DNA of 64,000 bases from a virus. The stretch is taken from positions 32,001 through 96,000 of the IMG/VR virus record IMGVR_UViG_3300044911_003339, one strand, 5' to 3'. Below the pieces are notes generated by a model. It saw nothing but the letters and a program-made list of their open reading frames with translations, had not been told where the DNA came from and searched no databases. Within the stretch, counting starts at the first letter, position 1, and every line of letters starts with the position of its first letter. Below, one piece after another: positions 1 to 64,000 of this stretch. The position numbers and the translations under genes were made by a program.

Positions 1-2
1 GG

Positions 3-872
3 CGATGGACCGTCCCCGCGCTGAAGGGGAAGCGCGACGAGATCGGCTCGGTCGCGTTCGCTCGCGAGATTCTCTGCGAGCCGGTCACGGACGACCTCTC
101 GATCTTCCCGTCGCATCTCTTCCCGCCGCTGCGCGACGAGACCCTGCGACTCCGGCCGACGCTGGCCGAGCTTCGCGCACGCAGGATCACGACCTTCATG
201 GGCGTGGACATCGCGCGCTCTGCGAGCGTGGGCGCGGACTACTTCGTGATCTTCGTGCTCGGCCGTGACCCTGCCGGCCAGCGCTACATCGTAGACATCA
301 TCCGCAGCCGCGGCCTCACGTTCCGCAAGCAGTTGGAATCCATCGCGCTCGCCGCGCAGAAGTACGATCCTGCGCTGATCTACATCGAGAGCAACGCGAT
401 GCAGCAGGTCTACACGGACGAGATGCGGCGAGCGACGGACCTGCCCGTGCGCGAGTTCGTGACGCTGGCGCAGAACAAGTACCCGCTCGACCGTGGCGTG
501 CCTTCGCTGCGCATCATCCTGGAGAACGAGAAGCTCACGATTCCGTATGCGAACGACGTGTACACGCGCACGACGATCGACACGTGGGTCAGCGAGGCGA
601 CGCAGTTCGGATTCGTCGATGGCAAGCTCCAAGGCATCGGCGAGCACGACGACACCGTGATGGCGTGGTGGTTCGCCGAAGAGGCCGCACGCTCGGGTGG
701 CTTCTCGTTCGCGTTCGGCGACGAGGACGAGGCAGCCGACGAGGACGAGAACGAGACCGGAGAATCCTGGGAAGACGTGTTCCTCGGGGGCGAAGAGGAG
801 CGCGAGGATTCGGGCGAAGATCGCGCGAAGGGTCCCGACGACCCTGGCGGGCTCTCAGCGTTCAACGAGTGA
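3..872 (+). CDS. terL: Terminase large subunit, C-terminal nuclease part (5' truncated by window)
   Basis: Frame open from nt 3 (F-AREILCEP motif). RNase H-like motifs MGVDIA..G-ADY, IYIESNAMQ and GEHDDTVMAWWFA; acidic tail. Confidence 0.9.
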   Translation, partial: RWTVPALKGKRDEIGSVAFAREILCEPVTDDLSIFPSHLFPPLRDETLRLRPTLAELRARRITTFMGVDIARSASVGADYFVIFVLGRDPAGQRYIVDIIRSRGLTFRKQLESIALAAQKYDPALIYIESNAMQQVYTDEMRRATDLPVREFVTLAQNKYPLDRGVPSLRIILENEKLTIPYANDVYTRTTIDTWVSEATQFGFVDGKLQGIGEHDDTVMAWWFAEEAARSGGFSFAFGDEDEAADEDENETGESWEDVFLGGEEEREDSGEDRAKGPDDPGGLSAFNE

Positions 873-885
873 TCCGGCCGATTCG

Positions 886-914
886 TTGACCTCGCGCGTG
901 CTCTGGCGCACTCT
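886..914 (+). promoter_or_regulatory. Possible sigma70-like promoter (TTGACC-N17-CACTCT)
   Basis: Good -35 and 17-nt spacer but weak -10, in the intergenic gap before 969. Confidence 0.3.
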
Positions 915-968
915 CTCGGCTGACCCGCCGTGCGAGACACGGCCAAGCCCTCACACGGAGAAAGCACC

Positions 969-1382
969 ATGCCGCGCGAATCCTACGCCCAGTCCCAGTT
1001 GCCCGCTCGCGGGCGAGATGCCGTCCCCTACCCGGACTACAAGACGCTCGTCGATGGTCTGCTGCTTCGCACGAGTGAAGCGCGCTCGGGCGGCGTCACC
1101 GGCACGGGTGCGGCGATCGACGTGACGCTCGACTTCGACCCCGCGGTCGTCATCCTCATCAACCGCACGGCACCGTGCCTCGTCATCAAGCTGCCGGGCA
1201 TGGCGACCTCCTCGTCGCTGAAGGCCGTCACCGCGGGCACGCTCTCGTTCGCAGCCTCGACGTGCACGCTCGGCGCGGTCGGCGAGAACAAGTTCACCAT
1301 CGGCACCGACGCCGACATCAACACGGTCGCCGAGGAGATCGAGTGGGTCGCGTTCGGCTTCTCGCCGAAGGACGGCGACTGA
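969..1382 (+). CDS. Small beta-rich virion protein (possible capsid decoration)
   Basis: SD GGAG before ATG 969; Thr/Gly/Ala-rich beta-type sequence; followed by its own terminator. Confidence 0.6.
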   Translation: MPRESYAQSQLPARGRDAVPYPDYKTLVDGLLLRTSEARSGGVTGTGAAIDVTLDFDPAVVILINRTAPCLVIKLPGMATSSSLKAVTAGTLSFAASTCTLGAVGENKFTIGTDADINTVAEEIEWVAFGFSPKDGD

Positions 1383-1401
1383 TCGCTGATCAGCCTCTCG
1401 G

Positions 1402-1436
1402 GGAAGGGCTCTGGCGTGCTGCGCCAGAGCCCTTTC
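1402..1436 (+). terminator. Intrinsic terminator-like hairpin
   Basis: GGAAGGGCTCTGGCG-tgctg-CGCCAGAGCCCTTTC; 15-bp stem with short U-run. Confidence 0.7.
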
Positions 1437-1454
1437 GCGATTGTGGAGGGTGCG

Positions 1455-1463
1455 TGCTAGGCT
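1455..1463 (+). promoter_or_regulatory. Extended -10 (TGc-TAGGCT) 7 nt before ATG 1471; leaderless-type promoter
   Basis: TAGGCT at 1458-1463, ATG at 1471, no SD at normal spacing; same geometry at 32242. Confidence 0.5.
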
Positions 1464-1470
1464 CGTCCGC

Positions 1471-1890
1471 ATGAGCACCAGCGTCGATTCCGCCAACTCG
1501 ATTCTGAACCTGATCTACCGAGCGGCAGCGTGGGCCGACGTTGCGGAGAACGACGCCTCGTCTCCTGCGACCGTGCTCGACATCGCGCTGCACACCGCCG
1601 CTCCCGCGACGAGCGCGCAGACGAGCAACGAGGCCACGTTCACGAGCTACGCGCGCGTGTCGGTCGCGCGCTCGGGTGCGGGCTGGAGCTTGGCTTCTGG
1701 AGGCTCGCTTCAGAACGCCGCCTTGATCCAGTTCCCCGAGTGCACGGGCGGGTCGAACACCATCACGCACGTCAGCGTCGGCATCTCCGGCACCATCATC
1801 CACTACGGCGCGCTCTCTTCGTCGCGCGCCGTCTCTGCCGGCATCCAGCCGCAGTTCGCGGCCGGCGCGCTGGTCTCGACGATGACCTGA
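1471..1890 (+). CDS. Virion structural protein (small fibre/appendage-associated family)
   Basis: Motifs IALHTAAP..NEA..SYARVSV..W, N..LIQFPEC.GG..TITHV, G.L...R.V..G....F..G.L, common in phage virion proteins. Confidence 0.7.
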   Translation: MSTSVDSANSILNLIYRAAAWADVAENDASSPATVLDIALHTAAPATSAQTSNEATFTSYARVSVARSGAGWSLASGGSLQNAALIQFPECTGGSNTITHVSVGISGTIIHYGALSSSRAVSAGIQPQFAAGALVSTMT

Positions 1891-1900
1891 GAGGGGAATC

Positions 1901-2077
1901 ATGAACCACGACACCAAGAACACCGGCTACGCGTGCTCGGTCTGCAAGGCGTCTGCTCTCGTGGTGAACGGGAAGCTGATTCGCTCGTGTGAGCACTCGG
2001 CTCCAGTCCTCGCCGACATGACCGCGACCGTCTCGCAGCACGGTGGGGTCTCCCTCCCGCAGCCGCAGCGGGTGTGA
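1901..2077 (+). CDS. 58-aa Cys/His small protein (CxxC..CxH), below ORF-track cutoff
   Basis: SD GAGGGG, ATG 1901, MNHDTKNTGYACSVCKASALVVNGKLIRSCEHSAPV..., TGA 2075-2077; fills the gap exactly. Confidence 0.7.
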   Translation: MNHDTKNTGYACSVCKASALVVNGKLIRSCEHSAPVLADMTATVSQHGGVSLPQPQRV

Positions 2078-2078
2078 C

Positions 2079-2927
2079 GTGGGCTTCAGCAACTTCGGGT
2101 CGCTGAAGGAGGCTGCGGACTCGGGTCAGGTCCACACAGCGCATCTCCGCAAGGTGCCGTCACAGGCATCCGTTGCGGGCGGCTGGGTCGATCTCTCGAT
2201 GGCGGCTGGGAATCCTCTGCCCAACTACTACGCGAGCAGCCCCTTGGAGGCCGCGGTGCTGAACGGCTTCCGCGGCATCTTCCACGGCGACGCGAAGGCA
2301 CCGGCCACCAAGCACATCCTCGACATCGCGCTCTGCACTCCGACTGCGGCTCTCGTCGGCAACTACCAGCTTCTCGATTACCTGCTCTACTACCCCTTCG
2401 TCGATCTCGACGACCCGGCCGCGCAGGCGATGACGAATCTCGTCACCCTGCCTCGGTACGCAGACGGCGAGGGCGTGCGCGCGATGCTCGTCGCTCTCGC
2501 GCCTACGATCGGTGGAGGCAGCTTCACCTACAGCTACGTGAACTCGCAGGGGCAGGCGAAGTCCTCTCCCGTGATCTCGTGCAACACGTCGGCCGACAGC
2601 ATCGCCACGCTCGTCACGTCGCAGCAGGGCACCGTAGCGGGCGGGACGGTCTTCCTGCCGCTGGCGACCGGCGACACGGGCATCCGTCAGATCACCGGAG
2701 TGCAGATGCTCGTGCCCAACGGCGGGCTCGGTGCGCTCGTGCTCGTGAAGCCGCTCGCAGGCGCGACGGTGCGCGAGATCAACGTGCCCGACGAACGGAA
2801 CTACATGAACGAGATTCCGTGCGCTCCGCAGATCGAGGACGGCGCGTACCTGAATCTCATCGTCAACTGCGCAGGGTCCGTCGCCGCAGGCACGGTGGCG
2901 GGTCGCGCGACCTTCGTCTGGCGGTAG
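2079..2927 (+). CDS. Putative virion protein, paralog of 2937-4097
   Basis: GTG start directly after the previous stop; shares FLP.xGDTGIR.I and VKPLA..ER..P.I.DGA.L motifs with the next gene. Confidence 0.7.
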   Translation: MGFSNFGSLKEAADSGQVHTAHLRKVPSQASVAGGWVDLSMAAGNPLPNYYASSPLEAAVLNGFRGIFHGDAKAPATKHILDIALCTPTAALVGNYQLLDYLLYYPFVDLDDPAAQAMTNLVTLPRYADGEGVRAMLVALAPTIGGGSFTYSYVNSQGQAKSSPVISCNTSADSIATLVTSQQGTVAGGTVFLPLATGDTGIRQITGVQMLVPNGGLGALVLVKPLAGATVREINVPDERNYMNEIPCAPQIEDGAYLNLIVNCAGSVAAGTVAGRATFVWR

Positions 2928-2936
2928 AGGTCACAC

Positions 2937-4097
2937 ATGGGATTCACGTCGCAGGATGCGCTCATCAACGCGATTACGACGCTCGGGCAGTACGTGCGTC
3001 GTGAGGGCCAGAAGATCACCTCGCCAGCGCACACCGCGGGCGGCTGGCACATGCTCTTCGGCGGCGCGGGCTACCCGAACGCGACCACCTACCCAGCAGC
3101 CGCGGACCTCGTGTTCCAGGCGTGCACCGAGACCGGAGGCGACGCGGCCGGCGCGACGATTCTGGGGATGCAGCACGGAGGAGTTGTCGAGAGCGGCAGC
3201 GTCACGAAGCACCTTCTCAGCATGGCGGCCCTCGTCGTCGCGGCGGCCGGCGCGCCGTGGCAACTGAAGCTCGTGGACCTTCAGGGCTACTACCGCATCG
3301 CGACGACGAACCTCACAGGCACTGGCTCGCGCACGCTGATCAACACGAACACGTTCACCGCCGACGCGGGCACCGACCTCATCACGTACACGAACGACTG
3401 GTCGAACTTCACGAAGGTGAGGTTTACGACCACGACGACGCTTCCCGCAGGTCTCTCGCTCAACACGGATTACTGGCTCATCCGGCAGAGCACGACGACT
3501 GCGCGTGTCGCTTCGTCGCTCGCAGACGCCATCGCGGGCACGTACATCGACATCACCGACGCAGGCACGGGCACGCACACGCTCACCATCCAGATGCGCG
3601 AGCCGGACGGCGTGGGCTGCGAAGCTGCGTTCGTGATCCAGACGGCTCCTGCGACGGGAGGCCCGAACCTCACGGCGTCGAGCTACACGAACGCGGCCGG
3701 CGCGACCGGGCGTGCGTTCCAGGGCTCGCCGACCTTCGGCGCGGCAGCCGACGCCTACGCGACCCGCATCCCGCACTCGGGCAACGCTGCGGGCCGCTAC
3801 GGACCGTTCCTGCCGAAGCAGGGCGGCGACACGGGCATCCGATCGATCCAGAGCTTCACGCTGAGCGGCGGCACCGCCTACACCGGCACGGGTGTCGCTG
3901 CGCTCACGATCGTCAAGCCGCTCGCCGATATCATGGTGCCCGTCAGCGGTGCGTACTCCGAGCGCGATCTCGTGAATCAGGTGATGTCCCTACCGAGGAT
4001 TCGCGATGGCGCATGCCTTGGCTGGATGATGTTCTCGACGGGCGCGACGACGAGCAACTCGCCTGTGAACACGGTAATCGACGCCGCGTGGGGGTGA
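2937..4097 (+). CDS. Putative virion protein with inserted beta module
   Basis: SD GAGG; paralog of the preceding gene plus insert (LPAGLSLNTDYWLIR..RVASSLADAIAGTYIDITDAGTGTHTL). Confidence 0.7.
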   Translation: MGFTSQDALINAITTLGQYVRREGQKITSPAHTAGGWHMLFGGAGYPNATTYPAAADLVFQACTETGGDAAGATILGMQHGGVVESGSVTKHLLSMAALVVAAAGAPWQLKLVDLQGYYRIATTNLTGTGSRTLINTNTFTADAGTDLITYTNDWSNFTKVRFTTTTTLPAGLSLNTDYWLIRQSTTTARVASSLADAIAGTYIDITDAGTGTHTLTIQMREPDGVGCEAAFVIQTAPATGGPNLTASSYTNAAGATGRAFQGSPTFGAAADAYATRIPHSGNAAGRYGPFLPKQGGDTGIRSIQSFTLSGGTAYTGTGVAALTIVKPLADIMVPVSGAYSERDLVNQVMSLPRIRDGACLGWMMFSTGATTSNSPVNTVIDAAWG

Positions 4098-4100
4098 ACC

Positions 4101-5255
4101 GTGGCGCTCATCCGCAACGGCGTGTCGCTCAACTCGAATCCGATGCGCGTCGGGGGAGGACCGAACGTCAACTCGATCAACCGACCCATCGGGCCGGGCG
4201 CGCAGCGTGGCTTCTACGCAGGCGAGGGCACGGTCGTCAGCGGAGCATCGATCGCCGACACGGCGGCGTTCCCCAACGGCTACGAGGGCGGGACAGCGTG
4301 GCTTCTCGCGCCCCGAGGCGGCGGTCTCTCCGCCTACACGACGTTCACGCACCCGAACGTCGTCACCGCGGCGCTCGCCTCGGGCATCAACATCGGGGCG
4401 ACGCTCACGTCAGACGGCACGATCACGACCGCTGCGATTCAGGCGCTCGCGAATCTCGTCTCTACGCTCACGGCGAACGGCGCGGTCACGACCGCGGCGA
4501 TCACGACTCTCTCGAATCTCGTCGCGTCGCTGACGGCGACGACCACAGTCACCGCTGCGATTCAGGCGCTCGCGAACCTCGCAGCAACACTCACGGCTGA
4601 CGGCTCGATCTCGAACGCAGAGCTTTCACTCGTCGTCGGGCTCGCGTGCTCGATGGTCTCCGACGGTTCGATCTCGACGGCGAACCTGAAGCTCGTCGTC
4701 GGAATCGTATGCGCCATGCTCTCCGACTGCGGCGTGAGCGGCACCCTCACCGCTCCGGCCAACCTCGCGGCGACGCTGCTCGCATCCAACAACGTGACGG
4801 GTGCGCTCTCTGCTCTGAGTAATCTGATCTGCGAGATGACCGCGAACGGATCGCTCGTCGCGTCGCTGCGAGGCACTCTGAGCATGAGCGCTGTGCTCAC
4901 GACTGCCGGAAGCTCGACGGACGCTCCCACGCCAGCGGAGATTGCTGTTGCCGTCTGGCAGTACGTCCTGAGCGGTGTGACGGCAGGCGACCGCTTGTCG
5001 GAGGTCACCGCGGCCCGGATGTCGCTGCTCTCGACCGAACTCGACCCCTCGCTGTCCGGCAGCACGGCGGCGCAGATGGTGCTCGCGCGGAAGATCCTGC
5101 ACAATCGCCTGGAAGTGGACATCGGCTCGCAACGGCTGGTGCTCTACGACGACGACAACACGACCGTGCTGAAGCGCTGGCCGCTCCAGACCACCGGAGG
5201 CGAGCCGGTCACCACCTCGCCTGGTGTGCAGACGAAGAGAAGGGCTCCGACGTGA
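4101..5255 (+). CDS. Ala/Thr-rich repeat virion protein (fibre/appendage-like)
   Basis: About eight 20-21 aa repeats; C-terminal NRLEVD..LVLYDDD.TTVL..W.L motif typical of phage virion proteins. Confidence 0.65.
   Translation: MALIRNGVSLNSNPMRVGGGPNVNSINRPIGPGAQRGFYAGEGTVVSGASIADTAAFPNGYEGGTAWLLAPRGGGLSAYTTFTHPNVVTAALASGINIGATLTSDGTITTAAIQALANLVSTLTANGAVTTAAITTLSNLVASLTATTTVTAAIQALANLAATLTADGSISNAELSLVVGLACSMVSDGSISTANLKLVVGIVCAMLSDCGVSGTLTAPANLAATLLASNNVTGALSALSNLICEMTANGSLVASLRGTLSMSAVLTTAGSSTDAPTPAEIAVAVWQYVLSGVTAGDRLSEVTAARMSLLSTELDPSLSGSTAAQMVLARKILHNRLEVDIGSQRLVLYDDDNTTVLKRWPLQTTGGEPVTTSPGVQTKRRAPT
4398..4915 (+). repeat. Degenerate ~60-63 nt coding tandem repeat
   Basis: Protein repeats such as ATLTSDGTITTAAIQALANLV; exact 26-nt repeat accgctgcgattcaggcgctcgcgaa at 4428 and 4551. 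Confidence 0.7.
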
Positions 5256-7552
5256 AGATTCGCAAGTCGATCACACAGGGGCTCAACGAGGTCGGCGGGC
5301 AGGTCTCTCAGGGCCTCAACGTCGGTGGCGCGGTCCCCGCCTCAGAACCGGCAAGCACGGGCTTCGTGCTGATCCAGGAACCGGCGCGGCACCCGAGTCG
5401 CCGGTTCCCGCACATGCAGACCGAGAGGCTTCGTCGCCTCGCGGAAGCAGGACTCGGCGAGACGCAGCGCTTCGTGCGCAGAATCTCGCAGACGGAGGAA
5501 GAGGGCACGCGCCCCGCTCCTCACGTCCTCTCGCCCGAGGACGTGACGCGACAACTGGGAGTGCCGCTCGACCTCGAACAGAAGATTCACGCCATCGTGC
5601 GTGAATCGATTCCTCCGAGCGACGGATCGAAGATCGTGGACGTGAAGCGCTTCGGCAGCGCTCGAACGCGACTCCTCGACTTCATGCGGAGACAGAAGGT
5701 CACCCTCGACTCGGACCTTCGCGCAGAGATCATGCGTCGCGCCCTTCACTACTGGCGAGCAAACTTCCGCGTCGATTACGGACGCACCCCGGAGATGCGC
5801 ATGGGCAAGGCACTGGTGATCCCCAAGCAGCGCTTCGTGCTCATGAAGGGCCCGAAGGTAGAAGCCCCTGGCGCGAGCCCGACGGGTCGAGTCTCGATGC
5901 ACCCGATGCACGTGGACGCGTCGTCGGGGAAGGTCGGCCACAAGTACATCGCGCGCAAGCCCGATGGGCATGGCGGCTGGCTCTACAAGTACCCCGGCGA
6001 CACCGAGTTCCGCCCCGGCGCGGGAATCGAAGAGGGGCACACGCAGGCCCCCGAGGGCGCGCACCTCGGCGTGCACGAGAGCGGATTCCGCCCGACGCAC
6101 GAGCGCCACGCGGACGGTGGGCACACGTTCCACTTCGGAGAGGACGTGTCCGCCCACATCCCGGCCAACGCGGACCGCGAGCACCACCGGAAGGAGCACG
6201 CGAAGCACGGGGCCGCCTACAAGAAGGCGATGGCCGAGGGCAACGAGGAGAAGGCCAAGGGGCACCTGCGCGCCTACCAGATGCACGCCGAGGCCCACAA
6301 CCGCGCCCTCTCGGCCGAGCGCAAGGCCGCGAAGACGGGCATGGCTCCGCCAGGGCACGGGCTGCCTCCTGACGTGGGCAGTCAGGTCGAGGGCAAGCCC
6401 CAGAAGCAGCCCCCCGGAGCAGGCGGTCCTGCTACGATGCCCGGTGCCCCTGGCGGCTCTCCAGGCCAGCGACCTCCTACGCAGGGCGGGATGGCCGCTG
6501 GGGGCGCTCCGATGACTCCTGGGGGCGCAGGGGAGCCCCCGCAGGGCTTCGCAGCCCGCACGCCTCCCGGAGCCGACGTGGGGCAGTACCGCCAGCATCT
6601 CCAGGCCGCGAGCGACGCGATGTCGAACCTCGCGGCGACGCATGCGCACGTCGCGGACCTCGACGCCCGCATCAAGACCGTGAAGGCGGATCGCTCGCTG
6701 CACCCGCGCATGAAGAAGCAACTCGCGGCGCAGCTACAGGCGGAGAAGGCGCAGGCGGAGCTTGACCGATTCCAGCACGAGGACGCGCACGACGCGGCCA
6801 TGGAGCAACTGAAGTCGATTCACTCCGCGCTCCGAAAGGAGAAGCTGAAGCACCACCCGATCGTGAAGATGATCGACGGGCTGCTGAAGCTCATGCAGAG
6901 CTTCGCGTCGAAGATGGGCCACGGGCCGAACCCGAAGGGCGAAGAGGGCGCGAGCCCCAACGAGCGCCAGCGGGTCGTGGACTTCTACAGCGCCCGTTCC
7001 GACGCAGCCGGCGAGGCGAAGGCCGGCGCAGGCGGCGAGGAGTTCAAGCCACGCGAGCGTACGCTCTCGCTGCGCGCTCCCACCGACACGGGCGGAGCCA
7101 AGCCCGTCGGAGAGAATCCCGCTGCGAGCCCCGCGACCCTCGCACAGAAGCGCGAGGCTCCGAAGACGGCGGCGAGCGACAGCACGTGGGACGCGGACCT
7201 CGCGAGCGCGAAGGCGAAGCGTGACGAGACCGAGCGTGCTGCGAGTCAGGCTGGCGACACGTGGCGGAATCGCCAGATCGCGCAGGGCAAGGACACGCAG
7301 GGCATGCTGCGTGAGCAGCTTCGCGCTCCCACGGAGACCTCGGAGGCCAAGACGGCAGCGCCGAAGCGCCCGACTGCGGCGGGCACGGTCGCGCCGCGGA
7401 AGCGGGCCGCGAAGTCGGCGACCGAGGCGGACCTCATCGATCTCCGCAAGGCGCTCGCGCTCGCGCACGAGGGCCTGCGTGAGACCGCGCTGACCGACAA
7501 GCGAATCGTCTTCACGCCCCCGACCGAGCGCCGCGTGCGCCTGGAGTGGTGA
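5252..7552 (+). CDS. Large low-complexity putative internal head protein with HKY tag
   Basis: Overlapping GTGA start; GHKYIARKPDGHGGWLYKYP motif, His-rich helix, Pro/Gly linker, coiled coil, K|[AGS] sites. Confidence 0.7.
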   Translation: MKIRKSITQGLNEVGGQVSQGLNVGGAVPASEPASTGFVLIQEPARHPSRRFPHMQTERLRRLAEAGLGETQRFVRRISQTEEEGTRPAPHVLSPEDVTRQLGVPLDLEQKIHAIVRESIPPSDGSKIVDVKRFGSARTRLLDFMRRQKVTLDSDLRAEIMRRALHYWRANFRVDYGRTPEMRMGKALVIPKQRFVLMKGPKVEAPGASPTGRVSMHPMHVDASSGKVGHKYIARKPDGHGGWLYKYPGDTEFRPGAGIEEGHTQAPEGAHLGVHESGFRPTHERHADGGHTFHFGEDVSAHIPANADREHHRKEHAKHGAAYKKAMAEGNEEKAKGHLRAYQMHAEAHNRALSAERKAAKTGMAPPGHGLPPDVGSQVEGKPQKQPPGAGGPATMPGAPGGSPGQRPPTQGGMAAGGAPMTPGGAGEPPQGFAARTPPGADVGQYRQHLQAASDAMSNLAATHAHVADLDARIKTVKADRSLHPRMKKQLAAQLQAEKAQAELDRFQHEDAHDAAMEQLKSIHSALRKEKLKHHPIVKMIDGLLKLMQSFASKMGHGPNPKGEEGASPNERQRVVDFYSARSDAAGEAKAGAGGEEFKPRERTLSLRAPTDTGGAKPVGENPAASPATLAQKREAPKTAASDSTWDADLASAKAKRDETERAASQAGDTWRNRQIAQGKDTQGMLREQLRAPTETSEAKTAAPKRPTAAGTVAPRKRAAKSATEADLIDLRKALALAHEGLRETALTDKRIVFTPPTERRVRLEW

Positions 7553-8262
7553 TGTCCAGCAAGGCCGAAGCCGTCGTCGTCGCGAAGGCGCTCGCGCTCA
7601 TGGGCAAGCGAGGTCGCCGAGGTCCCGTCGAGGACGAGGTGGCTCCGCGTCGCGCGAGCACGAAGCTCCATCGAGGCCGGAAGATGCCGGCCGAGCCTGC
7701 GTCTCGCTGGCCTCACAGCGCGAAGCGGCCGAAGGCCGTCGTCCAGCCCGACCTCACAGAGCCCGGTGTGCAAGGTCGCCCGCCGAAGTCGAGCGAGACG
7801 CCCGTCTACGGCAAGGGCTCGACCATCGGACCCGGACCAGGCGGCGGAGGGATTCTCGGCAAGCGGAAGGGGAAGCGCCCCTACGCACGCTCGCCGAAGT
7901 ACACGACGCTCGACATGATGGCGGCCGATCTCCACGGCAAGGTCGTCGGCCCGATGGGGTCGAAGGAGAACTCAGGCACCAGCTACGGGCCCGGCCCTGG
8001 ATGGAACTCGAACCCGATGCCGGACTTCGGCGACATGTTCCCCGGCCGAGACCCGAAGGGGTCGGAACGCGAGGAGACGAAGGCGCAAGCGAATCGCATG
8101 GTCTCGAATCGCAAGCGCAACGAGGGTACGATGGGGTTTCACGGAACCCCTCCCAAGCCGACGCTTCGGGCTGAAGCGAAGGAGCAGTTCTTCATCACCG
8201 CGACGCGCGAGAGCGAGAACAAGCCTCGCCTCTACGCGCGCGTCGGCTACAAGAGGTCGTGA
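7552..8262 (+). CDS. Basic, probably disordered hypothetical protein
   Basis: TGATG coupling at both ends; VVAK|A site near N terminus; Lys/Arg/Pro-rich. Confidence 0.65.
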   Translation: MSSKAEAVVVAKALALMGKRGRRGPVEDEVAPRRASTKLHRGRKMPAEPASRWPHSAKRPKAVVQPDLTEPGVQGRPPKSSETPVYGKGSTIGPGPGGGGILGKRKGKRPYARSPKYTTLDMMAADLHGKVVGPMGSKENSGTSYGPGPGWNSNPMPDFGDMFPGRDPKGSEREETKAQANRMVSNRKRNEGTMGFHGTPPKPTLRAEAKEQFFITATRESENKPRLYARVGYKRS

Positions 8263-11200
8263 TGCCGCTCGGTCACAAGTACATCTCGCGCAAGCGCAAC
8301 GCTTCTGGCGGTTACGATTACGTCTACCCGCATCCCACGACGGGTGAACGCGTTCGCATCCGCACTTCCCTGCGTCTCGACGGCGAGCATCGCTCGGTCA
8401 CGGCCGAGAATCCCGAAGACCGCACGATGTCGGCGACAGCCTGGTCGCGTCGCGGGGCAGACGGCAAGACGCTGACCGAGGCTCACTCTGCGCTCGACGA
8501 GGCCGAAGCTCCGATTCATCGCGCCGCGGTCGCTGACACGATGAACCGGAAGAAGACGATCACGCGCCTCTCGCACAAGACCTCCAGCTACGGCGAGAAG
8601 CACGGCATCGGCCCTGACGACAAGGGAGGCTCTGCGGTTCGTGACGCCGCACGCAAGGCGGCGTGGGCTGCTTCCGAGCCGCCCACTGGAGGCCACACCC
8701 GCGAGACGCACGAGAAGGCCGCGAAGGCGCACGAACACGCCGCGAAGCTCGAACGCGAGGCCGGGCGACGTGATGGCTACGTGAGGCACGCTTCGATGGC
8801 CGAGCAGCATCGCAACGCGATGGAGCGGCTGGGCTCCTCAGAATCCGATTCACCAGTCTATCCGTTCTGGGTCCGCAACCAGAGGACCGGGGTCTCCGAG
8901 GGATTCAAGACGCGTGAGCAGGCCGACACGCACCTGCGGCACTACGTGAAGAATCCCGAGGACCACATCATCGAGCAGGTCGGCGCGAAGGGTCCGAAGG
9001 TCAACGTGGACCACCTGCTCTCCGGCAACATGGGAATCCCGCGCATCGAGATGCCGCAGATCCGTTCCTTCAAGCTGCCCGAGTTCCTCTCCAAGCTGGA
9101 GAAGAAGGGCATCAAGGCGACGAAGGGTGAGCGCGCAGTCGGCTCGCTGAAGCCGACGCAGAACGAGATCCACGGCGAGCGCGTCCAGGAGATCATCGAA
9201 GACCCGAAGGAGCGAGAGAATCTCGCGAAGCAGATCATCATCTCGAACGACGGCTTCATCCTCGATGGGCACCATCGCTGGGCAGCGCTCACGACGATCG
9301 ACCCGAAGGCGAAGATCAAGACGCTCCATGTGGACATGCCGATGCGCTCTCTGCTGAAGGAGGCGCACGCGTTCGAGGGTGTGGAGTACCAGAAGAGCGA
9401 ACAGGAGACGGACATGGGCGGCGACCTCATCGACAACCTCGAACTGCTCGCGAAGGGCGACACGCTCGTCGGCTTCTACTCGCCCGGTGTCGCTCGCGGC
9501 GGCAAGTACTACCGCCGAGTCCCGACCGGGAATCCGAAGCACCCGTGGAGGTACTTCTACACGGAGGCGGAGTACAAGGACGCGATGAAGGACGCTTCGC
9601 ACGTCGGCGGGACCGAGGCGAAGCGGGCGCGCGTGAAGAAGCGCGTCTTCGTGAGCGAGAAGGAGGCGCGCGAGAAGTACGGCCTTCCTGGTACGACGAA
9701 GGAGCTTCACGCGCCGGACGGGAACTACCCGCCCGAGCGGAAGAAGCTCCACGAGGAGATCATCTCGCACTTCCTCGACGGCAAGGGGAAGCCCCCCGCA
9801 GGCAAGAAGCCCGTCGCGCTGCTCACCGTCGGAGGTCCGGCCGCGGGCAAGTCCACGCTGCTGAAGCACCTCGGCGAGAACCTCGACGATTACGTGATGA
9901 TCGCCGCCGACGACGTGAAGGAGAAGCTCCCCGAGTTCCAGCGCGCGCTCAACCTCGGGAATCGCAAGGTGACGCAGCCCGACGGCTCGGTCACGAGCGT
10001 GCCAGTCACGGCGAGCCACTCGGGCTGGATGGCGCACGACGAGAGCACGGACATCTCCGACGAACTGGAGAAGCGCGTCATCGCCTCGGGCAAGTCGGCC
10101 ATCTTCGACGGCACGGGCAAGAACGTCCCGAAGATGCTCGCGAAGATCGCCGCGCTGAAGAAGGCCGGCTACCACGTGCGCGTGGTGATGCCGCACGTGC
10201 CGATGGGCGAAGCGATCAAGCGGCTGCACTCGCGCTCGGAGGACACGGGCCGCACGCTGCCCGTCGATGCGGCGATCGACATGCACCGGAAGATTCCGGG
10301 CAACTTCGAAGCCATCGCTCGCGCTGCCGACGACTTCTCGCTCTTCAAGTCGGGCAACCCGCCGAAGCCGATCTGGACGGGCGGCGCGGGTCAGGAGGAC
10401 AAGATCCACGACCACGAGGAGATGTCGAAGTTCAACCTCGCGCGAGGACTGCACCAGGACATCGGCGCAGAGGAGAAGGCGGGCGGAATCTACAAGAAGA
10501 GCGAGGACCCCGAAGCGCTCGACGCGACCGGCCCGAAGCAGCCGCACCACACCATGAACGAGTTCATGGAGATCCTCTCGCGCTGGAACGGCTCCATCGA
10601 CAACCACGAGGACGGCCGGAGCAAGGTGCCGCACGACGGCGACATCGAGGACGGCCTCGCGGACGTGATTCCCGACGCGGAGGACGAGACCGTCAAGCAC
10701 CTGAAGCGTCGTGCTCCGAAGGCCAAGAAGGCGAAGGGCGCTCGCTTCATGGAGCGAGGCGAGGTCGAGAAGAGCGGCGACCTCATCGACTCGCTGGAAG
10801 CTCTCGTGAAGGGCGGCGAGGCTGCGGGGCACAAGCTGGTGCACTCGGAGAATCCGCGTGCGCACGGAGGAGACGTGACGAAGAGCGACCGCTCGCGTCG
10901 CCTGGAGGAGAAGATCATGAGCGACGAGATGCAGAAGGGCCTCTACCAGTTCCAAGGTCTCGGCTCGGGCGAGGTCCCGGACCAGTACCTCTACGATTAC
11001 CTCTGCGCGTTCGTCGAAGAGGCGTACGAGCACGAGCGGCAGGAGAAGGTGCACCAGAACACGCTCGTGCCGCCGTCGAGCACGGGGGCGAGCATCGAGG
11101 ACGTGTGGGCGACCGCCGTCTTCAACGAACTCGTCAGCATGATGGGCTCGAACGCGAACCTGAAGCGCGCGGCGGTGAAGTACAACGTCACGAAGGACGT

Positions 11201-11624
11201 GATCGCGCACATCCTCCGCAGCAAGGGCCTCGTGCGCCCCTTCTCCGACGCCGGCACGTGGACGAGCGACTACGACTCGATGCGCGCGATGGACGGCGAG
11301 GGCGTCACGCGCCCGCTCGTGCTCTCCGAGTCGGCCCGCGCGCAGTACCGCGACATCGTGCCGGATCCGTTCGGGCACAACGTCGGAGTCGCGCTCGCGA
11401 AGGCCGAGCCCGCGCCGACCGCGCCGCTCTTCATCGACGATTCCCACGACCCGCACGGGAATCTCGCGAAGGCCGAGCGTGCTCGCCTCGCACTCGTGGA
11501 CTACCGGCAGAACGCCGAGTGGCGGCCGAACGTCTCGCCGACGTGTATGATCCACGGCAGCGCGGATCTCACGAAGTCGATGAATCTCTCGAACCCGCAC
11601 GCTCGCTGCACCTGCCCGCGCTGA
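8262..11624 (+). CDS. Polyvalent protein: HKY tag + ParB/Srx-like domain + zeta-toxin-like P-loop kinase + C-terminal domain
   Basis: ParB-like LKPTQ..IIIS.DGFILDGHHRW (~9130-9330); zeta-like GGPAAGKST, I.ADDVK, HDES, IFDGTG, R...TGR.LP (~9800-10350); C-terminal CxxH..CxC. Confidence 0.8.
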   Translation: MPLGHKYISRKRNASGGYDYVYPHPTTGERVRIRTSLRLDGEHRSVTAENPEDRTMSATAWSRRGADGKTLTEAHSALDEAEAPIHRAAVADTMNRKKTITRLSHKTSSYGEKHGIGPDDKGGSAVRDAARKAAWAASEPPTGGHTRETHEKAAKAHEHAAKLEREAGRRDGYVRHASMAEQHRNAMERLGSSESDSPVYPFWVRNQRTGVSEGFKTREQADTHLRHYVKNPEDHIIEQVGAKGPKVNVDHLLSGNMGIPRIEMPQIRSFKLPEFLSKLEKKGIKATKGERAVGSLKPTQNEIHGERVQEIIEDPKERENLAKQIIISNDGFILDGHHRWAALTTIDPKAKIKTLHVDMPMRSLLKEAHAFEGVEYQKSEQETDMGGDLIDNLELLAKGDTLVGFYSPGVARGGKYYRRVPTGNPKHPWRYFYTEAEYKDAMKDASHVGGTEAKRARVKKRVFVSEKEAREKYGLPGTTKELHAPDGNYPPERKKLHEEIISHFLDGKGKPPAGKKPVALLTVGGPAAGKSTLLKHLGENLDDYVMIAADDVKEKLPEFQRALNLGNRKVTQPDGSVTSVPVTASHSGWMAHDESTDISDELEKRVIASGKSAIFDGTGKNVPKMLAKIAALKKAGYHVRVVMPHVPMGEAIKRLHSRSEDTGRTLPVDAAIDMHRKIPGNFEAIARAADDFSLFKSGNPPKPIWTGGAGQEDKIHDHEEMSKFNLARGLHQDIGAEEKAGGIYKKSEDPEALDATGPKQPHHTMNEFMEILSRWNGSIDNHEDGRSKVPHDGDIEDGLADVIPDAEDETVKHLKRRAPKAKKAKGARFMERGEVEKSGDLIDSLEALVKGGEAAGHKLVHSENPRAHGGDVTKSDRSRRLEEKIMSDEMQKGLYQFQGLGSGEVPDQYLYDYLCAFVEEAYEHERQEKVHQNTLVPPSSTGASIEDVWATAVFNELVSMMGSNANLKRAAVKYNVTKDVIAHILRSKGLVRPFSDAGTWTSDYDSMRAMDGEGVTRPLVLSESARAQYRDIVPDPFGHNVGVALAKAEPAPTAPLFIDDSHDPHGNLAKAERARLALVDYRQNAEWRPNVSPTCMIHGSADLTKSMNLSNPHARCTCPR

Positions 11625-11660
11625 ACGCGCAGGAGTCGCCCCGAGGCGTAGAGGAGACGC

Positions 11661-13460
11661 ATGGGCCTGTTCGACAAGTTCAAGGATGGATTCGAAGCGC
11701 TCGCGAAGGCGCTCGGCGAATCCGAGGAAGACGGCGAGGACATCCCCTTCGACAAGATGCGGGATGCCCTCGTGCGTTCAGGTCTCGCGGAACCGACGGA
11801 GGAGAAGCCGCGCGCGCTCTTCCACGATCCCTACGCGGTCACGGACTGGGGAGGCTGGCGAGAGCGACCGTCGTCGATGACGTACGAGACGCTTCGCATG
11901 ATGAGCGTGAAGAACACGGTCATCGCCTCCATCATCCAGATCCGGTGTAATCAGGTCGCGCAGTTCGGTCGGCCTCAGCAGGGCCCGTACGACAAGGGCT
12001 ACCGGATCATCCCGCGCGACAGGCGGGACAAGAAGAAGGTGCTCACGCCCGCGGAGAAGAAGCAGGCCGCGGAGATCGAGCGGATGCTGGAGACGACGGG
12101 CTTCCTCCTGCCCGGCGAGAAGCCCGCGGATCGCGACAGCTTCCGCACCTTCTTGCGGAAGGCCACGCGCGACATCCTCACCTACGACCAGTGGGCGTTC
12201 GAGAAGATTCGCGACCGCAAGGGTCGCGTCTCGCGCTTCATCGCGCTCCCCTCAGAGAGCATCCGGCCGGCGAGCGCGGACATCGAGCACATGGACGTGA
12301 AGTCCCTGCGCGAGCGCGTCTCGCACGTCCAGGTCTACGAGGACACGCCGATCGCCGAGTTCAGCCCCGAGGACATCGCGTGGTGCGTGATGAATCCTCG
12401 CTCCGACCTGCGCGCGAACGGCTTCGGCTTCTCGTACATCGAGATGCTCGTCTCGCTCGTGACCGCGTGGCTCTACGGGTTCGAGTACAACCAGCGATTC
12501 TTCATGCAGGGCAGCGCCATCAAGGGCATCCTGAACGTGAAGGGCGCGATTCCCGATCGTCAGCTTCGTGCGTTCCGACGCATGTGGTATTCGATGGTCT
12601 CGGGCGTGAGCAACGCGTGGAAGACGCCGATCCTCAACAGCGAGGATCTCCAGTGGGTCCCGCTCCACGTGAACAACCGCGAGATGGAGTACGGGCAGTG
12701 GATGGACTGGCTCACGAAGCTCACGTGCGCCGTGTTCGGAATCGATCCCGTCGAGATCAACTTCATCTTCGGCAACAGCGGGCAGTCGTCGTCGCTGAAC
12801 CAGTCGCGCCCGAACGCGGCGGAGGTCCAGGAGTCGAAGGACAAGGGCCTCGTGCCTCTCATGGACCACATCGCCGACAACCTGAACATGCACATCATCT
12901 GGGAACTCGCACCAGATTTCGAGTTCGCCTTCACGGGCTTCGACGCGCAGGCCGAGGAGAAGGAGCAGGAGGGTCGCATCAAGGCGGTCACGAACTACAA
13001 GATGATCGACGAGGTGCGCGCGCTCTACGAAGACGATCCGCTGCCGAACGGCATGGGCCAACTGATTCTGAATCCGACCTACATGCAGTGGGCGATGCAG
13101 AAGGAGCAGGCCGCGATGGGCGGACCTCCCGGTGGAGGTGAGGGCGACATGGGCATGGGCGATCCCGACGCGCTGCCCTCCACAGCACCGGGCAACGACG
13201 AGGAAGACCTCGCAGGGCCTCCCCAGAAGGGCCCGCCCAAGCCCGGCCAGCCCCCGAAGGGTCCGCAGGGCCCGCAACCCCCGAAGGGCGCGCAGAAGCC
13301 CCCAGGGAAGCCCTTCGGCTCCCCCGGTGAGGAAGCGCTCCAGGCGTCAGCCTTCGTCGAGCGCACGGCGCGTGGCATCCTCCGCAAGTCCCGCGTACAC
13401 ACGCGCACCGAAGGCGGGCGGGAAATCATCGACATCGAACTGCCGGAGGATCCGACATGA
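11661..13460 (+). CDS. Portal protein
   Basis: FLRKATRDILTYDQ.AFE, NPRSD..GFG.S.IE, YN.RFF.QG..KGIL, G..NAWK.PI, DP.EINF motifs of SPO1-like portals; Pro-rich tail. Confidence 0.92.
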   Translation: MGLFDKFKDGFEALAKALGESEEDGEDIPFDKMRDALVRSGLAEPTEEKPRALFHDPYAVTDWGGWRERPSSMTYETLRMMSVKNTVIASIIQIRCNQVAQFGRPQQGPYDKGYRIIPRDRRDKKKVLTPAEKKQAAEIERMLETTGFLLPGEKPADRDSFRTFLRKATRDILTYDQWAFEKIRDRKGRVSRFIALPSESIRPASADIEHMDVKSLRERVSHVQVYEDTPIAEFSPEDIAWCVMNPRSDLRANGFGFSYIEMLVSLVTAWLYGFEYNQRFFMQGSAIKGILNVKGAIPDRQLRAFRRMWYSMVSGVSNAWKTPILNSEDLQWVPLHVNNREMEYGQWMDWLTKLTCAVFGIDPVEINFIFGNSGQSSSLNQSRPNAAEVQESKDKGLVPLMDHIADNLNMHIIWELAPDFEFAFTGFDAQAEEKEQEGRIKAVTNYKMIDEVRALYEDDPLPNGMGQLILNPTYMQWAMQKEQAAMGGPPGGGEGDMGMGDPDALPSTAPGNDEEDLAGPPQKGPPKPGQPPKGPQGPQPPKGAQKPPGKPFGSPGEEALQASAFVERTARGILRKSRVHTRTEGGREIIDIELPEDPT

Positions 13461-14221
13461 GCGTCCGCACCTTCCTCGACATGAGCTTCCAGATCGGACT
13501 GGAGAACAGTCTCGACGATTCGCTGTTCGAGCGCACGAACTCGCAGCTTCTCGACACGCTTGACCACGCAACCGGAGGTGTCGTGTCGCTCGCGGCGCTT
13601 CAGACGAACGTCACGCTGCCCTTCGGCGACGTGACCGAGGCGCGAATCCTCTACATCGAGGCCGAGGACGGCGACGTGCGCTTCACGCTCGGCGGCGGGC
13701 TCGCGACCTCGGGGCGTATCGACGCCGTGGGCGCGGCCTACCCGACGGGCTTCGTCGGCGCAGAGACGCTCGACTTCGAAGTGGACGCCACGGCGATCGC
13801 CGTGACCTTCACGTCGGGAGACCAGACGATCACGCAGGTCATCAACCGTATCAACGCGGCGTGCGCGCTCGCGGGATTCGCCACGCCGATCGCGAAGGTG
13901 AGCGCGGGGCAGCTTCGCCTCGAAAGCCCGACGACGGGCACGTCTTCGTCGATCGAGATCATCGGAGGCACAGGCCGCGCGACGCTCGGCCTCCCCGCTC
14001 CCTCCACCATCAACTCAGGTGCGAACTCGACGCCCGGCACGAGCCCCGTGGAGCTTCGTCGTCCCGCGGACCCCGCGGGCGCGAGCGCCGCGGCAGGCGT
14101 GAAGGCGATCTTCTTCGGCACCGTGAAGACGAGCAGCATCGTCATGGAGAATCTCTCCGACAACGTGACGAAGGTGCGCTGGGCGATCGCGGGAGACCTC
14201 ACGACCGACGACGCGTGCTGA
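13457..14221 (+). CDS. Putative virion structural protein
   Basis: ATGA coupling; beta-rich with a sheath-insert-like motif (V..RINAA..A....GQLRLES.TTG.SSSIEI). Confidence 0.6.
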   Translation: MSVRTFLDMSFQIGLENSLDDSLFERTNSQLLDTLDHATGGVVSLAALQTNVTLPFGDVTEARILYIEAEDGDVRFTLGGGLATSGRIDAVGAAYPTGFVGAETLDFEVDATAIAVTFTSGDQTITQVINRINAACALAGFATPIAKVSAGQLRLESPTTGTSSSIEIIGGTGRATLGLPAPSTINSGANSTPGTSPVELRRPADPAGASAAAGVKAIFFGTVKTSSIVMENLSDNVTKVRWAIAGDLTTDDAC

Positions 14222-14231
14222 CGGAGGTCCC

Positions 14232-16046
14232 GTGGCTCGCGTACGCATCGAAGCCCCCGAGGGACTGGACCGACTGACGCTCGCGCAGATCGTCGTCGGT
14301 CCTCACCTGCTTCTGAAGTCCCAGCACGTCCGGCATGCCGGCGAGCGGACGTTCTCGCGCTACGTCGCGCTCCAGGAGTTGAACGAGCACGTCGTGAAGT
14401 CGTTCGAGGAGACGCTGAAGCAAGCGCTGAAGCGCGCGGACGATTACATGCAGCGCACGGTGCTGCTCGCCGACGTGGGGCTGCGGAAGGCGGACGAGCA
14501 CCTCCCCGCGTTCCCTCCGCTCTTCACGCCCGAGCAGATGGAGGCGGTGCGCCGCATCCTCACCGATCACGTGCACGGCTTCATCGCGACGACCGTGGAT
14601 CCGAATCTTCTCTCGCAGCACGAGGTCGCGCGCCTGATCGCCGAGGGAGTGATTCCCGCGTCGATGAGCTACGTGTTCCAGGCCGAGCCGGGGCAGGAGG
14701 CTCCTCTCGCCGAGGACTGGATCGGAGCGGCCTACACCTACGGCGCGATGCTCGGCTCGATGCGAGAGGGCGATGACGCCGCCTACGTGAAGTCGCTGTC
14801 GTGGCCGACGTTCGCCAAGAAGCAGAAGGCACAGCCGCTCGTGCTGACCCCGCACGAGCAGGCCGCGCTCGACGTGGCGAAGCACAGCGCGGGCATCCAC
14901 TGCCGCGGGCTCGGGAACGAAGTCGCCGACGACTTCTCGACGATCGCCATCGACACGGACCGCGCGCTGCGGAAGCGATTCGAGCACGAGATCCAGACCT
15001 CGACCGAGGCGAACATCGCGCGCCGCGACGCGTGGCGGAAGCTCGCGAGCGACCTCGGGCACAAGACCGGGGACTGGGCGCGAGGCTTCGGGCGCATCGC
15101 CGCGACCGAGAAGCAGCGCGCGTTCCAGGAGGGATTCTCCACGACGCTGAAGAAGCGCGAGAAGAAGCGCCCCGAGGACGTGCGCGTCGCCAAGCTCCCG
15201 GCACCCGACGCGTGCCCCGACTGCGTGCGCCTGCACCTCACCGCAGGTCCCGGTTCCAAGCCGCGCATCTTCTCGCTCGCAGACCTGGAGGCCAACGGCT
15301 CGAACATCGGCGTGAAGCGCGCCTCGTGGAAGGCCGTCGTCGGGCCGGTGCATCCGTGGTGCGGGTGCGAACTCGTGCACGTGCCCGACGGCTGGGATTT
15401 CGACGACGAGAACAAGCTCATGCCCACGAAGCTCGAACGCAGCGCACGCCTGGAGGCGGACCTGCGGAAGAGCGCGGACAAGCAGCGACACCTGACCTAC
15501 AGGGAATCGGTTCCCGAGAAGGGCATCGTCGTTCGCGTCGGCGACCCGCTCACGCGAGCGGAGATCGACAAGGTGATCGCGCGCACGCCCGAAGTGCTGT
15601 TCGACCACAAGGTCGGCGTCACGCTCATCACGACCGATCTGCCGACGGTGCAGAACGTGCTCGACCCGCACGATCTCGCCTACTGGACGGGCAACGAGAT
15701 TCGCCTCTCGCAGACTCTCGCGCCCGAGCGCGTGAACCTCGTGCTCATGCACGAGTTCGGTCACGCGCTGAACGTGTTCCTCTACCAGAAGTTCGACGAG
15801 AACACGGACCGCGTGCGCGCGTGGCACGACGCCCTGTTCGCCATCGCGAAGGTCGAGGGCTTCGTCTCCGATTACGCGACCCGCGAGCCGATCGAGAACG
15901 CAGCCGAGGTGACCCGGCTCTACCTCTACGACCGGCCGAAGCTCATGCGGGAGTTCCCGCGGCAGTTCGCCTTCTGCCAGAAGGACTACCGCGACATCCT
16001 CCCGCCCTGGAAGTGGAGGAACGATGGCGATTCTAAAGATCGCTGA
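14232..16046 (+). CDS. MuF-like (SPP1 gp7-like) minor head protein fused to a C-terminal zincin metallopeptidase
   Basis: RIAATE..A, DACPDC, GPVHPWCGC.L (MuF Cys/His motifs); HEFGH..VSDYA...E..AE (zincin). Confidence 0.82.
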   Translation: MARVRIEAPEGLDRLTLAQIVVGPHLLLKSQHVRHAGERTFSRYVALQELNEHVVKSFEETLKQALKRADDYMQRTVLLADVGLRKADEHLPAFPPLFTPEQMEAVRRILTDHVHGFIATTVDPNLLSQHEVARLIAEGVIPASMSYVFQAEPGQEAPLAEDWIGAAYTYGAMLGSMREGDDAAYVKSLSWPTFAKKQKAQPLVLTPHEQAALDVAKHSAGIHCRGLGNEVADDFSTIAIDTDRALRKRFEHEIQTSTEANIARRDAWRKLASDLGHKTGDWARGFGRIAATEKQRAFQEGFSTTLKKREKKRPEDVRVAKLPAPDACPDCVRLHLTAGPGSKPRIFSLADLEANGSNIGVKRASWKAVVGPVHPWCGCELVHVPDGWDFDDENKLMPTKLERSARLEADLRKSADKQRHLTYRESVPEKGIVVRVGDPLTRAEIDKVIARTPEVLFDHKVGVTLITTDLPTVQNVLDPHDLAYWTGNEIRLSQTLAPERVNLVLMHEFGHALNVFLYQKFDENTDRVRAWHDALFAIAKVEGFVSDYATREPIENAAEVTRLYLYDRPKLMREFPRQFAFCQKDYRDILPPWKWRNDGDSKDR

Positions 16047-19000
16047 TCTCGTGAAGAGCGGAGGTCCGTACATCGGGCCGAAGGGCGGTGTGTGGGCCGA
16101 CCCGCAGCACACGGTGCCGTGGAAATCGGATCATGAGGACACCACCTCTCACTTGTTCCACTCCACGCCCGCGTACGCGATGAGCCGGATCAAGCGGGAA
16201 GGTCTTGCTCCGCGCAAGGGCGCAGGTCTCTTCCAGCACGGCGGCTACGATCTGCACTCGCAAGGCAAGGTGTTCCTCTCGAACAACCTCTACGCGGCGA
16301 AGCAGTGGCACAGCAAGGTCGAGGCTCAACTCGAACACCACCACGATAATCCGAAGCACCACGTTGCAGTCATGCTTCGTGTGAAGCCTCGGGAGACGCA
16401 TCTCGACGATGTTGGAGACCGCGATGTGAGCGGCTCTCGCTTCGTGCGCGACGTTGTGCCTGCAACCGACATCGAGTTCTTCCACGAAGGTACGAAGCGC
16501 TGGAAGCCGGTGAAGGATTACAAGCACGGCACGCACGGTATCCCGGACGACCACTACGAAGCTCACGCGCCGCGCGACGAAGAGGCAGACGCCGCCGAGA
16601 AGGCCGCAGCGAAAGAGGCACGACGCGCGAAGCGCGAAGCCGAGGAGCAGGCGACTCGCGCGCGGCTCGCGGCGCTCCAGGAGGAGCGCGCGAAGCGCGA
16701 GGCTGCGGAAGCGCAGGTTCACTTCAGGGATTCTGACGAAGGCAAGGCAATCCTCACGCGCTGGAAGGGCCTCTCCCCCGAAGAGCGTCAGGCGAAGGCG
16801 AAGCGCATCCTCGACGCGCCCCGCCCTTTCCCCGGCGCTCCCTCGATGCTGTCGCTCGGGCAGCGAGGCGAGGTGTGGCGCGAAGCTCTCGGAGTCGATG
16901 AGAAAGGGAATCTCGTGAAGTCGCGATTCATCATCAAGGCAGGCCCCTCAGGTGGGGGTTGGATGCCGATCCCCGGAGGCCACCACGGAGGGCTTCGGCG
17001 ACGACACGGCGCGGGCTGGGAGTACTGGTACCCGAACGGAGCCCCGCACTTCGTGCTCCGCGAGCAGAAGCACCCCGAGGAGCAGCACGGGCACGAGCAG
17101 ATCGACCCGGAGCCCTCGCACTGGGCCCTCGTCACGCCCGGCCCCGGCCTGCCCCCGGTCGGGTGGACCGCGGGCGGCGTGAACCCGCACGACACGAAGA
17201 CCCCCGTGAAGGAGGCCGGTGTCTCGGGGAAGCTCTACCGCATCAAGAATCCGCACATCCGAGAAGGCTGGGCGCTGCTCACCGACGTGCGCTCGGGCGA
17301 GGACCACATGGTCCAGCACGACCGCGTGATGCCCGTTCGGTGGCTTTCGCCCGAAGAGAGGGCTCTCCAGGGCTCTACAGAGCCTCAGGAGCCGTTTTCG
17401 ACCTGGAAGCCAGGGGTGGGTCCCTCCAAGCGCCCGAGCGGCGGAGGGGCGTCTGAGGGCAAGCGGATGCCCTCCTTCCCCGACTCCCGAGCGCTGCCCG
17501 GAACCGAGACGCACAAGCTGGAGAACGGCGCGTACGTCTGGCGCAAGGTCACGCGGTACGAAGCCGACGAGGACGGCACCACTCGCAAGGTCGAGCGGCT
17601 CGCGCCTGGAATCCCCGACTCCGACAAGATCGCGCTCATCGCAGAGTACGAGGGCCTCGTCGCCAAGACGGCGAAGCGCGTGCGCAGCGCGTTCGGGCTC
17701 AGCGCCCGCCTCTCCACCGGCCCCGGTCAGCGCACGGTGGACGACACGCTCGTCGAGCTTCGGCAGGCCGGCGTGGAGGGTCTGCTCCACGCCATCGACA
17801 GCTATCGCCCCGTGGGCCCGTTTGCAGCGCACGCCCAGCAGTACGTTCGCGATTACGCGCGTCTCCACGCCGCACGGGAGTTCGCGGGAGGCATCGCGAT
17901 CCCGCGGCGGCATGCGCGCCTGCTCTCGTCCTACATCGCGGCCCGCGCAGAGGCCGCGCGCGTGAGCGGAAGCCACGACCCGAGCCCCGAGGTGGTCGCG
18001 GAGTTCTGGAAGCCGAAGAAGCGGGACCTGCACTCGGGCCTCTCGCCCGAGGAAGGCGGAGGAACGATTCCTCTCGCTGGCTACACGCTGAAGCGCAAGA
18101 CGACCTCGACCGATCCCGAGACGGGCAAGAAGAAGACGACCGTCGAGGGCGAGGACGTGGTGCAGCAGCCCGGCCGCCTGGAGTGGGCGCAGCAGTTCCA
18201 CGCGTTCCTCGTCGGGCAGGGAGGCATGGCGGACATCGACGAGCAGGCCGCGCTGTTCCCCGGCCTCGGCGTCGGCACGGGGCTCGGCGCGGACGAGCGC
18301 ATCGCCGTGCGCGAGGCGATGATGCGCGCGCTCCCTCCCGACGGGACGATCGTCACGGTCCAGGCGGGCCCGCAGGCCCAGTTCCGCGGCGAGACCTGGA
18401 AGGCGATCGACCTCGCCCTCGGGCTCTCGTCGGGCGATCCGCTGCCTCTCGACGAAGTGGTCCGTCGCGTGCCCGTCGAGGGATCGCGCGGAGGTGAGTG
18501 GAAGCGTCTCGGAAGCTCGCGAGCGCGCGCCGCGATCGAGGCGCTCATCCGCGACGGCCTGAACACGGTCGCGCGTCACCTGCGAGGCGACGAGGACCGA
18601 GCAGCGTCGCTCGCGCAGGCCCTCGTGACGAAGCTCGTGCCGACCGAGGCTCCGAAGGAGCGGCTCCCCACGATGCGAGAGCGAATCCGCGCTGCGATGG
18701 CCCGCATCACCCCGGCCGAGGTGCAGCGCTGGCGCGAGGAGACGCGAGCGCGCTACCCCGAGCGGCCCGACATCGGCCGACGGATGTCTCGTGTCACCGA
18801 TTCCGAAGCGAAGCGCCGCATCGTCGAGGAGCGCATCGCCGCAGCCCCGCTCACGCCCGAGATGCACGAGGCGATGCTCCGCACGATGACGGCGATTCGC
18901 CAGGGCGTCTCGGCCTCGGGCCAGAACGTCTTCGGCGTCGTGGACCCGAAGGGGTCGAAGAAGAGCCTGCGCGTGCACTCGCTCTCCAAGGCCGGCGACC

Positions 19001-19137
19001 ACGGCGCGTCCGATTCGGCTATGGTCGGGGAGTGGCTCCGGTTCCCGGAGCTTTCGCGACTTCGCTGGGCGAGCGAAGATCCGCTCGTGCACGCTCCGAC
19101 GATCGCTCGCGCACGGTTCGATTCCATCATCGGGTGA
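16024..19137 (+). CDS. Polyvalent protein: ADP-ribosyltransferase/Tpt1-like domain + sigma70-like regions 2 and 4
   Basis: LFHST....I..EGL.P, VFLS, MLRV, VP..DI (ART fold); LV...AKR, EL.QAG.EGLL.AI.SY....F..HA..YVR, I.IP (sigma region 2); LGL....L.L.EV (region 4-like). Confidence 0.7.
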   Translation: MAILKIADLVKSGGPYIGPKGGVWADPQHTVPWKSDHEDTTSHLFHSTPAYAMSRIKREGLAPRKGAGLFQHGGYDLHSQGKVFLSNNLYAAKQWHSKVEAQLEHHHDNPKHHVAVMLRVKPRETHLDDVGDRDVSGSRFVRDVVPATDIEFFHEGTKRWKPVKDYKHGTHGIPDDHYEAHAPRDEEADAAEKAAAKEARRAKREAEEQATRARLAALQEERAKREAAEAQVHFRDSDEGKAILTRWKGLSPEERQAKAKRILDAPRPFPGAPSMLSLGQRGEVWREALGVDEKGNLVKSRFIIKAGPSGGGWMPIPGGHHGGLRRRHGAGWEYWYPNGAPHFVLREQKHPEEQHGHEQIDPEPSHWALVTPGPGLPPVGWTAGGVNPHDTKTPVKEAGVSGKLYRIKNPHIREGWALLTDVRSGEDHMVQHDRVMPVRWLSPEERALQGSTEPQEPFSTWKPGVGPSKRPSGGGASEGKRMPSFPDSRALPGTETHKLENGAYVWRKVTRYEADEDGTTRKVERLAPGIPDSDKIALIAEYEGLVAKTAKRVRSAFGLSARLSTGPGQRTVDDTLVELRQAGVEGLLHAIDSYRPVGPFAAHAQQYVRDYARLHAAREFAGGIAIPRRHARLLSSYIAARAEAARVSGSHDPSPEVVAEFWKPKKRDLHSGLSPEEGGGTIPLAGYTLKRKTTSTDPETGKKKTTVEGEDVVQQPGRLEWAQQFHAFLVGQGGMADIDEQAALFPGLGVGTGLGADERIAVREAMMRALPPDGTIVTVQAGPQAQFRGETWKAIDLALGLSSGDPLPLDEVVRRVPVEGSRGGEWKRLGSSRARAAIEALIRDGLNTVARHLRGDEDRAASLAQALVTKLVPTEAPKERLPTMRERIRAAMARITPAEVQRWREETRARYPERPDIGRRMSRVTDSEAKRRIVEERIAAAPLTPEMHEAMLRTMTAIRQGVSASGQNVFGVVDPKGSKKSLRVHSLSKAGDHGASDSAMVGEWLRFPELSRLRWASEDPLVHAPTIARARFDSIIG

Positions 19138-19145
19138 GGTTCTCC

Positions 19146-19490
19146 ATGAAGAGGTTCTCCATCGACCCCGCCACGCTGCCGACCACATGGCGGGTCGGGC
19201 GGCGTGTCGGCAATAGCGGGCTGGAGCACGCCTTCGATCTCCGCCGTCGGGATGACGGCGGAATCTCCATCTCGAACGTCGAGCACCCGCTCACGGAGAC
19301 CGAGCGCACCATGCTGCTCTCGCACTTCGGCAAGGCGCGCGTCGTGACGATCGGAGGCGAGGCCGACAACGGCGCGCTCGTGACGACGATGCAGCGCCAC
19401 GAGCCGGGGGAGATCGAGAACTTCGTGGAGGCGGTCTACTCGCTGCCCTCACCCTTCATGGTGATGCCGAACGCTCGGAGGGAGACATGA
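19146..19490 (+). CDS. Hypothetical protein (114 aa)
   Basis: SD GAGGT before ATG 19146; ATGA-coupled to the next gene. Confidence 0.65.
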   Translation: MKRFSIDPATLPTTWRVGRRVGNSGLEHAFDLRRRDDGGISISNVEHPLTETERTMLLSHFGKARVVTIGGEADNGALVTTMQRHEPGEIENFVEAVYSLPSPFMVMPNARRET

Positions 19491-22400
19491 GCCGGTTCGT
19501 GATTCCTGCGCTCCGCGCCGCACTGCCGGACGCCCTGGCGAAGTCGTTCCAGCGAGGCCCGCTCGCGCAGCACAAGTACCTGAAGCGAGAGCCCTACTTC
19601 GTCGGGGGCAAGCTGCGCTGGAGGTACTGGTACGCGAGCGACGAGCTTCGCAAGCAGGGCATGGTCGAGCACGACCCCGCGGGCGAGCACGAGCACCACC
19701 TGCTCGCGAACATCGCGGACATCTACGAGCACTTCAAGTCCGTGATCCGCTCGACTGCTGCGACCCCGACGACGGCGATCGAGGGAATCTTCCAGGCCGC
19801 GGTCGATGACCCGAAGGCGCAGCGCGTGCCACAGGTCGCGATGTCTCCGGCGTTCCAGGCGCAGCACGTTCAGCCGTTCATCGACGCAGAGGCGAAGGGA
19901 GCACCTCCCGAGGCGAGCCCGATCGTGCGCGTGCACGACGCGCTGGAGATGGTGCCCGACTACCTCCTGAAGCTCGTGATGGGCGGGACGAAGAACACGA
20001 AGCACCCCGGCTACAAGGGGCTCGGCCCGTACCCCGGTCTCTCCGCGCTCGTGATGAATCGCCAGGAGGACGAGGGAGCGGATTACGCGAACACCGCAGG
20101 TTGGGCGCATCCGAAGACGGGCGAGCTTCACCTGCTTGGCGGCGGCTCGGGCAAGCACGGCAGCGATTCGAGCTACTCCTTCCTCGACGGCGGCGACCCT
20201 GCCACGGCTCCCACGCCGACGGACTTCAACGACGCGAAGGTGCATCTCGAAAAGGTCGTCTGGCACGAGCTTGGGCACCACGTGCACTTCACGCTGGAGA
20301 CCGAGCAGCCGGACGTGATGGATTCGTGGAGGGACCTCTCGACGGGTCCGGGTCCGAAGCCGACGGCCTACGCGCACACGGCATGGTGGGAGGACTTCGC
20401 AGAATCCTTCTCGGGCTGCTTCGCGCTCCCGAAGGTGATGGCGATGCGCTGCCCCGAGCGATACGACTGGATGCGACAGCACGTCCTGAAGTCGCTGCCC
20501 GAGAGGTCCGCGCTCCTGAAGATGTCGGACGAGGAACTCGCGTGGTGGAACAAGAAGAAGACCACGCCGCCCGGCAAGCTGCTGATGCACCTGAAGTCGA
20601 ACGCGCCCGCGCGTCGCTTCGGTGCCTACTACAGCGACAAGGACCAGTTCTTCACGGTCGGCAAGGGAGGGCGCACGGTCTACCTGCGCTTCGGTCCGTC
20701 CGAGCCTGATCAGGAGGACGGCTGGACGCAGGTCCCCTCGACCATCGACCCGGAGACCGGGCTGCCGGTCTACGACGCCGCCTACGGTCCGCGCTTCAAG
20801 GTGCAGGGCAACCTGAAGGAGATGTACGACGAGCGCGGGAATCCGCTCGACGACTTCCAGGCGTTCCTCTACCTCGGACAAGACGACCCCGAGGTGCAGA
20901 AGTTCGTCGCCGACACGATGGAGAAGTACGTCGCGACGTTGCCTCCGAACTCGCCGCAGCCGACGGAGTACGACGCGGTGCAGTGGCTCGCCGCGAAGGG
21001 CGGCGACGAGGCGAAGGCTCTGGAGACGCGTCTGCTCTCGTACAAGATGTACACGTCGCTCGGCTACAAGCGGGAGTCGGAGAAGATTTCCGCGAAGGAA
21101 GCCCACACGACGGAGAAGGAGCGCAAGCGAGTCGAGAAGGAGCGCGCGAAGGGCGGCACGGGCTACCTCGATCGCCACGACTGGGTTCCGGTCGAGATTC
21201 CTCGCTCGGAGTTCGTTCAGAAGTCGGGCACCTTCAAGTTCGACAACGTGCGACCCGCGGAGTACCAGCCGTGGCAGGCCCGCGAGTGGGATCCCGTCAC
21301 GAAGACCTCGCGTGTGAAGACCGTCTACGACCCTGCGGCCGGCAAGGTGGTGCCCGTGCGCACGGCGACGGTCTACGAGCAGGAGAACCCCGACGGCACG
21401 ACGTTCCGTGTGACGGTCGCGGAGGGCGAGCCCTTCTCGATCGGACAGACCATCCTCGCGCCGGTCAGCGTGAAGCTGCCCGACGGTCGCATCTCGCAGG
21501 ACTGGCAGCCCTACAAGCTGTCCGTCGAAGACGGCGAGATGACCGTCACGAACCTCGCGAAGAAGTTCCGCGTCGATCCTGAGGCGCTCCTTCGTCAGAA
21601 TCACCGCTACATGCGCGGGCAGATCACGGACCCGATGCTCGCCGCGCTCCTCAACCCGAGCGGCGAGGTGATTCGCGATCAGTTCGATCTCATGCGCCTC
21701 ATGAAGCTCGCGGCCGAGCAGCCCACGCCGCCGACCGCGTGGGTCAGCGTCCGGGGCAAGACGGGCTCGATCGCTCACTTCAAGGTGAGCTTCGACGGCT
21801 CGGGCCCGCCGCGCGTCGAGGGTCGTCAGTGGGCCGCGAAGCTCGGGAAGGACCCGACCGAACCCATCCGCCTCGATCAGATTCTCGGGAAGGACGACGA
21901 ACTCATCGGCGTCGAGACCGTGCGCGAGCGGAAGGCGAAGGAGGTCAAGATCAAGCCGGGCGGCCTGGTGTGGGTCACCGTCAAGAATCACCTCGGCGAC
22001 GCGAAGCGCGTGATGGCGCGCTACATCGAGAAGAAGTCGTTCGAGGAGAAGGGCAAGAAGAAGAACGCCCACGTCGTCCAGGTGCTCCCCGGTCAGGGCA
22101 CGGGTCTGCCGAAGGACCGCGTGATCGTCACGCGCGTGAACAAGAGCGACGAGAGCCAGATCCCCGGCAAGCCGGAGATTCGTCGGCGCTTCGTCGAGCC
22201 GATGCAGAAGGACGTGCTGCTCTACGCCGACGAGGTGCGGGTCGGCTCGGGCGACCGAGACACGAGCGGCGTGATCAAGATCCTCCCGCCGAAGAACGGC
22301 TCGGTCACGAAGGCGCAACTCGCTGCGATTCCTGGCGTGCGCATCATCGGACTGGAGAAGGCACGGAACAAGAAGGGCGGAGCAGTCACGGAGGAGCTTC

Positions 22401-25400
22401 CCGAGGGCGTCGAGCTTGCCATCTCGCCCCGTGACCTCCCGGCCTTCCGGGAGTACCTCGGCGGCTTCGTGATGGACGAGCGCGTCTCGTCCATGATGGA
22501 CGAGCAGGCTGCCATCATCCGAGAGCGCGCGCTCCAGGTGACCGGAGAGGACTGGCCTCCCGCAGACCAGATCGTCGATGCGGACGGCAACGTGAATCCC
22601 AACGGAGTGCTGCGCGGCATGGTGACGGGCGCGATGGGCATGCAGCCCGGCGCGCATCGCATCGAGGCGCTTCAGCGCGTCGCGATGAACAACGGTCGCC
22701 TCATCGCTGCGCACTTCATGGGCACGGGCAAGACCGCGTTCTCGATCGCAGCCGCGCAGATGATGCGGAACCTCGAATCCCGCGAGCAGCCCGGCAAGCC
22801 GCACCCGAATCAGGTGAAGAAGAAGGTGCTCGCGCTCGTGCCGCTCAACACCGCGAACAACTACGCCGACGAGGTGGAGGTGTTCACCGGAAGGCCCGCA
22901 ACGATCATCGGCTCGGGCTCGCTCGCGGGCAGCGTGCGGATGTTCCGCATGCCGAAGGACCAGGGCCAGAAGAAGAACGAGACGCGCGAGGCGTTCATCG
23001 CGCGCTCGCTCGCCGCATGGAAGGCGGCGGTCAAGACCGACCCGACGCTGTGGAACCCGTGGGCAGACGATTCCCAGATGTGCGTCTGCCCCTACGAGTA
23101 CTTCCGCGACAACGAGGAGTTGATGCGGGCCACGGAGATGTTCGACGGGCTCGTCGTGGACGAGGCGCACAACATCGCACGTGAGAACGAACTCTCACGT
23201 GCGGTCGAGCGCTGGAATCCGAACATGAACATGTTCCTCATGCTCACCGGCACGCCCGTGACGAACACGCTCGACGTGCTCCCGCGTATGGCGAGCCTCG
23301 TGAGCGCGGGCAAGGTGAACCTCGGCACGAAGCAGGAGTTCACGGAGCGCTACCTCGTCGGCTCGGCTGTCGCGAAGGGCGAGGGCGCGAAGAATCCTCC
23401 GAAGACGGACCTCAACCCGCAGCGTGCCGGCGAACTGGCGGCGATCATGCGTCCGCTCATGCACATCGCGACGACGCAGGACGTGAAGGGCAAGACGATG
23501 CCCGCGGTGCTGCTCGACGAGAACAAGCCCGCGCACATGATCGGTCAGCAGGCGCGCATGTACCGACTCTCGATGGCGAAGTTCACGCCCGAGGAGAAGG
23601 CGGCGATCATCGAGAGCGGTGCGGTCGGCACCGACGAGTCGTACGCGCTCGATGACGAGGGTCGCCGCAAGATCGGTGTCGCTCGCTCGATCGCGAACTG
23701 CCTCGCCTACAAGGCACCCGACCAGCGTGAGAATCTCACGTACGAGTCGAAGAGCACCGAGGAGAAGAAGGGCAAGGTCATCGAGAAGACCGTCACCCGC
23801 GTCTTCTCGCTGCCCACGCACGCGATGATGACGACGAAGCGCCCCGAGGGCTGGGGCGGGAAGTGGCCGACGTTCTCGGAGGTCGAGAAGGGAATCGTCG
23901 AGCCGGGCTACTACAACGTGCTCTCGGAGTACTACGAGCGCCTCTTCGGCGTGACGTACGACTCCGTGGAGGGCAAGCCCATCGCGAAGGAGATCCTGGA
24001 CGGCGTGAAGCGCGGCGACTACGTGACGCCGAGCGGCGCGCCGTGGGGTACGGTCGTGAATCCCGATTACGGCCCAGAGGGCATGATCTGTCGCGGCACG
24101 CTCGACCCGGTGACGGGCAAGATCGAGCCGCTGCGGAAGGAGATCGTCGAGAACGGGCAGAAGCGCGTCGTCGAGGTCAAGCCGGGCACGCGCTTCATCC
24201 GCGATCCGAACTCCAAGGCGGCGGGCCTCTTCTACCACGAGGATGACTGGAACTTCACCGGCCGCTTCATCGACTCGGGCGAGGGAGGCGGCGGCGAGGG
24301 TGGAGGCGAGGACGATCCGTCCGACCCGAAGCCCGCGTCTGCCGGCAAGCAGGCCCCGAAGGACCCCTCGCTCTCCATCCAGCGTTCGACGAAGCGCCGG
24401 AAGGAGCGAGAGATGTTCGACCTCGCGGTCACGGCGGGCAACGCGAAGAGCGACGAACTGGAGCAGTACATCCACAACGCGCTTCGCGACGACAACCTCG
24501 GGCCCGATCAGCAGTTCATCCTCTTCGGGAATCGCATCGGCTCTTCCTTCCGCACGATGGAGAGCAAGCTCCGCACGATGGGATTCCAGGACGTGAACGA
24601 AGCGCTCGGGCACCCCGAGTGGAGCACGGCCGAGGACAAGGCGATGATGCCTCGGAAGTTCTTCGTGACGTACGCGGGCAAGGGAGCAACGCTCGGCGAC
24701 CGCGACATCAACTCGGAAATCTTCCGACAGAAGCTCGACCAGTTCGGCCACAAGACCGGGCAGTCGATGTTCGTCTTCCGCACGCTCAACGGCGGCACGA
24801 AGAAGCCACCCAAGGTCGGCGAGATGCGCGAGGGCTGGAGCCGTGGCCAGCGGAAGCGCATCGCCGACGCTCTCGCGGAGCCCACGCGCAAGACGGCCGA
24901 GGGCAAGCCTGCGGGCCTGGAGGTGCCGATGCGCGTGACGAGCGTCGAGGTCGATGGTCGCATCGAGCAGCGGTACCTCTACGAGTCGGACATGAAGCCG
25001 AAGGATCGCGCAGAGTTCCTCCGGCTGGAGAAGGAGCGCCGCGGCGCGGACAAGGCGCGCAAGCAGGCGATCGACGGCGAGATGCGCGCGCTCGCCGACC
25101 GCTACTGGAGCGACCGGATTCCTCTGTCCGATCACTACCAGTACGTGCTGAACAACACGCAGATCATGGTGGCGACCGACGCCGCGAACGTCGGCCTCAA
25201 CTGGCCTGCTCCCAAGCTCGTCATGTACGACTCGCTCTTCTCGCCGATGGACGAGTGGCAGCGCATGACGCGTGCGGCCCGCATGCTCGACGCAGCGGTC
25301 ACCGGACCCGCGAAGAAGTACGTCGAGAAGATCGACGCGAAGCTCTCCGAGATGGAGAAGCAGACCGGGCTGAAGGAGTACGGACCAGAATCTTCCCTTC

Positions 25401-26122
25401 AGGCGGTGCAGGACGCGATCGAGTCGCTCCCCGAGGACGAGCGCGCCGAGCTTCTGAACCTGGAGGGAGGAGGCCCCGATCAGATCGTCGAGGCCATCTT
25501 CAGCCGTCGCGCCATGGACAAGATCGCGAAGCTCCGCCCCGAGGTCGGCGCGCATCTCCGGCAGGCCGGCGCTGCGCCTGATCCCGATCGCCCCGAGATC
25601 CGCATCCGTCCATCGGCCATCCAGGAATCCGACGTGACGAACGAGATCATCCGCAAGCACCTCACGCCCTTCGAGCAGCGCGTGCTCCGAGGACGCATGT
25701 ACCTCGTGGACGTGAAGCGGCTCACGACCTCGTGCGACGTGCCCGAGATGAAGTCGATTCGCATCGAAGACCCGATGACGGGCAAGAAGACCACGGTTCA
25801 GGTCCCGACCGGCAAGTGGTCGGTCGAGGCTCCGACGCAGGCCGAGCGAAGCCAACTCACGCAGGGCCGCATGAAGATGGTGCCCTACGAGAAGGCGATG
25901 AAGGCGTTCCAGAACGCGCAGCCGGTGAAGACCGACTACGACTTCCTCGTGACGCCTCGCGGGAGCGTGCGTAGCTTCTCGATCATGCCTGAGGAGATCG
26001 AGCGCGAGAAGGCGAGTCGCGCGAAGCGCGAGGTCGCGAAGCCGAAGCCCACGAAGACGAAGAAGTCGGAGAGCTACAGCCGATTCTTCATTCCAGCGCG
26101 AACCGCGCGCGGGGAGGCGTGA
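19487..26122 (+). CDS. 2211-aa polyvalent protein: HKY tag + zincin peptidase + LysM-like + SNF2/SWI2 helicase
   Basis: HELGH..TAYA..W.EDFAESF; LAKKFRVDPEALLRQN; HFMGTGKT, LVVDEAH, LTGTP.TN, VATDAANVGLN, YD..FSP....QR..RA.R. Confidence 0.85.
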   Translation: MSRFVIPALRAALPDALAKSFQRGPLAQHKYLKREPYFVGGKLRWRYWYASDELRKQGMVEHDPAGEHEHHLLANIADIYEHFKSVIRSTAATPTTAIEGIFQAAVDDPKAQRVPQVAMSPAFQAQHVQPFIDAEAKGAPPEASPIVRVHDALEMVPDYLLKLVMGGTKNTKHPGYKGLGPYPGLSALVMNRQEDEGADYANTAGWAHPKTGELHLLGGGSGKHGSDSSYSFLDGGDPATAPTPTDFNDAKVHLEKVVWHELGHHVHFTLETEQPDVMDSWRDLSTGPGPKPTAYAHTAWWEDFAESFSGCFALPKVMAMRCPERYDWMRQHVLKSLPERSALLKMSDEELAWWNKKKTTPPGKLLMHLKSNAPARRFGAYYSDKDQFFTVGKGGRTVYLRFGPSEPDQEDGWTQVPSTIDPETGLPVYDAAYGPRFKVQGNLKEMYDERGNPLDDFQAFLYLGQDDPEVQKFVADTMEKYVATLPPNSPQPTEYDAVQWLAAKGGDEAKALETRLLSYKMYTSLGYKRESEKISAKEAHTTEKERKRVEKERAKGGTGYLDRHDWVPVEIPRSEFVQKSGTFKFDNVRPAEYQPWQAREWDPVTKTSRVKTVYDPAAGKVVPVRTATVYEQENPDGTTFRVTVAEGEPFSIGQTILAPVSVKLPDGRISQDWQPYKLSVEDGEMTVTNLAKKFRVDPEALLRQNHRYMRGQITDPMLAALLNPSGEVIRDQFDLMRLMKLAAEQPTPPTAWVSVRGKTGSIAHFKVSFDGSGPPRVEGRQWAAKLGKDPTEPIRLDQILGKDDELIGVETVRERKAKEVKIKPGGLVWVTVKNHLGDAKRVMARYIEKKSFEEKGKKKNAHVVQVLPGQGTGLPKDRVIVTRVNKSDESQIPGKPEIRRRFVEPMQKDVLLYADEVRVGSGDRDTSGVIKILPPKNGSVTKAQLAAIPGVRIIGLEKARNKKGGAVTEELPEGVELAISPRDLPAFREYLGGFVMDERVSSMMDEQAAIIRERALQVTGEDWPPADQIVDADGNVNPNGVLRGMVTGAMGMQPGAHRIEALQRVAMNNGRLIAAHFMGTGKTAFSIAAAQMMRNLESREQPGKPHPNQVKKKVLALVPLNTANNYADEVEVFTGRPATIIGSGSLAGSVRMFRMPKDQGQKKNETREAFIARSLAAWKAAVKTDPTLWNPWADDSQMCVCPYEYFRDNEELMRATEMFDGLVVDEAHNIARENELSRAVERWNPNMNMFLMLTGTPVTNTLDVLPRMASLVSAGKVNLGTKQEFTERYLVGSAVAKGEGAKNPPKTDLNPQRAGELAAIMRPLMHIATTQDVKGKTMPAVLLDENKPAHMIGQQARMYRLSMAKFTPEEKAAIIESGAVGTDESYALDDEGRRKIGVARSIANCLAYKAPDQRENLTYESKSTEEKKGKVIEKTVTRVFSLPTHAMMTTKRPEGWGGKWPTFSEVEKGIVEPGYYNVLSEYYERLFGVTYDSVEGKPIAKEILDGVKRGDYVTPSGAPWGTVVNPDYGPEGMICRGTLDPVTGKIEPLRKEIVENGQKRVVEVKPGTRFIRDPNSKAAGLFYHEDDWNFTGRFIDSGEGGGGEGGGEDDPSDPKPASAGKQAPKDPSLSIQRSTKRRKEREMFDLAVTAGNAKSDELEQYIHNALRDDNLGPDQQFILFGNRIGSSFRTMESKLRTMGFQDVNEALGHPEWSTAEDKAMMPRKFFVTYAGKGATLGDRDINSEIFRQKLDQFGHKTGQSMFVFRTLNGGTKKPPKVGEMREGWSRGQRKRIADALAEPTRKTAEGKPAGLEVPMRVTSVEVDGRIEQRYLYESDMKPKDRAEFLRLEKERRGADKARKQAIDGEMRALADRYWSDRIPLSDHYQYVLNNTQIMVATDAANVGLNWPAPKLVMYDSLFSPMDEWQRMTRAARMLDAAVTGPAKKYVEKIDAKLSEMEKQTGLKEYGPESSLQAVQDAIESLPEDERAELLNLEGGGPDQIVEAIFSRRAMDKIAKLRPEVGAHLRQAGAAPDPDRPEIRIRPSAIQESDVTNEIIRKHLTPFEQRVLRGRMYLVDVKRLTTSCDVPEMKSIRIEDPMTGKKTTVQVPTGKWSVEAPTQAERSQLTQGRMKMVPYEKAMKAFQNAQPVKTDYDFLVTPRGSVRSFSIMPEEIEREKASRAKREVAKPKPTKTKKSESYSRFFIPARTARGEA

Positions 26123-26123
26123 G

Positions 26124-26429
26124 ATGCCGTTGCTCGGGAAGCAGATCGACCCCATCTCGATGTTCCAGGGAGGCCCCTTCGGCGGGGCCCCTCAGGGCGC
26201 GATCGACCTGGAGGCGTTCGAGAAGATCACCAGCGCGGACCTCGCCTTCAAGCGGCTGAACTGGCTCCGCAACTACGACGTGGTGCTGCGCGGCTTTCAC
26301 GCGCCGTCCGACATGCAGCGCATGTGGCGCGCGGTCTTCCGCTCCTCACTCGCCTACGGCTCGCCCATCCCAACCGACATGATTCCGTACGCACGCGCGC
26401 TCGGCGTCGTGATCCCGTCGAGTTCGTGA
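26124..26429 (+). CDS. Hypothetical protein
   Basis: SD GGAGG; typical codon usage; TGATG coupling to the next gene. Confidence 0.7.
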   Translation: MPLLGKQIDPISMFQGGPFGGAPQGAIDLEAFEKITSADLAFKRLNWLRNYDVVLRGFHAPSDMQRMWRAVFRSSLAYGSPIPTDMIPYARALGVVIPSSS

Positions 26430-26656
26430 TGCTGTGTCCTCACTGCGGATCGGCTGTCTTCAAGTCGAGCGGCGACGCCCGGCTGAAGGCGCGCGTCACG
26501 GTGCTCGTGCTCCGCAAGGGCACGGGAGGCGAGGTGCAGGTCGAGACGAACTGCGATTCGTGCAAGGGAGCAATCCTTCTTCCTCTCGTGCTCGCAGCCG
26601 GTCCGTTCGAGATTCGAAAGTCGGACCAGCCGCGACTCGTCGTGAGGCGGACTTGA
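26429..26656 (+). CDS. Zinc-ribbon protein (CPHC...CDSC)
   Basis: 75 aa with two CxxC pairs; coupled start at 26429. Confidence 0.7.
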   Translation: MLCPHCGSAVFKSSGDARLKARVTVLVLRKGTGGEVQVETNCDSCKGAILLPLVLAAGPFEIRKSDQPRLVVRRT

Positions 26657-26716
26657 CGCTGCTGCCGGATTCGTGACACACCATGGACCGTGGCCTGCTC
26701 CCGTGTGGAGCACGAG

Positions 26717-26752
26717 AGGCGACCGAAGGAGAAATCCATCGGTCGCCTTTTT
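26717..26752 (+). terminator. Terminator/attenuator-like hairpin before the prohead protease
   Basis: AGGCGACCGA-aGGA-GAAA-TCCa-TCGGTCGCCT-TTTT. Confidence 0.7.
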
Positions 26753-26782
26753 CGTTCTCGGGTCGCAGATCGCGCGGACGCG

Positions 26783-27538
26783 ATGAAGACCTCTCCCCAG
26801 CGCAAGTTCAGCTTCGACTTCGATGTCGAGGTGTTCGAGAAGGCGAGCCCCGAAGGAACGGAGCGCCGCATCGGCGGAATCGTGTCCACCGATCACCTCG
26901 ATCGTCAGAGCGAGGTGCTGCTTCAGGAGGGCCTGGACTTCTCGCCCTTCCTGAAGGGCGGGTGGTTCAACGACAACCACGAGTCCACGACGGACAGCGT
27001 GATCGGCTACCCGACGGCGGCCGAGCTTCGTCACCTGCCGGACGGCAGGAAGGGCTGGTACGTCGAGGGCTACCTCCTGAAGACCGACCGCGCGAATCGG
27101 ATCTGGGACCTCGCGACCGAGCTTCAGCGCTCGGGCTCGGGGCGCAAGCTCGGATTCTCGGTCGAGGGCTCGATCGCCGAGCGCGACCCGGACGACCCGA
27201 AGAAGGTCCGCAAGGCCGTCGTGCGCGAGGTCGCGATCACGAAGTGCCCGGTCAACACGAACACCGCGCTGCACGTGCTGGCGAAGTCGCTGGCCGTTGG
27301 TGCGGGTGGGCCGCCCTCAGGGCCGACGGGTGACGCGAGCGTGCTCGCGCCCGAGGCTCTGGAGGGCGTGAGTCCCGCGCGCCCGAGTCCGAAGGACCCG
27401 AAGAAGCGCCGCAAGGTCAAGCAGCGGATGAACAAGTCCGAGGCTGTGGATTTCTTGCTGTCGGTTCGGCCTGGGATGTCTCGGGCGCTCGCAGAGCGCG
27501 TGGTCGAGTACGCGATTCGGTGGCACCCGGCCGCCTGA
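26783..27538 (+). CDS. Prohead (capsid maturation) protease
   Basis: IGGIVST..LDRQ.E.L.Q.GLD..F..GWFN.NH, G.YVEG.L, LGFSVEG, EVAIT..PVN; directly upstream of scaffold/MCP. Confidence 0.88.
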   Translation: MKTSPQRKFSFDFDVEVFEKASPEGTERRIGGIVSTDHLDRQSEVLLQEGLDFSPFLKGGWFNDNHESTTDSVIGYPTAAELRHLPDGRKGWYVEGYLLKTDRANRIWDLATELQRSGSGRKLGFSVEGSIAERDPDDPKKVRKAVVREVAITKCPVNTNTALHVLAKSLAVGAGGPPSGPTGDASVLAPEALEGVSPARPSPKDPKKRRKVKQRMNKSEAVDFLLSVRPGMSRALAERVVEYAIRWHPAA

Positions 27539-27553
27539 AGAGGAGAAGAGGAC

Positions 27554-28588
27554 ATGAGCGGAAGCAACGTCGAAGTGGACGTGAGCGGTCTGGAGGCCAG
27601 CCTGAACGATCTCGTGAAGGCAGCCGACGCGACCGATCTCGTCAAGGGCAAGGGCGCAGGCGGTTCGGTGAACCGGGACTACTCGGGTCACATGGACGAG
27701 CGCGGCAAGGTCGGCGGAGGTGCCGCGGGCAGCGGCGACATCGGCGGCATCGACGACATGATGATCGGCAAGATGGGCGAGACCGCGATGTCGGCCCTCG
27801 CGTCGGCGGGCTTCAGCGCGCCGCAGATCGCCGCCTTCATGTCGGGCAAGGCCGCGGACGAGGACGAGGACGAGAGCGACGACGAGGACGAGAGCGACGA
27901 CGAGGACATGAGCGGTCAGGCCGACGGCTCGTTCGTCTCGCACAACCGCCCCGAGCCGACCGGCAAGATGGCTCCTCCGATGCCGCCCTTCCGCGGCAAG
28001 GCGAAGAAGAGCGGCGCGGGCGAGGGCGAGCCCCTCAACAAGTCGCTCGACATGCTCCGGCAGGACCCGGACATCGGCGACGCGATCGACGTGTCGGCGT
28101 ACCTGGAGGCCATGACCGCGCGTGTCGCCGAGCAGATCGACGGGCTCGCGAAGGGCGTCCACGGCGCGCGCACGGAGCAGGCGCAGGTCAACCGCGCGAT
28201 GGCCGCGGCACTCTGGCAGACCGGCAAGCTGGTGAAGAGCCAGCAGGCGATCATCCAGGCGCTCGGCGAGCGTCTCGGAATCGTCGAGGCGACGCCGGTC
28301 CCGCCGAAGGGCGTCCAGGACCCGCGTCGGGCTGCCGCGCTCGCGAAGGGATTCGCGGGCGAGGCGGGCGGGCCGGGCTCGCGTCAGATGAAGAAGAGCG
28401 AGATCCTCGGAGCGCTCTCCTACATGACGCTGGAGAAGGGCATCCGCGAGATCAACGGCCAGAAGACCTCCGAGGTCATCTCGCTGTTCGAGGGCGGCAA
28501 CGTGATCGCCCCCGAGACCATCCAGGCGGTCGAGAGCTTCCTCCGCCAGAACCCGAGCGACGCCGCGAAGGCGCTCTCGTACCGCTGA
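27554..28588 (+). CDS. Scaffolding protein
   Basis: Between protease and MCP; acidic tract, helical, many K|[SAG] sites. Confidence 0.75.
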   Translation: MSGSNVEVDVSGLEASLNDLVKAADATDLVKGKGAGGSVNRDYSGHMDERGKVGGGAAGSGDIGGIDDMMIGKMGETAMSALASAGFSAPQIAAFMSGKAADEDEDESDDEDESDDEDMSGQADGSFVSHNRPEPTGKMAPPMPPFRGKAKKSGAGEGEPLNKSLDMLRQDPDIGDAIDVSAYLEAMTARVAEQIDGLAKGVHGARTEQAQVNRAMAAALWQTGKLVKSQQAIIQALGERLGIVEATPVPPKGVQDPRRAAALAKGFAGEAGGPGSRQMKKSEILGALSYMTLEKGIREINGQKTSEVISLFEGGNVIAPETIQAVESFLRQNPSDAAKALSYR

Positions 28589-28658
28589 ACAACGTCTGGG
28601 CTCGCTCGGAAGTGATTCCGAGTGAATCCACCGAACCGAAGAGAGAAAGACCAGGATC

Positions 28659-30083
28659 ATGAACACCACCCCGTTCGTCAGCGCACGCGACTACGGCGGC
28701 TTCGGGTCGAGCAGCCCCGACGAGATCGCCGCACTCAGGAAGGCCCTCTACGCGGGCCAGGACGTGAACGCCCCCGCGGTCGTTCCCGGCGAGGGCTTCC
28801 CGCTCCGCACCGAATCTCTGGAGGCGAGCTTGAAGGTGCTCACCTACGAGATGGACGAGATCAAGCTGTTCAAGACGATCAGCAAGATTCCCGCGACGAA
28901 CACCGTCGAGGAGTTCAACCGTCTCCTGAGCTACGGCCGCGGCGGCAGCCGACGCTTCAACCTCGGCTGGATGACCGAGGGCGATCTTCCCGAGGAGGAG
29001 GACTCGACCTACGAGCGCATCACGATGCAGATCAAGTTCCTCGGCGTGGTCGGCCGCGTGACCCACGTCGCGAACACGATCCGCGCCGCGCACGGCAACG
29101 TGATCGCGATGGAGACGCAGAACAAGACGATGGAACTGCTGAAGCAGTTGGAGAACGCGCTGTTCTTCGGCGATTCCTCGCTCATCCCCGAGCAGATCGA
29201 CGGCCTCGAACGCCTCATCACCGCGGGTGCTCCGAACAACGTCATCGACCTCCGCGGTGGACCGATCACCGAGGAGATCATGAACGACTCGCTGCTCCAG
29301 ATCCGCGACAACTTCGGCATGGCGACCGACTGCTACCTCGGCACGGGCCCGTTCGCGGACCTCGCGAAGCAGGTCTACGACCGTCAGCGCTTCGGCGTCG
29401 CTCCGGCTCCGGGCGTGCTCGGCGCGCAGGTGACGGCGTTCCAGGGCCAGCACGGCAAGGTGTCGATGCACGACCACGTGTTCATCACGGAGGGTCAGAC
29501 GGCGCTCGCTGCGGGCCTCGGCTCGACCACGAAGCGCGCGGCGGCTCCGACCATCACCGTCGCTCCCGCGGCCGGTGCGGCGGCGGGCTCGCTCTTCACC
29601 GCGGCCGACGCGGGCACCTACATCTACCGCGTGGTGGCGGGCAATCGCTTCGGCCTCAGCGTCCCCGTGAACTCGGCGGGCGTGGCGGTCGTCGCGGGCG
29701 ACGGCGTGACCTTCACGGTCGCGGACGGCGGCCCCCCGAGCGCGACCTTCTACGAAATCTACCGCACGACCCCCGGAGGCTCGGCGGCAGATGCTCGTCT
29801 CATGACGCGCGTCGCGCGCACGGGTGCCACGCAGGTCATCACCGACCTCAACGCGGACATCCCCGGCACGTCGAAGGGCTTCATGCTCATGCAGAACGCG
29901 CGCTCGTTCTCGTGGGCGCAGCTTCTCCCGATGACGCGCATCCCGCTCGCCGCGATCGACACGTCGATCCGCTGGGCGCAGGTGCTCTACGGCGGCGTGA
30001 AGATGTACACGCCCGCGAAGAACATCGTGTTCAAGAACATCGGTCGCCTGCCCGGCTCGCTCCCGTCGTCGGTCGTCCCCTGA
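28659..30083 (+). CDS. Major capsid protein
   Basis: ALRK|ALYAG propeptide, LRTESLE..LK.LT, A..TV.E(F)N, EG.L..E.D..Y.R, E..LFFGD, inserted TY.Y.V.A.N..G.S domain; followed by terminator. Confidence 0.93.
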   Translation: MNTTPFVSARDYGGFGSSSPDEIAALRKALYAGQDVNAPAVVPGEGFPLRTESLEASLKVLTYEMDEIKLFKTISKIPATNTVEEFNRLLSYGRGGSRRFNLGWMTEGDLPEEEDSTYERITMQIKFLGVVGRVTHVANTIRAAHGNVIAMETQNKTMELLKQLENALFFGDSSLIPEQIDGLERLITAGAPNNVIDLRGGPITEEIMNDSLLQIRDNFGMATDCYLGTGPFADLAKQVYDRQRFGVAPAPGVLGAQVTAFQGQHGKVSMHDHVFITEGQTALAAGLGSTTKRAAAPTITVAPAAGAAAGSLFTAADAGTYIYRVVAGNRFGLSVPVNSAGVAVVAGDGVTFTVADGGPPSATFYEIYRTTPGGSAADARLMTRVARTGATQVITDLNADIPGTSKGFMLMQNARSFSWAQLLPMTRIPLAAIDTSIRWAQVLYGGVKMYTPAKNIVFKNIGRLPGSLPSSVVP

Positions 30084-30108
30084 CGTGAGCGCCGTGAGCG
30101 TGTAGGCT
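30080..30108 (+). promoter_or_regulatory. sigma70-like promoter CTGACG-N17-TAGGCT
   Basis: Exact 17-nt spacer; same -10 hexamer as at 1458; predicted start lies inside the MCP terminator 5' arm. Confidence 0.5.
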
Positions 30109-30110
30109 CG

Positions 30111-30143
30111 GAAGGCGAGCGGGCTACGGCTCGCTCGCCTTTC
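30111..30143 (+). terminator. Intrinsic terminator after MCP
   Basis: GAAGGCGAGCGGGC-TACG-GCTCGCTCGCCTTTC, with a C(UACG)G tetraloop. Confidence 0.8.
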
Positions 30144-30165
30144 ACGTTTGTAGGAGGATTTCCCC

Positions 30166-30621
30166 ATGGCCCGAATCCAGAACAAGAATCTCCCGTGGAC
30201 CCAGCTTCGCCTGCGGAGCGGCAAGGTCGTCCAGACCGACGGCGACGGCGTGCTCTCGGACATCTCCGACGAGGACGCGAAGATGCTCGGCGCGACCCCC
30301 GGCTGGCGCGTGGCAGGCGCGATCGGCGAGGTCCGGTCCGACGGCATCGCCACGGTCTCCAGGCGGGCTCCCGTGCCCCCGAAGGTCGAGGAGGAGCCTC
30401 CCGCCGCCAAGGTCGAGCCGAAGGCTCCCGAGAGCCCGGAGCAGGCCGCGAGCGAGACCGAGGAGAGCGAGGAGGCCGAAGGGCCGGACATCGACGGGCT
30501 CCGGTCGAAGGCCGAGGCTCTGCGCATCGCCGAGGAGTACGGCGTGGAGGGGCTGACCGAGGACATGAAGCTCGCCGACATGAAGGCGAAGCTGAACGCG
30601 GCCCTCTACCCCGAGGGCTGA
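30166..30621 (+). CDS. Hypothetical protein with C-terminal helix-extension-helix-like motif
   Basis: SD AGGAGG; KAEALRIAEEYGV....MKLADMK resembles HeH/Rho-N modules often found after the MCP. Confidence 0.7.
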   Translation: MARIQNKNLPWTQLRLRSGKVVQTDGDGVLSDISDEDAKMLGATPGWRVAGAIGEVRSDGIATVSRRAPVPPKVEEEPPAAKVEPKAPESPEQAASETEESEEAEGPDIDGLRSKAEALRIAEEYGVEGLTEDMKLADMKAKLNAALYPEG

Positions 30622-30662
30622 ACTCGCCGCAGAACTGATCTGCGCGGAAACGGAGGATTCTC

Positions 30663-31016
30663 ATGGCGGCTCGTGGCGACGATCTCCTCGACTTCTACAG
30701 GCGGGATCCCGACAAGGCGATCGTGCTCGCGCTGACGAACGTCTCCGCGCAGATCCCCGCGCCCCTGCCTCCCGGCAGGTACTTGCTCATCCTGCGGGCA
30801 GTCGCAGGCGTGTGGGCCTGGTTCCGGGCGGAGCCCTACGAGGACGGAAGCACCGTGACCGTGGTGGCCGCGCAGGGAATCCCACTTTCCATCGACGGTC
30901 TTCAGACCATCGAGATCAACGTGAGGAAGGGTCACAACGACCGCATCGCCGCCATCACCGAGGCCGGTGTCGGCACGCTCTACATCGTGCCTCTCGCGCG
31001 GCCCGCGCGCCGCTGA
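30663..31016 (+). CDS. Small beta-rich virion protein
   Basis: SD GGAGG; located in the head-completion region. Confidence 0.6.
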   Translation: MAARGDDLLDFYRRDPDKAIVLALTNVSAQIPAPLPPGRYLLILRAVAGVWAWFRAEPYEDGSTVTVVAAQGIPLSIDGLQTIEINVRKGHNDRIAAITEAGVGTLYIVPLARPARR

Positions 31017-31026
31017 AGGAGTCCCC

Positions 31027-31680
31027 ATGCCGCTCCCGCGCATGCGCACTGACGGTGCGCAGCCCATCACGAACGATGGCACCGTGCCGATGGCGGCTCC
31101 GCTGTCTCTCGGCGGGAATCGTATCGAGCGCCTGGGGCCTCCGACGCAGCCCGACGATGCGGCTCGACTGGCGGACGTGAGCGGGGGCGGGGCTGCGGAT
31201 GAGGTGACCTACGACGATTCCGCGGTCTCGCCTCCACTGGGAGCGGCCGATGTGCAGGGCGCGCTCGACGCCGTGAAGGGAGACCTCGCAGATCGCGCAA
31301 CGAGCAGCGCGAGCACCTACGCACCAACCATCACGCCCGTCACGCCCGGCACGCTGGTCGCTGCTGCGGCAGCGAACTTCAGGTACTTCCGAATCGGCTC
31401 GATGGTTCACGTCATGGGCACGCTCAACGTGACCCCTGCCTCGCTGGCGGGCAACAACCAGATCGACATCTCGCTGCCTGTCGCAACCGCGAGCGTCGCT
31501 GACCTCACGGGCGTCGCAGCAGGCTCGTCTCTCCCCGGATCGAGCTTCGACGTGATGTTCGTCCACGGGCCTGTGGTCGGCTCGGGAGGCAACGCTCGCG
31601 TCTACTTCTCGCTCGCCATCGCGAACGCTCCGGGCACGCAGTTCAAGCTGCCCGTGAGCTTCTCCTACACCGTCTCGTGA
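31027..31680 (+). CDS. Head/neck fibre-like protein
   Basis: SD AAGGAG; DG..PM..PL.LGGNRI..LG.PT..DDAA and VQ.ALD fibre motifs; C-terminal Y.RIG.MV.V knob-like domain. Confidence 0.65.
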   Translation: MPLPRMRTDGAQPITNDGTVPMAAPLSLGGNRIERLGPPTQPDDAARLADVSGGGAADEVTYDDSAVSPPLGAADVQGALDAVKGDLADRATSSASTYAPTITPVTPGTLVAAAAANFRYFRIGSMVHVMGTLNVTPASLAGNNQIDISLPVATASVADLTGVAAGSSLPGSSFDVMFVHGPVVGSGGNARVYFSLAIANAPGTQFKLPVSFSYTVS

Positions 31681-31705
31681 TCAACCCTCTTGCCGTGAGG
31701 TTTCA

Positions 31706-32047
31706 GTGGACGCAGCGACGAGCACGCTCATCACACAAGGTGGAATCTTCGGAGCGTTCTTCGTCTTCGTCACCATCCCTCTCGCGCTCTACGCGCGCAC
31801 GCTCGCTCAACGTCTCAACGAGGTGCAGGCCCAGCGCGTAGCAGATGCCCGTGAGGTGCGAGACACGCTTCTCGCCGTCACGGCTGAGTTCTCTGGGGCC
31901 TTGCGAGAGCAGGTCCGCACTTCGACTGAAGTGAAGGGGGTCTACGAGCGCACCGTAGCGACCCTCGAACGCGTGGAGAAGAGAATCGAGACGCTGGAAG
32001 ACACGGTGCGCGCTCATCAACACCACTTCGGAGGGAGCAAGCGATGA
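31706..32047 (+). CDS. Single-TM coiled-coil protein (holin-like)
   Basis: N-terminal hydrophobic helix (QGGIFGAFFVFVTIPLALY) followed by a coiled coil. Confidence 0.55.
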   Translation: MDAATSTLITQGGIFGAFFVFVTIPLALYARTLAQRLNEVQAQRVADAREVRDTLLAVTAEFSGALREQVRTSTEVKGVYERTVATLERVEKRIETLEDTVRAHQHHFGGSKR

Positions 32048-32244
32048 AGCCTGCCGTCGGCGAAGAAGAAGCGATCCAGGAGATGCGCGCGTCACTCGTG
32101 GCCTTCCGAGAAGCCGCGACGCGAGTCGCCCGCCGCGTGAGCGACTCGCAGCGAACGCTGCGCGCGGTGCTCACGCCTCCAGGCGGCGTGCCCTGTGCGC
32201 CTCTCGACCCAGCCCCGCTCGCCGATCCTCCGGCAGAACGGTAG
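32044..32244 (+). CDS. Small hypothetical protein
   Basis: SD GGAG and ATGA coupling. Confidence 0.5.
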   Translation: MKPAVGEEEAIQEMRASLVAFREAATRVARRVSDSQRTLRAVLTPPGGVPCAPLDPAPLADPPAER

Positions 32245-32247
32245 ACT
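32242..32247 (+). promoter_or_regulatory. -10 element TAGACT 7 nt before ATG 32255 (leaderless-type)
   Basis: Same TAGRCT-N7-ATG geometry as 1458/1471; no SD. Confidence 0.45.
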
Positions 32248-32254
32248 CGATCTC

Positions 32255-33319
32255 ATGCCTCCTTCAGCGCGCATCGACGCAGGGTCGATCGGCACCGTCA
32301 TCACGGTGGCCGTAATCGACGAGAACATCGACGCTGCCATCGAGAGCGGCTACAGCCGTCTCGTAGTCGAGCGCTCGACGGATGGTGGTCTCACGTACTC
32401 CGAGATCACGATCCCTTCCGAGCGGCCGGTGCTGGCGAAGGGGCAGACGACGCTGAAGTTCGTCGATCGTCGAGGAGACCCGAACGCGCTCTACCGCACA
32501 CGCTACCTGATTCGGGGTGGAGAGTTCGATGGAGAGACCAGCGATCCGTCCGACCCGATTCCTGGAGCCGGTCTGGCGATCCGTCGAATCCTGTCGGTTC
32601 CTCAGTTGAAGGACCGCTACCTCTTCGGCGTGAACATCACGCGCGACGACGGGACGCCGCTGCCCGATGCCGTGTTCCAGCACTACATCATGCAGTCGAT
32701 TCGCTGGATGGAGAAGCAACTCGACATCCCGATCCTGCCGACGGTGTTCGTCGAGAAGCACGATTACTTCCGCGGCGACTACCAGGCGTTCAACCTGATT
32801 CGCCTCGACAACTACCCCGTGATCGACGTGGAGGAGTTCCGCGTTCAGTACCCGTCGGGGCAGAACGTGGTCGTGTTCCCTCCCGAGTGGTACCGACTCA
32901 ACAAGCCCGAGGGGCACATCCAGATCGTGCCGACTGCGGGCACGCTCTCGAACATCATGATCGGACAGGGAGGCTCGTTCCTGCCCGCCATCTACTCCGG
33001 CATGGATTATCTGCCGCAGTTGTTCGAGGTCACGTACACCGCGGGCTTCGAGGACGGACAGATTCCCGAGGACATCCTCGACCTCATCGGCATGTTCGCG
33101 TCGCTCGGTCCCTTCAACATCTTTGGCGATTTGATTGCGGGGGCGGGCATCGCGACGATCTCGCTGTCGATGGATGGGCTCTCGCAGAACATCGGCACCA
33201 CGTCGAGCGCCACGAACGCGGGGTACGGTGCGCGCATCATCCAGTACTTGAAGCAAATCAAGGAACAGATTCCGAATCTGCGCCGCTACTACAAGGGCCT
33301 GCGCATGGTGGTCGCGTGA
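32255..33319 (+). CDS. Head-tail adaptor/neck protein
   Basis: YLFGV.I...DG..LPD, E..LDI.I.P, L..YPVI.VE, V.YTAG, IAG.GIA..SLS.DG.SQ...TT.SA...YGARI motifs of SPO1-like neck proteins. Confidence 0.8.
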   Translation: MPPSARIDAGSIGTVITVAVIDENIDAAIESGYSRLVVERSTDGGLTYSEITIPSERPVLAKGQTTLKFVDRRGDPNALYRTRYLIRGGEFDGETSDPSDPIPGAGLAIRRILSVPQLKDRYLFGVNITRDDGTPLPDAVFQHYIMQSIRWMEKQLDIPILPTVFVEKHDYFRGDYQAFNLIRLDNYPVIDVEEFRVQYPSGQNVVVFPPEWYRLNKPEGHIQIVPTAGTLSNIMIGQGGSFLPAIYSGMDYLPQLFEVTYTAGFEDGQIPEDILDLIGMFASLGPFNIFGDLIAGAGIATISLSMDGLSQNIGTTSSATNAGYGARIIQYLKQIKEQIPNLRRYYKGLRMVVA

Positions 33320-34206
33320 CCGACTCGCGACGCATCGACCGACGGAAGATCAAGCCTGCGTCCGTAGTGGACGAGGGAGATTACCGCGTTGCCGTTCCTC
33401 CGACCGTGCTCGACCAGGACACGCCTCGGAACAGCAACGACGACGCTCGACTGCGCAAGCAGCGCGCGGACTTCCGGCCGGACTACTTCAAGCAGGCCAT
33501 CGACCAGAAGGGCCGCCACGTTGTGTGGCGCAAGGCGCTCGTCTGTCCCTGCTTCAACCCGACGACGAACCAGACCGAGATCAACTGCGAGGACTGCGAC
33601 GGCTCGGGCTACGTCTACGTGGACCCGCTGCGCATCCAGGCGTGGACGACGAACTTCGATCAGAATCTCTCCATCTACAAGCACGCAGGCTCGTGGCTCG
33701 CTGGCGAAGGGTCCGCGACGACCTACCCCGAGCACCGCTGCGGCTACAGGGATTCGCTCGAACTCGTGAACGACCTCATGCCGTTCAACGAACTGCTGAA
33801 GCGCGGTAATCGACGCGGCATCCGCAGCAAGCTCCCCGACGGGGTGGACTCGGCGCGGTACCGCATCAAGCAGATCGTGCGCATCGGCTACAAGAACGCA
33901 GAGGGGCGTGTCGCGCTCGCCGAAGAGGACGTGCACTTCAGGCTCACGAAGGAGGGCTGGATCGAGTGGCTCCCCGCGAGCAACGCGATCATCGCCGACG
34001 AGAGCTACTTCTCGATTCTCTACAACTTCGCGCCCGTCTACATCGTGAACTCGCACGCGAACGTGACGCGCAACGAGATGAACATCTTCGCGCAGCCGAA
34101 GAACACCCTCACGGCGCTCCCCACGCGCGTGTTGATCAAGCTCGACTACCTGACCGACGTGAACGCACCCGTCACCGGGCCCCTCGGAGAGCCCACCTCG
34201 ACCTGA
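33316..34206 (+). CDS. Neck/head-closure protein
   Basis: GTGA coupling; F...I..KG..V.W.KA..CPC.....C..C.G.GY motif. Confidence 0.75.
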   Translation: MTDSRRIDRRKIKPASVVDEGDYRVAVPPTVLDQDTPRNSNDDARLRKQRADFRPDYFKQAIDQKGRHVVWRKALVCPCFNPTTNQTEINCEDCDGSGYVYVDPLRIQAWTTNFDQNLSIYKHAGSWLAGEGSATTYPEHRCGYRDSLELVNDLMPFNELLKRGNRRGIRSKLPDGVDSARYRIKQIVRIGYKNAEGRVALAEEDVHFRLTKEGWIEWLPASNAIIADESYFSILYNFAPVYIVNSHANVTRNEMNIFAQPKNTLTALPTRVLIKLDYLTDVNAPVTGPLGEPTST

Positions 34207-34208
34207 AC

Positions 34209-35018
34209 ATGCCGGCAATCGTGAAAGTGGACATCACGCCGCTCGTGGCGACGGTGCTGAGGGCGATGCCCTCCGCAGACGATCGCACGCGCATCGTCCA
34301 CGGAATCGCGGCGAGCGCGCGAGCCTTCTGGATCTCGCTCGCGCAGACGCGTCTGCGCTCGACCGCTCGCGACTACATCCAGGGCATCCAGGAAGACATC
34401 GGAGACGACTACGCCGTGCTCACGCTGGAAGGCACGGTGCCCAACATGGTCGAGCAGGGATGGACCGGAGGCGATCTGCGGCAGTGGCTTCTCCACGGTC
34501 CGAACGCGAAGCAGGGCAAGAACGGTCCGTACAACGTGATTCCGTTCGGCCACGGCACGCCCGGCACTGGAGGTCGCAACGTCGGCCGCCCGATGCCGAC
34601 CGACATCCACGCCGCTGCGAAGATGCTCGCCCCCACGCTCTCCCGGCCGGGCAAGGTGGACACGAAGGGCGGACGCACGACCGTCTACGGCGAGAGGCTG
34701 CACCCCGGCTCGCGCAACGTGAACGACGTGGCGCACAAGCTCCTCACCACGAAGTCGAAGCCGTGGCACGCGACCTCGATCTTCATGGGCATGATCCGTG
34801 AGGGCAAGCAGTTCTCGTCTGGGCGAATCCAGACGACGGGGTACAAGTCGTTCCGCACGATCTCGCTCACCGATCGCGCGCCCGGCAAGCACTGGTTCCA
34901 TCCAGGAATCAAGGCGCGCCGATTCGCGAACGAGGTCAACACGCACGTCGGCCAAGTCGCATCGCGGATCGTCTCCGCGACGCTCGCCGACGCTTCCACG
35001 CCGCGAGGTTCTCGATGA
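34209..35018 (+). CDS. Neck/tail-completion protein
   Basis: L.ST..DY..GI, P.M.EQG...DL...LL, Y..FRT.S......W.HPG..AR motifs. Confidence 0.7.
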   Translation: MPAIVKVDITPLVATVLRAMPSADDRTRIVHGIAASARAFWISLAQTRLRSTARDYIQGIQEDIGDDYAVLTLEGTVPNMVEQGWTGGDLRQWLLHGPNAKQGKNGPYNVIPFGHGTPGTGGRNVGRPMPTDIHAAAKMLAPTLSRPGKVDTKGGRTTVYGERLHPGSRNVNDVAHKLLTTKSKPWHATSIFMGMIREGKQFSSGRIQTTGYKSFRTISLTDRAPGKHWFHPGIKARRFANEVNTHVGQVASRIVSATLADASTPRGSR

Positions 35019-35779
35019 GCCGCAAGCAGCGACTTCTGCGGAACCTCGGAGGCACCACCTCGGCGGCGACGCCTGAGGCCCCCGACGCGCCCGAGGTGAT
35101 GCGCACGAACATCGTGCTCGTAGAGCGCATCGTGCTCGCAATCCTCCGCTCCGAGGTGGAGCGGCTGTCGAAGGACACGTCGGAATGCACGCGATTCTTC
35201 TCGCACTTCTTCGATCCCATCGCTGGACCGACCGAGCGCGCGGAGTTCGTGCGCAACTTCGTGAGGCGGCCTCCCACGGTCGTGCTCGGCTATCCGAGAA
35301 CCTCCGCCGAGTTCCCCTGCGTCTCGATCGTGCTCGGCAGCGAGGAGGAGACGCAGAACGCAGTAGGTGATTTCATCACGCAGACCGCTTCGGATTCCCC
35401 GGAGCGCGACGCGCGGGAGTACGTCGGCGCGACCTTCTCGCAGAGCTACATGATCTACATCTACGCCGAGCACCCGGACGTGGTGATGTACCTCTACCAG
35501 TTCGTGAAGCTCTGCCTGTTCGGCGCGAAGCAGACCTTCCTGGAATCTGGTTGCACGGAGGTCAGCTTCAGCGGCGGCGAACTCTCGCCCGACGAGGGCT
35601 ACCTCCCCGAGAACATGTTCGTGCGCTACCTCCAGGTGCGCGCGCAAGCGCAGGTCACGATTCCGAAGCTGCTCGTCGTCGATCCTCGCCGCATGAGGGT
35701 CACTGGGATTCACATGCACGACGTGGTAGTAGACGGCATGCGTGGCGGCGTGACCCCGTACGCAGAGGACGACGAATGA
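35015..35779 (+). CDS. Tail terminator-like protein
   Basis: V.LGYPR...FPC.SI.LG.E.E motif; located just before the sheath. Confidence 0.65.
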   Translation: MSRKQRLLRNLGGTTSAATPEAPDAPEVMRTNIVLVERIVLAILRSEVERLSKDTSECTRFFSHFFDPIAGPTERAEFVRNFVRRPPTVVLGYPRTSAEFPCVSIVLGSEEETQNAVGDFITQTASDSPERDAREYVGATFSQSYMIYIYAEHPDVVMYLYQFVKLCLFGAKQTFLESGCTEVSFSGGELSPDEGYLPENMFVRYLQVRAQAQVTIPKLLVVDPRRMRVTGIHMHDVVVDGMRGGVTPYAEDDE

Positions 35780-36039
35780 CGCGCAGGAATCGAGAGACCC
35801 GCCACGAGGAGGAGATTCCCATGGCGCTCCAGACGCCCGAGCCCGAGTCCGAGGCTCCGCCGCCTCGCGCGGTGTTCGTCGCCGAGTTCGTCCGGCTCCG
35901 GCATCACGGTGTGCTGGGCGAGGCGTTCGCGAGCCAGCTTCGCGGTGAAGCTCTCGTCGCGAAGCAGCCCCCGAAGAGGCTCCCGCTCACCGAGTGGGAT
36001 TCGATGTTCCAGGAGTGGTCGCGCAAGTCGCGCGGGTGA
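35776..36039 (+). CDS. Small hypothetical protein (alternative start 35821)
   Basis: ATGA coupling; strong SD before 35821; sits immediately before the sheath. Confidence 0.6.
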   Translation: MTRRNRETRHEEEIPMALQTPEPESEAPPPRAVFVAEFVRLRHHGVLGEAFASQLRGEALVAKQPPKRLPLTEWDSMFQEWSRKSRG

Positions 36040-36054
36040 GGAGACAAGGGAATC

Positions 36055-38325
36055 ATGCCGACCGCAATCTTCTTCAACGGCCGTCGCATCGTGCGCCCCG
36101 GCGCGTACTCCAAGGTGGACGCGAGCGCGCTCTCGTCCGTGAGCCCGTCTGCCGTCGGCATCGTGGCTCTCATCGGAACCGCAGAGGGAGGCAAGCCTCT
36201 CTCGGTCGCGTCGGAGGACAGCGACCACACGCGGCCGGAGACCGTGCTGGAGCGCTACCGCTCGGGCTACCTCCGCACGGCGGGCCAGTTCTGCTTCGAG
36301 CCTGCGAACGACGAGGCAGTGCCCGGTGGCGCGCAGCGTCTCGTGTGCGTGAAGGTGAACCCCGCCACGCAGGCGACCGCGACGCTCTTCGACTCGACGC
36401 CCACGGCGTCAGTGCTGCTCACGTCGAAGGACTACGGCGCGTTCACGAACCAGATCAACGTGGAGGTCGCCGCGGGCACGACGCTCGGCAAGCGCATCAC
36501 GGTGCGGTTCGAGAGCACGACCGAGGACTTCGACGACGTGGGCGGGCTCGACGTGCTCTCCCTCGCCTACCCGGCCGTCGCAGGGCAGTGGTCGAGCGCC
36601 ACGCTCGAATCGCTCACGACGAGCCTTCGCGTGAACCTCACGCGCTCGATGACGGGCCTCATCGGCGAGCGTGCTGCCGACATTCCCGCAACCGGCGTGG
36701 TGCGCGTGGTCTCGACCGACGCGGGCGACACCACGCAGACCGTGACCGTCTACGGCCTCGACGGCACCAACACCCCGGTGAGCGAGACGCTCTCCCTGAA
36801 CGGCACGACGGCAGTCGTGGGCACGCAGTCGTTCGCGAGCGTGACCGCAGCGCGGAAGAGCGCGGCCACGATCGGCACCGTGACGGTCGAGGATTCGCCG
36901 TTCACCGTGGCGATGTTCTCGCTCGCACCTGCGACGCTCACGCGCGGCCTCGTGTCCGTGACCGACATGACGGTCGCTTCGGCGCTCGCCATCTCGATCG
37001 ACACGCTCACGGCCGGTGCGAACGCGGTCATCCGCGGTCGGACGGCGGCGAACGCCGACATCGCGGTGCGCTGCGACCTCTCGGCTGCGGTGCCTGCGAC
37101 GGCGGTCTTCTCGCGCATCACGCAGATCGAACTCGGCGACGTGTCGGCCGCGCGCACGGTCACGGTCGCAGGCTCGATCAGCTTCTCGCACAGCGTCTAC
37201 AACACGGTGCAGAAGGTGCTCGACGCGCTGAACAACATCACGGGCTTCACGGCGACCAGCGAGGTCGCGAATCCCACGACGTTCCTCCCGAGCGACTTCG
37301 ACCGCACGCTCGTCGCCGTCTCCGCGACGCCCGGCCCCGCCACGCTGTCGGCCGACCTCTTCTACTTCATCGACAAGCTCAACAACGAATCCGCGTTCGT
37401 GAGCGGCTCTCGCGTGGCCGCGCCGAGCGGCGTCCGCGTGCCGGCGAACACGGCTGCTCCGGTCTTCCTCGGGGGCGCGGTCGAGGGCACGCCGACCATC
37501 TCGGAGTACCAGCAGGCGTTCACGCTGCTGAAGAAGCGCAGGGTGAACATCATCGTCCCGCTGACGGGCGACCCTGCCGTGCACGCGCTGCTCCTCTCGC
37601 ACCTCATCGAGCGCGCGGGCAAGCTGCGCTCGGAGGCGAACGGCTACGTGGGCCTGGAGAACGTCGGCCTGACGGCGGCCCCCGACCTCTCGCGCATCAA
37701 GTCGCTCATCCAGGTCATCCAGTCGCGCCACATCTCCGCGGTCGCGCAGGAGCCTCAGCGCTTCGATCCCGACACGGGCGAGGCGACCTACTACCCGACG
37801 TGGATGCTCGCCGCGATCGCCGCGGGCATGCAGGCGGGCTCGCCCATCGGCGAGCCGCTCACGCGCAAGAAGCCGCTCCTCACCGACTTCCGCCAGGATT
37901 CGTCCTGGACCTCGGAGGACAACGGCGACGAGCTTCTCGACGCGGGCCTCATGTTCTTGGAGAAGGTGGACGGCGTGGGAATCCGCTTCGTGCGCTCCCT
38001 GACGACCTACCTCGCCGACGACAACGTGGTCTTCAGCGAGATGAGCGCGAACGAGAGCGCGAACACCGCGGTCTACCGTCTGCGAACCGCGCTCGACCGG
38101 CGCATCGGCTCGCGCGGCCTTCGCGGCACCGTCGCGGCGATCAAGTCCCTCGCCAACGACGAACTCTCGCGCATGCGAGACGAGGAGATCATCGTGGACT
38201 ACAGGAATCTCCAGGTGGAGCAGGTCGGCGACGTGTTCCCGATCTCGGTGGAGATCGCGCCCGTCTTGCCGGTGAACTTCATCCCCATCACCGTGCATCT
38301 CGTCGCCACGCGCGCTGCGGCGTGA
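36055..38325 (+). CDS. Tail sheath protein
   Basis: FNGR.I.RPG.Y.KVD, ALIG.AEGGKP, SKDYG..TN.I, A..AG..AG...GEPLT.K, C-terminal P..P.NFI.ITV. Confidence 0.92.
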   Translation: MPTAIFFNGRRIVRPGAYSKVDASALSSVSPSAVGIVALIGTAEGGKPLSVASEDSDHTRPETVLERYRSGYLRTAGQFCFEPANDEAVPGGAQRLVCVKVNPATQATATLFDSTPTASVLLTSKDYGAFTNQINVEVAAGTTLGKRITVRFESTTEDFDDVGGLDVLSLAYPAVAGQWSSATLESLTTSLRVNLTRSMTGLIGERAADIPATGVVRVVSTDAGDTTQTVTVYGLDGTNTPVSETLSLNGTTAVVGTQSFASVTAARKSAATIGTVTVEDSPFTVAMFSLAPATLTRGLVSVTDMTVASALAISIDTLTAGANAVIRGRTAANADIAVRCDLSAAVPATAVFSRITQIELGDVSAARTVTVAGSISFSHSVYNTVQKVLDALNNITGFTATSEVANPTTFLPSDFDRTLVAVSATPGPATLSADLFYFIDKLNNESAFVSGSRVAAPSGVRVPANTAAPVFLGGAVEGTPTISEYQQAFTLLKKRRVNIIVPLTGDPAVHALLLSHLIERAGKLRSEANGYVGLENVGLTAAPDLSRIKSLIQVIQSRHISAVAQEPQRFDPDTGEATYYPTWMLAAIAAGMQAGSPIGEPLTRKKPLLTDFRQDSSWTSEDNGDELLDAGLMFLEKVDGVGIRFVRSLTTYLADDNVVFSEMSANESANTAVYRLRTALDRRIGSRGLRGTVAAIKSLANDELSRMRDEEIIVDYRNLQVEQVGDVFPISVEIAPVLPVNFIPITVHLVATRAAA

Positions 38326-38345
38326 GAAGGATTCGGAGGTAGGTC

Positions 38346-38783
38346 ATGGCCGAACTGGGCAGGGTTCTTTCTGGCGCACGGGCGCGTCTCATGATCGAGG
38401 GCGTTCCCGTGATGTACGCCACGAACTGCTCGTACTCGGAGGAAATCCAGTACGACCCCGTGGAGGTGCTCGACAAGCTCGACGTGGCCGAGCACGTGCC
38501 CGTCGCGTACCGAGTCACCTTCTCGGCGCAGATGGTCCGTGTCGTGCTGAGCCCGATCAAGAATCGGGACGGCGTGGCGATCATGCCGGTGCTGGAGGAC
38601 ATCCTCACGGCCGGCGAACTGACGGCGACCATCGAGGACTCGGTGACGGGCGCGGTCGTGGCGAGCATCGAGCGTGTGCGGGCCTCCCGCTACACGCAGA
38701 ACATCGGTGCCCGCGCGATGGTGCTGACGGATGTCGAGTTCGTCGCCATCCGCGTCCGCGACGAGAGCGAGATCGGAACCTGA
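38346..38783 (+). CDS. Tail tube protein
   Basis: 145 aa directly after the sheath; V.SGARA.L.I.G..V.YA, EH.PV.Y.V.FS. Confidence 0.85.
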   Translation: MAELGRVLSGARARLMIEGVPVMYATNCSYSEEIQYDPVEVLDKLDVAEHVPVAYRVTFSAQMVRVVLSPIKNRDGVAIMPVLEDILTAGELTATIEDSVTGAVVASIERVRASRYTQNIGARAMVLTDVEFVAIRVRDESEIGT

Positions 38784-38812
38784 TTCCAGGTTCCACACAG
38801 GGAGGGTGATCC

Positions 38813-39403
38813 ATGACGAGTGCATCGGCGGCGAGGAAGAGCCTCGCAGCAGCGCAACAGGCGGCGTCGAAGGACGAGACGGCGAAGAAGACCGTCTCGT
38901 CCGAGACGTACATCGACCTCGACGTGACCGACACGTCGGGGCGGCGCTTCACGGGGCGGTTCAAGTACCGCGTCCCGAACCTCTCCGCGATCGTCGAGAT
39001 CGGGAAGCTGAAGGCGCTGCTCGCAGCGGGTCAGAATCTCGCCGTCGTCGATCCGGCTTCAGCAGGCATCGTCGAGGTGACGGCGTACCTGGAGGTCACG
39101 ATCGACCACAGCGCGCCCGGCACGCCTTCGTGGTGGCAGGAGACCGACCACGGCTCGCGCCTCTACGACTTCACCCCGCTGCGGCGGCTCTACGAGGAGG
39201 TGCGCTCGTACGAGGAGAGGTTTCACGGAGGAGGTAAGAAGCGCGGCGAATCTGAAGCCGCTGCTCCAGCACCCGAAGAGCCCGGAGATGCAGGTGATGC
39301 TGGTGCGGACGCTCTGGGCGAGAGCGTTCAACCTGAGCCCGCTGGACCCGTCGTGCTCGCAGGTGACGGTGCGCGAAGCTCTGGAATGGATCGCCGCGGC
39401 TAA
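38813..39403 (+). CDS. Tail assembly chaperone (G-like)
   Basis: Between tube and TMP; G.F....P....V.I and P.WW motifs; low-complexity tail after TTT-CAC. Confidence 0.75.
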   Translation: MTSASAARKSLAAAQQAASKDETAKKTVSSETYIDLDVTDTSGRRFTGRFKYRVPNLSAIVEIGKLKALLAAGQNLAVVDPASAGIVEVTAYLEVTIDHSAPGTPSWWQETDHGSRLYDFTPLRRLYEEVRSYEERFHGGGKKRGESEAAAPAPEEPGDAGDAGADALGESVQPEPAGPVVLAGDGARSSGMDRRG

Positions 39404-39632
39404 CGCGGTCGAAGAGATTGCGAACGAGAGCCGGAAGAAGAGGGAGCGAGAGCAGGCGAGGTACAAGCTCGGAGACACGGAGGTCACCGTGCGCAGCGAC
39501 GAAGAGGCGAGGAAGCTCGCAGACACGCCGCACCTCACGGGCGATCCTGAGTGGGACGCCATCGAACTCGCCGCAACCGACGCTTCCCGGCCCCTGCTCG
39601 ACAAGGGAATCAAGGTGAAGCGTGGCCGGTGA
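39222..39632 (+). CDS. Tail assembly chaperone extension (T-like), probably reached by +1 frameshift
   Basis: +1 frame open from TTC 39222; LW...FNL.P.DP....T..E motif. Confidence 0.65.
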   Translation, partial: FTEEVRSAANLKPLLQHPKSPEMQVMLVRTLWARAFNLSPLDPSCSQVTVREALEWIAAANAVEEIANESRKKREREQARYKLGDTEVTVRSDEEARKLADTPHLTGDPEWDAIELAATDASRPLLDKGIKVKRGR

Positions 39633-41466
39633 GAAGCTGAAGACGACGATCGAGATCGGGGTCGATGACCGTCAGGTCCGCGGCCTCGGTCGAACGCTCG
39701 ACGGTGCGCTCAACCCGCGCACCGTCGATCGCTTCACGCGTTCGATCGATCGCGCCACGGCGGCCATCGAGAAGATGGCGAAGCTCCAGGCGGGCCTCGT
39801 CGGGCACCTGGAAGAAGCCGCGAAGATTCAGAGCGAGATGGCTCGCTCGATGGAGATGGCGCAGCGGCGGCAGCAGCAGCAGATGCCCGGAGGCGCGCTG
39901 GCTCCGACGCCTGGGCAGCGCTCTCCCGCAGACGAGCGCGAGCGAGACGAGCATCGTCGCGAGCTTGCGGCGCAGCGCTACCAGCGATGGGAGAATCGAG
40001 TCAACTCCGCTGGCGCTGCCGTCGTGCCTCAGGAGGGCATGATCGCGCGCGCCCTCGGAGGTCTCCCTTGGGTCGGCGGCCTGCTCGGCGGAGCGGCGAG
40101 CGCCGCCACGCAGTTCTCGTCGCACAGCGACGCCTACAGCCGCGCCCTCGCACAGACCGCAGGCGTGCTCGGCACCTCGCGCGGCTTCAACACCCGGATG
40201 CCGGGTGAGGAGCGGAGCGCTGTCGGCGCGTATCAGCGCGCAGGATTCTCGGCGACCGAGATGCTGCCCATGCTGCGCGAGCTTGCGCAGGCTGGTTGGA
40301 TCAGCGGCGACAACGTGCTCGGCGTCGCCCCCACGGCTGCGCGCCTTCAGGCAGGTCTCGGAGTGGGCGCGGGGCAGGCCGGCTCGCTGATCAGCGCGAT
40401 CGGCACGGCGCGCATGGACGAGCCGAACCCGCAGGAATCCATCGCCATCCTCACCGACGCAGTGGACTCCGGCATCCGCTCGGGCTTCTCGCGCTCCGTC
40501 ATCGGGCAGTACATGCAGCAGATGGCGTCGGACATCGAGGGGCTCCGACGGCAGGGCATCATGATCGACCCGCACGGCATGCTCGCGATGCAGCGGTTCG
40601 TGGCGAATCTCGGGCAGGGCTTCGCGGGTGCTGCGGGCCCGCAGGCGGCGCAGGGCATGCGCGACGCGCTCCGGGGTGCCCCTGACCGCTCGGGTGCCTT
40701 CTCGGCCTTCGCGATGCAGGCGGCGGGCTTCGGAAGGGGGCGCTCGGCCTTCCAGGCGGCCCGTACGCTGGAGGAGAGCCCCTGGGAGGTGCTTCCGACC
40801 ATCCTCCAGCAGATGAACGCTCGTGGAGGCTCTGAGGAGTCGCGCGCCATGGCGATCCGCCAGTTGTTCATGGACGGCGGTCACACGCTCTCGCGCACGC
40901 AGGCCCTCACGCTCGCGCAGATCGCCCCCGAGGACATCCAGCGACGCATCGACGACGCGAATCGACGCGGAGGGCTGTCGGACATCGAGCAGCTTCTCGA
41001 ACCCGGTGAGCGTGGGTCGGGAGGAGCCGCGGTCATCGCGGGCGAAGAGAATCAGCGCATCGCAGTCGGCCAGCGTGTGCGTCCCATCGTGACCCAGATG
41101 CGAGGGCTCGAACTCCAGTACGCGCGCGAGTTCGCAGAGATCGGCGTGAACGTCTTCAACGCGGTTCGCGAAGGGCTGCGAGAGGCAGCCGACGCCGCGG
41201 TGAGCGGAGGTGCGCGCGGGCTCATGCGTCATCTCGCGAGCACGGTCGCTCCGAGCGGCTCAACGGCGCGAGCTTCCGCAGACCAGTGGGAGGCCGGCCG
41301 CGAGGACATCAACCGCTCGTTCGACGAAGCCATGGCTCCGGTCATCGGCTCGCTCCAGGACTTCGATTCCGCGCTCTCGACCGTCATCAACCGGATCAGT
41401 CGCTTCTTCGGTGGAGGCAGCGAGGCCCCCGCACCCGCAGCGCTCTCTGCCGGAACGAGGGAGTGA
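39622..41466 (+). CDS. Tape measure protein
   Basis: Follows the chaperone; helical, Ala/Gly/Gln-rich, 614 aa. Confidence 0.75.
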   Translation: MAGEKLKTTIEIGVDDRQVRGLGRTLDGALNPRTVDRFTRSIDRATAAIEKMAKLQAGLVGHLEEAAKIQSEMARSMEMAQRRQQQQMPGGALAPTPGQRSPADERERDEHRRELAAQRYQRWENRVNSAGAAVVPQEGMIARALGGLPWVGGLLGGAASAATQFSSHSDAYSRALAQTAGVLGTSRGFNTRMPGEERSAVGAYQRAGFSATEMLPMLRELAQAGWISGDNVLGVAPTAARLQAGLGVGAGQAGSLISAIGTARMDEPNPQESIAILTDAVDSGIRSGFSRSVIGQYMQQMASDIEGLRRQGIMIDPHGMLAMQRFVANLGQGFAGAAGPQAAQGMRDALRGAPDRSGAFSAFAMQAAGFGRGRSAFQAARTLEESPWEVLPTILQQMNARGGSEESRAMAIRQLFMDGGHTLSRTQALTLAQIAPEDIQRRIDDANRRGGLSDIEQLLEPGERGSGGAAVIAGEENQRIAVGQRVRPIVTQMRGLELQYAREFAEIGVNVFNAVREGLREAADAAVSGGARGLMRHLASTVAPSGSTARASADQWEAGREDINRSFDEAMAPVIGSLQDFDSALSTVINRISRFFGGGSEAPAPAALSAGTRE

Positions 41467-41469
41467 CCG

Positions 41470-43296
41470 ATGCGCGGGCAGCACACGCGCGTCATCCCGA
41501 CGTTCTACTCGGCGCAGGGATTCTCAGGTGAGGTCGTTGACGGCTATCACCAGGACTTCGGTCACATCGTCGGCTTCACGCACCAGAAGGCGTTCGGCGG
41601 CGCGAGTGGTCGCTGGTCGATCACCTTCAAGAAGGCGAGTGCCGACCCGCTGCGTCTCTGGCGCGAGCCCGAGGGCGTGTGGGTCGGCCTCGACGTGCTG
41701 CTCGGGAATCGTCGTCATCCGCTGACGCTCGGTCACGTCGATTCGCTGCGCAAGAACGTGGCTCGCGGCGGAGGTGGCGATCGCGACGTGACCTTCACGC
41801 TCTCGGGACGCGACATCGGCAAGCCGCTGGAGACGACGGAACTCTACATCAACATCTACGAGCAGACCGGGGCGATTCCCATGGTCCCGCTCTACGACGC
41901 GGTGCAGGACGACCTGGAGGGATCTCCCGACACCATCATCGCGTCGATCATCAAGGCGTGGCTCGGCAACAACGGCGTGGCCGACAAGCAGTGGGTCCTG
42001 CCTCCCGGTCTCGGCTCGGGCTCGACCGCGTTCTTCGACGAGCTTCGCCTCGCGCTCGGAACCACGCGCGGACGCATCTACGAGCCTGCGCTCTACAACC
42101 CCGACCAGTGGCAAGGCCGCAAGCTCTGGGAGTGCCTCCAGGAGTACCAGAACGGCCTGCTCAACGAGATGTGGGTCGATTACGCGCCCGAGCGCCCGAA
42201 CACGACCGACCCCAGCACGCCGGCCGAGAACCTGAAGCCGACGCTCTTCCTGCGCGAGAGGCCCTTCCCGACATTCGAAGGAGGTCATCGCGCGTGGGAC
42301 GCGCTCACGACCTGGAAGCTCCGCTTGGAGGACTACAGGAGCCTCGACGTGAACGTCGGGAATCCGACCGAGCGCTTCAACTACTGGATGATCGAAGGGC
42401 AGGGTCTCGGCAGCGAGCGCTACGAGTCGATCGCGTACGTCCAGGAGTCGGTGCAGCGCCAGCGCGGCGAGCCCGGCTCTCTGCCGATCTACAACCTCGA
42501 ATCCATCCGCAAGCACGGCTTCCGTCGCTGGCAGCAGAGCACGCGCTACCTCCCGCTCGCTGACGAGAAGGAGTGGCTCCAGCAGTGCGCGCCGTGGCTC
42601 CAGATGGTGCACGACTGGTACGTCATCTCGCCGCAACTCGCCTCGGGCATCGTCCAGACCTCGCGCCTCATGCCGTGGATTCGCATCGGCGACCGCGTGA
42701 AGATCACGGAGTACGAGGGGCACACGCGAATCTACTACGTCGAGGGTGTCTCCCACGCCTACCAGTACCCGCAGGCCGGAACGACCACGCTCACGATCAC
42801 GCGAGGTCAGCGGATCGATGAAGACCTGCTCTCGGTCTACTATCGGACGGTGGTCAGCGCGCAGGTCGAGGAGAACGACCGCGCTCGCATCGAGGAGAAT
42901 CGTCGCATGAGCGTGGAGGACGCAACCGATCGCGCGCTCGCGTCCTACGACGCCACGGTGGGCACGCCGCTCGACTCGCCCGAGGAAGGGCTCGACGCGA
43001 GCGAGGCGGGCAACCTCGATCGTGTCGATCCTGAGGACACGTCTGCGGTCGCCGACGACACGACGCTCGGAGACGATTCGTCGCTGCGGGGTCGCGAGGT
43101 CGCGCCCGACGCAGAGGCCCTCGTCGAGACCCCGAGCGACGACACGGCGGCGACGAGCCTCGAACGAGGAGACCCGATCGCGACCGAGGATGCTCCGACC
43201 GATGACGTGCGCGCACCCCTGGAGGACCGTCCTGGCGTCGTCCGCATCTCGGAGCCGATGGTGTTCGAGGGCCGCATCGGCGGAGGTCGCCGATGA
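41470..43296 (+). CDS. Baseplate hub protein
   Basis: K..G..SG.W.I.F, G.VDS.R, ..L.GRD.GK.L, LNE.WVD, LRERPF, IRIG.R, YYVEGVSH.Y...TT.LT.TRG; acidic tail. Confidence 0.75.
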   Translation: MRGQHTRVIPTFYSAQGFSGEVVDGYHQDFGHIVGFTHQKAFGGASGRWSITFKKASADPLRLWREPEGVWVGLDVLLGNRRHPLTLGHVDSLRKNVARGGGGDRDVTFTLSGRDIGKPLETTELYINIYEQTGAIPMVPLYDAVQDDLEGSPDTIIASIIKAWLGNNGVADKQWVLPPGLGSGSTAFFDELRLALGTTRGRIYEPALYNPDQWQGRKLWECLQEYQNGLLNEMWVDYAPERPNTTDPSTPAENLKPTLFLRERPFPTFEGGHRAWDALTTWKLRLEDYRSLDVNVGNPTERFNYWMIEGQGLGSERYESIAYVQESVQRQRGEPGSLPIYNLESIRKHGFRRWQQSTRYLPLADEKEWLQQCAPWLQMVHDWYVISPQLASGIVQTSRLMPWIRIGDRVKITEYEGHTRIYYVEGVSHAYQYPQAGTTTLTITRGQRIDEDLLSVYYRTVVSAQVEENDRARIEENRRMSVEDATDRALASYDATVGTPLDSPEEGLDASEAGNLDRVDPEDTSAVADDTTLGDDSSLRGREVAPDAEALVETPSDDTAATSLERGDPIATEDAPTDDVRAPLEDRPGVVRISEPMVFEGRIGGGRR

Positions 43297-44354
43297 GCCG
43301 CTTCGGCCCCGTGCTGGGTCCCTCGGGCGAGATCGTCCAAGGAGGCGTCGCACCCCGCCTCGCCGGCTCCACGCCGCGCTACGGGCCCCGCGGGACGCTC
43401 TACCGGGCCATCGTGCTCCGCACCTTCACGACCGACGACCCGGTGCGCACGGAGGGACGCAAGGGCTCGACGGATCGCACGGTGGACGTGGAGTGCGACG
43501 TGGTGCTCACGAAGTCGCACGTGCGACTCCGACGCGTGCCGGTGCTTCAGCGCAACCACGGCTTGAACGACCTGCACAACGTCTGGATTCCGAGGCCGTG
43601 CTCCCGCGTGATCAACGTGGACGGCACGACTGATCCGAATCGCCAGTTGAACCTGCGAGGCGTCTCGCGCCGCGGCGTTCCGATCAGCGTGCCTCCCGCC
43701 TTCACTGACCTCGACGGCGATCACGTGCTCGTCTCGTTCATCGACAACGACATGGAGTCGCCCGTCATCGTCGGCGCGCTCGCGCACGCTCGCACGCGCA
43801 GGCTCGTCGTCTCGGGCAGCGGGTGGCGCGAGGACGGCTCGGGCGCGGCCCGCGGCGAGGTCGGCGAGAACGAGTTCTACACGCGTCACCGCGGGACCGA
43901 GGTGCGCATCAACGATCAGGGCGACCTGCTCTTCGACGCGCTCGGCGCGACCACGAACGAAGAGAATCAGTCGCCCGGAAGTGGCATCGGTCAGATCCGA
44001 TTCCGGGTGAAGGACTCGACCCGCCTCACGATCGAGGTGGACGGCACGGACGTGCTGGAGGTGTGGCAGGACGGCGCGCAGGTGCGCATCGACCTCGGCG
44101 AAGGCGCGAGCGAGAGCCTCATCCTGGGCGACTCCTTCCGCTCGTTCCTGAACGACTGGCTCACGCACGTCTTCGCGCAGCACCAGCACCTCCCCGGTAC
44201 GCTCACGAACAGCGGAGGTGCCGTCACAGGGCTCTCGGGCACGGTCTCTCCGGTGACCGTCCCGCCGCTCGTGCCTCCACCTCCCCTCTCCTACACCGGC
44301 TCGCAGATGGCGGCTTCGCTCCTCTCCGACCTCGCGAAGACGAAGCGGACCTGA
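43293..44354 (+). CDS. Baseplate central spike (gpV/gp45-like)
   Basis: OB-fold-like DGDHVLV.FI......P.I.G; beta-repeat region; C-terminal HQH metal-binding tip motif. Confidence 0.75.
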   Translation: MSRFGPVLGPSGEIVQGGVAPRLAGSTPRYGPRGTLYRAIVLRTFTTDDPVRTEGRKGSTDRTVDVECDVVLTKSHVRLRRVPVLQRNHGLNDLHNVWIPRPCSRVINVDGTTDPNRQLNLRGVSRRGVPISVPPAFTDLDGDHVLVSFIDNDMESPVIVGALAHARTRRLVVSGSGWREDGSGAARGEVGENEFYTRHRGTEVRINDQGDLLFDALGATTNEENQSPGSGIGQIRFRVKDSTRLTIEVDGTDVLEVWQDGAQVRIDLGEGASESLILGDSFRSFLNDWLTHVFAQHQHLPGTLTNSGGAVTGLSGTVSPVTVPPLVPPPPLSYTGSQMAASLLSDLAKTKRT

Positions 44355-44367
44355 CAGGATCACCACC

Positions 44368-46146
44368 GTGACCGCATCCACCGATAGAACGACGATCTCC
44401 GCCCCGAGCTTGCTCCAGGCGGAGACATCGCTTGTCGATGCTCGAATCGGCTTCCAGAACGGATTCGTGTTCGAGCTTTTCGACGCCGCTCCCGGTGCCG
44501 GAATCATCGCGACGCACGTGCTCGTCCTGAACCCGAGCGGCTACACCCTCGGCGAGCCGTTCCAGGCTGCGCTCACGCCGACCGAGGACAACTCGATCGT
44601 GGCCGAAGAGGTCGGCACGATCATGCGGGACATCACGCTGGAGGGCACCTTCGGCTTGGCGAAGAAGCGCGTGACCTCCTTCGACGGAGCGCAGGGAGGC
44701 GGAGCCGAACTCTCCGGCTCCGAGCACTTCATGAAGCTGCGGAATCTGTTCCGCGAGTACAGCCGCTTGAAGAAGGATCACACGCGCTCCGAGAACATCC
44801 GCATGCACTTCCACGCGCTGCGCGACGACGACCACTTCATCGTCGTCCCGAAGATGTTCGAGACGCCGCGCGACGCGAAGGGCAACCGCGTCCACTACGA
44901 ATACAGAATCCAGTTGACCGTGGTCGGCACCGTGGATGGCTCGACGCTTCGCCCTCGCGCAGACGAGTCGGACTTCAGCGATGCGCTCCGCGACATCAAC
45001 GAATCCTTCCACGACATGCGCGGTTACTTCTCCGACATCACCGCGTCGATCAGCAAGGCGCGCCGCTACGTCGGCACGATCAACACCGTGATGCGCCAGG
45101 GCGCGGTACTGATCAACTCGGTCGGCAACGTCGTGCGCGGAGCGAGCAGCTTCATCGAGGGCTCGATCCTCGGCTTCGTCTCGACCATCGAGGAGTACGA
45201 GCGCACGAGCCTTCGTCTCGCAGATTCCATCGTGGCCTTCCAGGTTGGCACCGACGACCTCTTCGGCGTCGAGCGCGCCATCCGAAGGCTGGAGGCCGCG
45301 GGCGACCGCATCGCGGCCTACCCGGAGAAGTTCGCGCCTCCGACGGGCTCGGGCGTGGCGGCTGCGTACGACGGCGAGCGCCGCCTCACGCAGCGAGACG
45401 TTCGAGAGCGCACGGCGGGCGCGAACGTCGGCTCTCGCACTCGTGTCGCGCTCGGCTCGGAATCTCGCGCGGGGCTCGACCTCTCGGTCTACACCGGCCG
45501 CCTGACCGTGATGGTGACCCGCACGGACACGGTGGAAGGTCTCGCGGCCCGCTACGGTGTGGAGCCCGAGGCGATCATCATCATCAACGACCTGCGCCCT
45601 CCCTACATCGCGGAAGGTGGCGGGCCGGGCATCTTGGCTCCTGGCGACGAGATGCTGATTCCCGTCATCGGCGGAGCGGCGCTCACCGCGAGCCCCTCGA
45701 ACGCGTTCTACCGCACGCCCGACGACCTGCTCTACGGCGTCGATTTCATGATCGACCCCACGACGTTCGAGCGCGAGGGTCTGTTCGAGATCCAGATCGA
45801 CGCCGCGCACGGAGCGACCGACGCATCGCTGATCCGCGGTGTTCAGAACGTCGTGCAAGGCACGCGGATTACCATCGAGACCGAGCGCGGCTCGACGACG
45901 TTCTTGCCGCAGGTCGGCATCTTGCGGAACGTCGGGGTCCGGGGGACGCTCCAGCACATGTTGCTCGCCGCTCTCCGGCTTCGCGAGGCTGTTCTCTCCG
46001 ACCCGCGCATCGAGCGGATCGCGAGTTCACGCATCGTGCTGGAGGCCGACGTGCTGACGCAGGAAATCACCCCCGTCGTTCGCGGTCGCACGGCTGCCCC
46101 CACGATCGCAATCCCGTTCGGCCGCGCGTCTGGCGGAGGAGCCTGA
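44368..46146 (+). CDS. Fused baseplate protein: tube-initiator-like + LysM + gp25-like
   Basis: LNP..Y...EP, ITLEGT.G, Y.Y.I.L; TDTVEGLAARYG......INDL..PYI....L.PGD..LIP; GV.N..Q.....TERG.....P..G..DPRI..I. Confidence 0.7.
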   Translation: MTASTDRTTISAPSLLQAETSLVDARIGFQNGFVFELFDAAPGAGIIATHVLVLNPSGYTLGEPFQAALTPTEDNSIVAEEVGTIMRDITLEGTFGLAKKRVTSFDGAQGGGAELSGSEHFMKLRNLFREYSRLKKDHTRSENIRMHFHALRDDDHFIVVPKMFETPRDAKGNRVHYEYRIQLTVVGTVDGSTLRPRADESDFSDALRDINESFHDMRGYFSDITASISKARRYVGTINTVMRQGAVLINSVGNVVRGASSFIEGSILGFVSTIEEYERTSLRLADSIVAFQVGTDDLFGVERAIRRLEAAGDRIAAYPEKFAPPTGSGVAAAYDGERRLTQRDVRERTAGANVGSRTRVALGSESRAGLDLSVYTGRLTVMVTRTDTVEGLAARYGVEPEAIIIINDLRPPYIAEGGGPGILAPGDEMLIPVIGGAALTASPSNAFYRTPDDLLYGVDFMIDPTTFEREGLFEIQIDAAHGATDASLIRGVQNVVQGTRITIETERGSTTFLPQVGILRNVGVRGTLQHMLLAALRLREAVLSDPRIERIASSRIVLEADVLTQEITPVVRGRTAAPTIAIPFGRASGGGA

Positions 46147-46147
46147 G

Positions 46148-47548
46148 ATGCCGATCTTCTCGCTGCGAAATCGAGTCCAGATCATCCGCGACATGGTGGC
46201 CCGCGTCGTCGCGCGGAGTCCTCTCGCGGGACTCACGCGCAACTCGGTCGTCTACCACGTCCTCGCAGCAGCGAGCGCAGAGGACGCGGAGCAGTACCTC
46301 CAGCTTGCGCGCCTGCGCGCGCTCTTCTCGATCGACACCGCGACGGGCTCCGACCTCGACGAGCGCGCAGCGGAGATCCAGCCCGCGGTCGTCGCGCGCC
46401 GAAGCGCACTCTACGCGTCGGGGGTCGTCACCTTCTCGCGCCCCGGCACGATCGGCGCGACTGCGGTCCCTGCGGGCTCCATCGTCGCGGCCACGGATGC
46501 ACGTGGGCAGATCCGATTCCGCACGACGGCCGCGGCGACGATCCTCGCGGGCAACACGACCGTCTCTGGCGTGCCCGTGATCGCCATGGAGGCCGGCTCT
46601 CGGGGGAACGTGGACGCGGGCCAGATCGTCCGCTTCGTCACGCGCATCCCTGGCGTCACGGGCGTGACGAATCCTGCCTCGTTCACGACGGGCCGCGATC
46701 GCGAGAGCGACGAGGAGTTCCGCGCGCGGTTGAAGGCGTACACGCAGTCGCTCTCGCGGGGGACGGTCACCGCGCTCACGGGCTACGCGCTGAACGTGCT
46801 GCTCACGACGGGACAGCGCGTGCTCTTCGCGAAGGTGTTCGAGCCTGCGATTCCGAACGGCACGGTGCGCCTCTACATCGACGACGGCACGGGCGCGGTC
46901 GAGAGCTACTCGTCAGCGTTCATCGGCACGCCCGACGTGTTCCTGCCCGCCGCAGTCGGCGGAGAGCGCGACGTGTTCACGACGCAGAAGCCGATCCGCG
47001 ACGATGGCTCGTTCGTCTTCCGCATCAACGCAGTCGTCCAGACCCGCAACGTCGATTACACGCTGAACGCGGCGACGGGGCAGATCACCCTCACGACGAC
47101 GAGCTACCCCACAGGGCTCGCGCCCGCGGATGCCTGCGAGGCGGAGTACCGATTCTACACGGGCCTCATCGCGGCCACGCAGCGAGTCATCGACGGCGAC
47201 CCGGCCTTCCCGACGCAGTTCCCCGGTGTGCGCGCGGCTGGCATCACGGTGTACGTGCTCCCGCCGCAGACGCTCCTTCAGAGCGTGACGGCGAACCTCT
47301 CGGTCGCCTCGGGCTTCGACGTGACGGTCGTGACGCAGCGCGTGCGCGACGCCATCCAGGATTACATCAACACGCTGAACATCGGCGACGACGTGATCGT
47401 CGCGGAACTGATCCAGCGCATCATGGACGTGGACGGGATGTTCGATGTGGACCTCCAGTCGCTCACAGGCTCGGCGCCTCCTGCGAATCAGGTCGTCGGA
47501 GCGACGCAGGTCGCTCGAATCTTCTCGGTCAACATCACTCTGACGTGA
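46148..47548 (+). CDS. Baseplate J-like wedge protein
   Basis: TATG.DLD.RA, A.G.VTF, AG..GNV..G.I, G.D.ESDEEFR.R, YIN.L.IG.DV. Confidence 0.88.
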   Translation: MPIFSLRNRVQIIRDMVARVVARSPLAGLTRNSVVYHVLAAASAEDAEQYLQLARLRALFSIDTATGSDLDERAAEIQPAVVARRSALYASGVVTFSRPGTIGATAVPAGSIVAATDARGQIRFRTTAAATILAGNTTVSGVPVIAMEAGSRGNVDAGQIVRFVTRIPGVTGVTNPASFTTGRDRESDEEFRARLKAYTQSLSRGTVTALTGYALNVLLTTGQRVLFAKVFEPAIPNGTVRLYIDDGTGAVESYSSAFIGTPDVFLPAAVGGERDVFTTQKPIRDDGSFVFRINAVVQTRNVDYTLNAATGQITLTTTSYPTGLAPADACEAEYRFYTGLIAATQRVIDGDPAFPTQFPGVRAAGITVYVLPPQTLLQSVTANLSVASGFDVTVVTQRVRDAIQDYINTLNIGDDVIVAELIQRIMDVDGMFDVDLQSLTGSAPPANQVVGATQVARIFSVNITLT

Positions 47549-47557
47549 GGCTCGCAC

Positions 47558-48904
47558 ATGGCAGCGAAGATCGTGATGGACGATGGTGGCGGGCCGGTTA
47601 CCGGCTCGATCGAGGTGCCCGCGAGCACGCTCGTCACGCTGTCCAACCTCAACGACACGGGCGTCGCCGCCTGGGCATGGACGCTGCGCGACAAGCCCGC
47701 GGGCTCGGCCGCAACGCTCTCGGCGTCGAACGTCGCCTCTCCAACGATCACGCCCGACATCGAGGGTGAGTACCTGATCGAACTGATCACGTACCGCGAC
47801 GCCGCGATGACGGTGTTCGACGGCTCTGACACTCAGGTCGTGGGAATCCGCTACGCAGGACCCTACGCGTGGCTCCTGCCTGCCGCGGGGCAGACGAACC
47901 AACGCGACTCCGGCAAGGGCTGGAAGGTCGAACTGAACGCGATTCTGACCCAGATCCGCTCGGCACTCGCCGCTGTGGTCTCGGGCATCAACCAACTCAC
48001 GGGAGACGCGACTGCGGGGCCGGGCTCGGGCTCTCAGGCGGTCACGGTGGTGCAGGCGCGAGGTCTGCGCGAGACCGGAGGACCGACAACGCTCACGATG
48101 GGCGCAGTCGCCGATGGTGAGTACCTCCTCCGTTCCGGCAACACGATCGTTGGCGGATCTGGCGGATCTGGCGGCGGTAGCACGGTGCTCTACGACATGC
48201 CGATCAGCGTCGGTTCCGTCGGTACCCCGTACTACTACCGATGGTCTGGCGACACGGGCACACCCGTGCCTACGTCGGTCGCCACGTCGATCGAAGCATG
48301 GGAGTGCTACCCCCGCTTCAACGCGCTTCGCTTGTCGGCCTCAGGACTCTCGTTGGGTGGGGTCGTCTGGCCAATCAACCATGGAATCGTGCTCCCGGAG
48401 CAGTATCTCCTGGAGGTGACTTTCTCGGGAATGGACTCGATGCTCGGCTCTAACAAGGCCGTTGTGTTTCCGTTCTGCGAGTTGTTCCTGGACGGAGCAA
48501 ACCGCACGGTGCGGGGCTTGTCGGTCGAGTTCTATCGGTACCAAGGTCAAGCCGAGCCGCGCCCGGTCGATGTCGCACTTGGCCCGTACTCCCGTGTGTC
48601 TGGCAGCACGCTCGGGCCCGTTCAGGGATACGGCTCCACACCAGATTTCCCAGCGGGGGAGAACGTTGTCACGTTCCTCGTACGGCGCAGGCTGCCCAAC
48701 TTGGGCACCACTGCGGAGTGGTCGATGCGGAGTCAGTACCTCGGCACTGATACCCCGATGACGAACTACTTCATTTCAGGAGAAGCGGATGCACATGCGC
48801 CGTTCGACGCCCAGGCTATGACAGAAATCGCCATTGGCGTCTTCGGTGGCTCTGGCGACATGGATGTGGACATCGCTCGGCTCCGCATTCTCTCGGTTCC
48901 GTGA
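47558..48904 (+). CDS. Tail fibre/receptor-binding protein with PKD-like N terminus
   Basis: W.WTL..KPAGS.A.L....F(I)TPD..G.Y.I.L; INQLTGD.TAG fibre motif; GGSGGSGGG linker followed by a divergent C-terminal domain. Confidence 0.7.
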   Translation: MAAKIVMDDGGGPVTGSIEVPASTLVTLSNLNDTGVAAWAWTLRDKPAGSAATLSASNVASPTITPDIEGEYLIELITYRDAAMTVFDGSDTQVVGIRYAGPYAWLLPAAGQTNQRDSGKGWKVELNAILTQIRSALAAVVSGINQLTGDATAGPGSGSQAVTVVQARGLRETGGPTTLTMGAVADGEYLLRSGNTIVGGSGGSGGGSTVLYDMPISVGSVGTPYYYRWSGDTGTPVPTSVATSIEAWECYPRFNALRLSASGLSLGGVVWPINHGIVLPEQYLLEVTFSGMDSMLGSNKAVVFPFCELFLDGANRTVRGLSVEFYRYQGQAEPRPVDVALGPYSRVSGSTLGPVQGYGSTPDFPAGENVVTFLVRRRLPNLGTTAEWSMRSQYLGTDTPMTNYFISGEADAHAPFDAQAMTEIAIGVFGGSGDMDVDIARLRILSVP

Positions 48905-48963
48905 TGTGTGGGCGAGGAATCAATGACAGCGAAGACCACCAACCTACTCGCTGAGAGGCCGAC

Positions 48964-49440
48964 GTGACTTGGGGACTCGGCACATTCGGAATCTCGCCGT
49001 GGGGCACGGGCATCACCGCGCCCCCTCCGGGGCTCGCTGCCGTGTCGAGTCCTCACGGTGCGGGTCCTCTCGGCGGCTCGCTGGTCGAGGTGCGCGGCGG
49101 CACCGTCATCACGATCGCAGGGACCGACTTCTTCTCTCCCGTGCTCATCGAGGTGTTGGAGGGCGCGGGTGCTCCCTTCAACGTAGTCGGCACGTGCTTC
49201 GTGTGGGATTACGAGTTCGACCTGAAGAACAACCTGATCTACGCAGGCACCCCAGCGCTTCCGGCCGGCCTCTACTCGCTGCGTGTCACGACCGACGGAG
49301 GCCCGAGTCCCGTGCTCCTCGATTGCCTGGAGTACGTGCCGTTCTCGGAGGAGATGAAGGTGCAGCGCGCTCGCCGCGGCTTCGCCCCGGTGTGGAAGAC
49401 GGGACCTCGCGTGCTCGTCACGAACGAGGACGGAGGCTGA
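48964..49440 (+). CDS. Baseplate-associated IPT/TIG-like protein
   Basis: WG.G.FG.SPWG N terminus; GGT.ITI.G..F, TPALP.G.Y...VT..GG. Confidence 0.6.
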   Translation: MTWGLGTFGISPWGTGITAPPPGLAAVSSPHGAGPLGGSLVEVRGGTVITIAGTDFFSPVLIEVLEGAGAPFNVVGTCFVWDYEFDLKNNLIYAGTPALPAGLYSLRVTTDGGPSPVLLDCLEYVPFSEEMKVQRARRGFAPVWKTGPRVLVTNEDGG

Positions 49441-49441
49441 C

Positions 49442-50428
49442 GTGGGACTACTTCAGGCGATTCTCGACGCCATCCAGGGCGAGGACGAGCGCATCGGCGG
49501 TCAGAAGCTCACGCGTCTGACCGCGACGCTCTCCGAGACCGAGGTCGCCACGATGAGCGTGGACACGACGTACGGCTTCGGGGAGTACGACGACGGCACG
49601 GGCAACGGTCGCGTGCTCGTGGGCGGAGAGGTCATCACGTTCACAGGTCGCACGCCGACGACCTTCACAGGGCTCACGCGCGGCGTCGGAGCCTCCCGCG
49701 TGAGGCAGCACGTTCCCACGTCGCTCGTCTACGATCTCTCGCAGAACACGAGCGCGATCGATCACGTGAGGCGCGGGCTGTTCGTCAACTTCGCCATCGG
49801 CGAAGACCTCGACGTGATCGCGCGGAATCTCGGGCTGCCGAAGTGCCCCGGTCTCTCGGAGGCGCAGTGGCGCGCCGTGATCAAGGCGACTGCCTACCTC
49901 GCGAAGCAGCCCCTCGACGCCTTCAGGCAAGCGCTGACGGCGCTGCTCGGCGCAGGCAACTTCTCGATCCGAGAGGGCATCACGGACCCGTGGAAGGTCT
50001 TCGTCTCGATCGCGATCGTGCTCGCCACGTCGCTGCGCGGTCGTTTCGTGTTGAACGGAGGCACGCTCGCGACGGCCGACGGTGCCGGTGCGACGGTGAC
50101 GGTGCCCTACGACGTGAATCACGTCATCGGCGTGTACCTCGACACGCCGCTCGCGCGTCGCGGTGAGCGCTCGGGCCTCACGAACTACTTCCTGCCCGGA
50201 GGCTCCTTCCTCGGGCCGGTCATCACGCTGGGCACGGCCACGGCACCGTCTGCGGCGGTCATCGTCGATTACGGCGCGCACGAAGCCCACTACCTCGCAC
50301 CGAACGAGACCACGCTCGACGACGCCGATTACTACGCCTATCTCGCGGACCCGCTCTTGACCGCTCGCTGCTTGGTGGATCACATCCGAGCAGCGGGCAT
50401 CAAGGTCGAAGTCACCGCGATGCTCTGA
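49442..50428 (+). CDS. Baseplate wedge protein (gpI/gp7-like)
   Basis: A.G.DLD.IA.N.GL.K..G.S...WR.VI; C-terminal ..IRAAGI.VEV. Confidence 0.65.
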   Translation: MGLLQAILDAIQGEDERIGGQKLTRLTATLSETEVATMSVDTTYGFGEYDDGTGNGRVLVGGEVITFTGRTPTTFTGLTRGVGASRVRQHVPTSLVYDLSQNTSAIDHVRRGLFVNFAIGEDLDVIARNLGLPKCPGLSEAQWRAVIKATAYLAKQPLDAFRQALTALLGAGNFSIREGITDPWKVFVSIAIVLATSLRGRFVLNGGTLATADGAGATVTVPYDVNHVIGVYLDTPLARRGERSGLTNYFLPGGSFLGPVITLGTATAPSAAVIVDYGAHEAHYLAPNETTLDDADYYAYLADPLLTARCLVDHIRAAGIKVEVTAML

Positions 50429-50437
50429 GGAGACGCC

Positions 50438-53080
50438 ATGAGAATCGTTCAGTGGACCGCGCAGGAGCGAGTCGATCAGCCCGACATCACGGCGATGTCG
50501 TTCCTCGTGCTCGGGGAGTTCCGTCGCCTTGCGCGTTCGGTGCTGCTCGGAGAGAGCGCGCTGAAGGTGATTCGAGGCTTCGCGGTCGAGGCCGCGGCCC
50601 CGCCCGACACGACGGTCATCGTGAAGCTCGACCCCGGAGGCGGAAATCCCCTGTCGGCGGCGCTCGGCGCAGAGGACACGGGCTTCACTGATCACGGCGC
50701 GCTCATCGGCGATCGCGACTCCAACGGCGCATCGAGCCTGGAGGGCAACGCGCAGCAGATCATCGACTTCACCGGACAGCCGGTCGGCGTCTACACGATC
50801 GAGATGACGTTCCAGTACGCCTCGGGTGCGAACGACAACCGCGCGTTCTGGAATCCTGGCACGAACACGGAGAGCATCGCCGCGACCGACACGCGCTTCC
50901 TCCCGACGTGGACCACGCAGATCGTCGCAGCCCCCACGGGAGGTGCGTGGATCCCTCTCGCCACGGTCAACTGGGGCGGCGGCGTCATCGTGAGCGGCGA
51001 CATCACGGACGCGCGCACGTTCGCGTTCGAGGGGACCCGACCATTCCGGCAGACGACGCAGACCGGCACGGGCGGCGTGCCGGACTTCTCGCGCTCGACC
51101 TCGCGAGGGTCCGTCACGGTCGAGCGCAACGGCGTCTACACCGCGCTCCGCGCGCTCGCGCGTCAGGTGCAGGACATCAAGGGGCCTGCGACCGATGGGC
51201 AGTGGGACTGGTTCTCCTACGTCGCGAAGCCCTTCGATCCGGGAGGCGTGCTCACGGCGGGGCTCACGAAGAATCTTCGCTCCATCGACACCGTGACCTA
51301 CACCGTCGGCGACGGCACGACGACGTTCGGCGACTTCAACGGCGCGACGGGCCTCAACGCGTGTCTTGCTCACCTCGACGCGATGGCCGCCGCGAACGTG
51401 CCCGAGCGTGTCGAGATCGTGCTCCACGGCGGAGTCACCTACACGCTGACGGGCTCGAAGAACATCGCGGGAGGTCTCGGCAATCCGCTCACGATCATCA
51501 TCCGCGCAGGGCAGACTCTCGCGCAGGCGAACACGGGCACGTACGGCAGGCCCCGCGTGGAGATCGACGGTGCGTCGCTCGCGGTCTCCTCGTACGCGCT
51601 CGCGGTTTCTGGCAGCGGGCTCGGCTCGCTCACGCTGCGCGACATCGACGTGACCTGGACGGGCACCACGGCGGGCGGGCGAGGCGCGTTTGCGACCACG
51701 GGCGCTCTCATCGTCGAGCGATGCAGTCTGCTCTCAGGCACGACGCCCGCCGTGGACGCGGGCTACACGCTCTCGTCGGCGAACGCGCGTCGCAGCGCTG
51801 TGAGGCACTCGACCATCGTGGGTCGTGTGCAGTTCTACGACGACGATGCCTCGGGCTCTCCTCCGGTCGAGGGTGAGTGCGGCGTGATCGAGCACTGCCG
51901 AATCGACTCCGCGCAGGTCGTGCTCCACGCAGACGCGGCCGGCGCTCCGGGCCGAGACATGGTGAACGGATTCGCGATCCGCAACACGTTCCTCCAGGGG
52001 CGCGGCACGGCGATCTACAACTCCTCGCTCGCGGTCATCGACGCGCGAAGCGCGCGCAAGCTGCGCGTCTCCGACTGCACCATCAACTACGGCACGAACG
52101 AGAACGCGATCGACGGGCGCACCTACAGCACCGTCACGCCGTTCGACTGGTGCATCGAGCGCTGCCGCTTCGACGACGGAGCGACGAACGGCGCAGCCCA
52201 CGCTTCCGGTGCTGGAGGCTCGGGCGCGGCTGGTACGGGCTGGGCGATCTCGGTCAGCGCGGGCGCGATGATCACGCTGCGGGGCAACCGCTACGCCGTG
52301 ACGAACTCGGTCGATGCCGGCTGCGTGCGGCTCTCCGACGTTCAGGGATTCGAGATCGACGGTGCTCAGCACCTCTTCTGCGGGCACGCCTCGGGCGGTG
52401 CGGACCAGTTCGACGGCTACCTGCTCACTGGCACGGGCAACGGCTGCTTCCTCGGCTCGATGCGCGGAATCAACTTCTCCGACTGGAGCACGGGCGTCAC
52501 GCGCGTGATCGCGATCAACCTCGACTTCGTGTCACGCCTCGACATCGAGGCGAGCGTGCTGCTCGGGCAGGAGACCGCGTTCGGCGCAGCCCTCGTGCCT
52601 GCTGCCGGCTTCGGCGCGATGCGCGTGGATCAGATCCAGGACGTGTCGGTGCGCGGCTGTCTGTTCGAGAAGTGGGCGAACGCGACTGCGAACTCTCGGA
52701 CGATCTTCTTCACGTCGAACCTTCAGTCGTTCACCGCGAGCGAGTGCAGCTTCCTCGACTGCGGCGGCTTCTCGGTCATCCGCTCCGCAGGCTCTCCGGT
52801 CGCCGTGACGCTGGACGACTGCAAGCACTACACGGGCGATGGCGCGAACGAGGATTTCGCGGACCTGCGCTCGTGCATCGCGCCTCGCGTGACGAACTGC
52901 AAGGGCACGGTCACGGCGGGCGGACCGAACACGTTCGTGTCGTTCAACACCGCCAACTTCCTCTTCATGGGGAATCAGTGCCCGAACGGCGACTTCAACA
53001 TGAACGGCGCAGCGGTCGCGGGCCGCGGCTTCAACGAAGCCGGGCAGGATCTCAACCTCGTCAACGCGTACACGCCCTGA
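50438..53080 (+). CDS. Tail fibre/tailspike with right-handed beta-helix (possible depolymerase)
   Basis: N-terminal baseplate-attachment region; C-terminal repeated I..C.F/V..C.I pectin-lyase-like coils. Confidence 0.7.
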   Translation: MRIVQWTAQERVDQPDITAMSFLVLGEFRRLARSVLLGESALKVIRGFAVEAAAPPDTTVIVKLDPGGGNPLSAALGAEDTGFTDHGALIGDRDSNGASSLEGNAQQIIDFTGQPVGVYTIEMTFQYASGANDNRAFWNPGTNTESIAATDTRFLPTWTTQIVAAPTGGAWIPLATVNWGGGVIVSGDITDARTFAFEGTRPFRQTTQTGTGGVPDFSRSTSRGSVTVERNGVYTALRALARQVQDIKGPATDGQWDWFSYVAKPFDPGGVLTAGLTKNLRSIDTVTYTVGDGTTTFGDFNGATGLNACLAHLDAMAAANVPERVEIVLHGGVTYTLTGSKNIAGGLGNPLTIIIRAGQTLAQANTGTYGRPRVEIDGASLAVSSYALAVSGSGLGSLTLRDIDVTWTGTTAGGRGAFATTGALIVERCSLLSGTTPAVDAGYTLSSANARRSAVRHSTIVGRVQFYDDDASGSPPVEGECGVIEHCRIDSAQVVLHADAAGAPGRDMVNGFAIRNTFLQGRGTAIYNSSLAVIDARSARKLRVSDCTINYGTNENAIDGRTYSTVTPFDWCIERCRFDDGATNGAAHASGAGGSGAAGTGWAISVSAGAMITLRGNRYAVTNSVDAGCVRLSDVQGFEIDGAQHLFCGHASGGADQFDGYLLTGTGNGCFLGSMRGINFSDWSTGVTRVIAINLDFVSRLDIEASVLLGQETAFGAALVPAAGFGAMRVDQIQDVSVRGCLFEKWANATANSRTIFFTSNLQSFTASECSFLDCGGFSVIRSAGSPVAVTLDDCKHYTGDGANEDFADLRSCIAPRVTNCKGTVTAGGPNTFVSFNTANFLFMGNQCPNGDFNMNGAAVAGRGFNEAGQDLNLVNAYTP

Positions 53081-53092
53081 GTGGAGGCCGTC

Positions 53093-53458
53093 ATGGGAAT
53101 CTGGTCTGAGTTGCTCTGGAACCCGATCATCGTCGTCATCGCGTTCGTCATCGGCACGCTCGGCGAGATCGCGAAGCGAGCCGTCAAGGCGAAGGCCGGC
53201 GACAAGGGGTGGCGAGGCGTCTACTACGTCACGCTCCCCGCGCATCCTGTGCTCGTCGGCGCGCTCGTGGGCCTGATCCCGTGGCTCCCGATCCCCGAGG
53301 CGCTCACGAAGGAGGGATTCGAGTTCGCGGGTCGCCTCGCGACGGGTCTCCTGGGAGGCATCCTCTGCAAGATCGGCTACGACATCCTCGTCTCGACCGC
53401 GAAGCGCATGCTCGGTCAGGGCGCGGCGCGCGAGAGCAATCCTCCCGACGGAAGGTGA
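53093..53458 (+). CDS. Three-TM holin-like protein
   Basis: SD GGAGG; three hydrophobic segments and a basic C terminus; after the tail module. Confidence 0.6.
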   Translation: MGIWSELLWNPIIVVIAFVIGTLGEIAKRAVKAKAGDKGWRGVYYVTLPAHPVLVGALVGLIPWLPIPEALTKEGFEFAGRLATGLLGGILCKIGYDILVSTAKRMLGQGAARESNPPDGR

Positions 53459-53461
53459 CCC

Positions 53462-53947
53462 ATGACGAAGCGCCCCTGGTATCGCGGATTCCTCTACATC
53501 GGCACGCTGCCGACTGATCTCGTCGGCTGGCTCTGCGTCGCCGTCGTGCGCGCTCTCTGGGGGCGTGACCTCGCGTGGCAGGACGGCGTGCTCTTCGTCC
53601 GGCTGAAGAAGGACACGTGGTTCGAGAAGCGCTTCTATCAGAAGTGGGGAGGCTCCACGATCGGCCACGCGATCATCATCAACGAGCGCTGGGACGGCGA
53701 GCGCATCGTGCTCCACGAGTTCGCGCACGTGGAGCAGAAGGAAGCCTACGGCCTGCTCGGCGTCGTCTGCGCGCTCGCGTGCGTGTGGTGGGCGTGGTGG
53801 ATCGCGCTCCTCTTCTGGTTCTTCATGCCGACGCTCTCGTACGTGCTCGGCGGCTGCGCGGCGGTGCTGCGCGGCGAGGACTGGTACCGCGGCAACCACA
53901 ACGAGGAGAGCGCTCGCGCGCACGCTCTCGCTGAGGGGCGCGAGTGA
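53462..53947 (+). CDS. Membrane protein with HExxH metallopeptidase motif
   Basis: TIGH.I, VLHEFAHVEQ, Y..N..E..AR; hydrophobic segments. Confidence 0.7.
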   Translation: MTKRPWYRGFLYIGTLPTDLVGWLCVAVVRALWGRDLAWQDGVLFVRLKKDTWFEKRFYQKWGGSTIGHAIIINERWDGERIVLHEFAHVEQKEAYGLLGVVCALACVWWAWWIALLFWFFMPTLSYVLGGCAAVLRGEDWYRGNHNEESARAHALAEGRE

Positions 53948-54303
53948 GCGACGGCCCCGTCAAGATTCCCGTCTCGTGGTTCGTGGCCGCCATCGGCCTC
54001 GGGCTGCTCGTGGTCGTGCTCTCGTTCTTCATCGGGCGAGGGTGCGAGCGTTCTCCACAGCCTGTGGATGAACTGGGGATCGATGCGGGGCCTGGAGAGG
54101 CCGAGATCGCGGCGAGGCTCGACGGGTCGCTTCAGGCGGCCGAGGTCGAGCTTCGTCGCATCGAGGAGCAGCACGCAGCCGACATCGCTGCGTTCGAGGC
54201 GCTCCAGCGCGAGAAGTACGAGGAGATGCGCGCCGAGGGGCCCGAGGCCCTCGCGCACTGGTTCTCCGACTTCAATCGGAGGCTGCGAGACGGAGGTCCG
54301 TGA
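53944..54303 (+). CDS. Spanin-like protein (N-terminal TM/possible lipobox, coiled coil)
   Basis: Hydrophobic helix ending FFIGRGC, then a charged helix. Confidence 0.55.
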   Translation: MSDGPVKIPVSWFVAAIGLGLLVVVLSFFIGRGCERSPQPVDELGIDAGPGEAEIAARLDGSLQAAEVELRRIEEQHAADIAAFEALQREKYEEMRAEGPEALAHWFSDFNRRLRDGGP

Positions 54304-54815
54304 TGATTCGTGCCTTGCAGGTTGCCGTCCTGTGTTGCGTGGCGGCGTTCACCCCCCTGTCGCATGCTCGGGCGCAGGACGGCAACCTGCAAGGCACGGG
54401 GCCCGCGCAGACGCCCCCAGGAAGCCCGGAGAGCACCGAGCCGCGTGGAGAGGTCGTCTTCCTCCCTGCGGGCCGGCCAGCCCCCTTCGCGGGCTTCCTC
54501 CTGGAAGGGCAGGATCTCGCGCGCTGGCGCTTCCACATCGAGACCCTGGAGTACCGGCTCGCGCGAGACGCCGAAGCCGCGGCTGCTCGGCTCGACGTGC
54601 TGCTCGGGATGGAGCGCGCCCGCACGAGCGCGGCCGAGGAGAGGCTCACGCTCCGCGACACGCTCTGGCAGCAGCGCGTCGAGCAGCTTGCTTCAGAGCT
54701 TCGGGAGGCGCGGCGTGCCGTCGAGCGCGGGTGGTGGGAGAGCCCCGCTCTCTGGTTCGCGATCGGCATGGTCGTCGCTGGCGGTGCTGTGATCGGAATC
54801 GCCGCCGCTCTCTGA
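54300..54815 (+). CDS. Spanin-like protein (signal peptide, coiled coil, C-terminal TM)
   Basis: Signal peptide ..ARA|QD; G.PAPF.G.LL; WW....WF.IG C-terminal TM. Confidence 0.55.
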   Translation: MMIRALQVAVLCCVAAFTPLSHARAQDGNLQGTGPAQTPPGSPESTEPRGEVVFLPAGRPAPFAGFLLEGQDLARWRFHIETLEYRLARDAEAAAARLDVLLGMERARTSAAEERLTLRDTLWQQRVEQLASELREARRAVERGWWESPALWFAIGMVVAGGAVIGIAAAL

Positions 54816-55754
54816 GCGTGCGCGGATGTTCGCCAGCTTGACGGCCTCGCCGAACGCGGTGAAGGCCGCTCGCTCTTCCTCGGTCAGCGGATCCGCCATG
54901 GGGTCAACGTTGATCAGAGAGAGCGCGTGAACGACGCTCGCGTAGGGAGTTGCGAACGGCGGGGGCATCGGCGGAGGACTCTTCATCACGGTCTTGAACA
55001 TCCCCGGTGCCCCAGGTACCGGCTCCAGTTCGCGATCGTCGGGAAGCCGGAGCTTCCCCGCGTACTGCCGTACGTACGGACCGACCGACTTGGCGGCGAT
55101 GGCCTGAGTCAAGAGTCGCGCTCGGTAATCGCTGTCCAACTCTCCTGCGTAGCGAAGCATGCCAAGCTCGGTGCCGATCTCATCCAGCAGCCCGGCAGCG
55201 TTCTCGGCGAGCAGGCGGCGCAGATCCTCTTCAGCTTGATCGGGTTCGAATCCCGCAGGCACGGCCTCGCCGCGTCGCTTCCGCATGAAGGCTGCGAACG
55301 CGGTAGCGCTCATGGAGGCCGAGTGCGCGCCTTCCTTCTTGCTGCTGTGAGGTCCCAGCAAGAAGCTGCGCGCTCTGGTGCGCACATGCGTAATCGCATT
55401 GGCGCGCGAGACGTGCCAATCCAGACCGCGCTCACCCTCCACGAGACCGGCGAGCAGCTTGCCGCCGCCCTCCCACGAGAACGCCGCGGTGTACGAGCGA
55501 GAGCGACCGAGGGTCAGCACGAGGAAGGCGAGGTCTTCCTCAGGGTCGCCGTCGAGGAGTTTCACGGCGTTGAACCCGCCGATTCCTCTGAGCGTGAGAG
55601 AATCCAAGATCGTGACTTCTTCTCCGAACTCGGTCGCAATCTTGTGGAGGTGCTCCGCGCGCGTCCAGATCGTGATCTCTTCGCTGTAAGAGATTACCCG
55701 CTGCCGGACGTAGTTGAGAACGATCTCCAGGGTCTCTCTGTAGCTCTTGCCCAT
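54693..55754 (-). CDS. Hypothetical protein, the only convincing minus-strand gene; contains a baseplate-wedge-like motif
   Basis: SD AAGGAGAG before ATG 55754; LLDEIG.ELG..R..GE.D.DYR.RLL; its 3' end overlaps the + gene by 123 nt. Confidence 0.7.
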   Translation of the reverse strand: MGKSYRETLEIVLNYVRQRVISYSEEITIWTRAEHLHKIATEFGEEVTILDSLTLRGIGGFNAVKLLDGDPEEDLAFLVLTLGRSRSYTAAFSWEGGGKLLAGLVEGERGLDWHVSRANAITHVRTRARSFLLGPHSSKKEGAHSASMSATAFAAFMRKRRGEAVPAGFEPDQAEEDLRRLLAENAAGLLDEIGTELGMLRYAGELDSDYRARLLTQAIAAKSVGPYVRQYAGKLRLPDDRELEPVPGAPGMFKTVMKSPPPMPPPFATPYASVVHALSLINVDPMADPLTEEERAAFTAFGEAVKLANIRARSESGGDSDHSTASDDHADREPESGALPPPALDGTPRLPKL

Positions 55755-55888
55755 GCTCTCTCCTTACCCGATTACGACCCGCTCCTCTCCGGCCGGACTC
55801 TGGTGCTGGGATCGCGCGGAGCGCACAATGGGTCGGGCGAAATCCGAAGCGAAGCGCGGACACACGCCCCCCATTAGCCGCTCCGCGG

Positions 55889-55926
55889 CTTCAATCTGAT
55901 TCGACGTTAGGAGAATCAGATTGAAG
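55889..55926. repeat. Perfect 14-bp AT-rich inverted repeat
   Basis: CTTCAATCTGATTC-gacgttagga-GAATCAGATTGAAG. Confidence 0.85.
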
Positions 55927-55989
55927 GCTTCCCGGATCTCCGGGCGGAGGGGGTCAGACGAGTTGAACGCAGGTAGCTCTGAAGCGTGA

Positions 55990-56730
55990 GGCCCGCGGCG
56001 AGGTGTCTACGCTCGCCCGGCTCGTGTTCAGGATTCCCGGCTATACGAGTCAGCGAAGGGGTGTTGCTCCACACTGGGGTGGGGGGCGTTCGTTGCTCGG
56101 TCCTTCTCAGGACTTCGCATAGCGGCGATGCCGCCGCGCTCACGCGCGTCGAGGTGCCTTCCTCGATCCGGGACGCAGGCTCCGGTATGGCGGGGGTCCC
56201 CCAGTGCGCCGTCCACCACATCGACCCTGTACTGCTCCGCCGCGATTACCGCGGCAGTAGGGGAGGTCGGTCGCGACGCGACCTCACACGAAGAGGCCAC
56301 CTCTGCGGGATGGAAGTGCCAGGATGCACGCTGTTGCAAGGTCCCGCCTCTCGTCGTCGATGCGGCTGCTAGGGCTCGGCCCGATCTCAGCCTCGGCACG
56401 CATACGGCGTGCGCGTCACGAGGCACCGATGCCTCGCTCGCGGTGCCCTGCCAGGGACTACCCGCGAGCGAAGACCCTGGCCGACTTGCAGCCGAAGCGC
56501 AAGTCCTGCATCCTCTGAGGGTCCCGATCTCATGGTTCCTCCCACAGCACCCGCTGAACCCGGAGGCACCAACACGAAGCCCGGTGTGCCAGCACTGGGC
56601 TTCGGCGTTTCTGGGCTACGCGTAATCGTGTAAGACGGGCTTGCTCCCGAGCGTGCGAGTCCCGTAGACCGGCAACGGGCACAGGTCACGGCAGTCCGGC
56701 TCCACCACTGGTTCAAGTCCAGCGTGCGCT
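55990..56730 (+). ncRNA. Candidate large structured non-coding RNA or long structured leader
   Basis: No credible ORF; dense hairpins with G-U pairs on the + strand, one long-range helix and a T-loop near the 3' end. Confidence 0.4.
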
Positions 56731-56748
56731 CGGGAGCGCTACCCACAC

Positions 56749-58161
56749 ATGCGCGTCTTCGTCGGCAACTCCTGGGCGGAACTCATGGGCGCGAGCCCGA
56801 GCTTCCTCGACTCGTGCACGAGGCACCTCGCGGTCTCCCTCGGGGACGATCCAGGGCCGGGCGCGAAGGTCGGTCACCGCTTCGGCGCGCTCTTCTGGGC
56901 GACGCACCAGGGGCAGCGCACGCTCTGGGGCTCGCTGCTCCACGAGAGGCGTCGCGTGGCCTCGGGGCTCGTGCCGTGGGTCGAGGCCCTCGCGCGGCAC
57001 TACGGCGAGCCGATCGAGATCGTCGAGTGCCGCCGCCGCCCCGAGTGCGAACTGCCGATGTGGTCGATCAGCGGCGTCTCGTGGAGGCCGTACCAGGACG
57101 CGGTGCAGAAGCAGATTCTTCTGCATGACCGCGGGGTCGTCGCTGCCCCGCCTCGTTCCGGCAAGACGCTCATGGCCGCGCGTGCGTTCGACGCGATCGC
57201 GCAGCCGTGCCTCTGGCTCGTGCCCAGCCTCGCGATCGGCCGGCAGACCTACACCGTGCTGAAGAAGCACTTCGGGGCCGACTTCGTGGCGCGTCTCGAC
57301 GGCGAGGCGAGCCGCGACGAGCGCGACATCGAGAAGAGGCTCGTCGTCTCGACGATCCAGTCGGCGCTCTCGCAGAGCCCCGAGTGGTTCAAGACGCGCA
57401 AGATGCTCGTCATCGACGAGTTCCATCACGCAGCGGCGGAATCCTATCATCGCCTCAACGCGCTCTGCGAGCACGTCTACTATCGACTGTGCTGGACGGG
57501 CACGCACTTCCGCACGGGAGAGGACGCGCTCGCGATGCACGCGATCTGCTCGACCGTGCTGCACAAGATCGAGTTCGATGACCTCGTGGCCGAGGGCTTC
57601 CTCGCGCCCGCGCGCGTGCTCTTCATGCAGCCGCGAGCGCCCGCTCCGATCTTCACCGACAACCGCTGGATGCAGGTCTACCAGACCGGAATCGTCGAGT
57701 GGGAGCCGCGCAACGCGATGATCGCGTTCACCGCGCGCACGCTCGACGCGAGCGGCGTCCCGACGATCGTGCTCACGCGCCGCCGCGCGCACGCAGAAGC
57801 TCTCGCGAAGATGATCCCCGGCGCGCAGGTCGTGCTCGGCGGAGACGGCGCGCTCCTCTCGCGAGCGATCGCCGACTTCAACGACGGCGTGACGAACGTC
57901 CTGGTCGGCACGCAGGTGATCGGCGAGGGTGTGGACGTTCCTCGCGCCGCAGCGCTCATCTACGCGGCAGGCGGCAACGAAGGGGTGCAGCAGATGCAGA
58001 GCTACTACCGACCGCTCACGGCGTTCCCTGGCAAGAAGATCGGCCTCATCTACGACTTCCAAGATTCCCAGCACGGCATGCTCAACGCGCACGCGCGCTC
58101 TCGGCAGCGCATCACGGCAGAGATCCTCGGCGAGAAGGCTCTCGTGCGGGTGGAGCGATGA
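56749..58161 (+). CDS. SF2 DEAD/DEAH-like DNA helicase (UvsW-like)
   Basis: RPYQ, APPRSGKT, VIDEFHH, TGT, GEGVDVP, Q...R.L....K. Confidence 0.9.
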   Translation: MRVFVGNSWAELMGASPSFLDSCTRHLAVSLGDDPGPGAKVGHRFGALFWATHQGQRTLWGSLLHERRRVASGLVPWVEALARHYGEPIEIVECRRRPECELPMWSISGVSWRPYQDAVQKQILLHDRGVVAAPPRSGKTLMAARAFDAIAQPCLWLVPSLAIGRQTYTVLKKHFGADFVARLDGEASRDERDIEKRLVVSTIQSALSQSPEWFKTRKMLVIDEFHHAAAESYHRLNALCEHVYYRLCWTGTHFRTGEDALAMHAICSTVLHKIEFDDLVAEGFLAPARVLFMQPRAPAPIFTDNRWMQVYQTGIVEWEPRNAMIAFTARTLDASGVPTIVLTRRRAHAEALAKMIPGAQVVLGGDGALLSRAIADFNDGVTNVLVGTQVIGEGVDVPRAAALIYAAGGNEGVQQMQSYYRPLTAFPGKKIGLIYDFQDSQHGMLNAHARSRQRITAEILGEKALVRVER

Positions 58162-58829
58162 GCGCCGACCTGCTCGCGCGCTACGACGCTCTCTGCCAGG
58201 AGCACGGCGTCTACTCGGGCAAGCGCAGCCTCTCGCGATTCCGTGAGCCGATGGAGCACTACGCAGCGTGGTGCGCGGAGAGGCAGATCGACCCGAAGCT
58301 CTTCATGCGATTCCGGTTCGAGCAGGCGCTCGCGCGGCACAAGGCCGCACCGAGCATCAAGACGCTCGTGAGCGACGACTCCGCGCAGGAGTACCTCCGC
58401 ACGGAGGCAGGCGCGTCCCTCGCGGTGTTCGAGCAGACCGTGAAGCCCGTCTACGATCTCGTGGGGCCGGGCAACGGACGAATCTACTCGCTCGTGCGAG
58501 ACGCGATGTGCGCGCCCGAGCCCTACGTCGAGCGCTTCCGGCACCAGCAGGTCTCGACTGGCAGGGCGTGGGCGTGCCGCTCCGAGCGCCTCAGGTTCGG
58601 AATCGGGTATGACCCTCGGAGCAGCGTGTGTCCTCGCTGCCCCGAGGCTGCTCTCTGCGCGCAGCAGACGAGCGCGGAGATCGGCTTCGACATCACAGCG
58701 CTACGCCGAGGAGACTTCGACTTGCTCCCTGAGATTCCCAAGAAGGTCGCACGCCACAGCTCGGAGCTTCACGCTCTCGTGAAGCAGGGCTCCGCTGCTC
58801 GCCGCCGCGCAGCACGGAGGCTCGCATGA
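58158..58829 (+). CDS. Hypothetical replication-associated protein with C-terminal Cys cluster
   Basis: ATGA-coupled between the two helicases; C...Y.P.S..CPRC....C. Confidence 0.7.
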   Translation: MSADLLARYDALCQEHGVYSGKRSLSRFREPMEHYAAWCAERQIDPKLFMRFRFEQALARHKAAPSIKTLVSDDSAQEYLRTEAGASLAVFEQTVKPVYDLVGPGNGRIYSLVRDAMCAPEPYVERFRHQQVSTGRAWACRSERLRFGIGYDPRSSVCPRCPEAALCAQQTSAEIGFDITALRRGDFDLLPEIPKKVARHSSELHALVKQGSAARRRAARRLA

Positions 58830-60169
58830 CCTCGCTGTCGGAGTTCGGAATCGACTTCCAGCGCGCCATCGTGCGGCTCGCGCAGGTCGATGACGCGTTC
58901 GCCTACCGCGCAGTGAAGCACGTCGAGCCCGGCTTCTTCTCGATCGAGCCTCTCGGCTGGTTGTGGAAGGGAATCCGCGCGCACGTTGAGGCGTACCGCA
59001 AGCCTCCATCGGACCTCGTGCTCAACGAGTGGCTCCGCACGCTGCCCGGCGACAAGCAGCCGGTCTACGCGCCCGAGGTGTACGCGGTCCGCACGCTCGG
59101 CGAGGTGAAAGACTCGGAGTACGTGAAGCACAAGCTCCGCGACTTCCTTCGTCGGAATCTGTTCGCGACCGCGCATCGAGAGAGCGCGCTCCTCTTCAAC
59201 GAGAACAAGTTCGACGAGAGCTACGACGTGATGGCGAAGGCGCACGACGCCATCGCGACGCTGGATTTCGAGATCGTCGATCGCCAGTGGTTCTTCGACG
59301 AGGTGAGCGAGCGCCAGCACTCGCGCGCTCTCGCAGCGATGTCGTTCGAGCAGAACTTCACGACGGGCGTGACGATGCTCGACAGGATCTCCGAAGGTGG
59401 CGTGAAGCTCGGCGAGGTCTGGTCGATTCTGGGCTACGCGAAGCGCGGCAAGACCACGTGGTTGATCAACCAGGCGTTCGGAGCGACGCGCGTGCATCGC
59501 GCTCCCACGCTCGTAATCAACATGGAGGGCAAGGGCTCTCAGTGGGCCGACAAGCTCGACGCGTGCTTCTCACGCGAGTTGTACTCCAACGTGAAGCGCG
59601 GCCAGATCGATCCCGTGCTCTGGCGCGAGATGCACGCGGAGTACCTCGGGCTTCGTCGTCTGCTCGTAATCCGCACACGCAACGAGTGGGACACGAACAT
59701 CCTCGACATCCAGGCGGAGATCGACGAACTGCGCGCGCAGAACTTCAAGCCGCGCATGCTGATCGTGGACTACATGGATCTCGGCCGCTCGCGTGACCGC
59801 GTGGATTCCGAGACCGCGCACCAGATCGCGTTCGGTCGCGACCTGAAGCGGCTCGTCGTGAACGAGGAGATGGCGTGCTGGACCGCGTGGCAGGCGCAGC
59901 GCCCGAAGGCCGACGCGAACGTGCGCGAGCACATCATCACGTCCGGCATGGTGGCCGACGCCTACGCGAAGGTGCGCATCGTGGACGGCTTCGGATCGAT
60001 CAACGCGACCGATGAGGAATGGAAGCGCGGCCACGCGCGCCTCTACTGGGAGAACTACCGCGACGCTGCGGTCAACGAGACCTTCTGGCTCCAGAACGAC
60101 CTCGCGCGCATGCGAATGGCGGTCGCCTCTGGTGCAGGCGTAGACCCGAGCACGATGGGGCATCCATGA
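58826..60169 (+). CDS. DnaB-like replicative helicase
   Basis: TG...LD....GG...GE, G.AKRGKT, NMEG, LIVDYMD, WTA.Q.R. Confidence 0.88.
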   Translation: MTSLSEFGIDFQRAIVRLAQVDDAFAYRAVKHVEPGFFSIEPLGWLWKGIRAHVEAYRKPPSDLVLNEWLRTLPGDKQPVYAPEVYAVRTLGEVKDSEYVKHKLRDFLRRNLFATAHRESALLFNENKFDESYDVMAKAHDAIATLDFEIVDRQWFFDEVSERQHSRALAAMSFEQNFTTGVTMLDRISEGGVKLGEVWSILGYAKRGKTTWLINQAFGATRVHRAPTLVINMEGKGSQWADKLDACFSRELYSNVKRGQIDPVLWREMHAEYLGLRRLLVIRTRNEWDTNILDIQAEIDELRAQNFKPRMLIVDYMDLGRSRDRVDSETAHQIAFGRDLKRLVVNEEMACWTAWQAQRPKADANVREHIITSGMVADAYAKVRIVDGFGSINATDEEWKRGHARLYWENYRDAAVNETFWLQNDLARMRMAVASGAGVDPSTMGHP

Positions 60170-60615
60170 GACCGCTGATCTTGGAAGACGGGCAGCAGGA
60201 TCGCTTCGCAGAACACGTGAAGCGCGTCATGAGCGCGCTCTGGGTTGACACGACCGATTACGAAATCGACGCGCACCTTCGGCAGACGTGCGCGCAGTGG
60301 CTCGACGGCACGACCTGCGACATCGTGATCGCGCGCGAGTCCCTGGACAACGGAGATGTCCGGCTGGACGTGGACTTCCGCTGGAGGGTCGGCACGCCCC
60401 TTTCCGGTGCGAGTCTCACCGGGGAAGGGCCCATCGCGGGCGTCTCCTTCGCATTCGATCGTGAAGGTCCCGTCATCAAGTTCCGATTCTTGCGCAAGGG
60501 CTGGGAGTCCCGCAGCTTCGCCCCCTCCACCTCCTCGCTGCCGCTCGACCACACCAAGCTCTCGAATCGCGACTTCGCCAAGCTCATGCGCGAGCGCAGG
60601 AGCGGCGGTCGATGA
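60166..60615 (+). CDS. Hypothetical protein
   Basis: ATGA coupling on both sides. Confidence 0.65.
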   Translation: MRPLILEDGQQDRFAEHVKRVMSALWVDTTDYEIDAHLRQTCAQWLDGTTCDIVIARESLDNGDVRLDVDFRWRVGTPLSGASLTGEGPIAGVSFAFDREGPVIKFRFLRKGWESRSFAPSTSSLPLDHTKLSNRDFAKLMRERRSGGR

Positions 60616-61670
60616 GCAACGTGCGCAGGGCGCTCGCGCAGTTCGACGCGCACGCGTTCGTGCGCAAGCATGGAGGCCGGAAGGAATCCAGTTCGGCGCT
60701 CTCGCAGGAGTACCTGCTCAACTGCCCCGCGTGCGGCTCGTCGCGTCTGCGCTGGAACGCAGCGAAGAAGCAGGGCGCGTGGACGTGCTGGGGCTGCCAT
60801 CGCTCCGGCGACACGCTCTCGCTCGTGAGGCTGCTCGAACGCACGACCGACATGGGCGCGATCGACTTCGTGATGCAGGGCTACGTCGGAGGAGACCAGC
60901 CGACGAACCTCGAACCGCTCGGAATCGTCGCGCCTCGCGCGCCCCAGCGCGCCACCGTGAAGCACCTGCCCGCGATCTCGTGGCCTCACGGTGTGGACCT
61001 GCTCGCGCCCGTGCCTGCTCACGCACGAGCGTTCGATTACCTGCGAGGTCGAAAGCACTTCGGCGTGGACCCCGCGCTGCTCGCGCCGCATCGCGTCGGC
61101 TTCGGTCGCTCGGGCCGCCTCGACGGCTACCTCGTGTTCCCGTGCTGGATGGACAACGGGCTCGCCTACTGGCAGGGCCGCGCGACGTGGGACCCTCCCG
61201 CGGGCACCGACGAAGAGGTGCGCGCGTGGAAGGAGAGCACGGGCTACCGCAAGACGCTGAACCCCGTCGCGGTGCCCGGAGCGGCTACGGCGAGCGACGT
61301 GATCTTCGGCTTCGATCACGCGCGCACGGCCGAGCACGTCGTCGTGTGCGAAGGTCCCTTCGATGCCGCGCAGATCGGAATCCCTTCGACGGCGGTCGCG
61401 GGTGTCGCGCTGCTCGGGAAGGCGTGGAGCGATCAGAAGCTCGCGCGCCTCGCACGCCTCCCGGCACGACGCGTGACCGTCTACCTCGACCGAGGTCGCG
61501 ACGAGTGGGAATCCGCGTGCCGGCTCGCCGCCGCGCTCTCTCCCTACGTGGAGACCTACCTCGCGGTCCCTCCCGAGGGGTGCGATGCCGGATCCCTGAC
61601 CCCCCAGCACAACGCGGTCGTGCTCGCGCACGCCACCCGGTACGCGGGGCAGGCCCTCCAGGGCGTCTGA
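60612..61670 (+). CDS. DNA primase (Zn finger + Toprim)
   Basis: CPAC..CWGC, YL.GR, FP....G...WQGR, VCEGPFDA, LLGK, VYLD, DAG. Confidence 0.88.
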   Translation: MSNVRRALAQFDAHAFVRKHGGRKESSSALSQEYLLNCPACGSSRLRWNAAKKQGAWTCWGCHRSGDTLSLVRLLERTTDMGAIDFVMQGYVGGDQPTNLEPLGIVAPRAPQRATVKHLPAISWPHGVDLLAPVPAHARAFDYLRGRKHFGVDPALLAPHRVGFGRSGRLDGYLVFPCWMDNGLAYWQGRATWDPPAGTDEEVRAWKESTGYRKTLNPVAVPGAATASDVIFGFDHARTAEHVVVCEGPFDAAQIGIPSTAVAGVALLGKAWSDQKLARLARLPARRVTVYLDRGRDEWESACRLAAALSPYVETYLAVPPEGCDAGSLTPQHNAVVLAHATRYAGQALQGV

Positions 61671-61687
61671 TAATCCTGAGTCTTTAC

Positions 61688-61728
61688 GGCGACTTCTGAG
61701 AATCTTTCGGAGATTTTCCAGAATCGCC
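61688..61728. other. AT-rich long hairpin at the replication/early-gene boundary
   Basis: GGCGAcTTCTG-AGAATCT-ttcgg-AGATTTT-cCAGAATCGCC. Confidence 0.55.
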
Positions 61729-61876
61729 CTCCGACGGTCCATCTCTCTGAGTGTCGGTCGCTGCTGGGCTTCGTGCTCGGAGGAACCGACTTCGGAGCGG
61801 TGTCGGCCCCTGCGGGGTGTGCGGTCGCTCCCCAACTCTGCGCTGCGTAGGTCGCAGCGCTCTCTGGGAGGGCATC

Positions 61877-62101
61877 ATGCTCATGCACGTCGGCGCGGTC
61901 TCGCGCGTGGTCGTCTCGTCGCGGTACGAGGACCGGGCGGTTCGCTCGGTCTCGCGGTCGAAGGATTCGGTCGTCTGCTGCGGCCGGGTCGAGCGGGAGG
62001 AGTGGTCGTGGCGGTGCGCGCGGTGCAACGCGCGCGGCGTCGGCAACCGGAACCGCTGCGACTGCGGCATGCCCGTCGTCCCCAACCTCAACTACGTCTG
62101 A
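61877..62101 (+). CDS. Small zinc-finger protein
   Basis: SD GGGAGG; W.CARC......RC.CG. Confidence 0.6.
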   Translation: MLMHVGAVSRVVVSSRYEDRAVRSVSRSKDSVVCCGRVEREEWSWRCARCNARGVGNRNRCDCGMPVVPNLNYV

Positions 62102-62114
62102 AGGAGAAGGAATC

Positions 62115-62432
62115 ATGGACAGCTATCAGGATTCGGTCGAGCACGGCAAGGCTCTCGCGGCGGCGGTCGGTCGCGCGGTGAAGAAGGTCTGGCCGGGCAC
62201 GACGGCGCGCCTCAACTACGTCGGCACGGGTTCGAAGGCCCATCGGCGGCAGGTCTGGCTCCGGTGCCCGGACGGCTACTGCGTGGACGTGTGGCTCGAC
62301 GGCGCGCAGTCCACGGCGCAGGTCGGCGGCGTGGTCGGGCGGCAGGGCGTGCCGCGGGTCGTCGGCGTGGGCTCGGTCGGCGATTACGTGGTCGAGGAGA
62401 TGCGGGCGCGTGGCGCGGCAGGAGGTGCGTGA
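62115..62432 (+). CDS. Small hypothetical early-type protein
   Basis: SD AAGGAG/AAGG upstream. Confidence 0.65.
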   Translation: MDSYQDSVEHGKALAAAVGRAVKKVWPGTTARLNYVGTGSKAHRRQVWLRCPDGYCVDVWLDGAQSTAQVGGVVGRQGVPRVVGVGSVGDYVVEEMRARGAAGGA

Positions 62433-62671
62433 TGGCGATGGTGAAGCGCTTCGTCGTGACGCACGCGAGCCAGAAGCTCGGGCTCCGCATCCTGACCTTC
62501 CCGGCCCAGGGCCGGTGGACGTTCGAGACGCGCGAGGAAGCCGAGAAGGTGCTCGCGACCTTCGCGCCCTCGCTGCGCGAGAAGGTGCTCGGCGACCTCG
62601 CGGACACGCTGGAGGTCACGGAAGTGGATTGCTATCCGGGTCATCACGACCCCTCACGCACGGTTTTCTGA
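62432..62671 (+). CDS. Small hypothetical early-type protein
   Basis: SD GGAGGT; TGATG coupling. Confidence 0.65.
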   Translation: MAMVKRFVVTHASQKLGLRILTFPAQGRWTFETREEAEKVLATFAPSLREKVLGDLADTLEVTEVDCYPGHHDPSRTVF

Positions 62672-62683
62672 AGGGAGCGAACG

Positions 62684-62980
62684 ATGGAACGAGGAGATTA
62701 CGTCAAGGTCCGGGCTCTCGCGGGTGTCGCCTGCGTCTTCCTCGGGCCCGGCCGGGTATGGGAGCAGACGACGGTGCTCGTCGAGAACGAGGACGGCGAA
62801 GAGGTCGAGCACGAGATTCCGGGCGACGGCGAGTGGGTCCCCGACGAGTCGGTCGCTCGTGTGCGCATGGTCGGCGACGACACGGTGTACGAGGTCGATC
62901 CCGACGACTGCAAGCCGCTCGACGAGAGCGAGTTCTGCGGCTCCTGCGGGCAGATGGGCTGCTCGCACGGGCGGCAGTGA
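62684..62980 (+). CDS. Small acidic protein with C-terminal C..CG..GC.H
   Basis: SD GGGAG; MVGDD....VD..D...L....FC..CGQ.GC motif. Confidence 0.7.
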   Translation: MERGDYVKVRALAGVACVFLGPGRVWEQTTVLVENEDGEEVEHEIPGDGEWVPDESVARVRMVGDDTVYEVDPDDCKPLDESEFCGSCGQMGCSHGRQ

Positions 62981-62990
62981 AGGAGGAATC

Positions 62991-63230
62991 ATGAGTCTGG
63001 CTTTCCGATACAGCCTGCGGGCGATCGAGGTCCGCTGCGGTTCGCGCGTCTGCGCGCTCGCAGTGGACTCGGGATTCACTGGCGCGAGCCTCGTGCTCAC
63101 GAGCGGCGAGGATTGGGTCTGCCTCTGGTACGAGACCCTGGACGCCGCGGCCAAGGCCGCCGCGGACTACCTCGTCGTGTTCGCGACGCACCTCGAATCG
63201 AAGGCGACGCTCCCCGCGTTGCCGCGCTGA
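62991..63230 (+). CDS. Small hypothetical protein
   Basis: SD AAGGAGG. Confidence 0.6.
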   Translation: MSLAFRYSLRAIEVRCGSRVCALAVDSGFTGASLVLTSGEDWVCLWYETLDAAAKAAADYLVVFATHLESKATLPALPR

Positions 63231-63232
63231 CC

Positions 63233-63279
63233 GCGCGTGTGGTGACAGCCGAGGTTCGACTCCTCGGCCGCGCATTCCA
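63233..63279 (+). ncRNA. tRNA-like top-half (acceptor + T-arm mimic), not a complete tRNA
   Basis: GCGCG..GCCGAGG-TTCGACT-CCTCGGC-CGCGC-ATTCCA. Confidence 0.5.
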
Positions 63280-63294
63280 ACAGGGAGGGATTCA

Positions 63295-63666
63295 ATGCTC
63301 GGAATCAACGTGGTGAACGCGCTTCGTGCGCAGGAGATGAAGATGAAGACGGATCAGGATTCGGTTCCCCTCACCCCCGGCGAGGAGAACCTCTCGCACT
63401 TCGCCCCCGACGAGCACACGACCATCCGCATCGGCAGTCGCGTGCGCCTGAACGATGAGACGCTCGCGGAGTACCGCGCCGCGGGGATCAGCGAGGGCAC
63501 GCGCGCCGCGTACCGCAAGGGCGGCACCGTCACGCAGATCGTCACGCATCGCCGCCACGGCTGGGTCTCCATCCGCATCCGGCTCGACGAGCCCTTCTCG
63601 CACGCGGACGGGTCGGGAGGCGACCCCTACACGTGGCAGGCACCCGGTGACCTGACCTCGCTCTGA
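63295..63666 (+). CDS. Hypothetical protein (SH3/KOW-like beta domain possible)
   Basis: SD GGAGG; IG.RV.L....GTV..I pattern. Confidence 0.6.
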   Translation: MLGINVVNALRAQEMKMKTDQDSVPLTPGEENLSHFAPDEHTTIRIGSRVRLNDETLAEYRAAGISEGTRAAYRKGGTVTQIVTHRRHGWVSIRIRLDEPFSHADGSGGDPYTWQAPGDLTSL

Positions 63667-63718
63667 GGTCTGTCAGTTCAGCAACAAGTCGATCGTCAAC
63701 AACCAGGAGAAGAGAACC

Positions 63719-64000
63719 ATGGATTACTCGAACAGCAGCAAGAACGATCTCATCGCCCTCGTCGTCGCTCGCGGCCTCGCGAAGAACAAGACCGCGGCCC
63801 GCGACATCAAGGCGGCTGACCTCCGCGCGATGCTCGCGGAGAACGACACCGCGAACCGCGCCGCGCTCCGCGAGTCGATCGACCCGACCCCGGTCGTCAC
63901 CGCCCGCGCGCCGAAGATGATGCCGGGCCAGGAGCCCTACACGCCCGCGGAGATGGCGCGCCTCAACTCGCTCGTGAGCGATGCGGCCCGCGCGAACGTC
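63719..64000 (+). CDS. Hypothetical protein, 3' truncated; N-terminal HeH/SAP-like motif
   Basis: SD AGGAG; MDYSNSSKNDLIALVVARGL...KAADLRAML; frame open to the window end. Confidence 0.65.
   Translation, partial: MDYSNSSKNDLIALVVARGLAKNKTAARDIKAADLRAMLAENDTANRAALRESIDPTPVVTARAPKMMPGQEPYTPAEMARLNSLVSDAARANV

Follow-up and report, generated by a model that had tools for sequence, protein, structure and literature searches.

To our knowledge, capsid-targeting peptides are known from few model phages (T4 and P1), where they are N-terminal and have little or no consensus. The cargo-loading peptides of encapsulins and the C-terminal tail of the HK97 protease are short disordered peptides, N- or C-terminal, that load cargo by attaching to the inside of a shell with the HK97 fold. 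In phage P1, DarB is a head-internal protein of ~250 kDa with an SNF2/helicase-type motor, and its first 30 residues are sufficient for capsid targeting; the darB gene adjoins those for the portal and the prohead protease, and the small helper gene ulx lies just upstream (PMC9024508, in which the T4 capsid targeting sequence is also cited). In T4 and SPN3US, the prohead protease removes the targeting peptide at LxE↓ and AxE↓, respectively (the arrow marks a cleavage site, and a predicted one below), and 13 of the 14 cuts in SPN3US are N-terminal, with only the protease losing a C-terminal piece (PMC10052503). Polyvalent proteins, which combine a zincin-like metallopeptidase with a SWI2/SNF2 ATPase, are encoded among virion genes and are predicted to be injected; the usual partner of their SNF2 part is an adenine methylase-LPD36 module (Iyer, Burroughs, Anand, de Souza and Aravind 2017, PMC5512222).

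The window analyzed here is a 64,000-nt stretch of the 105-kb genome (66% G+C) of an uncultured myovirus, with head genes distantly related to those of Herelleviridae. It encodes a 2211-residue protein, hereafter the giant. We favor, with some reserve, the reading that both ends of the giant are removable capsid-targeting peptides, the loss of which would leave an ejected effector of ~243 kDa.

The giant resembles DarB in its predicted mature size (~243 kDa), its SNF2 motor, its conserved N-terminal tag, the place of its gene between portal and protease, and the coupled 114-aa gene upstream. The first-pass annotation had described the core as DarB-like, which holds as an analogy in size, motor, head-gene position and N-terminal signal but does not extend to sequence, for which no similarity was detectable, or to the methyltransferase that forms one half of the DarB dyad; none was detected in the giant, which carries a zincin instead. 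By sequence comparison, the giant is not a DarB homologue. Its tag occurs at the C-terminus as well, with Lys sites as boundaries, and whereas the P1 Dar proteins have no consensus signal, one motif is common to several cargo proteins here. As in the T4 capsid targeting sequence (CTS) of internal proteins and Alt and in the propeptides of phiKZ and SPN3US, a short terminal peptide on the cargo is followed by removal by a protease, which is predicted in our case. However, the protease of T4 and SPN3US is of the gp21 type and cuts after Glu, whereas here it is probably of the S78 type with predicted cuts after Lys, and the tags of this system occupy both termini and internal junctions and contain a recognizable shared strand motif. 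The cargo propeptides of known systems, including all those of SPN3US, are N-terminal, which counts against a targeting role of the C-terminal tag of the giant. Encapsulin peptides stay on their cargo and have another motif, whereas those of the giant are predicted to be removable. Like the polyvalent proteins, the giant is a large zincin-SNF2 protein encoded among virion genes, but it has no adenine methylase-LPD36 module, and the combination of terminal tag, K↓ site and HKY-hairpin module is not described in that work (PMC5512222).

The giant gene and the head-gene block

19487..26122, + strand: giant ORF, open, 2211 aa
19146..19490, + strand: unlisted 114-aa gene directly 5' of the giant gene, GC3 0.90

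The giant ORF has a GC3 of 0.90, and a Shine-Dalgarno-like stretch (GGAGGGAG) lies 5' of its ATG, which is overlapped by the stop codon of the 114-aa gene (ATGA). In tblastn searches, 11 loci had the 114-aa gene immediately 5' of the giant gene, at 27-99% identity; across these loci its stop overlaps or abuts the giant's start, and the C-terminal motif LP.PF..M is kept. Searches of Pfam and PHROG assigned the 114-aa protein to no family. It is a candidate chaperone or adaptor of the giant.

We found 57 homologues of the giant, all metagenomic, and 45 full-length relatives at 34-98% identity; residue conservation is given below for the alignment of 45 full-length sequences and tag-pattern counts for the 57 proteins. 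Several homologues contain inteins, as is usual for ATPases under selection. Among isolated phages, neither megablast nor tblastn revealed a relative: the whole giant gave nothing at E<=1e-5 by tblastn against 50,697 phage records, and the SNF2 N lobe alone, searched in the same records at E<=0.01, matched solely a distant helicase of Bacillus phage 0305phi8-36. In a scan for a prophage or host clue, no relative turned up among GTDB genomes.

The surrounding head genes are as follows.

11661..13460, + strand: portal (phrog_12, 1e-50; Pfam Phage_portal)
26124..26429, + strand: conserved 101-aa protein ending in ...LGVVIPSSS (19 loci)
26429..26656, + strand: 75-aa zinc-ribbon protein (16 loci; Pfam zinc-ribbon matches weak)
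26690..27538, + strand: prohead serine protease, probably S78 type (phrog_1028, 4e-50)
27554..28588, + strand: probable scaffold (position matches the SP-10 scaffold)
28659..30083, + strand: major capsid protein (phrog_752, 4e-87)

In 23 IMG/VR loci, the giant keeps its position between portal and protease, and the cargo cassette that separates these two genes is likewise conserved; Bacillus phage SP-10 lacks the cassette, and its portal gene leads directly to that of the protease. This gene position points to packaging of the giant in the head. The protease is 35% identical to that of SP-10 (E 1e-34), and its translation probably begins at the Met at about 26783. With Pfam Peptidase_S78, the SP-10 protease scored 36.6 bits and the protease of the window 16.2 bits, below the 21-bit cut-off. 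The major capsid protein is 28% identical to Cps of Listeria phage A511 (E 2e-38). Its predicted maturation cut, ALRK28↓A29 (nt 28740-28745), lies in a motif conserved in 19 loci (L[RK]K↓AL.AG) and aligns with the annotated mature start of A511 Cps after ...DALK23, a cut taken from the mat_peptide annotation in the A511 record. We found no open paper with a directly measured Lys cut in Herelleviridae. HK97 gp4, an enzyme of the S78 type, cuts gp5 between K103 and S104.

The capsid protein, the scaffold, the portal and other head-module proteins have K↓[SA] sites of the giant's type close to their ends. The probable scaffold has N-terminal DLVK↓A and DLVK↓G (L.[DE]L[VLI]K↓A in 17 loci). The portal has ALAK↓A near its N-terminus and, at its C-terminus, ILRK↓S followed by a strand (...EIIDIEL); the IMG/VR loci and SP-10 share this C-terminal arrangement of LxK↓S and strand. 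The zinc-ribbon protein ends with the tag IRK↓SDQPRLVVRRT, and both its CxxC...CxxC and K↓[AS]..P[RK][LF]V[VA]RR are conserved in 16 loci. The 101-aa protein, for which no family was found, keeps a C-terminal LG[VI][VI].P in its 19 loci. Overall, the pattern hydrophobic-x-K-[AS] occurs within the first 50 residues of 8 of the 12 head-module proteins versus 4 of the 71 others (Fisher p 5e-6), with densities of 4.6 and 1.3 per 1000 aa, respectively.

The N-terminal F.F...V.V.EK↓A of the protease resembles a tag but was rejected as a cut site because, in the alignment with SP-10, it falls on the first strand of the S78 fold. A copy of the capsid N-arm on the protease was seen in L017 and SP-10 and was undetectable in the capsid/protease pair of the window.

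Terminal peptides and lysine sites

19487..19543, + strand: predicted N-terminal propeptide, aa 1-19, ending at LAK19↓S20 (pLDDT <50 for aa 1-27)
26066..26119, + strand: C-terminal peptide, aa 2194-2211, after KK2193↓S, with terminal RGEA
aa 20-2193, about 243 kDa: predicted mature giant, from putative cuts at both ends
19571..19633, + strand: beta-hairpin HKY..KR...GGK..W.Y.Y, the first folded element past the predicted N-terminal cut site

The first-pass annotation had noted SRFVIPA and SRFFIPA at the two ends of the ORF, beside LAK↓S and KK↓S, and the positions were confirmed: SRFVIPA occupies aa 2-8 (nt 19490-19510) and LAK↓S aa 17-20, while KKS at aa 2192-2194 precedes SRFFIPA at aa 2198-2204 (nt 26078-26098). 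Both flaps carry a short hydrophobic strand of the form [RK]-F-hydrophobic-[IV]-P. The terminal peptides are conserved in the homologues. A hydrophobic strand ahead of an N-terminal K↓[AS] site was found in 50 of the 57 proteins versus 1.3% of internal windows, K[SAG] followed by a strand within the last 32 residues in 43 of the 57 versus 5% of internal windows, and [FYLV][FYVIL][IV]P within the first 15 residues in 28 of the 57, with 0.4% expected, although the homologues are related and these counts are not independent events. Judged by these sequence patterns, the end tags exceed chance in the giant family.

Conservation at the N-terminal site is highest at K19 (45/45), followed by R10 (44/45), A/S20 (43/45), L17 (41/45) and P7 (32/45). 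Because K19↓A/S20 is of the same type as capsid K28↓A29, which aligns with the A511 cut, the N end of the giant has the layout of the T4 CTS type, namely a short terminal peptide followed by a predicted site for the phage's own prohead protease. At the C-terminus, the P3 and P2 residues of T-K-K↓S fit the hydrophobic-x-K rule less well, and the tails of the homologues are unalignable apart from the tag. Some lineages (P0048-P0050 and P0095) are without a C-terminal strand, so that this strand is dispensable. The whole family keeps the layout of strand, site and body, as does a sister clade with a different strand at both ends (RLGLP at the N-terminus, LGLPLGG at the C-terminus). As claimed initially, the strands always lie outside the conserved K↓[SAG] site and would thus be removed if that site is cut. 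We infer such cleavage at K19 and K2193. Within the alignable body, no hydrophobic-x-K-[ASG] site other than K19 is conserved, so that cleavage would shorten the giant at its ends and not dice it; internal dicing was rejected, as no internal site of this pattern is conserved at >60%.

A 10-position profile of the N-terminal tag, scored against the proteins of the genome, ranked head-protein termini high, with individual scores insignificant throughout: the N end of the giant was first, the C ends of the 30663 and 26124 products second and fourth, and the C ends of the 7546 product and of the giant sixth and seventh. Co-variation of Pro between N and C tags over independent tree pairs gave no signal, the informative pairs being too few.

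AlphaFold predicted both flaps to be disordered (for the C tail, pLDDT <50 from aa 2184 to the end) and the body with confidence (pLDDT 83 and 82 for the two halves); the halves were modelled separately, so that docking of a flap on the opposite half would go unseen. This bears on a reading in which the strands stay on the mature giant, the K-S/K-A bonds being uncut, and give a compact, closed protein by pairing mutually or with a domain in the other half. The matching strand character at both ends fits such pairing, and a contact between the halves could not show in these models. However, strand pairing does not readily account for an invariant K19 accompanied by A/S20 and L17, some lineages keep the N strand without the C strand, and the linkers ahead of the C tag are long, variable and rich in Lys, Ala and Pro. 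Identical units on unrelated small proteins, and at polyprotein junctions with sites on both sides, also speak against strand pairing, and we consider this reading quite improbable.

The hairpin that follows the N-terminal site has H29, K30, Y31, R34, G41, Y47 and Y49 invariant or nearly so in the 45 sequences, and its strands (33-39 and 42-49) are modelled with pLDDT 86-88. A profile of the hairpin matched only 62 proteins among 1.84 billion representatives, and 14 of the 16 copies in the clade lie <=22 aa after K[SAG].

Neighboring proteins of the head module also carry the combination of strand and K↓ site, which recurs at junctions within cargo polyproteins as well. Related strands had been reported in the products starting at 16024, 5252, 26429 and 7552, and all four are present. 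RFVLMKG lies at nt 5831, PRLYAR at 8224, and PRLVVRR at nt 26630 is the C-terminus of the 75-aa zinc-ribbon ORF; the strand of the 16024 product, a 1037-aa neighbor, turned out to be internal.

16921..16941, + strand: SRFIIKA strand of the 16024 product, at about aa 300

This strand is flanked by LVK↓S and K↓A, after which comes an HKY-like hairpin. Orthologues of the 16024 type in L006 and L009 are without the upstream domain and start with M[KR]Y[VI]IP...K↓A. In other cargo proteins, K↓GQRFVVSS...K↓A and KK↓SLPNYFIK↓A precede HKY hairpins.

The similar K↓S-plus-strand element at the portal C-terminus, and the fact that cargo has to exit through the portal, would suit a role at ejection instead of assembly, in which the strands serve as leader and trailer peptides, contacting the portal or the tail channel as the giant is threaded out in unfolded form before or after the DNA. 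Yet the strands would be gone beforehand if the flanking sites are cut at maturation, and a threading leader makes little sense on a 75-aa zinc-ribbon protein or at internal junctions, which leaves this role very improbable.

Folded domains of the giant

19755..20497, + strand: zincin metallopeptidase domain, aa ~90-337 (fold match, HELGH)
21944..22180, + strand: small Tudor/SH3-like beta-barrel, aa ~820-898 (weak assignment)
22583..25924, + strand: split SWI2/SNF2 ATPase, aa ~1033-2146, with a ~450-aa insert between the lobes

The interior peptidase proposed in the first-pass annotation was borne out by the fold. HELGH lies at aa 260-264 (20264-20278) and EDFAESF at 20390-20410; D303 and E306 are invariant, E261 is found in 43 of the 45 sequences and H260 in 40, the other five having R. 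The model aligned with the catalytic domain of anthrax lethal factor with a VIA-align Z of 13.0 (183 aligned residues, rmsd 3.4) and with PPEP-2/3 with Z ~10. Foldseek gave a probability of ~1 but an E of ~1e-2, and no Pfam peptidase family reached threshold. On the model, this domain of the giant is a lethal-factor/PPEP-like zincin fold with HExxH and an acidic third ligand, and a predicted peptidase.

Zincins of the lethal-factor/PPEP type bind extended, proline-containing peptides. The end strands might accordingly be pro-segments or substrates of the giant's own zincin, occupying or feeding its active site, and not peptides removed by the prohead protease. The resemblance of the fold to Pro-Pro endopeptidases and lethal factor, the Pro present in most tags and the mostly conserved catalytic residues are compatible with such self-processing, and zincins of polyvalent proteins have been proposed to process their own polypeptides (Iyer et al., PMC5512222). 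We nevertheless judge it improbable: K↓[AS] sites and strands are also present on the zincin-free capsid protein, portal and zinc-ribbon protein, as well as in Herelleviridae, which have no such giant; the site in the capsid protein matches a known maturation cut; the five of 45 homologues that are without the first zinc-binding His still carry tags; and AlphaFold left aa 1-27 undocked from the zincin. Removal by the prohead protease remains our preferred reading.

The small beta-barrel matched many Tudor, chromo and PWWP domains with Z 5-7, within the 'middling' range of the tool. The split SNF2 ATPase was recovered by Pfam, by Foldseek and by structural alignment, in agreement with the initial proposal. 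Its motifs GTGKT (Walker A, aa 1079-1083, nt 22721-22735), DEAH (aa 1225-1228, nt 23159-23170) and TGTP (aa 1254-1257, nt 23246-23257), and motif VI with Q1925, R1926, R1929 and R1932 (nt 25259-25285), are invariant in the 45 sequences. Pfam matched SNF2-rel_dom at 4.8e-11 and 42.7 bits (cut-off 24.9), together with ResIII and Helicase_C, and Foldseek reached an E of 5e-10 to Mot1, INO80, ALC1 and CSB. The two lobes together aligned with Z ~20 over ~445 residues; for ALC1, Z was 20.4 over 442 residues, and SWR1, ZorD, CSB and INO80 were similar. With these motifs and two RecA-like lobes in the model, this part of the giant is a SWI2/SNF2 (SF2) protein and a predicted ATPase.

A LysM-like segment suggested earlier was not upheld. 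Pfam on the whole giant gave no LysM match at E<=0.1, the candidate segment (aa 652-738) had no PDB sequence match, and what remains is a strand-helix-helix-strand (beta-alpha-alpha-beta-like) stretch in the model at aa 669-713, with N705 invariant. The initial observation that no methyltransferase motif could be recognized, unlike in P1 DarB, was corroborated, in that no methyltransferase family was found in Pfam or NCBIfam, and structure searches with both halves matched only zincin, Tudor-like and SNF2 folds. The invariant NPDYGPEG (aa 1525-1532), which recalls (N/D)PPY, was rejected as a methylase motif, as it sits in a beta-rich insert and not in a Rossmann fold. Since one ORF between the portal and protease genes encodes zincin, barrel and SNF2 together, the giant is a 'polyvalent' protein.

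Predicted route of the giant and its significance

If both ends of the giant are capsid-targeting peptides, the terminal strands would dock during prohead assembly on a component of the assembling core or shell, probably by beta-strand addition, and the docking would pull the 245-kDa giant into the prohead. The first-pass annotation had named the scaffold as the docking partner, for which the major capsid protein, the protease, the portal and the small conserved neighbors are equally possible candidates. Two tags would provide a bivalent hold on a very large cargo. The prohead protease, probably of the S78 type, would then cut after K19 and K2193, and the freed mature giant would leave with the DNA at ejection. 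In the polyprotein neighbors, the same unit sits at the module junctions, and one protease could therefore both separate the modules and strip the labels.

More loosely, the zincin may cleave host or co-packaged proteins once in the host, and the SNF2 motor, driven by ATP, may move along the DNA as it enters; possible outcomes are the removal or obstruction of restriction and defence complexes, assistance with genome entry, or the remodelling of transcription complexes. By analogy, anti-restriction may be one among several possible functions of the giant.

A wider and more tentative possibility, which we think has rather less than an even chance of being right, is that all head cargo in the clade uses one modular address code consisting of strand, Lys site, receptor and erasure by S78. 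A strand of 5-7 residues with a Lys site would be placed at N-termini, at C-termini and between polyprotein modules, with an HKY beta-hairpin after the unit at each new N-terminus. A single prohead receptor, which might be the scaffold, the inner face of the capsid or a small neighbor such as the 114-aa protein, would read the strand, and the S78 protease would erase it. Under this code, a strand at either end would suffice to load a 240-kDa enzyme, and the strand would have co-evolved with its receptor between the sister clades (RFVIP versus RLGLP).

If a short motif recognizable in sequence does act from either end, label every cargo module and disappear through the head protease, virion cargo would be predictable from sequence across a whole clade of uncultured phages, and foreign proteins could be loaded into capsids by means of a compact tag. 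Such a motif would also show how a 240-kDa enzyme is held within an assembling shell. Finally, the absence of the usual methylase from this zincin-SNF2 cargo suggests that it is an injected DNA motor with a mode of action unlike that of DarB.

The end peptides of the giant and their conservation

The open reading frame at 19487-26122 (+), which lies in the window (bases 32001-96000; G+C 66%) of the 105-kb IMG/VR record, runs over 2211 codons with a GC3 of 0.90, and the stretch immediately 5' of its ATG is GGAGGGAG. Both heptapeptides that the first-pass annotation had reported in its product, the giant, were located as described: SRFVIPA spans aa 2-8, ahead of LAK19|S20 (the bar marks a predicted cut), and SRFFIPA spans aa 2198-2204, with KK2193|S2194 ahead of it. 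We modelled aa 1-1030 and aa 1031-2211 separately with AlphaFold, using a 44-row alignment for each, and the halves reached pLDDT values of 83 and 82 and pTM values of 0.75 and 0.80. The end flaps (aa 1-27 and 2184-2211) had pLDDT below 50 in these models, in which docking of a flap across the two halves would not show. The models thus indicate that the flaps lie outside the giant's fold.

Among 5.8 billion protein clusters searched, the giant has 57 relatives, all metagenomic and none of them named, most of which are full length with 34-98% identity. The terminal peptides are conserved in these homologues as a common end layout. The N-terminus reads M-(x)-[RK]-F-[VLI]-[IV]-P-[LI]-x-R-[AL]-G ... 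L-x-K|[AS], and the C-terminus consists of a variable Lys/Ala/Pro-rich linker, K-K|S and, a few residues on, a hydrophobic strand (RFFIP, FYVP, FYIP, RFVV and similar). Against a mean column identity of 38% in an alignment of 45 sequences, K19 is invariant and R10 (44/45), A/S20 (43/45), L17 (41/45) and P7 (32/45) are retained. Simple layout patterns matched 50 of the 57 N-termini and 43 of the 57 C-termini, as compared with 1.3% and 5%, respectively, of internal windows of the same proteins, counts that are not independent because the proteins share ancestry. The C-terminal tails are otherwise unalignable, yet strand and site are kept, which points to selection on both. A few lineages stop straight after K|G without the C strand, so the C-terminal tag can be lost. 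A co-variation test of proline in the N and C tags, using independent pairs within the window's clade, showed nothing. The last residues of the giant, R-G-E-A (aa 2208-2211; 26108-26119), have variants GDA, GES and FEA at the C-terminal ends of several lineages that are only ~40% identical overall (for example, P0030, P0031, P0034 and P0045).

The head module and its predicted cut sites

The gene order of the window was read from PHROG and Pfam scans:

8259-11624 (+): 1121-aa protein with a Zeta-toxin-like kinase domain (PF06414, 5e-20), directly 5' of the portal gene
11661-13460: portal
between portal and giant: three proteins of 254, 604 and 1037 aa
19487-26122 (+): giant, after the 1037-aa protein
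3' of the giant: 101-aa protein, then 75-aa zinc-ribbon protein
26690-27538: prohead protease, after the zinc-ribbon protein
between prohead protease and major capsid protein: probable scaffold
28659-30083: major capsid protein
further downstream of the capsid protein: tail sheath

The capsid protein shares about 35% identity with those of SPO1-like Bacillus phages. In one Bacillus phage, SP-10, the portal gene is followed at once by those for protease, scaffold and capsid protein, and therefore the ~13 kb between portal and protease here are an inserted cargo cassette. The order from portal through giant, 101-aa protein, zinc ribbon, protease and scaffold to capsid protein is kept in the IMG/VR loci of relatives, where the capsid protein is 70-80% identical whereas the giant is only about 40% identical. 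The 1121-aa protein, which is likely another packaged effector, opens directly (MMPLGHKYISRKR...) with the HKY hairpin (HKY..KR...GGK..W.Y.Y), a β-hairpin that is also the first folded element after the giant's N-terminal site.

The 349-nt "gap" 5' of the giant contains a 114-aa open reading frame (19146-19490, +; GC3 0.90) whose TGA overlaps the giant's ATG. Searches with tblastn placed this gene immediately 5' of the giant's in 11 loci, with its stop overlapping or abutting; its product has a conserved C-terminal LP.PF..M and matched no known family. By analogy with P1, in which the small helper gene ulx lies directly upstream of darB (PMC9024508), it is possibly a helper gene.

Sites of the form hydrophobic-x-K-[AS] occur in the first 50 residues of 8/12 head-module proteins versus 4/71 other + strand ORFs (Fisher P = 5e-6), and their overall density is 3.6x higher in the head module. 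Orthologues conserve such sites in the capsid protein (L[RK]K|AL.AG), the scaffold (L.[DE]L[VLI]K|A) and the portal, where a C-terminal L.K|S precedes a strand; all three are common to SP-10. The window's protease shares 35% identity (E 1e-34) with that of SP-10, a Pfam S78 protease, and the S78 profile match of the window's enzyme falls under the cut-off. HK97 gp4, an S78-type enzyme, cleaves gp5 between K103 and S104. The record of Listeria phage A511, whose capsid protein is homologous to that of the window (E 2e-38), annotates the mature start at S24, after ...DALK23, and this cut and capsid K28|A29 lie at matching distances from a conserved LR.E.L block. The giant itself would be cleaved likewise. 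In a related locus (L017, 5725-6444) and in SP-10 (L025, 7527-8270), the protease has an internal K|S followed by a stretch very like the N-terminus that the capsid protein would have after its cut (K|..AG...PG.GF.LR.ESLE), which may be a route to co-assembly with the shell. In the window's own protease (26690-27538), a capsid-like copy was too degenerate to detect.

A shared, movable tag

Comparison of sequences indicates that the strand and its K| site recur as one movable unit that several proteins share. In 16 loci the C-terminus of the zinc-ribbon protein is K|[AS]..P[RK][LF]V[VA]RR; that of the 101-aa protein is LG[VI][VI].P. The further strands cited earlier in other proteins are all present, but that of the 1037-aa neighbour (16024-19137, +) is internal (~aa 300), with K|S before it and K|A after it: the window's copy is extended at its N-terminus by a further domain, while its orthologues in loci L006 and L009 start with M[KR]Y[VI]IP...K|A. 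The window's copy opens MAILKIADLVK|SGGPYIGPKGG.W, and its GGPYIGPKGGKW motif is also fused to the front of P0018, a homologue of the giant; modules have thus been shuffled between cargo proteins. Other cargo proteins carry K|GQRFVVSS...K|A and KK|SLPNYFIK|A directly before the HKY hairpin, the latter matching the giant family's C-terminal tags in form, and K[SAG] lies no more than 22 residues ahead of the hairpin in 14/16 copies.

A profile of the N-terminal module matched only 62 proteins among 1.84 billion representatives, including a sister clade of giants of 2500-2900 aa. These giants carry R-[LF]-G-[LI]-P as their N tag and, after K|[AS], ..LGLPLGG or LVFDL as their C tag; P0101, for instance, starts with MRLGLPG and ends with SMIALGLPLGG, and TIRFGIP at the start of P0056 compares with TIRFGLP at the end of P0057. 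Both tags differ from those of the window's clade, and therefore the two ends change together between clades.

Two further proteins have similar ends. A 117-aa protein 3' of the capsid gene (30663-31016, +) ends ...TLYIVPLARPARR, like the giant's tags; its orthologues keep the hydrophobic strand (LILTPLSR, VYITRVSR) with no K| site ahead. The other is encoded outside the head module, 4.8-5.2 kb ahead of where the window begins (26802-27209 of the whole genome), by an Arg-rich ORF of 135 aa; it ends ...PSRFFYVREGKRVRLVPA, and the strand there resembles the tag at the giant's C-terminus.

The body of the giant and the proposed role of its ends

The peptidase recognized earlier is a zincin at aa ~90-337, which VIA-align superimposed on the anthrax lethal factor catalytic domain with a Z of 13.0 (183 residues, rmsd 3.4) and on Pro-Pro endopeptidases with a Z of about 10; Foldseek agreed weakly. 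Its active site comprises HELGH at 260-264, with D303 and E306 invariant in the 45 sequences. Arg replaces the first zinc-binding residue, H260 (20264-20266), in 5/45 homologues and the catalytic Glu is Gln in two, so the peptidase is probably dead in some lineages, which nevertheless keep the tags and the SNF2 motifs.

The model at aa ~820-898 weakly matches Tudor/SH3-like barrels (Z 5-7), and the proposed LysM segment was without sequence support. The split SNF2 ATPase, whose two lobes are parted by a large insert, was borne out at aa ~1033-2146 by a Pfam match and by structure matches (Foldseek E 5e-10; Z about 20 across roughly 445 residues), with all ATPase motifs invariant among aligned relatives. 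The beta-rich part of the insert contains an invariant NPDYGPEG (aa 1525-1532; 24059-24082). Intein (PF14890) and HNH (PF13392) domains are present in homologues P0013, P0014, P0050, P0053 and P0054 and break their alignment to the giant into two. Among hydrophobic-x-K-[ASG] sites in the alignable part of the body, K19 alone is well conserved, so that a product of aa 20-2193 (about 243 kDa) is expected.

The giant can be placed among the "polyvalent proteins" that Iyer et al. defined (PMC5512222), and its tags would act in the manner of T4's capsid targeting sequence and of the DarB signal in P1. The likeness to DarB proposed earlier holds as an analogy: family-profile matches of the giant include no methyltransferase, as already noted, and because it has no methylase and no sequence similarity it lies outside the DarB family. 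Unlike known cargo signals, the tag is present at both ends, has a recognizable motif common to several cargo proteins, is bounded by Lys sites at which an S78-type protease is predicted to cut, and recurs at polyprotein junctions. In SPN3US, N-terminal propeptides are cleaved from each of the eight cargo substrates, and the protease is alone in losing a C-terminal piece (PMC10052503). We found no description of the tag and K| site module in the literature searched.

The flaps are best explained as capsid-targeting peptides, both of them removable, on a polyvalent effector that is packaged in the head. Less likely alternatives are that the strands serve self-processing by the giant's zincin, form a structural clasp or act as a leader in ejection. 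The giant is probably packaged in the virion with its ends trimmed, and we somewhat favor the strands as the targeting element; the scaffold is an unlikely docking partner for them. Anti-restriction is a possible role of the core, though less likely than not; the core may instead act in DNA entry or transcription takeover.

Follow-up and report, generated by a model that had tools for sequence, protein, structure and literature searches.

A gene-free gap of 994 nt (55755-56748), with late (tail and baseplate) genes on its left and replication genes on its right, raises the question of what this phage genome keeps between its two gene sets: a large folded RNA, a DNA element of replication, an operon boundary or the remnant of a gene. 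The genome is that of an uncultured lake phage, and the window (the whole stretch of DNA analyzed, 64,000 nucleotides) comprises bases 32001-96000 of a 105,161-bp IMG/VR record, which is rated complete (CheckV) and in which no end repeats were found. Lake water was the main source of runs with near-identical sequence, alongside wastewater, marine plankton, and biofilm samples. Nearly all genes of the phage lie on the + strand. The last of the tail and baseplate genes and small ORFs of unknown function ends at 54815, and a lone gene against the + strand (54693-55754, - strand) encodes a 353-aa protein with no Pfam match, integrases included. The replication module opens on the + strand with an SF2 DNA helicase (56749-58161), assigned as UvsW/D10-like by Pfam and PHROG matches and follow-up comparisons (E 5e-7) and unlike T5.108; an unknown 219-aa ORF separates it from a DnaB-like helicase (58826-60169), and a primase is found at 60612-61670, all on the same strand.

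A constrained non-coding stretch

Three metagenomic relatives were recovered via the helicase gene, namely L002/L007 (99% helicase identity), L006 (91%), and L003/L008 (73%). A Logan search additionally yielded contig P0002, encoding a helicase at 79% identity, and about 100 other helicase contigs. Comparison of the window with L002, L006, and L003 indicated that about 850 nt (55776-56621) are non-coding, the longest such stretch in the 105-kb genome, as the initial annotation had proposed in calling it the only long non-coding gap. The same annotation had described the region as ORF-free, which is literally incorrect, since stop-free frames of 100-211 aa occur on both strands of the gap, as expected at 66% GC. 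Its non-coding character was nevertheless borne out: GC by codon phase is flat over approximately 55860-56520 (GC3 of the helicase gene is near 0.9), substitutions relative to L006 are spread evenly over the codon phases (27/28/27, compared with 35/117/19 in the helicase gene), and indels relative to L003 are mostly not multiples of three, so that every frame is broken and none is conserved in that relative. Pfam and PHROG searches of the gap returned no protein-family match. By periodicity, frame conservation, and family matches alike, the gap is not a protein-coding gene. The only other long stretch with flat GC phase, at 4.8-5.5 kb of the genome, proved to be a proline-rich coding repeat.

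The gap is 98.3% identical to that of L002 and 88% identical to that of L006, values that equal or exceed the identity of the helicase gene (25% divergence at third codon positions). In the alignment with L003, blocks of 11-26 nt are invariant and the sequence between them is little shared; these blocks, together with several hairpin loops, stay unchanged at an identity of about 60% elsewhere. The eight blocks, read on the + strand, are GGACACACGCCCCCCATT (A), CCGGCTATACGAGTCAG (B), GTGGGGGGCGT (C), AGGTGCCTTCCT (D), TCCGGTRTGGCGGGGG (E), CTCTGCGGG (F), GTGCAAGRTCCC (G), and AGCCTCGRCACGCATMCGGCGTGCGC (H). Such conservation, together with a metatranscriptome contig over 56042-56385 that is identical to the window in a run whose gene contigs differ by about 2%, shows that 55776-56621 is under purifying selection.

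Conserved hairpins and their limits

The region had been described as densely structured, with the caveat that high GC inflates chance hairpins. The folding z-score proposed as a check proved moderate: the minimum free energy (MFE) z was -2.3 on the + strand and -0.8 on the - strand for the span first outlined (55990-56730), -3.9 and -2.7 for the core (55808-56520), and -5.0 and -6.7 for the diverged L003 core. The best 350-nt window of the region ranked 12 of 299 in a GC-corrected whole-genome folding scan, which is no extreme outlier and justifies the caveat. By energy alone the structure is thus moderate, whereas by comparison it exceeds chance. The alifold consensus energy was -216 kcal/mol, against -184 +/- 7 in 40 column-shuffled alignments, and the collection of homologues likewise proposed in the initial annotation revealed 36 compensatory pairs, against 19.9 +/- 3.8 in 40 column shuffles (maximum 29), in a set of four sequences, two of them near-identical, that has no power for R-scape-type statistics. 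Each of the two values lies about 4 sd beyond its column-shuffled control, and the number of compensatory pairs dropped to 3-8 when the partners were slid by 1-3 columns. In the reliably aligned comparison of the window with L006, all eight double-changed pairs still pair, with about 1.3 double changes expected by chance.

The form of the changes suggests the nature of the folded molecule. A constant UCUC loop is carried by GGUCCU-UCUC-AGGACU in the window, GAUCCC-UCUC-GGGAUU in L006, and GCGCACC-UCUC-GGUGCG in L003; a constant UGCCUU loop is carried by UCGAGG-UGCCUU-CCUCGA in the window and GUCAGG-UGCCUU-CCUGAC in L003; an AUACG loop is likewise conserved over a varying stem, and a CGCGC/GCGCG stem of the window is swapped for CCCUC/GAGGG in L003. 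Stems that vary under constant loops are the opposite of what is expected of a double-stranded operator or protein-binding palindrome, and therefore point to a folded single strand.

All the helices named in the initial annotation were present in the sequence at their given positions, and several gained comparative support: GGCGAG/CTCGCC has a G-C pair that is replaced by A-U in both L006 and L003, GTCCT/AGGAC has changed compensatorily around its constant UCUC loop, and compensatory changes were also found in the 12-bp stem at 56575-56604 (in L006) and in the 15-bp stem closing a downstream T-loop element (in L006). GCACGC/GCGTGC is invariant, and CGAGGCA/TGCCTCG (56419-56436) gives way to another hairpin at that site in L003. 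The long-range helix AGGATGCA/TGCATCCT was rejected on the L002 and L006 alignments, since it carries an uncompensated change in L002 and its 5' arm is absent from L006. Among changed predicted pairs, 67% still pair in L006 and 52% in L003, and two of the helices that enclose the central hairpins do not vary or are partly disrupted; a single integrated, "ornate" fold of 55790-56612 is therefore at most a possibility. What can safely be stated is that the stretch is an array of about a dozen conserved hairpins accompanied by invariant unpaired blocks.

Organization of the element and of the adjacent tRNA-like leader

The conserved element extends over 55790-56612. The span of 55990-56730, presented initially as one region, starts about 200 nt too far to the right and mixes two units, the second of which, the T-loop element, is set apart by a promoter-like motif. 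At the left limit of the gap, a promoter-like motif on the - strand, GTAATCGGGTAAG (55763-55775), lies directly upstream of the SD/ATG of the 353-aa gene, an arrangement shared with L002 and L006. The invariant CCGGCCGGAC (55789-55798, + strand), identical in all four sequences, forms the 5' boundary; to its left the sequences differ, with antisense genes in the window, L002, and L006 and none in L003, where the last late gene stops about 50 nt before the conserved stretch and no promoter intervenes. This boundary on the left, and a terminator-like hairpin preceding a promoter motif on the right, delimit the large element. Scans at its 5' end found neither the phage promoter motif nor a sigma-70-like promoter.

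Read on the + strand, the element begins with a 5' hairpin domain (55816-55886, alifold helices 2-4) that contains block A (GGACACACGCCCCCCATT, 55860-55877), invariant in all four sequences and carrying a C6 run perfectly complementary to an invariant G6 run at 56080-56089. A 14-bp hairpin with a conserved loop follows at 55889-55926 (MFE z -7.3); its arms have changed in L006 and yet remain perfectly complementary, and L003 has a different, longer hairpin there. The hairpin at 55979-56031 (helix 11) includes the GGCGAG/CTCGCC stem with its G-C to A-U changes in L006 and L003. The central multi-hairpin domain (56031-56204) holds blocks B, C, D (as a hairpin loop), and E, and its covariance model, R1, scores 205 bits in the window, 194 in L006, and 127 in L003; three of its hairpins account for 10 compensatory pairs and are 100% paired, and two of the helices enclosing them (1 and 2) either do not vary or are partly disrupted. 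A hairpin of variable length (56225-56262) is reduced by a 24-nt deletion to a 5-bp stem in L006 and replaced on the same base by a different hairpin in L003. The 3' domain (56269-56471, alifold helices 21-29) comprises blocks F, G, and H and hairpins at 56396-56412, 56419-56436, and 56434-56471; the apex at 56441-56462 is wholly different between near-identical strains, a hairpin being formed in each. The GACTTGC/GCAAGTC hairpin (56483-56505, helix 30) is conserved in the window, L002, and L006 and partly kept in L003. It is followed by a hypervariable linker (56506-56572), which is replaced in L002 and in the X9 contig between flanks that are 98% identical.

The proposed 3' end (56575-56612) consists of the terminator-like 12-bp hairpin at 56575-56604 (MFE z -4.6) and the following GCGTTTCT. 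A consensus terminator scan did not call this hairpin because its T run is too short, the tail GCGUUUCU having at most three consecutive U. Its counterpart in L003 is a strong hairpin that directly precedes a promoter motif. In the window the promoter-like motif GTAATCGTGTAAG (56622-56634, + strand) lies after the 12-bp hairpin and 114 nt before the helicase ATG. The motif, CGTAATCG[TG]GTAAG, has 12 copies in the genome, each facing a gene and situated just upstream of it, and several of the other copies are likewise preceded by a terminator-type hairpin. These copies are confined to 88.6-105 kb and 0-27 kb of the genome, and the putative helicase promoter is therefore the first after the late region.

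Downstream of this motif, the T-loop element (56643-56737, + strand; MFE z -3.3) is a unit separate from the large element and forms a tRNA-like leader of the helicase mRNA. Its closing stem of 15 bp, two of them G-U, encloses a junction containing a T-arm mimic, CUGG-UUCAAGU-CCAG (56708-56722). The sole SD-like GGGAG before the ATG at 56749 lies on the 3' side of this stem, and the stem can mask the ribosome-binding site of the helicase mRNA. L002 and L006 both keep the element, with compensatory change: in L006, a U-A pair of the closing stem has become C-G, and an A of the T-loop has become G, which stays within the T-loop consensus. It is absent from L003, where the promoter motif lies about 10 nt ahead of the helicase start codon.

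Several identities were considered for this leader. ARAGORN found no tRNA or tmRNA genes in the genome, and the Rfam comparison of the element gave tRNA-Sec at 16.4 bits (gathering score 47); with only the T-arm and the long stem fitting, a tRNA or tmRNA was rejected. YrlA and mascRNA are tRNA-like or tRNA-mimic RNAs, and a YrlA-type RNA was likewise rejected, with no Rfam call and no TROVE match in the 105-kb genome, although control genomes were detected. An attP site or tRNA fragment seems less likely, given the closed stem-junction structure and the neighboring 353-aa gene, which lacks a Pfam integrase match. The likeness to viral tRNA-like structures (PMC10690425) concerns 56643-56737 only and consists of the T-arm with its UUCRAGU loop stacked on a long terminal stem. 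From known tRNA-like leaders and mimics the element differs in having no anticodon arm, no Rfam or ARAGORN call, and no Ro/TROVE partner, and in being missing from L003.

A candidate large RNA and its alternatives

At a probability of about one half, 55790-56612 is best explained as a candidate folded non-coding RNA of about 0.8 kb, specific to this clade and read from the + strand. It would be transcribed rightward, like nearly all genes of the phage, from the interval that follows the last late gene and precedes the first gene of the replication module, and would end at the 56575-56604 hairpin, after which the promoter-like motif would start the helicase transcript. Its hairpins would pack into a multi-domain particle acting in trans, as is thought for GOLLD and ROOL, with the invariant loops and blocks serving as its contact or recognition surfaces. 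Transcription of this stretch, function of the + strand, and a trans-acting particle are inferred.

The context favors the + strand, namely the direction of the genes, the U-containing terminator-like tail, and the promoter motif after it. Pairing statistics also favor it, weakly. The MFE is better on the + strand by 15-34 kcal/mol in all four sequences, and the alifold energy is slightly better as well. G-U outnumber A-C combinations by 24:14 in the window, in weak agreement with the earlier observation that mismatches are mostly G-U on the + strand, but the ratio is reversed in L003 (21:27). The union of the predictions for both strands gave 85 G-U and 68 A-C, and transitions to G-U and to A-C showed no asymmetry in noGU-predicted pairs. 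Both strands of the core fold better than shuffles, and in L003 the z of the minus strand is stronger than that of the plus strand. A metatranscriptome contig of 344 nt covers 56042-56385 with no differences from the window, and the gene contigs of the same run differ by about 2%; its depth is low and equal to that of the gene contigs, DNA carry-over is possible, and strand and ends cannot be read from it.

Rfam 15 cmscan gave no match at the gathering score in the window and no match in the relatives, and the GOLLD and ROOL covariance models had no match up to E=10 in 55500-57000. The statement that the RNA cannot be assigned to a family is thus upheld, and, with no Rfam family fitting, "novel" is a fair description. 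No further homologues were detected among 50,697 phage records by blastn or megablast. The nhmmer profiles of the core and tail, together with R1, recovered only the three close relatives among 72 IMG/VR helicase-relative loci, where the best other match scored 19.7 bits (E 0.02). A fuzzy search for co-occurring motifs found none, pattern scans of IMG/VR viral contigs returned the same two contigs only, and those of 185,579 species genomes gave either nothing or four chance 18-mers. Pattern matches in L079-L086 and L091 were rejected as chance, the other blocks being absent nearby. At the same position, directly upstream of the helicase, relatives at 35-53% helicase identity have 0.5-1.5 kb of sequence that shows little coding potential and folds with MFE z of -2.8 to -6.5 (helicase-gene controls, 0.2 to -1.9). 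Those of L012 and L070 are 73% identical over 460 nt, with substitutions by phase of 52/47/45, that is, without codon periodicity, and contain hairpins. These stretches appear to be positional analogues, non-homologous as far as detectable.

The candidate RNA would be most comparable in kind to GOLLD and ROOL (PMC5737381, PMC12286853), with which it shares a length of several hundred nucleotides, many hairpins, conserved unpaired blocks, and carriage by phages. GOLLD and ROOL often occur near tRNAs (PMC5737381); here a tRNA-like element follows, in a genome without a true tRNA gene. The candidate differs in matching no Rfam model and in having four members within one narrow phage clade, and its covariation lies in local hairpins, with long-range helices weakly supported in the four sequences, in contrast with the multi-junction pseudoknotted fold of GOLLD and ROOL. 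A retron or DGR RNA found no support, an RVT_1 match being absent from the genome.

Among the alternatives, the one that survives best, though we regard it as unlikely, is a cis-acting replication or regulatory element of the helicase/DnaB/primase module, such as an origin, or an R-loop or primer-type transcript or single strand with hairpins, whose strain-variable apices set specificity. The replication module starts directly after the stretch, with a UvsW/D10-like helicase; structured analogues (z -2.8 to -6.5) occupy this position in relatives at about 50% helicase identity; shuffled sequences fold less well than either strand; and the hairpin apices are hypervariable between near-identical strains. 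As an origin, however, the gap contains no iterons, tandem repeats, or direct-repeat family beyond chance, no DnaA box, and no AT-rich dip (GC 0.63-0.69 throughout), and the helicase is not of the T5 origin-binding type. In T5, a 470-nt gap (59074-59544) lies between an annotated promoter and T5.108, an origin-binding helicase, and is therefore a leader, whereas the large element described here lies upstream of the promoter motif and of a terminator-like hairpin, so that it is not the helicase leader, and is adjacent to a D10/UvsW-like helicase. ColE1 RNA II and the T4 oriF/oriG origin transcripts are structured RNAs of R-loop or primer type that serve replication functions. The candidate RNA resembles them in being structured and located beside replication genes, and its loop variation recalls incompatibility determinants; their antisense partner, promoter, R-loop, RNase H processing, and origin are unmatched in the element.

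Somewhat less probable again is an operon junction, in which the stretch would be the long structured 3' tail of the late transcript, with stability hairpins, processing sites, and terminators insulating the late from the replication operon. The L003 stretch, starting about 50 nt after the last late stop codon with no promoter between, is in line with this, as are the terminator-like hairpin at the end of the element, the terminator-then-promoter punctuation common in this genome, and the strong backing of local hairpins as against the weak backing of long-range helices. A row of simple terminators or stability hairpins would nevertheless have no need for 11-26-nt blocks and loops that stay invariant at about 60% identity, which argues for more than a junction; the stretch is also 850 nt long and matches coding sequence in its degree of conservation. 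That the stretch holds a packaging signal or the physical genome end, such as a cos site or terminal-repeat junction, seems very improbable: the position at the late/early boundary, with the helicase promoter the first after the late region, would suit it, but the assemblies of the record, L002, L003, L006, and the X9 contig all run through the stretch, end repeats are absent from the record, and compensatory stems with conserved loops are unexpected of terminase-binding DNA. A decayed gene, or chance hairpins due to high GC, to which the long stop-free frames and the folding energy unexceptional after GC correction would correspond, is largely refuted by the absence of codon periodicity and of any frame shared with L003, by conservation equal to that of a functional gene, and by compensatory changes in excess of shuffled and slid controls.

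Large phage-borne structured RNAs are a known kind, of which the candidate RNA would be a new family. Few bacterial and phage RNAs of more than 500 nt with conserved structure are known, and these (GOLLD, ROOL, OLE, raiA) assemble in an unexpected way, from RNA alone (PMC12286853). In the most extensive IMG/VR survey published, all reported candidates were 29-151 nt long and each was seen in three or more regions (PMC10690425); that survey would therefore have missed an element as long as this one. A broader reading, which we advance tentatively and consider rather doubtful, is that the element, about 0.8 kb long, founds a class of folded phage RNAs of its own and is the version, in this lineage, of a wider and so far undescribed habit, among tailed phages of about 100 kb, of opening the replication module with a large structured RNA; this RNA would act in the initiation or control of replication, with strain-variable apices setting its specificity. 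Even if untranscribed, the stretch would be non-coding DNA under strong constraint where the late and early genes of an uncultured phage group meet, and would call for a different explanation. If transcribed and folded, it would add a new large RNA and, taken with the positional analogues, would suggest that phage replication modules begin with an RNA component.

Variation within and beside the structured element

Two short segments of the structured element (window 55790-56612), at 56441-56462 and 56506-56572, differ completely from strain to strain, against 98% identity elsewhere; this was observed when the window was compared with its close relative L002 (99% helicase identity) and with a contig from sequencing run X9. 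The first segment forms the apex of a hairpin, and all variants still form a hairpin there.

The region to the left of the element is also variable. It is occupied by a lone antisense gene of 353 aa (window 54693-55754, minus strand), which is preceded by a promoter motif of its own and by a strong SD, and which overlaps the 3′ end of the plus-strand gene ending at 54815. L003 (73% helicase identity) lacks this gene, L002 has part of it replaced, and L006 (91%) carries an unrelated antisense gene in its place. The site looks like a moron insertion hot spot adjoining the structured element. In addition, a single contig of the lake-water DNA run X3 has position 54662 seemingly fused to 56854 via 33 unrelated letters; it would come from a relative in which the antisense gene, all of the structured stretch and the beginning of the helicase gene are missing.

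Structured stretches in distant relatives and other T-loop hairpin

Relatives at approximately 50% helicase identity carry their own structured non-coding stretches directly 5′ of the helicase gene, with folding z-scores against shuffled sequence of -2.8 to -6.5; these include loci L012 and L070 (both 3030-3490), L013 (2920-3490), and L017 (2650-3400). Similarity to the structured element of the window was undetectable in these four stretches, and in L012, L070, and L017 the absolute folding energy was better on the minus strand.

Besides the T-loop element of the helicase leader (window 56643-56737), a second small T-loop hairpin, GCCGAGG-UUCGACU-CCUCGGC, is present at window 63225-63290, a 66-nt stretch that did not fold better than its shuffles (z 0.14). 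Outside the window, genome positions 4800-5470 show a flat GC-phase profile that could be mistaken for non-coding DNA, because they hold a proline-rich, low-complexity coding repeat of the PPPPAP type.

A promoter-like motif

The genome contains 12 copies of a 13-14 nt motif, CGTAATCG[TG]GTAAG, all located upstream of a gene start and pointing at the gene. Two lie in the window, at 55763-55775 (minus strand) and 56622-56634 (plus strand, 5′ of the helicase gene); the other ten are on the plus strand at genome positions 679, 3182, 10051, 16105, 19669, 21511, 23820, 23996, 27206, and 100087. Most copies stand a few to approximately 60 nt from the start, and the helicase copy 114 nt. The late (structural) region, at approximately 27-87 kb, is devoid of copies. 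No T7-type RNA polymerase was found, in a search that lacked a valid control. CGTAATCG[TG]GTAAG is likely a phage-specific promoter for early and replication genes.
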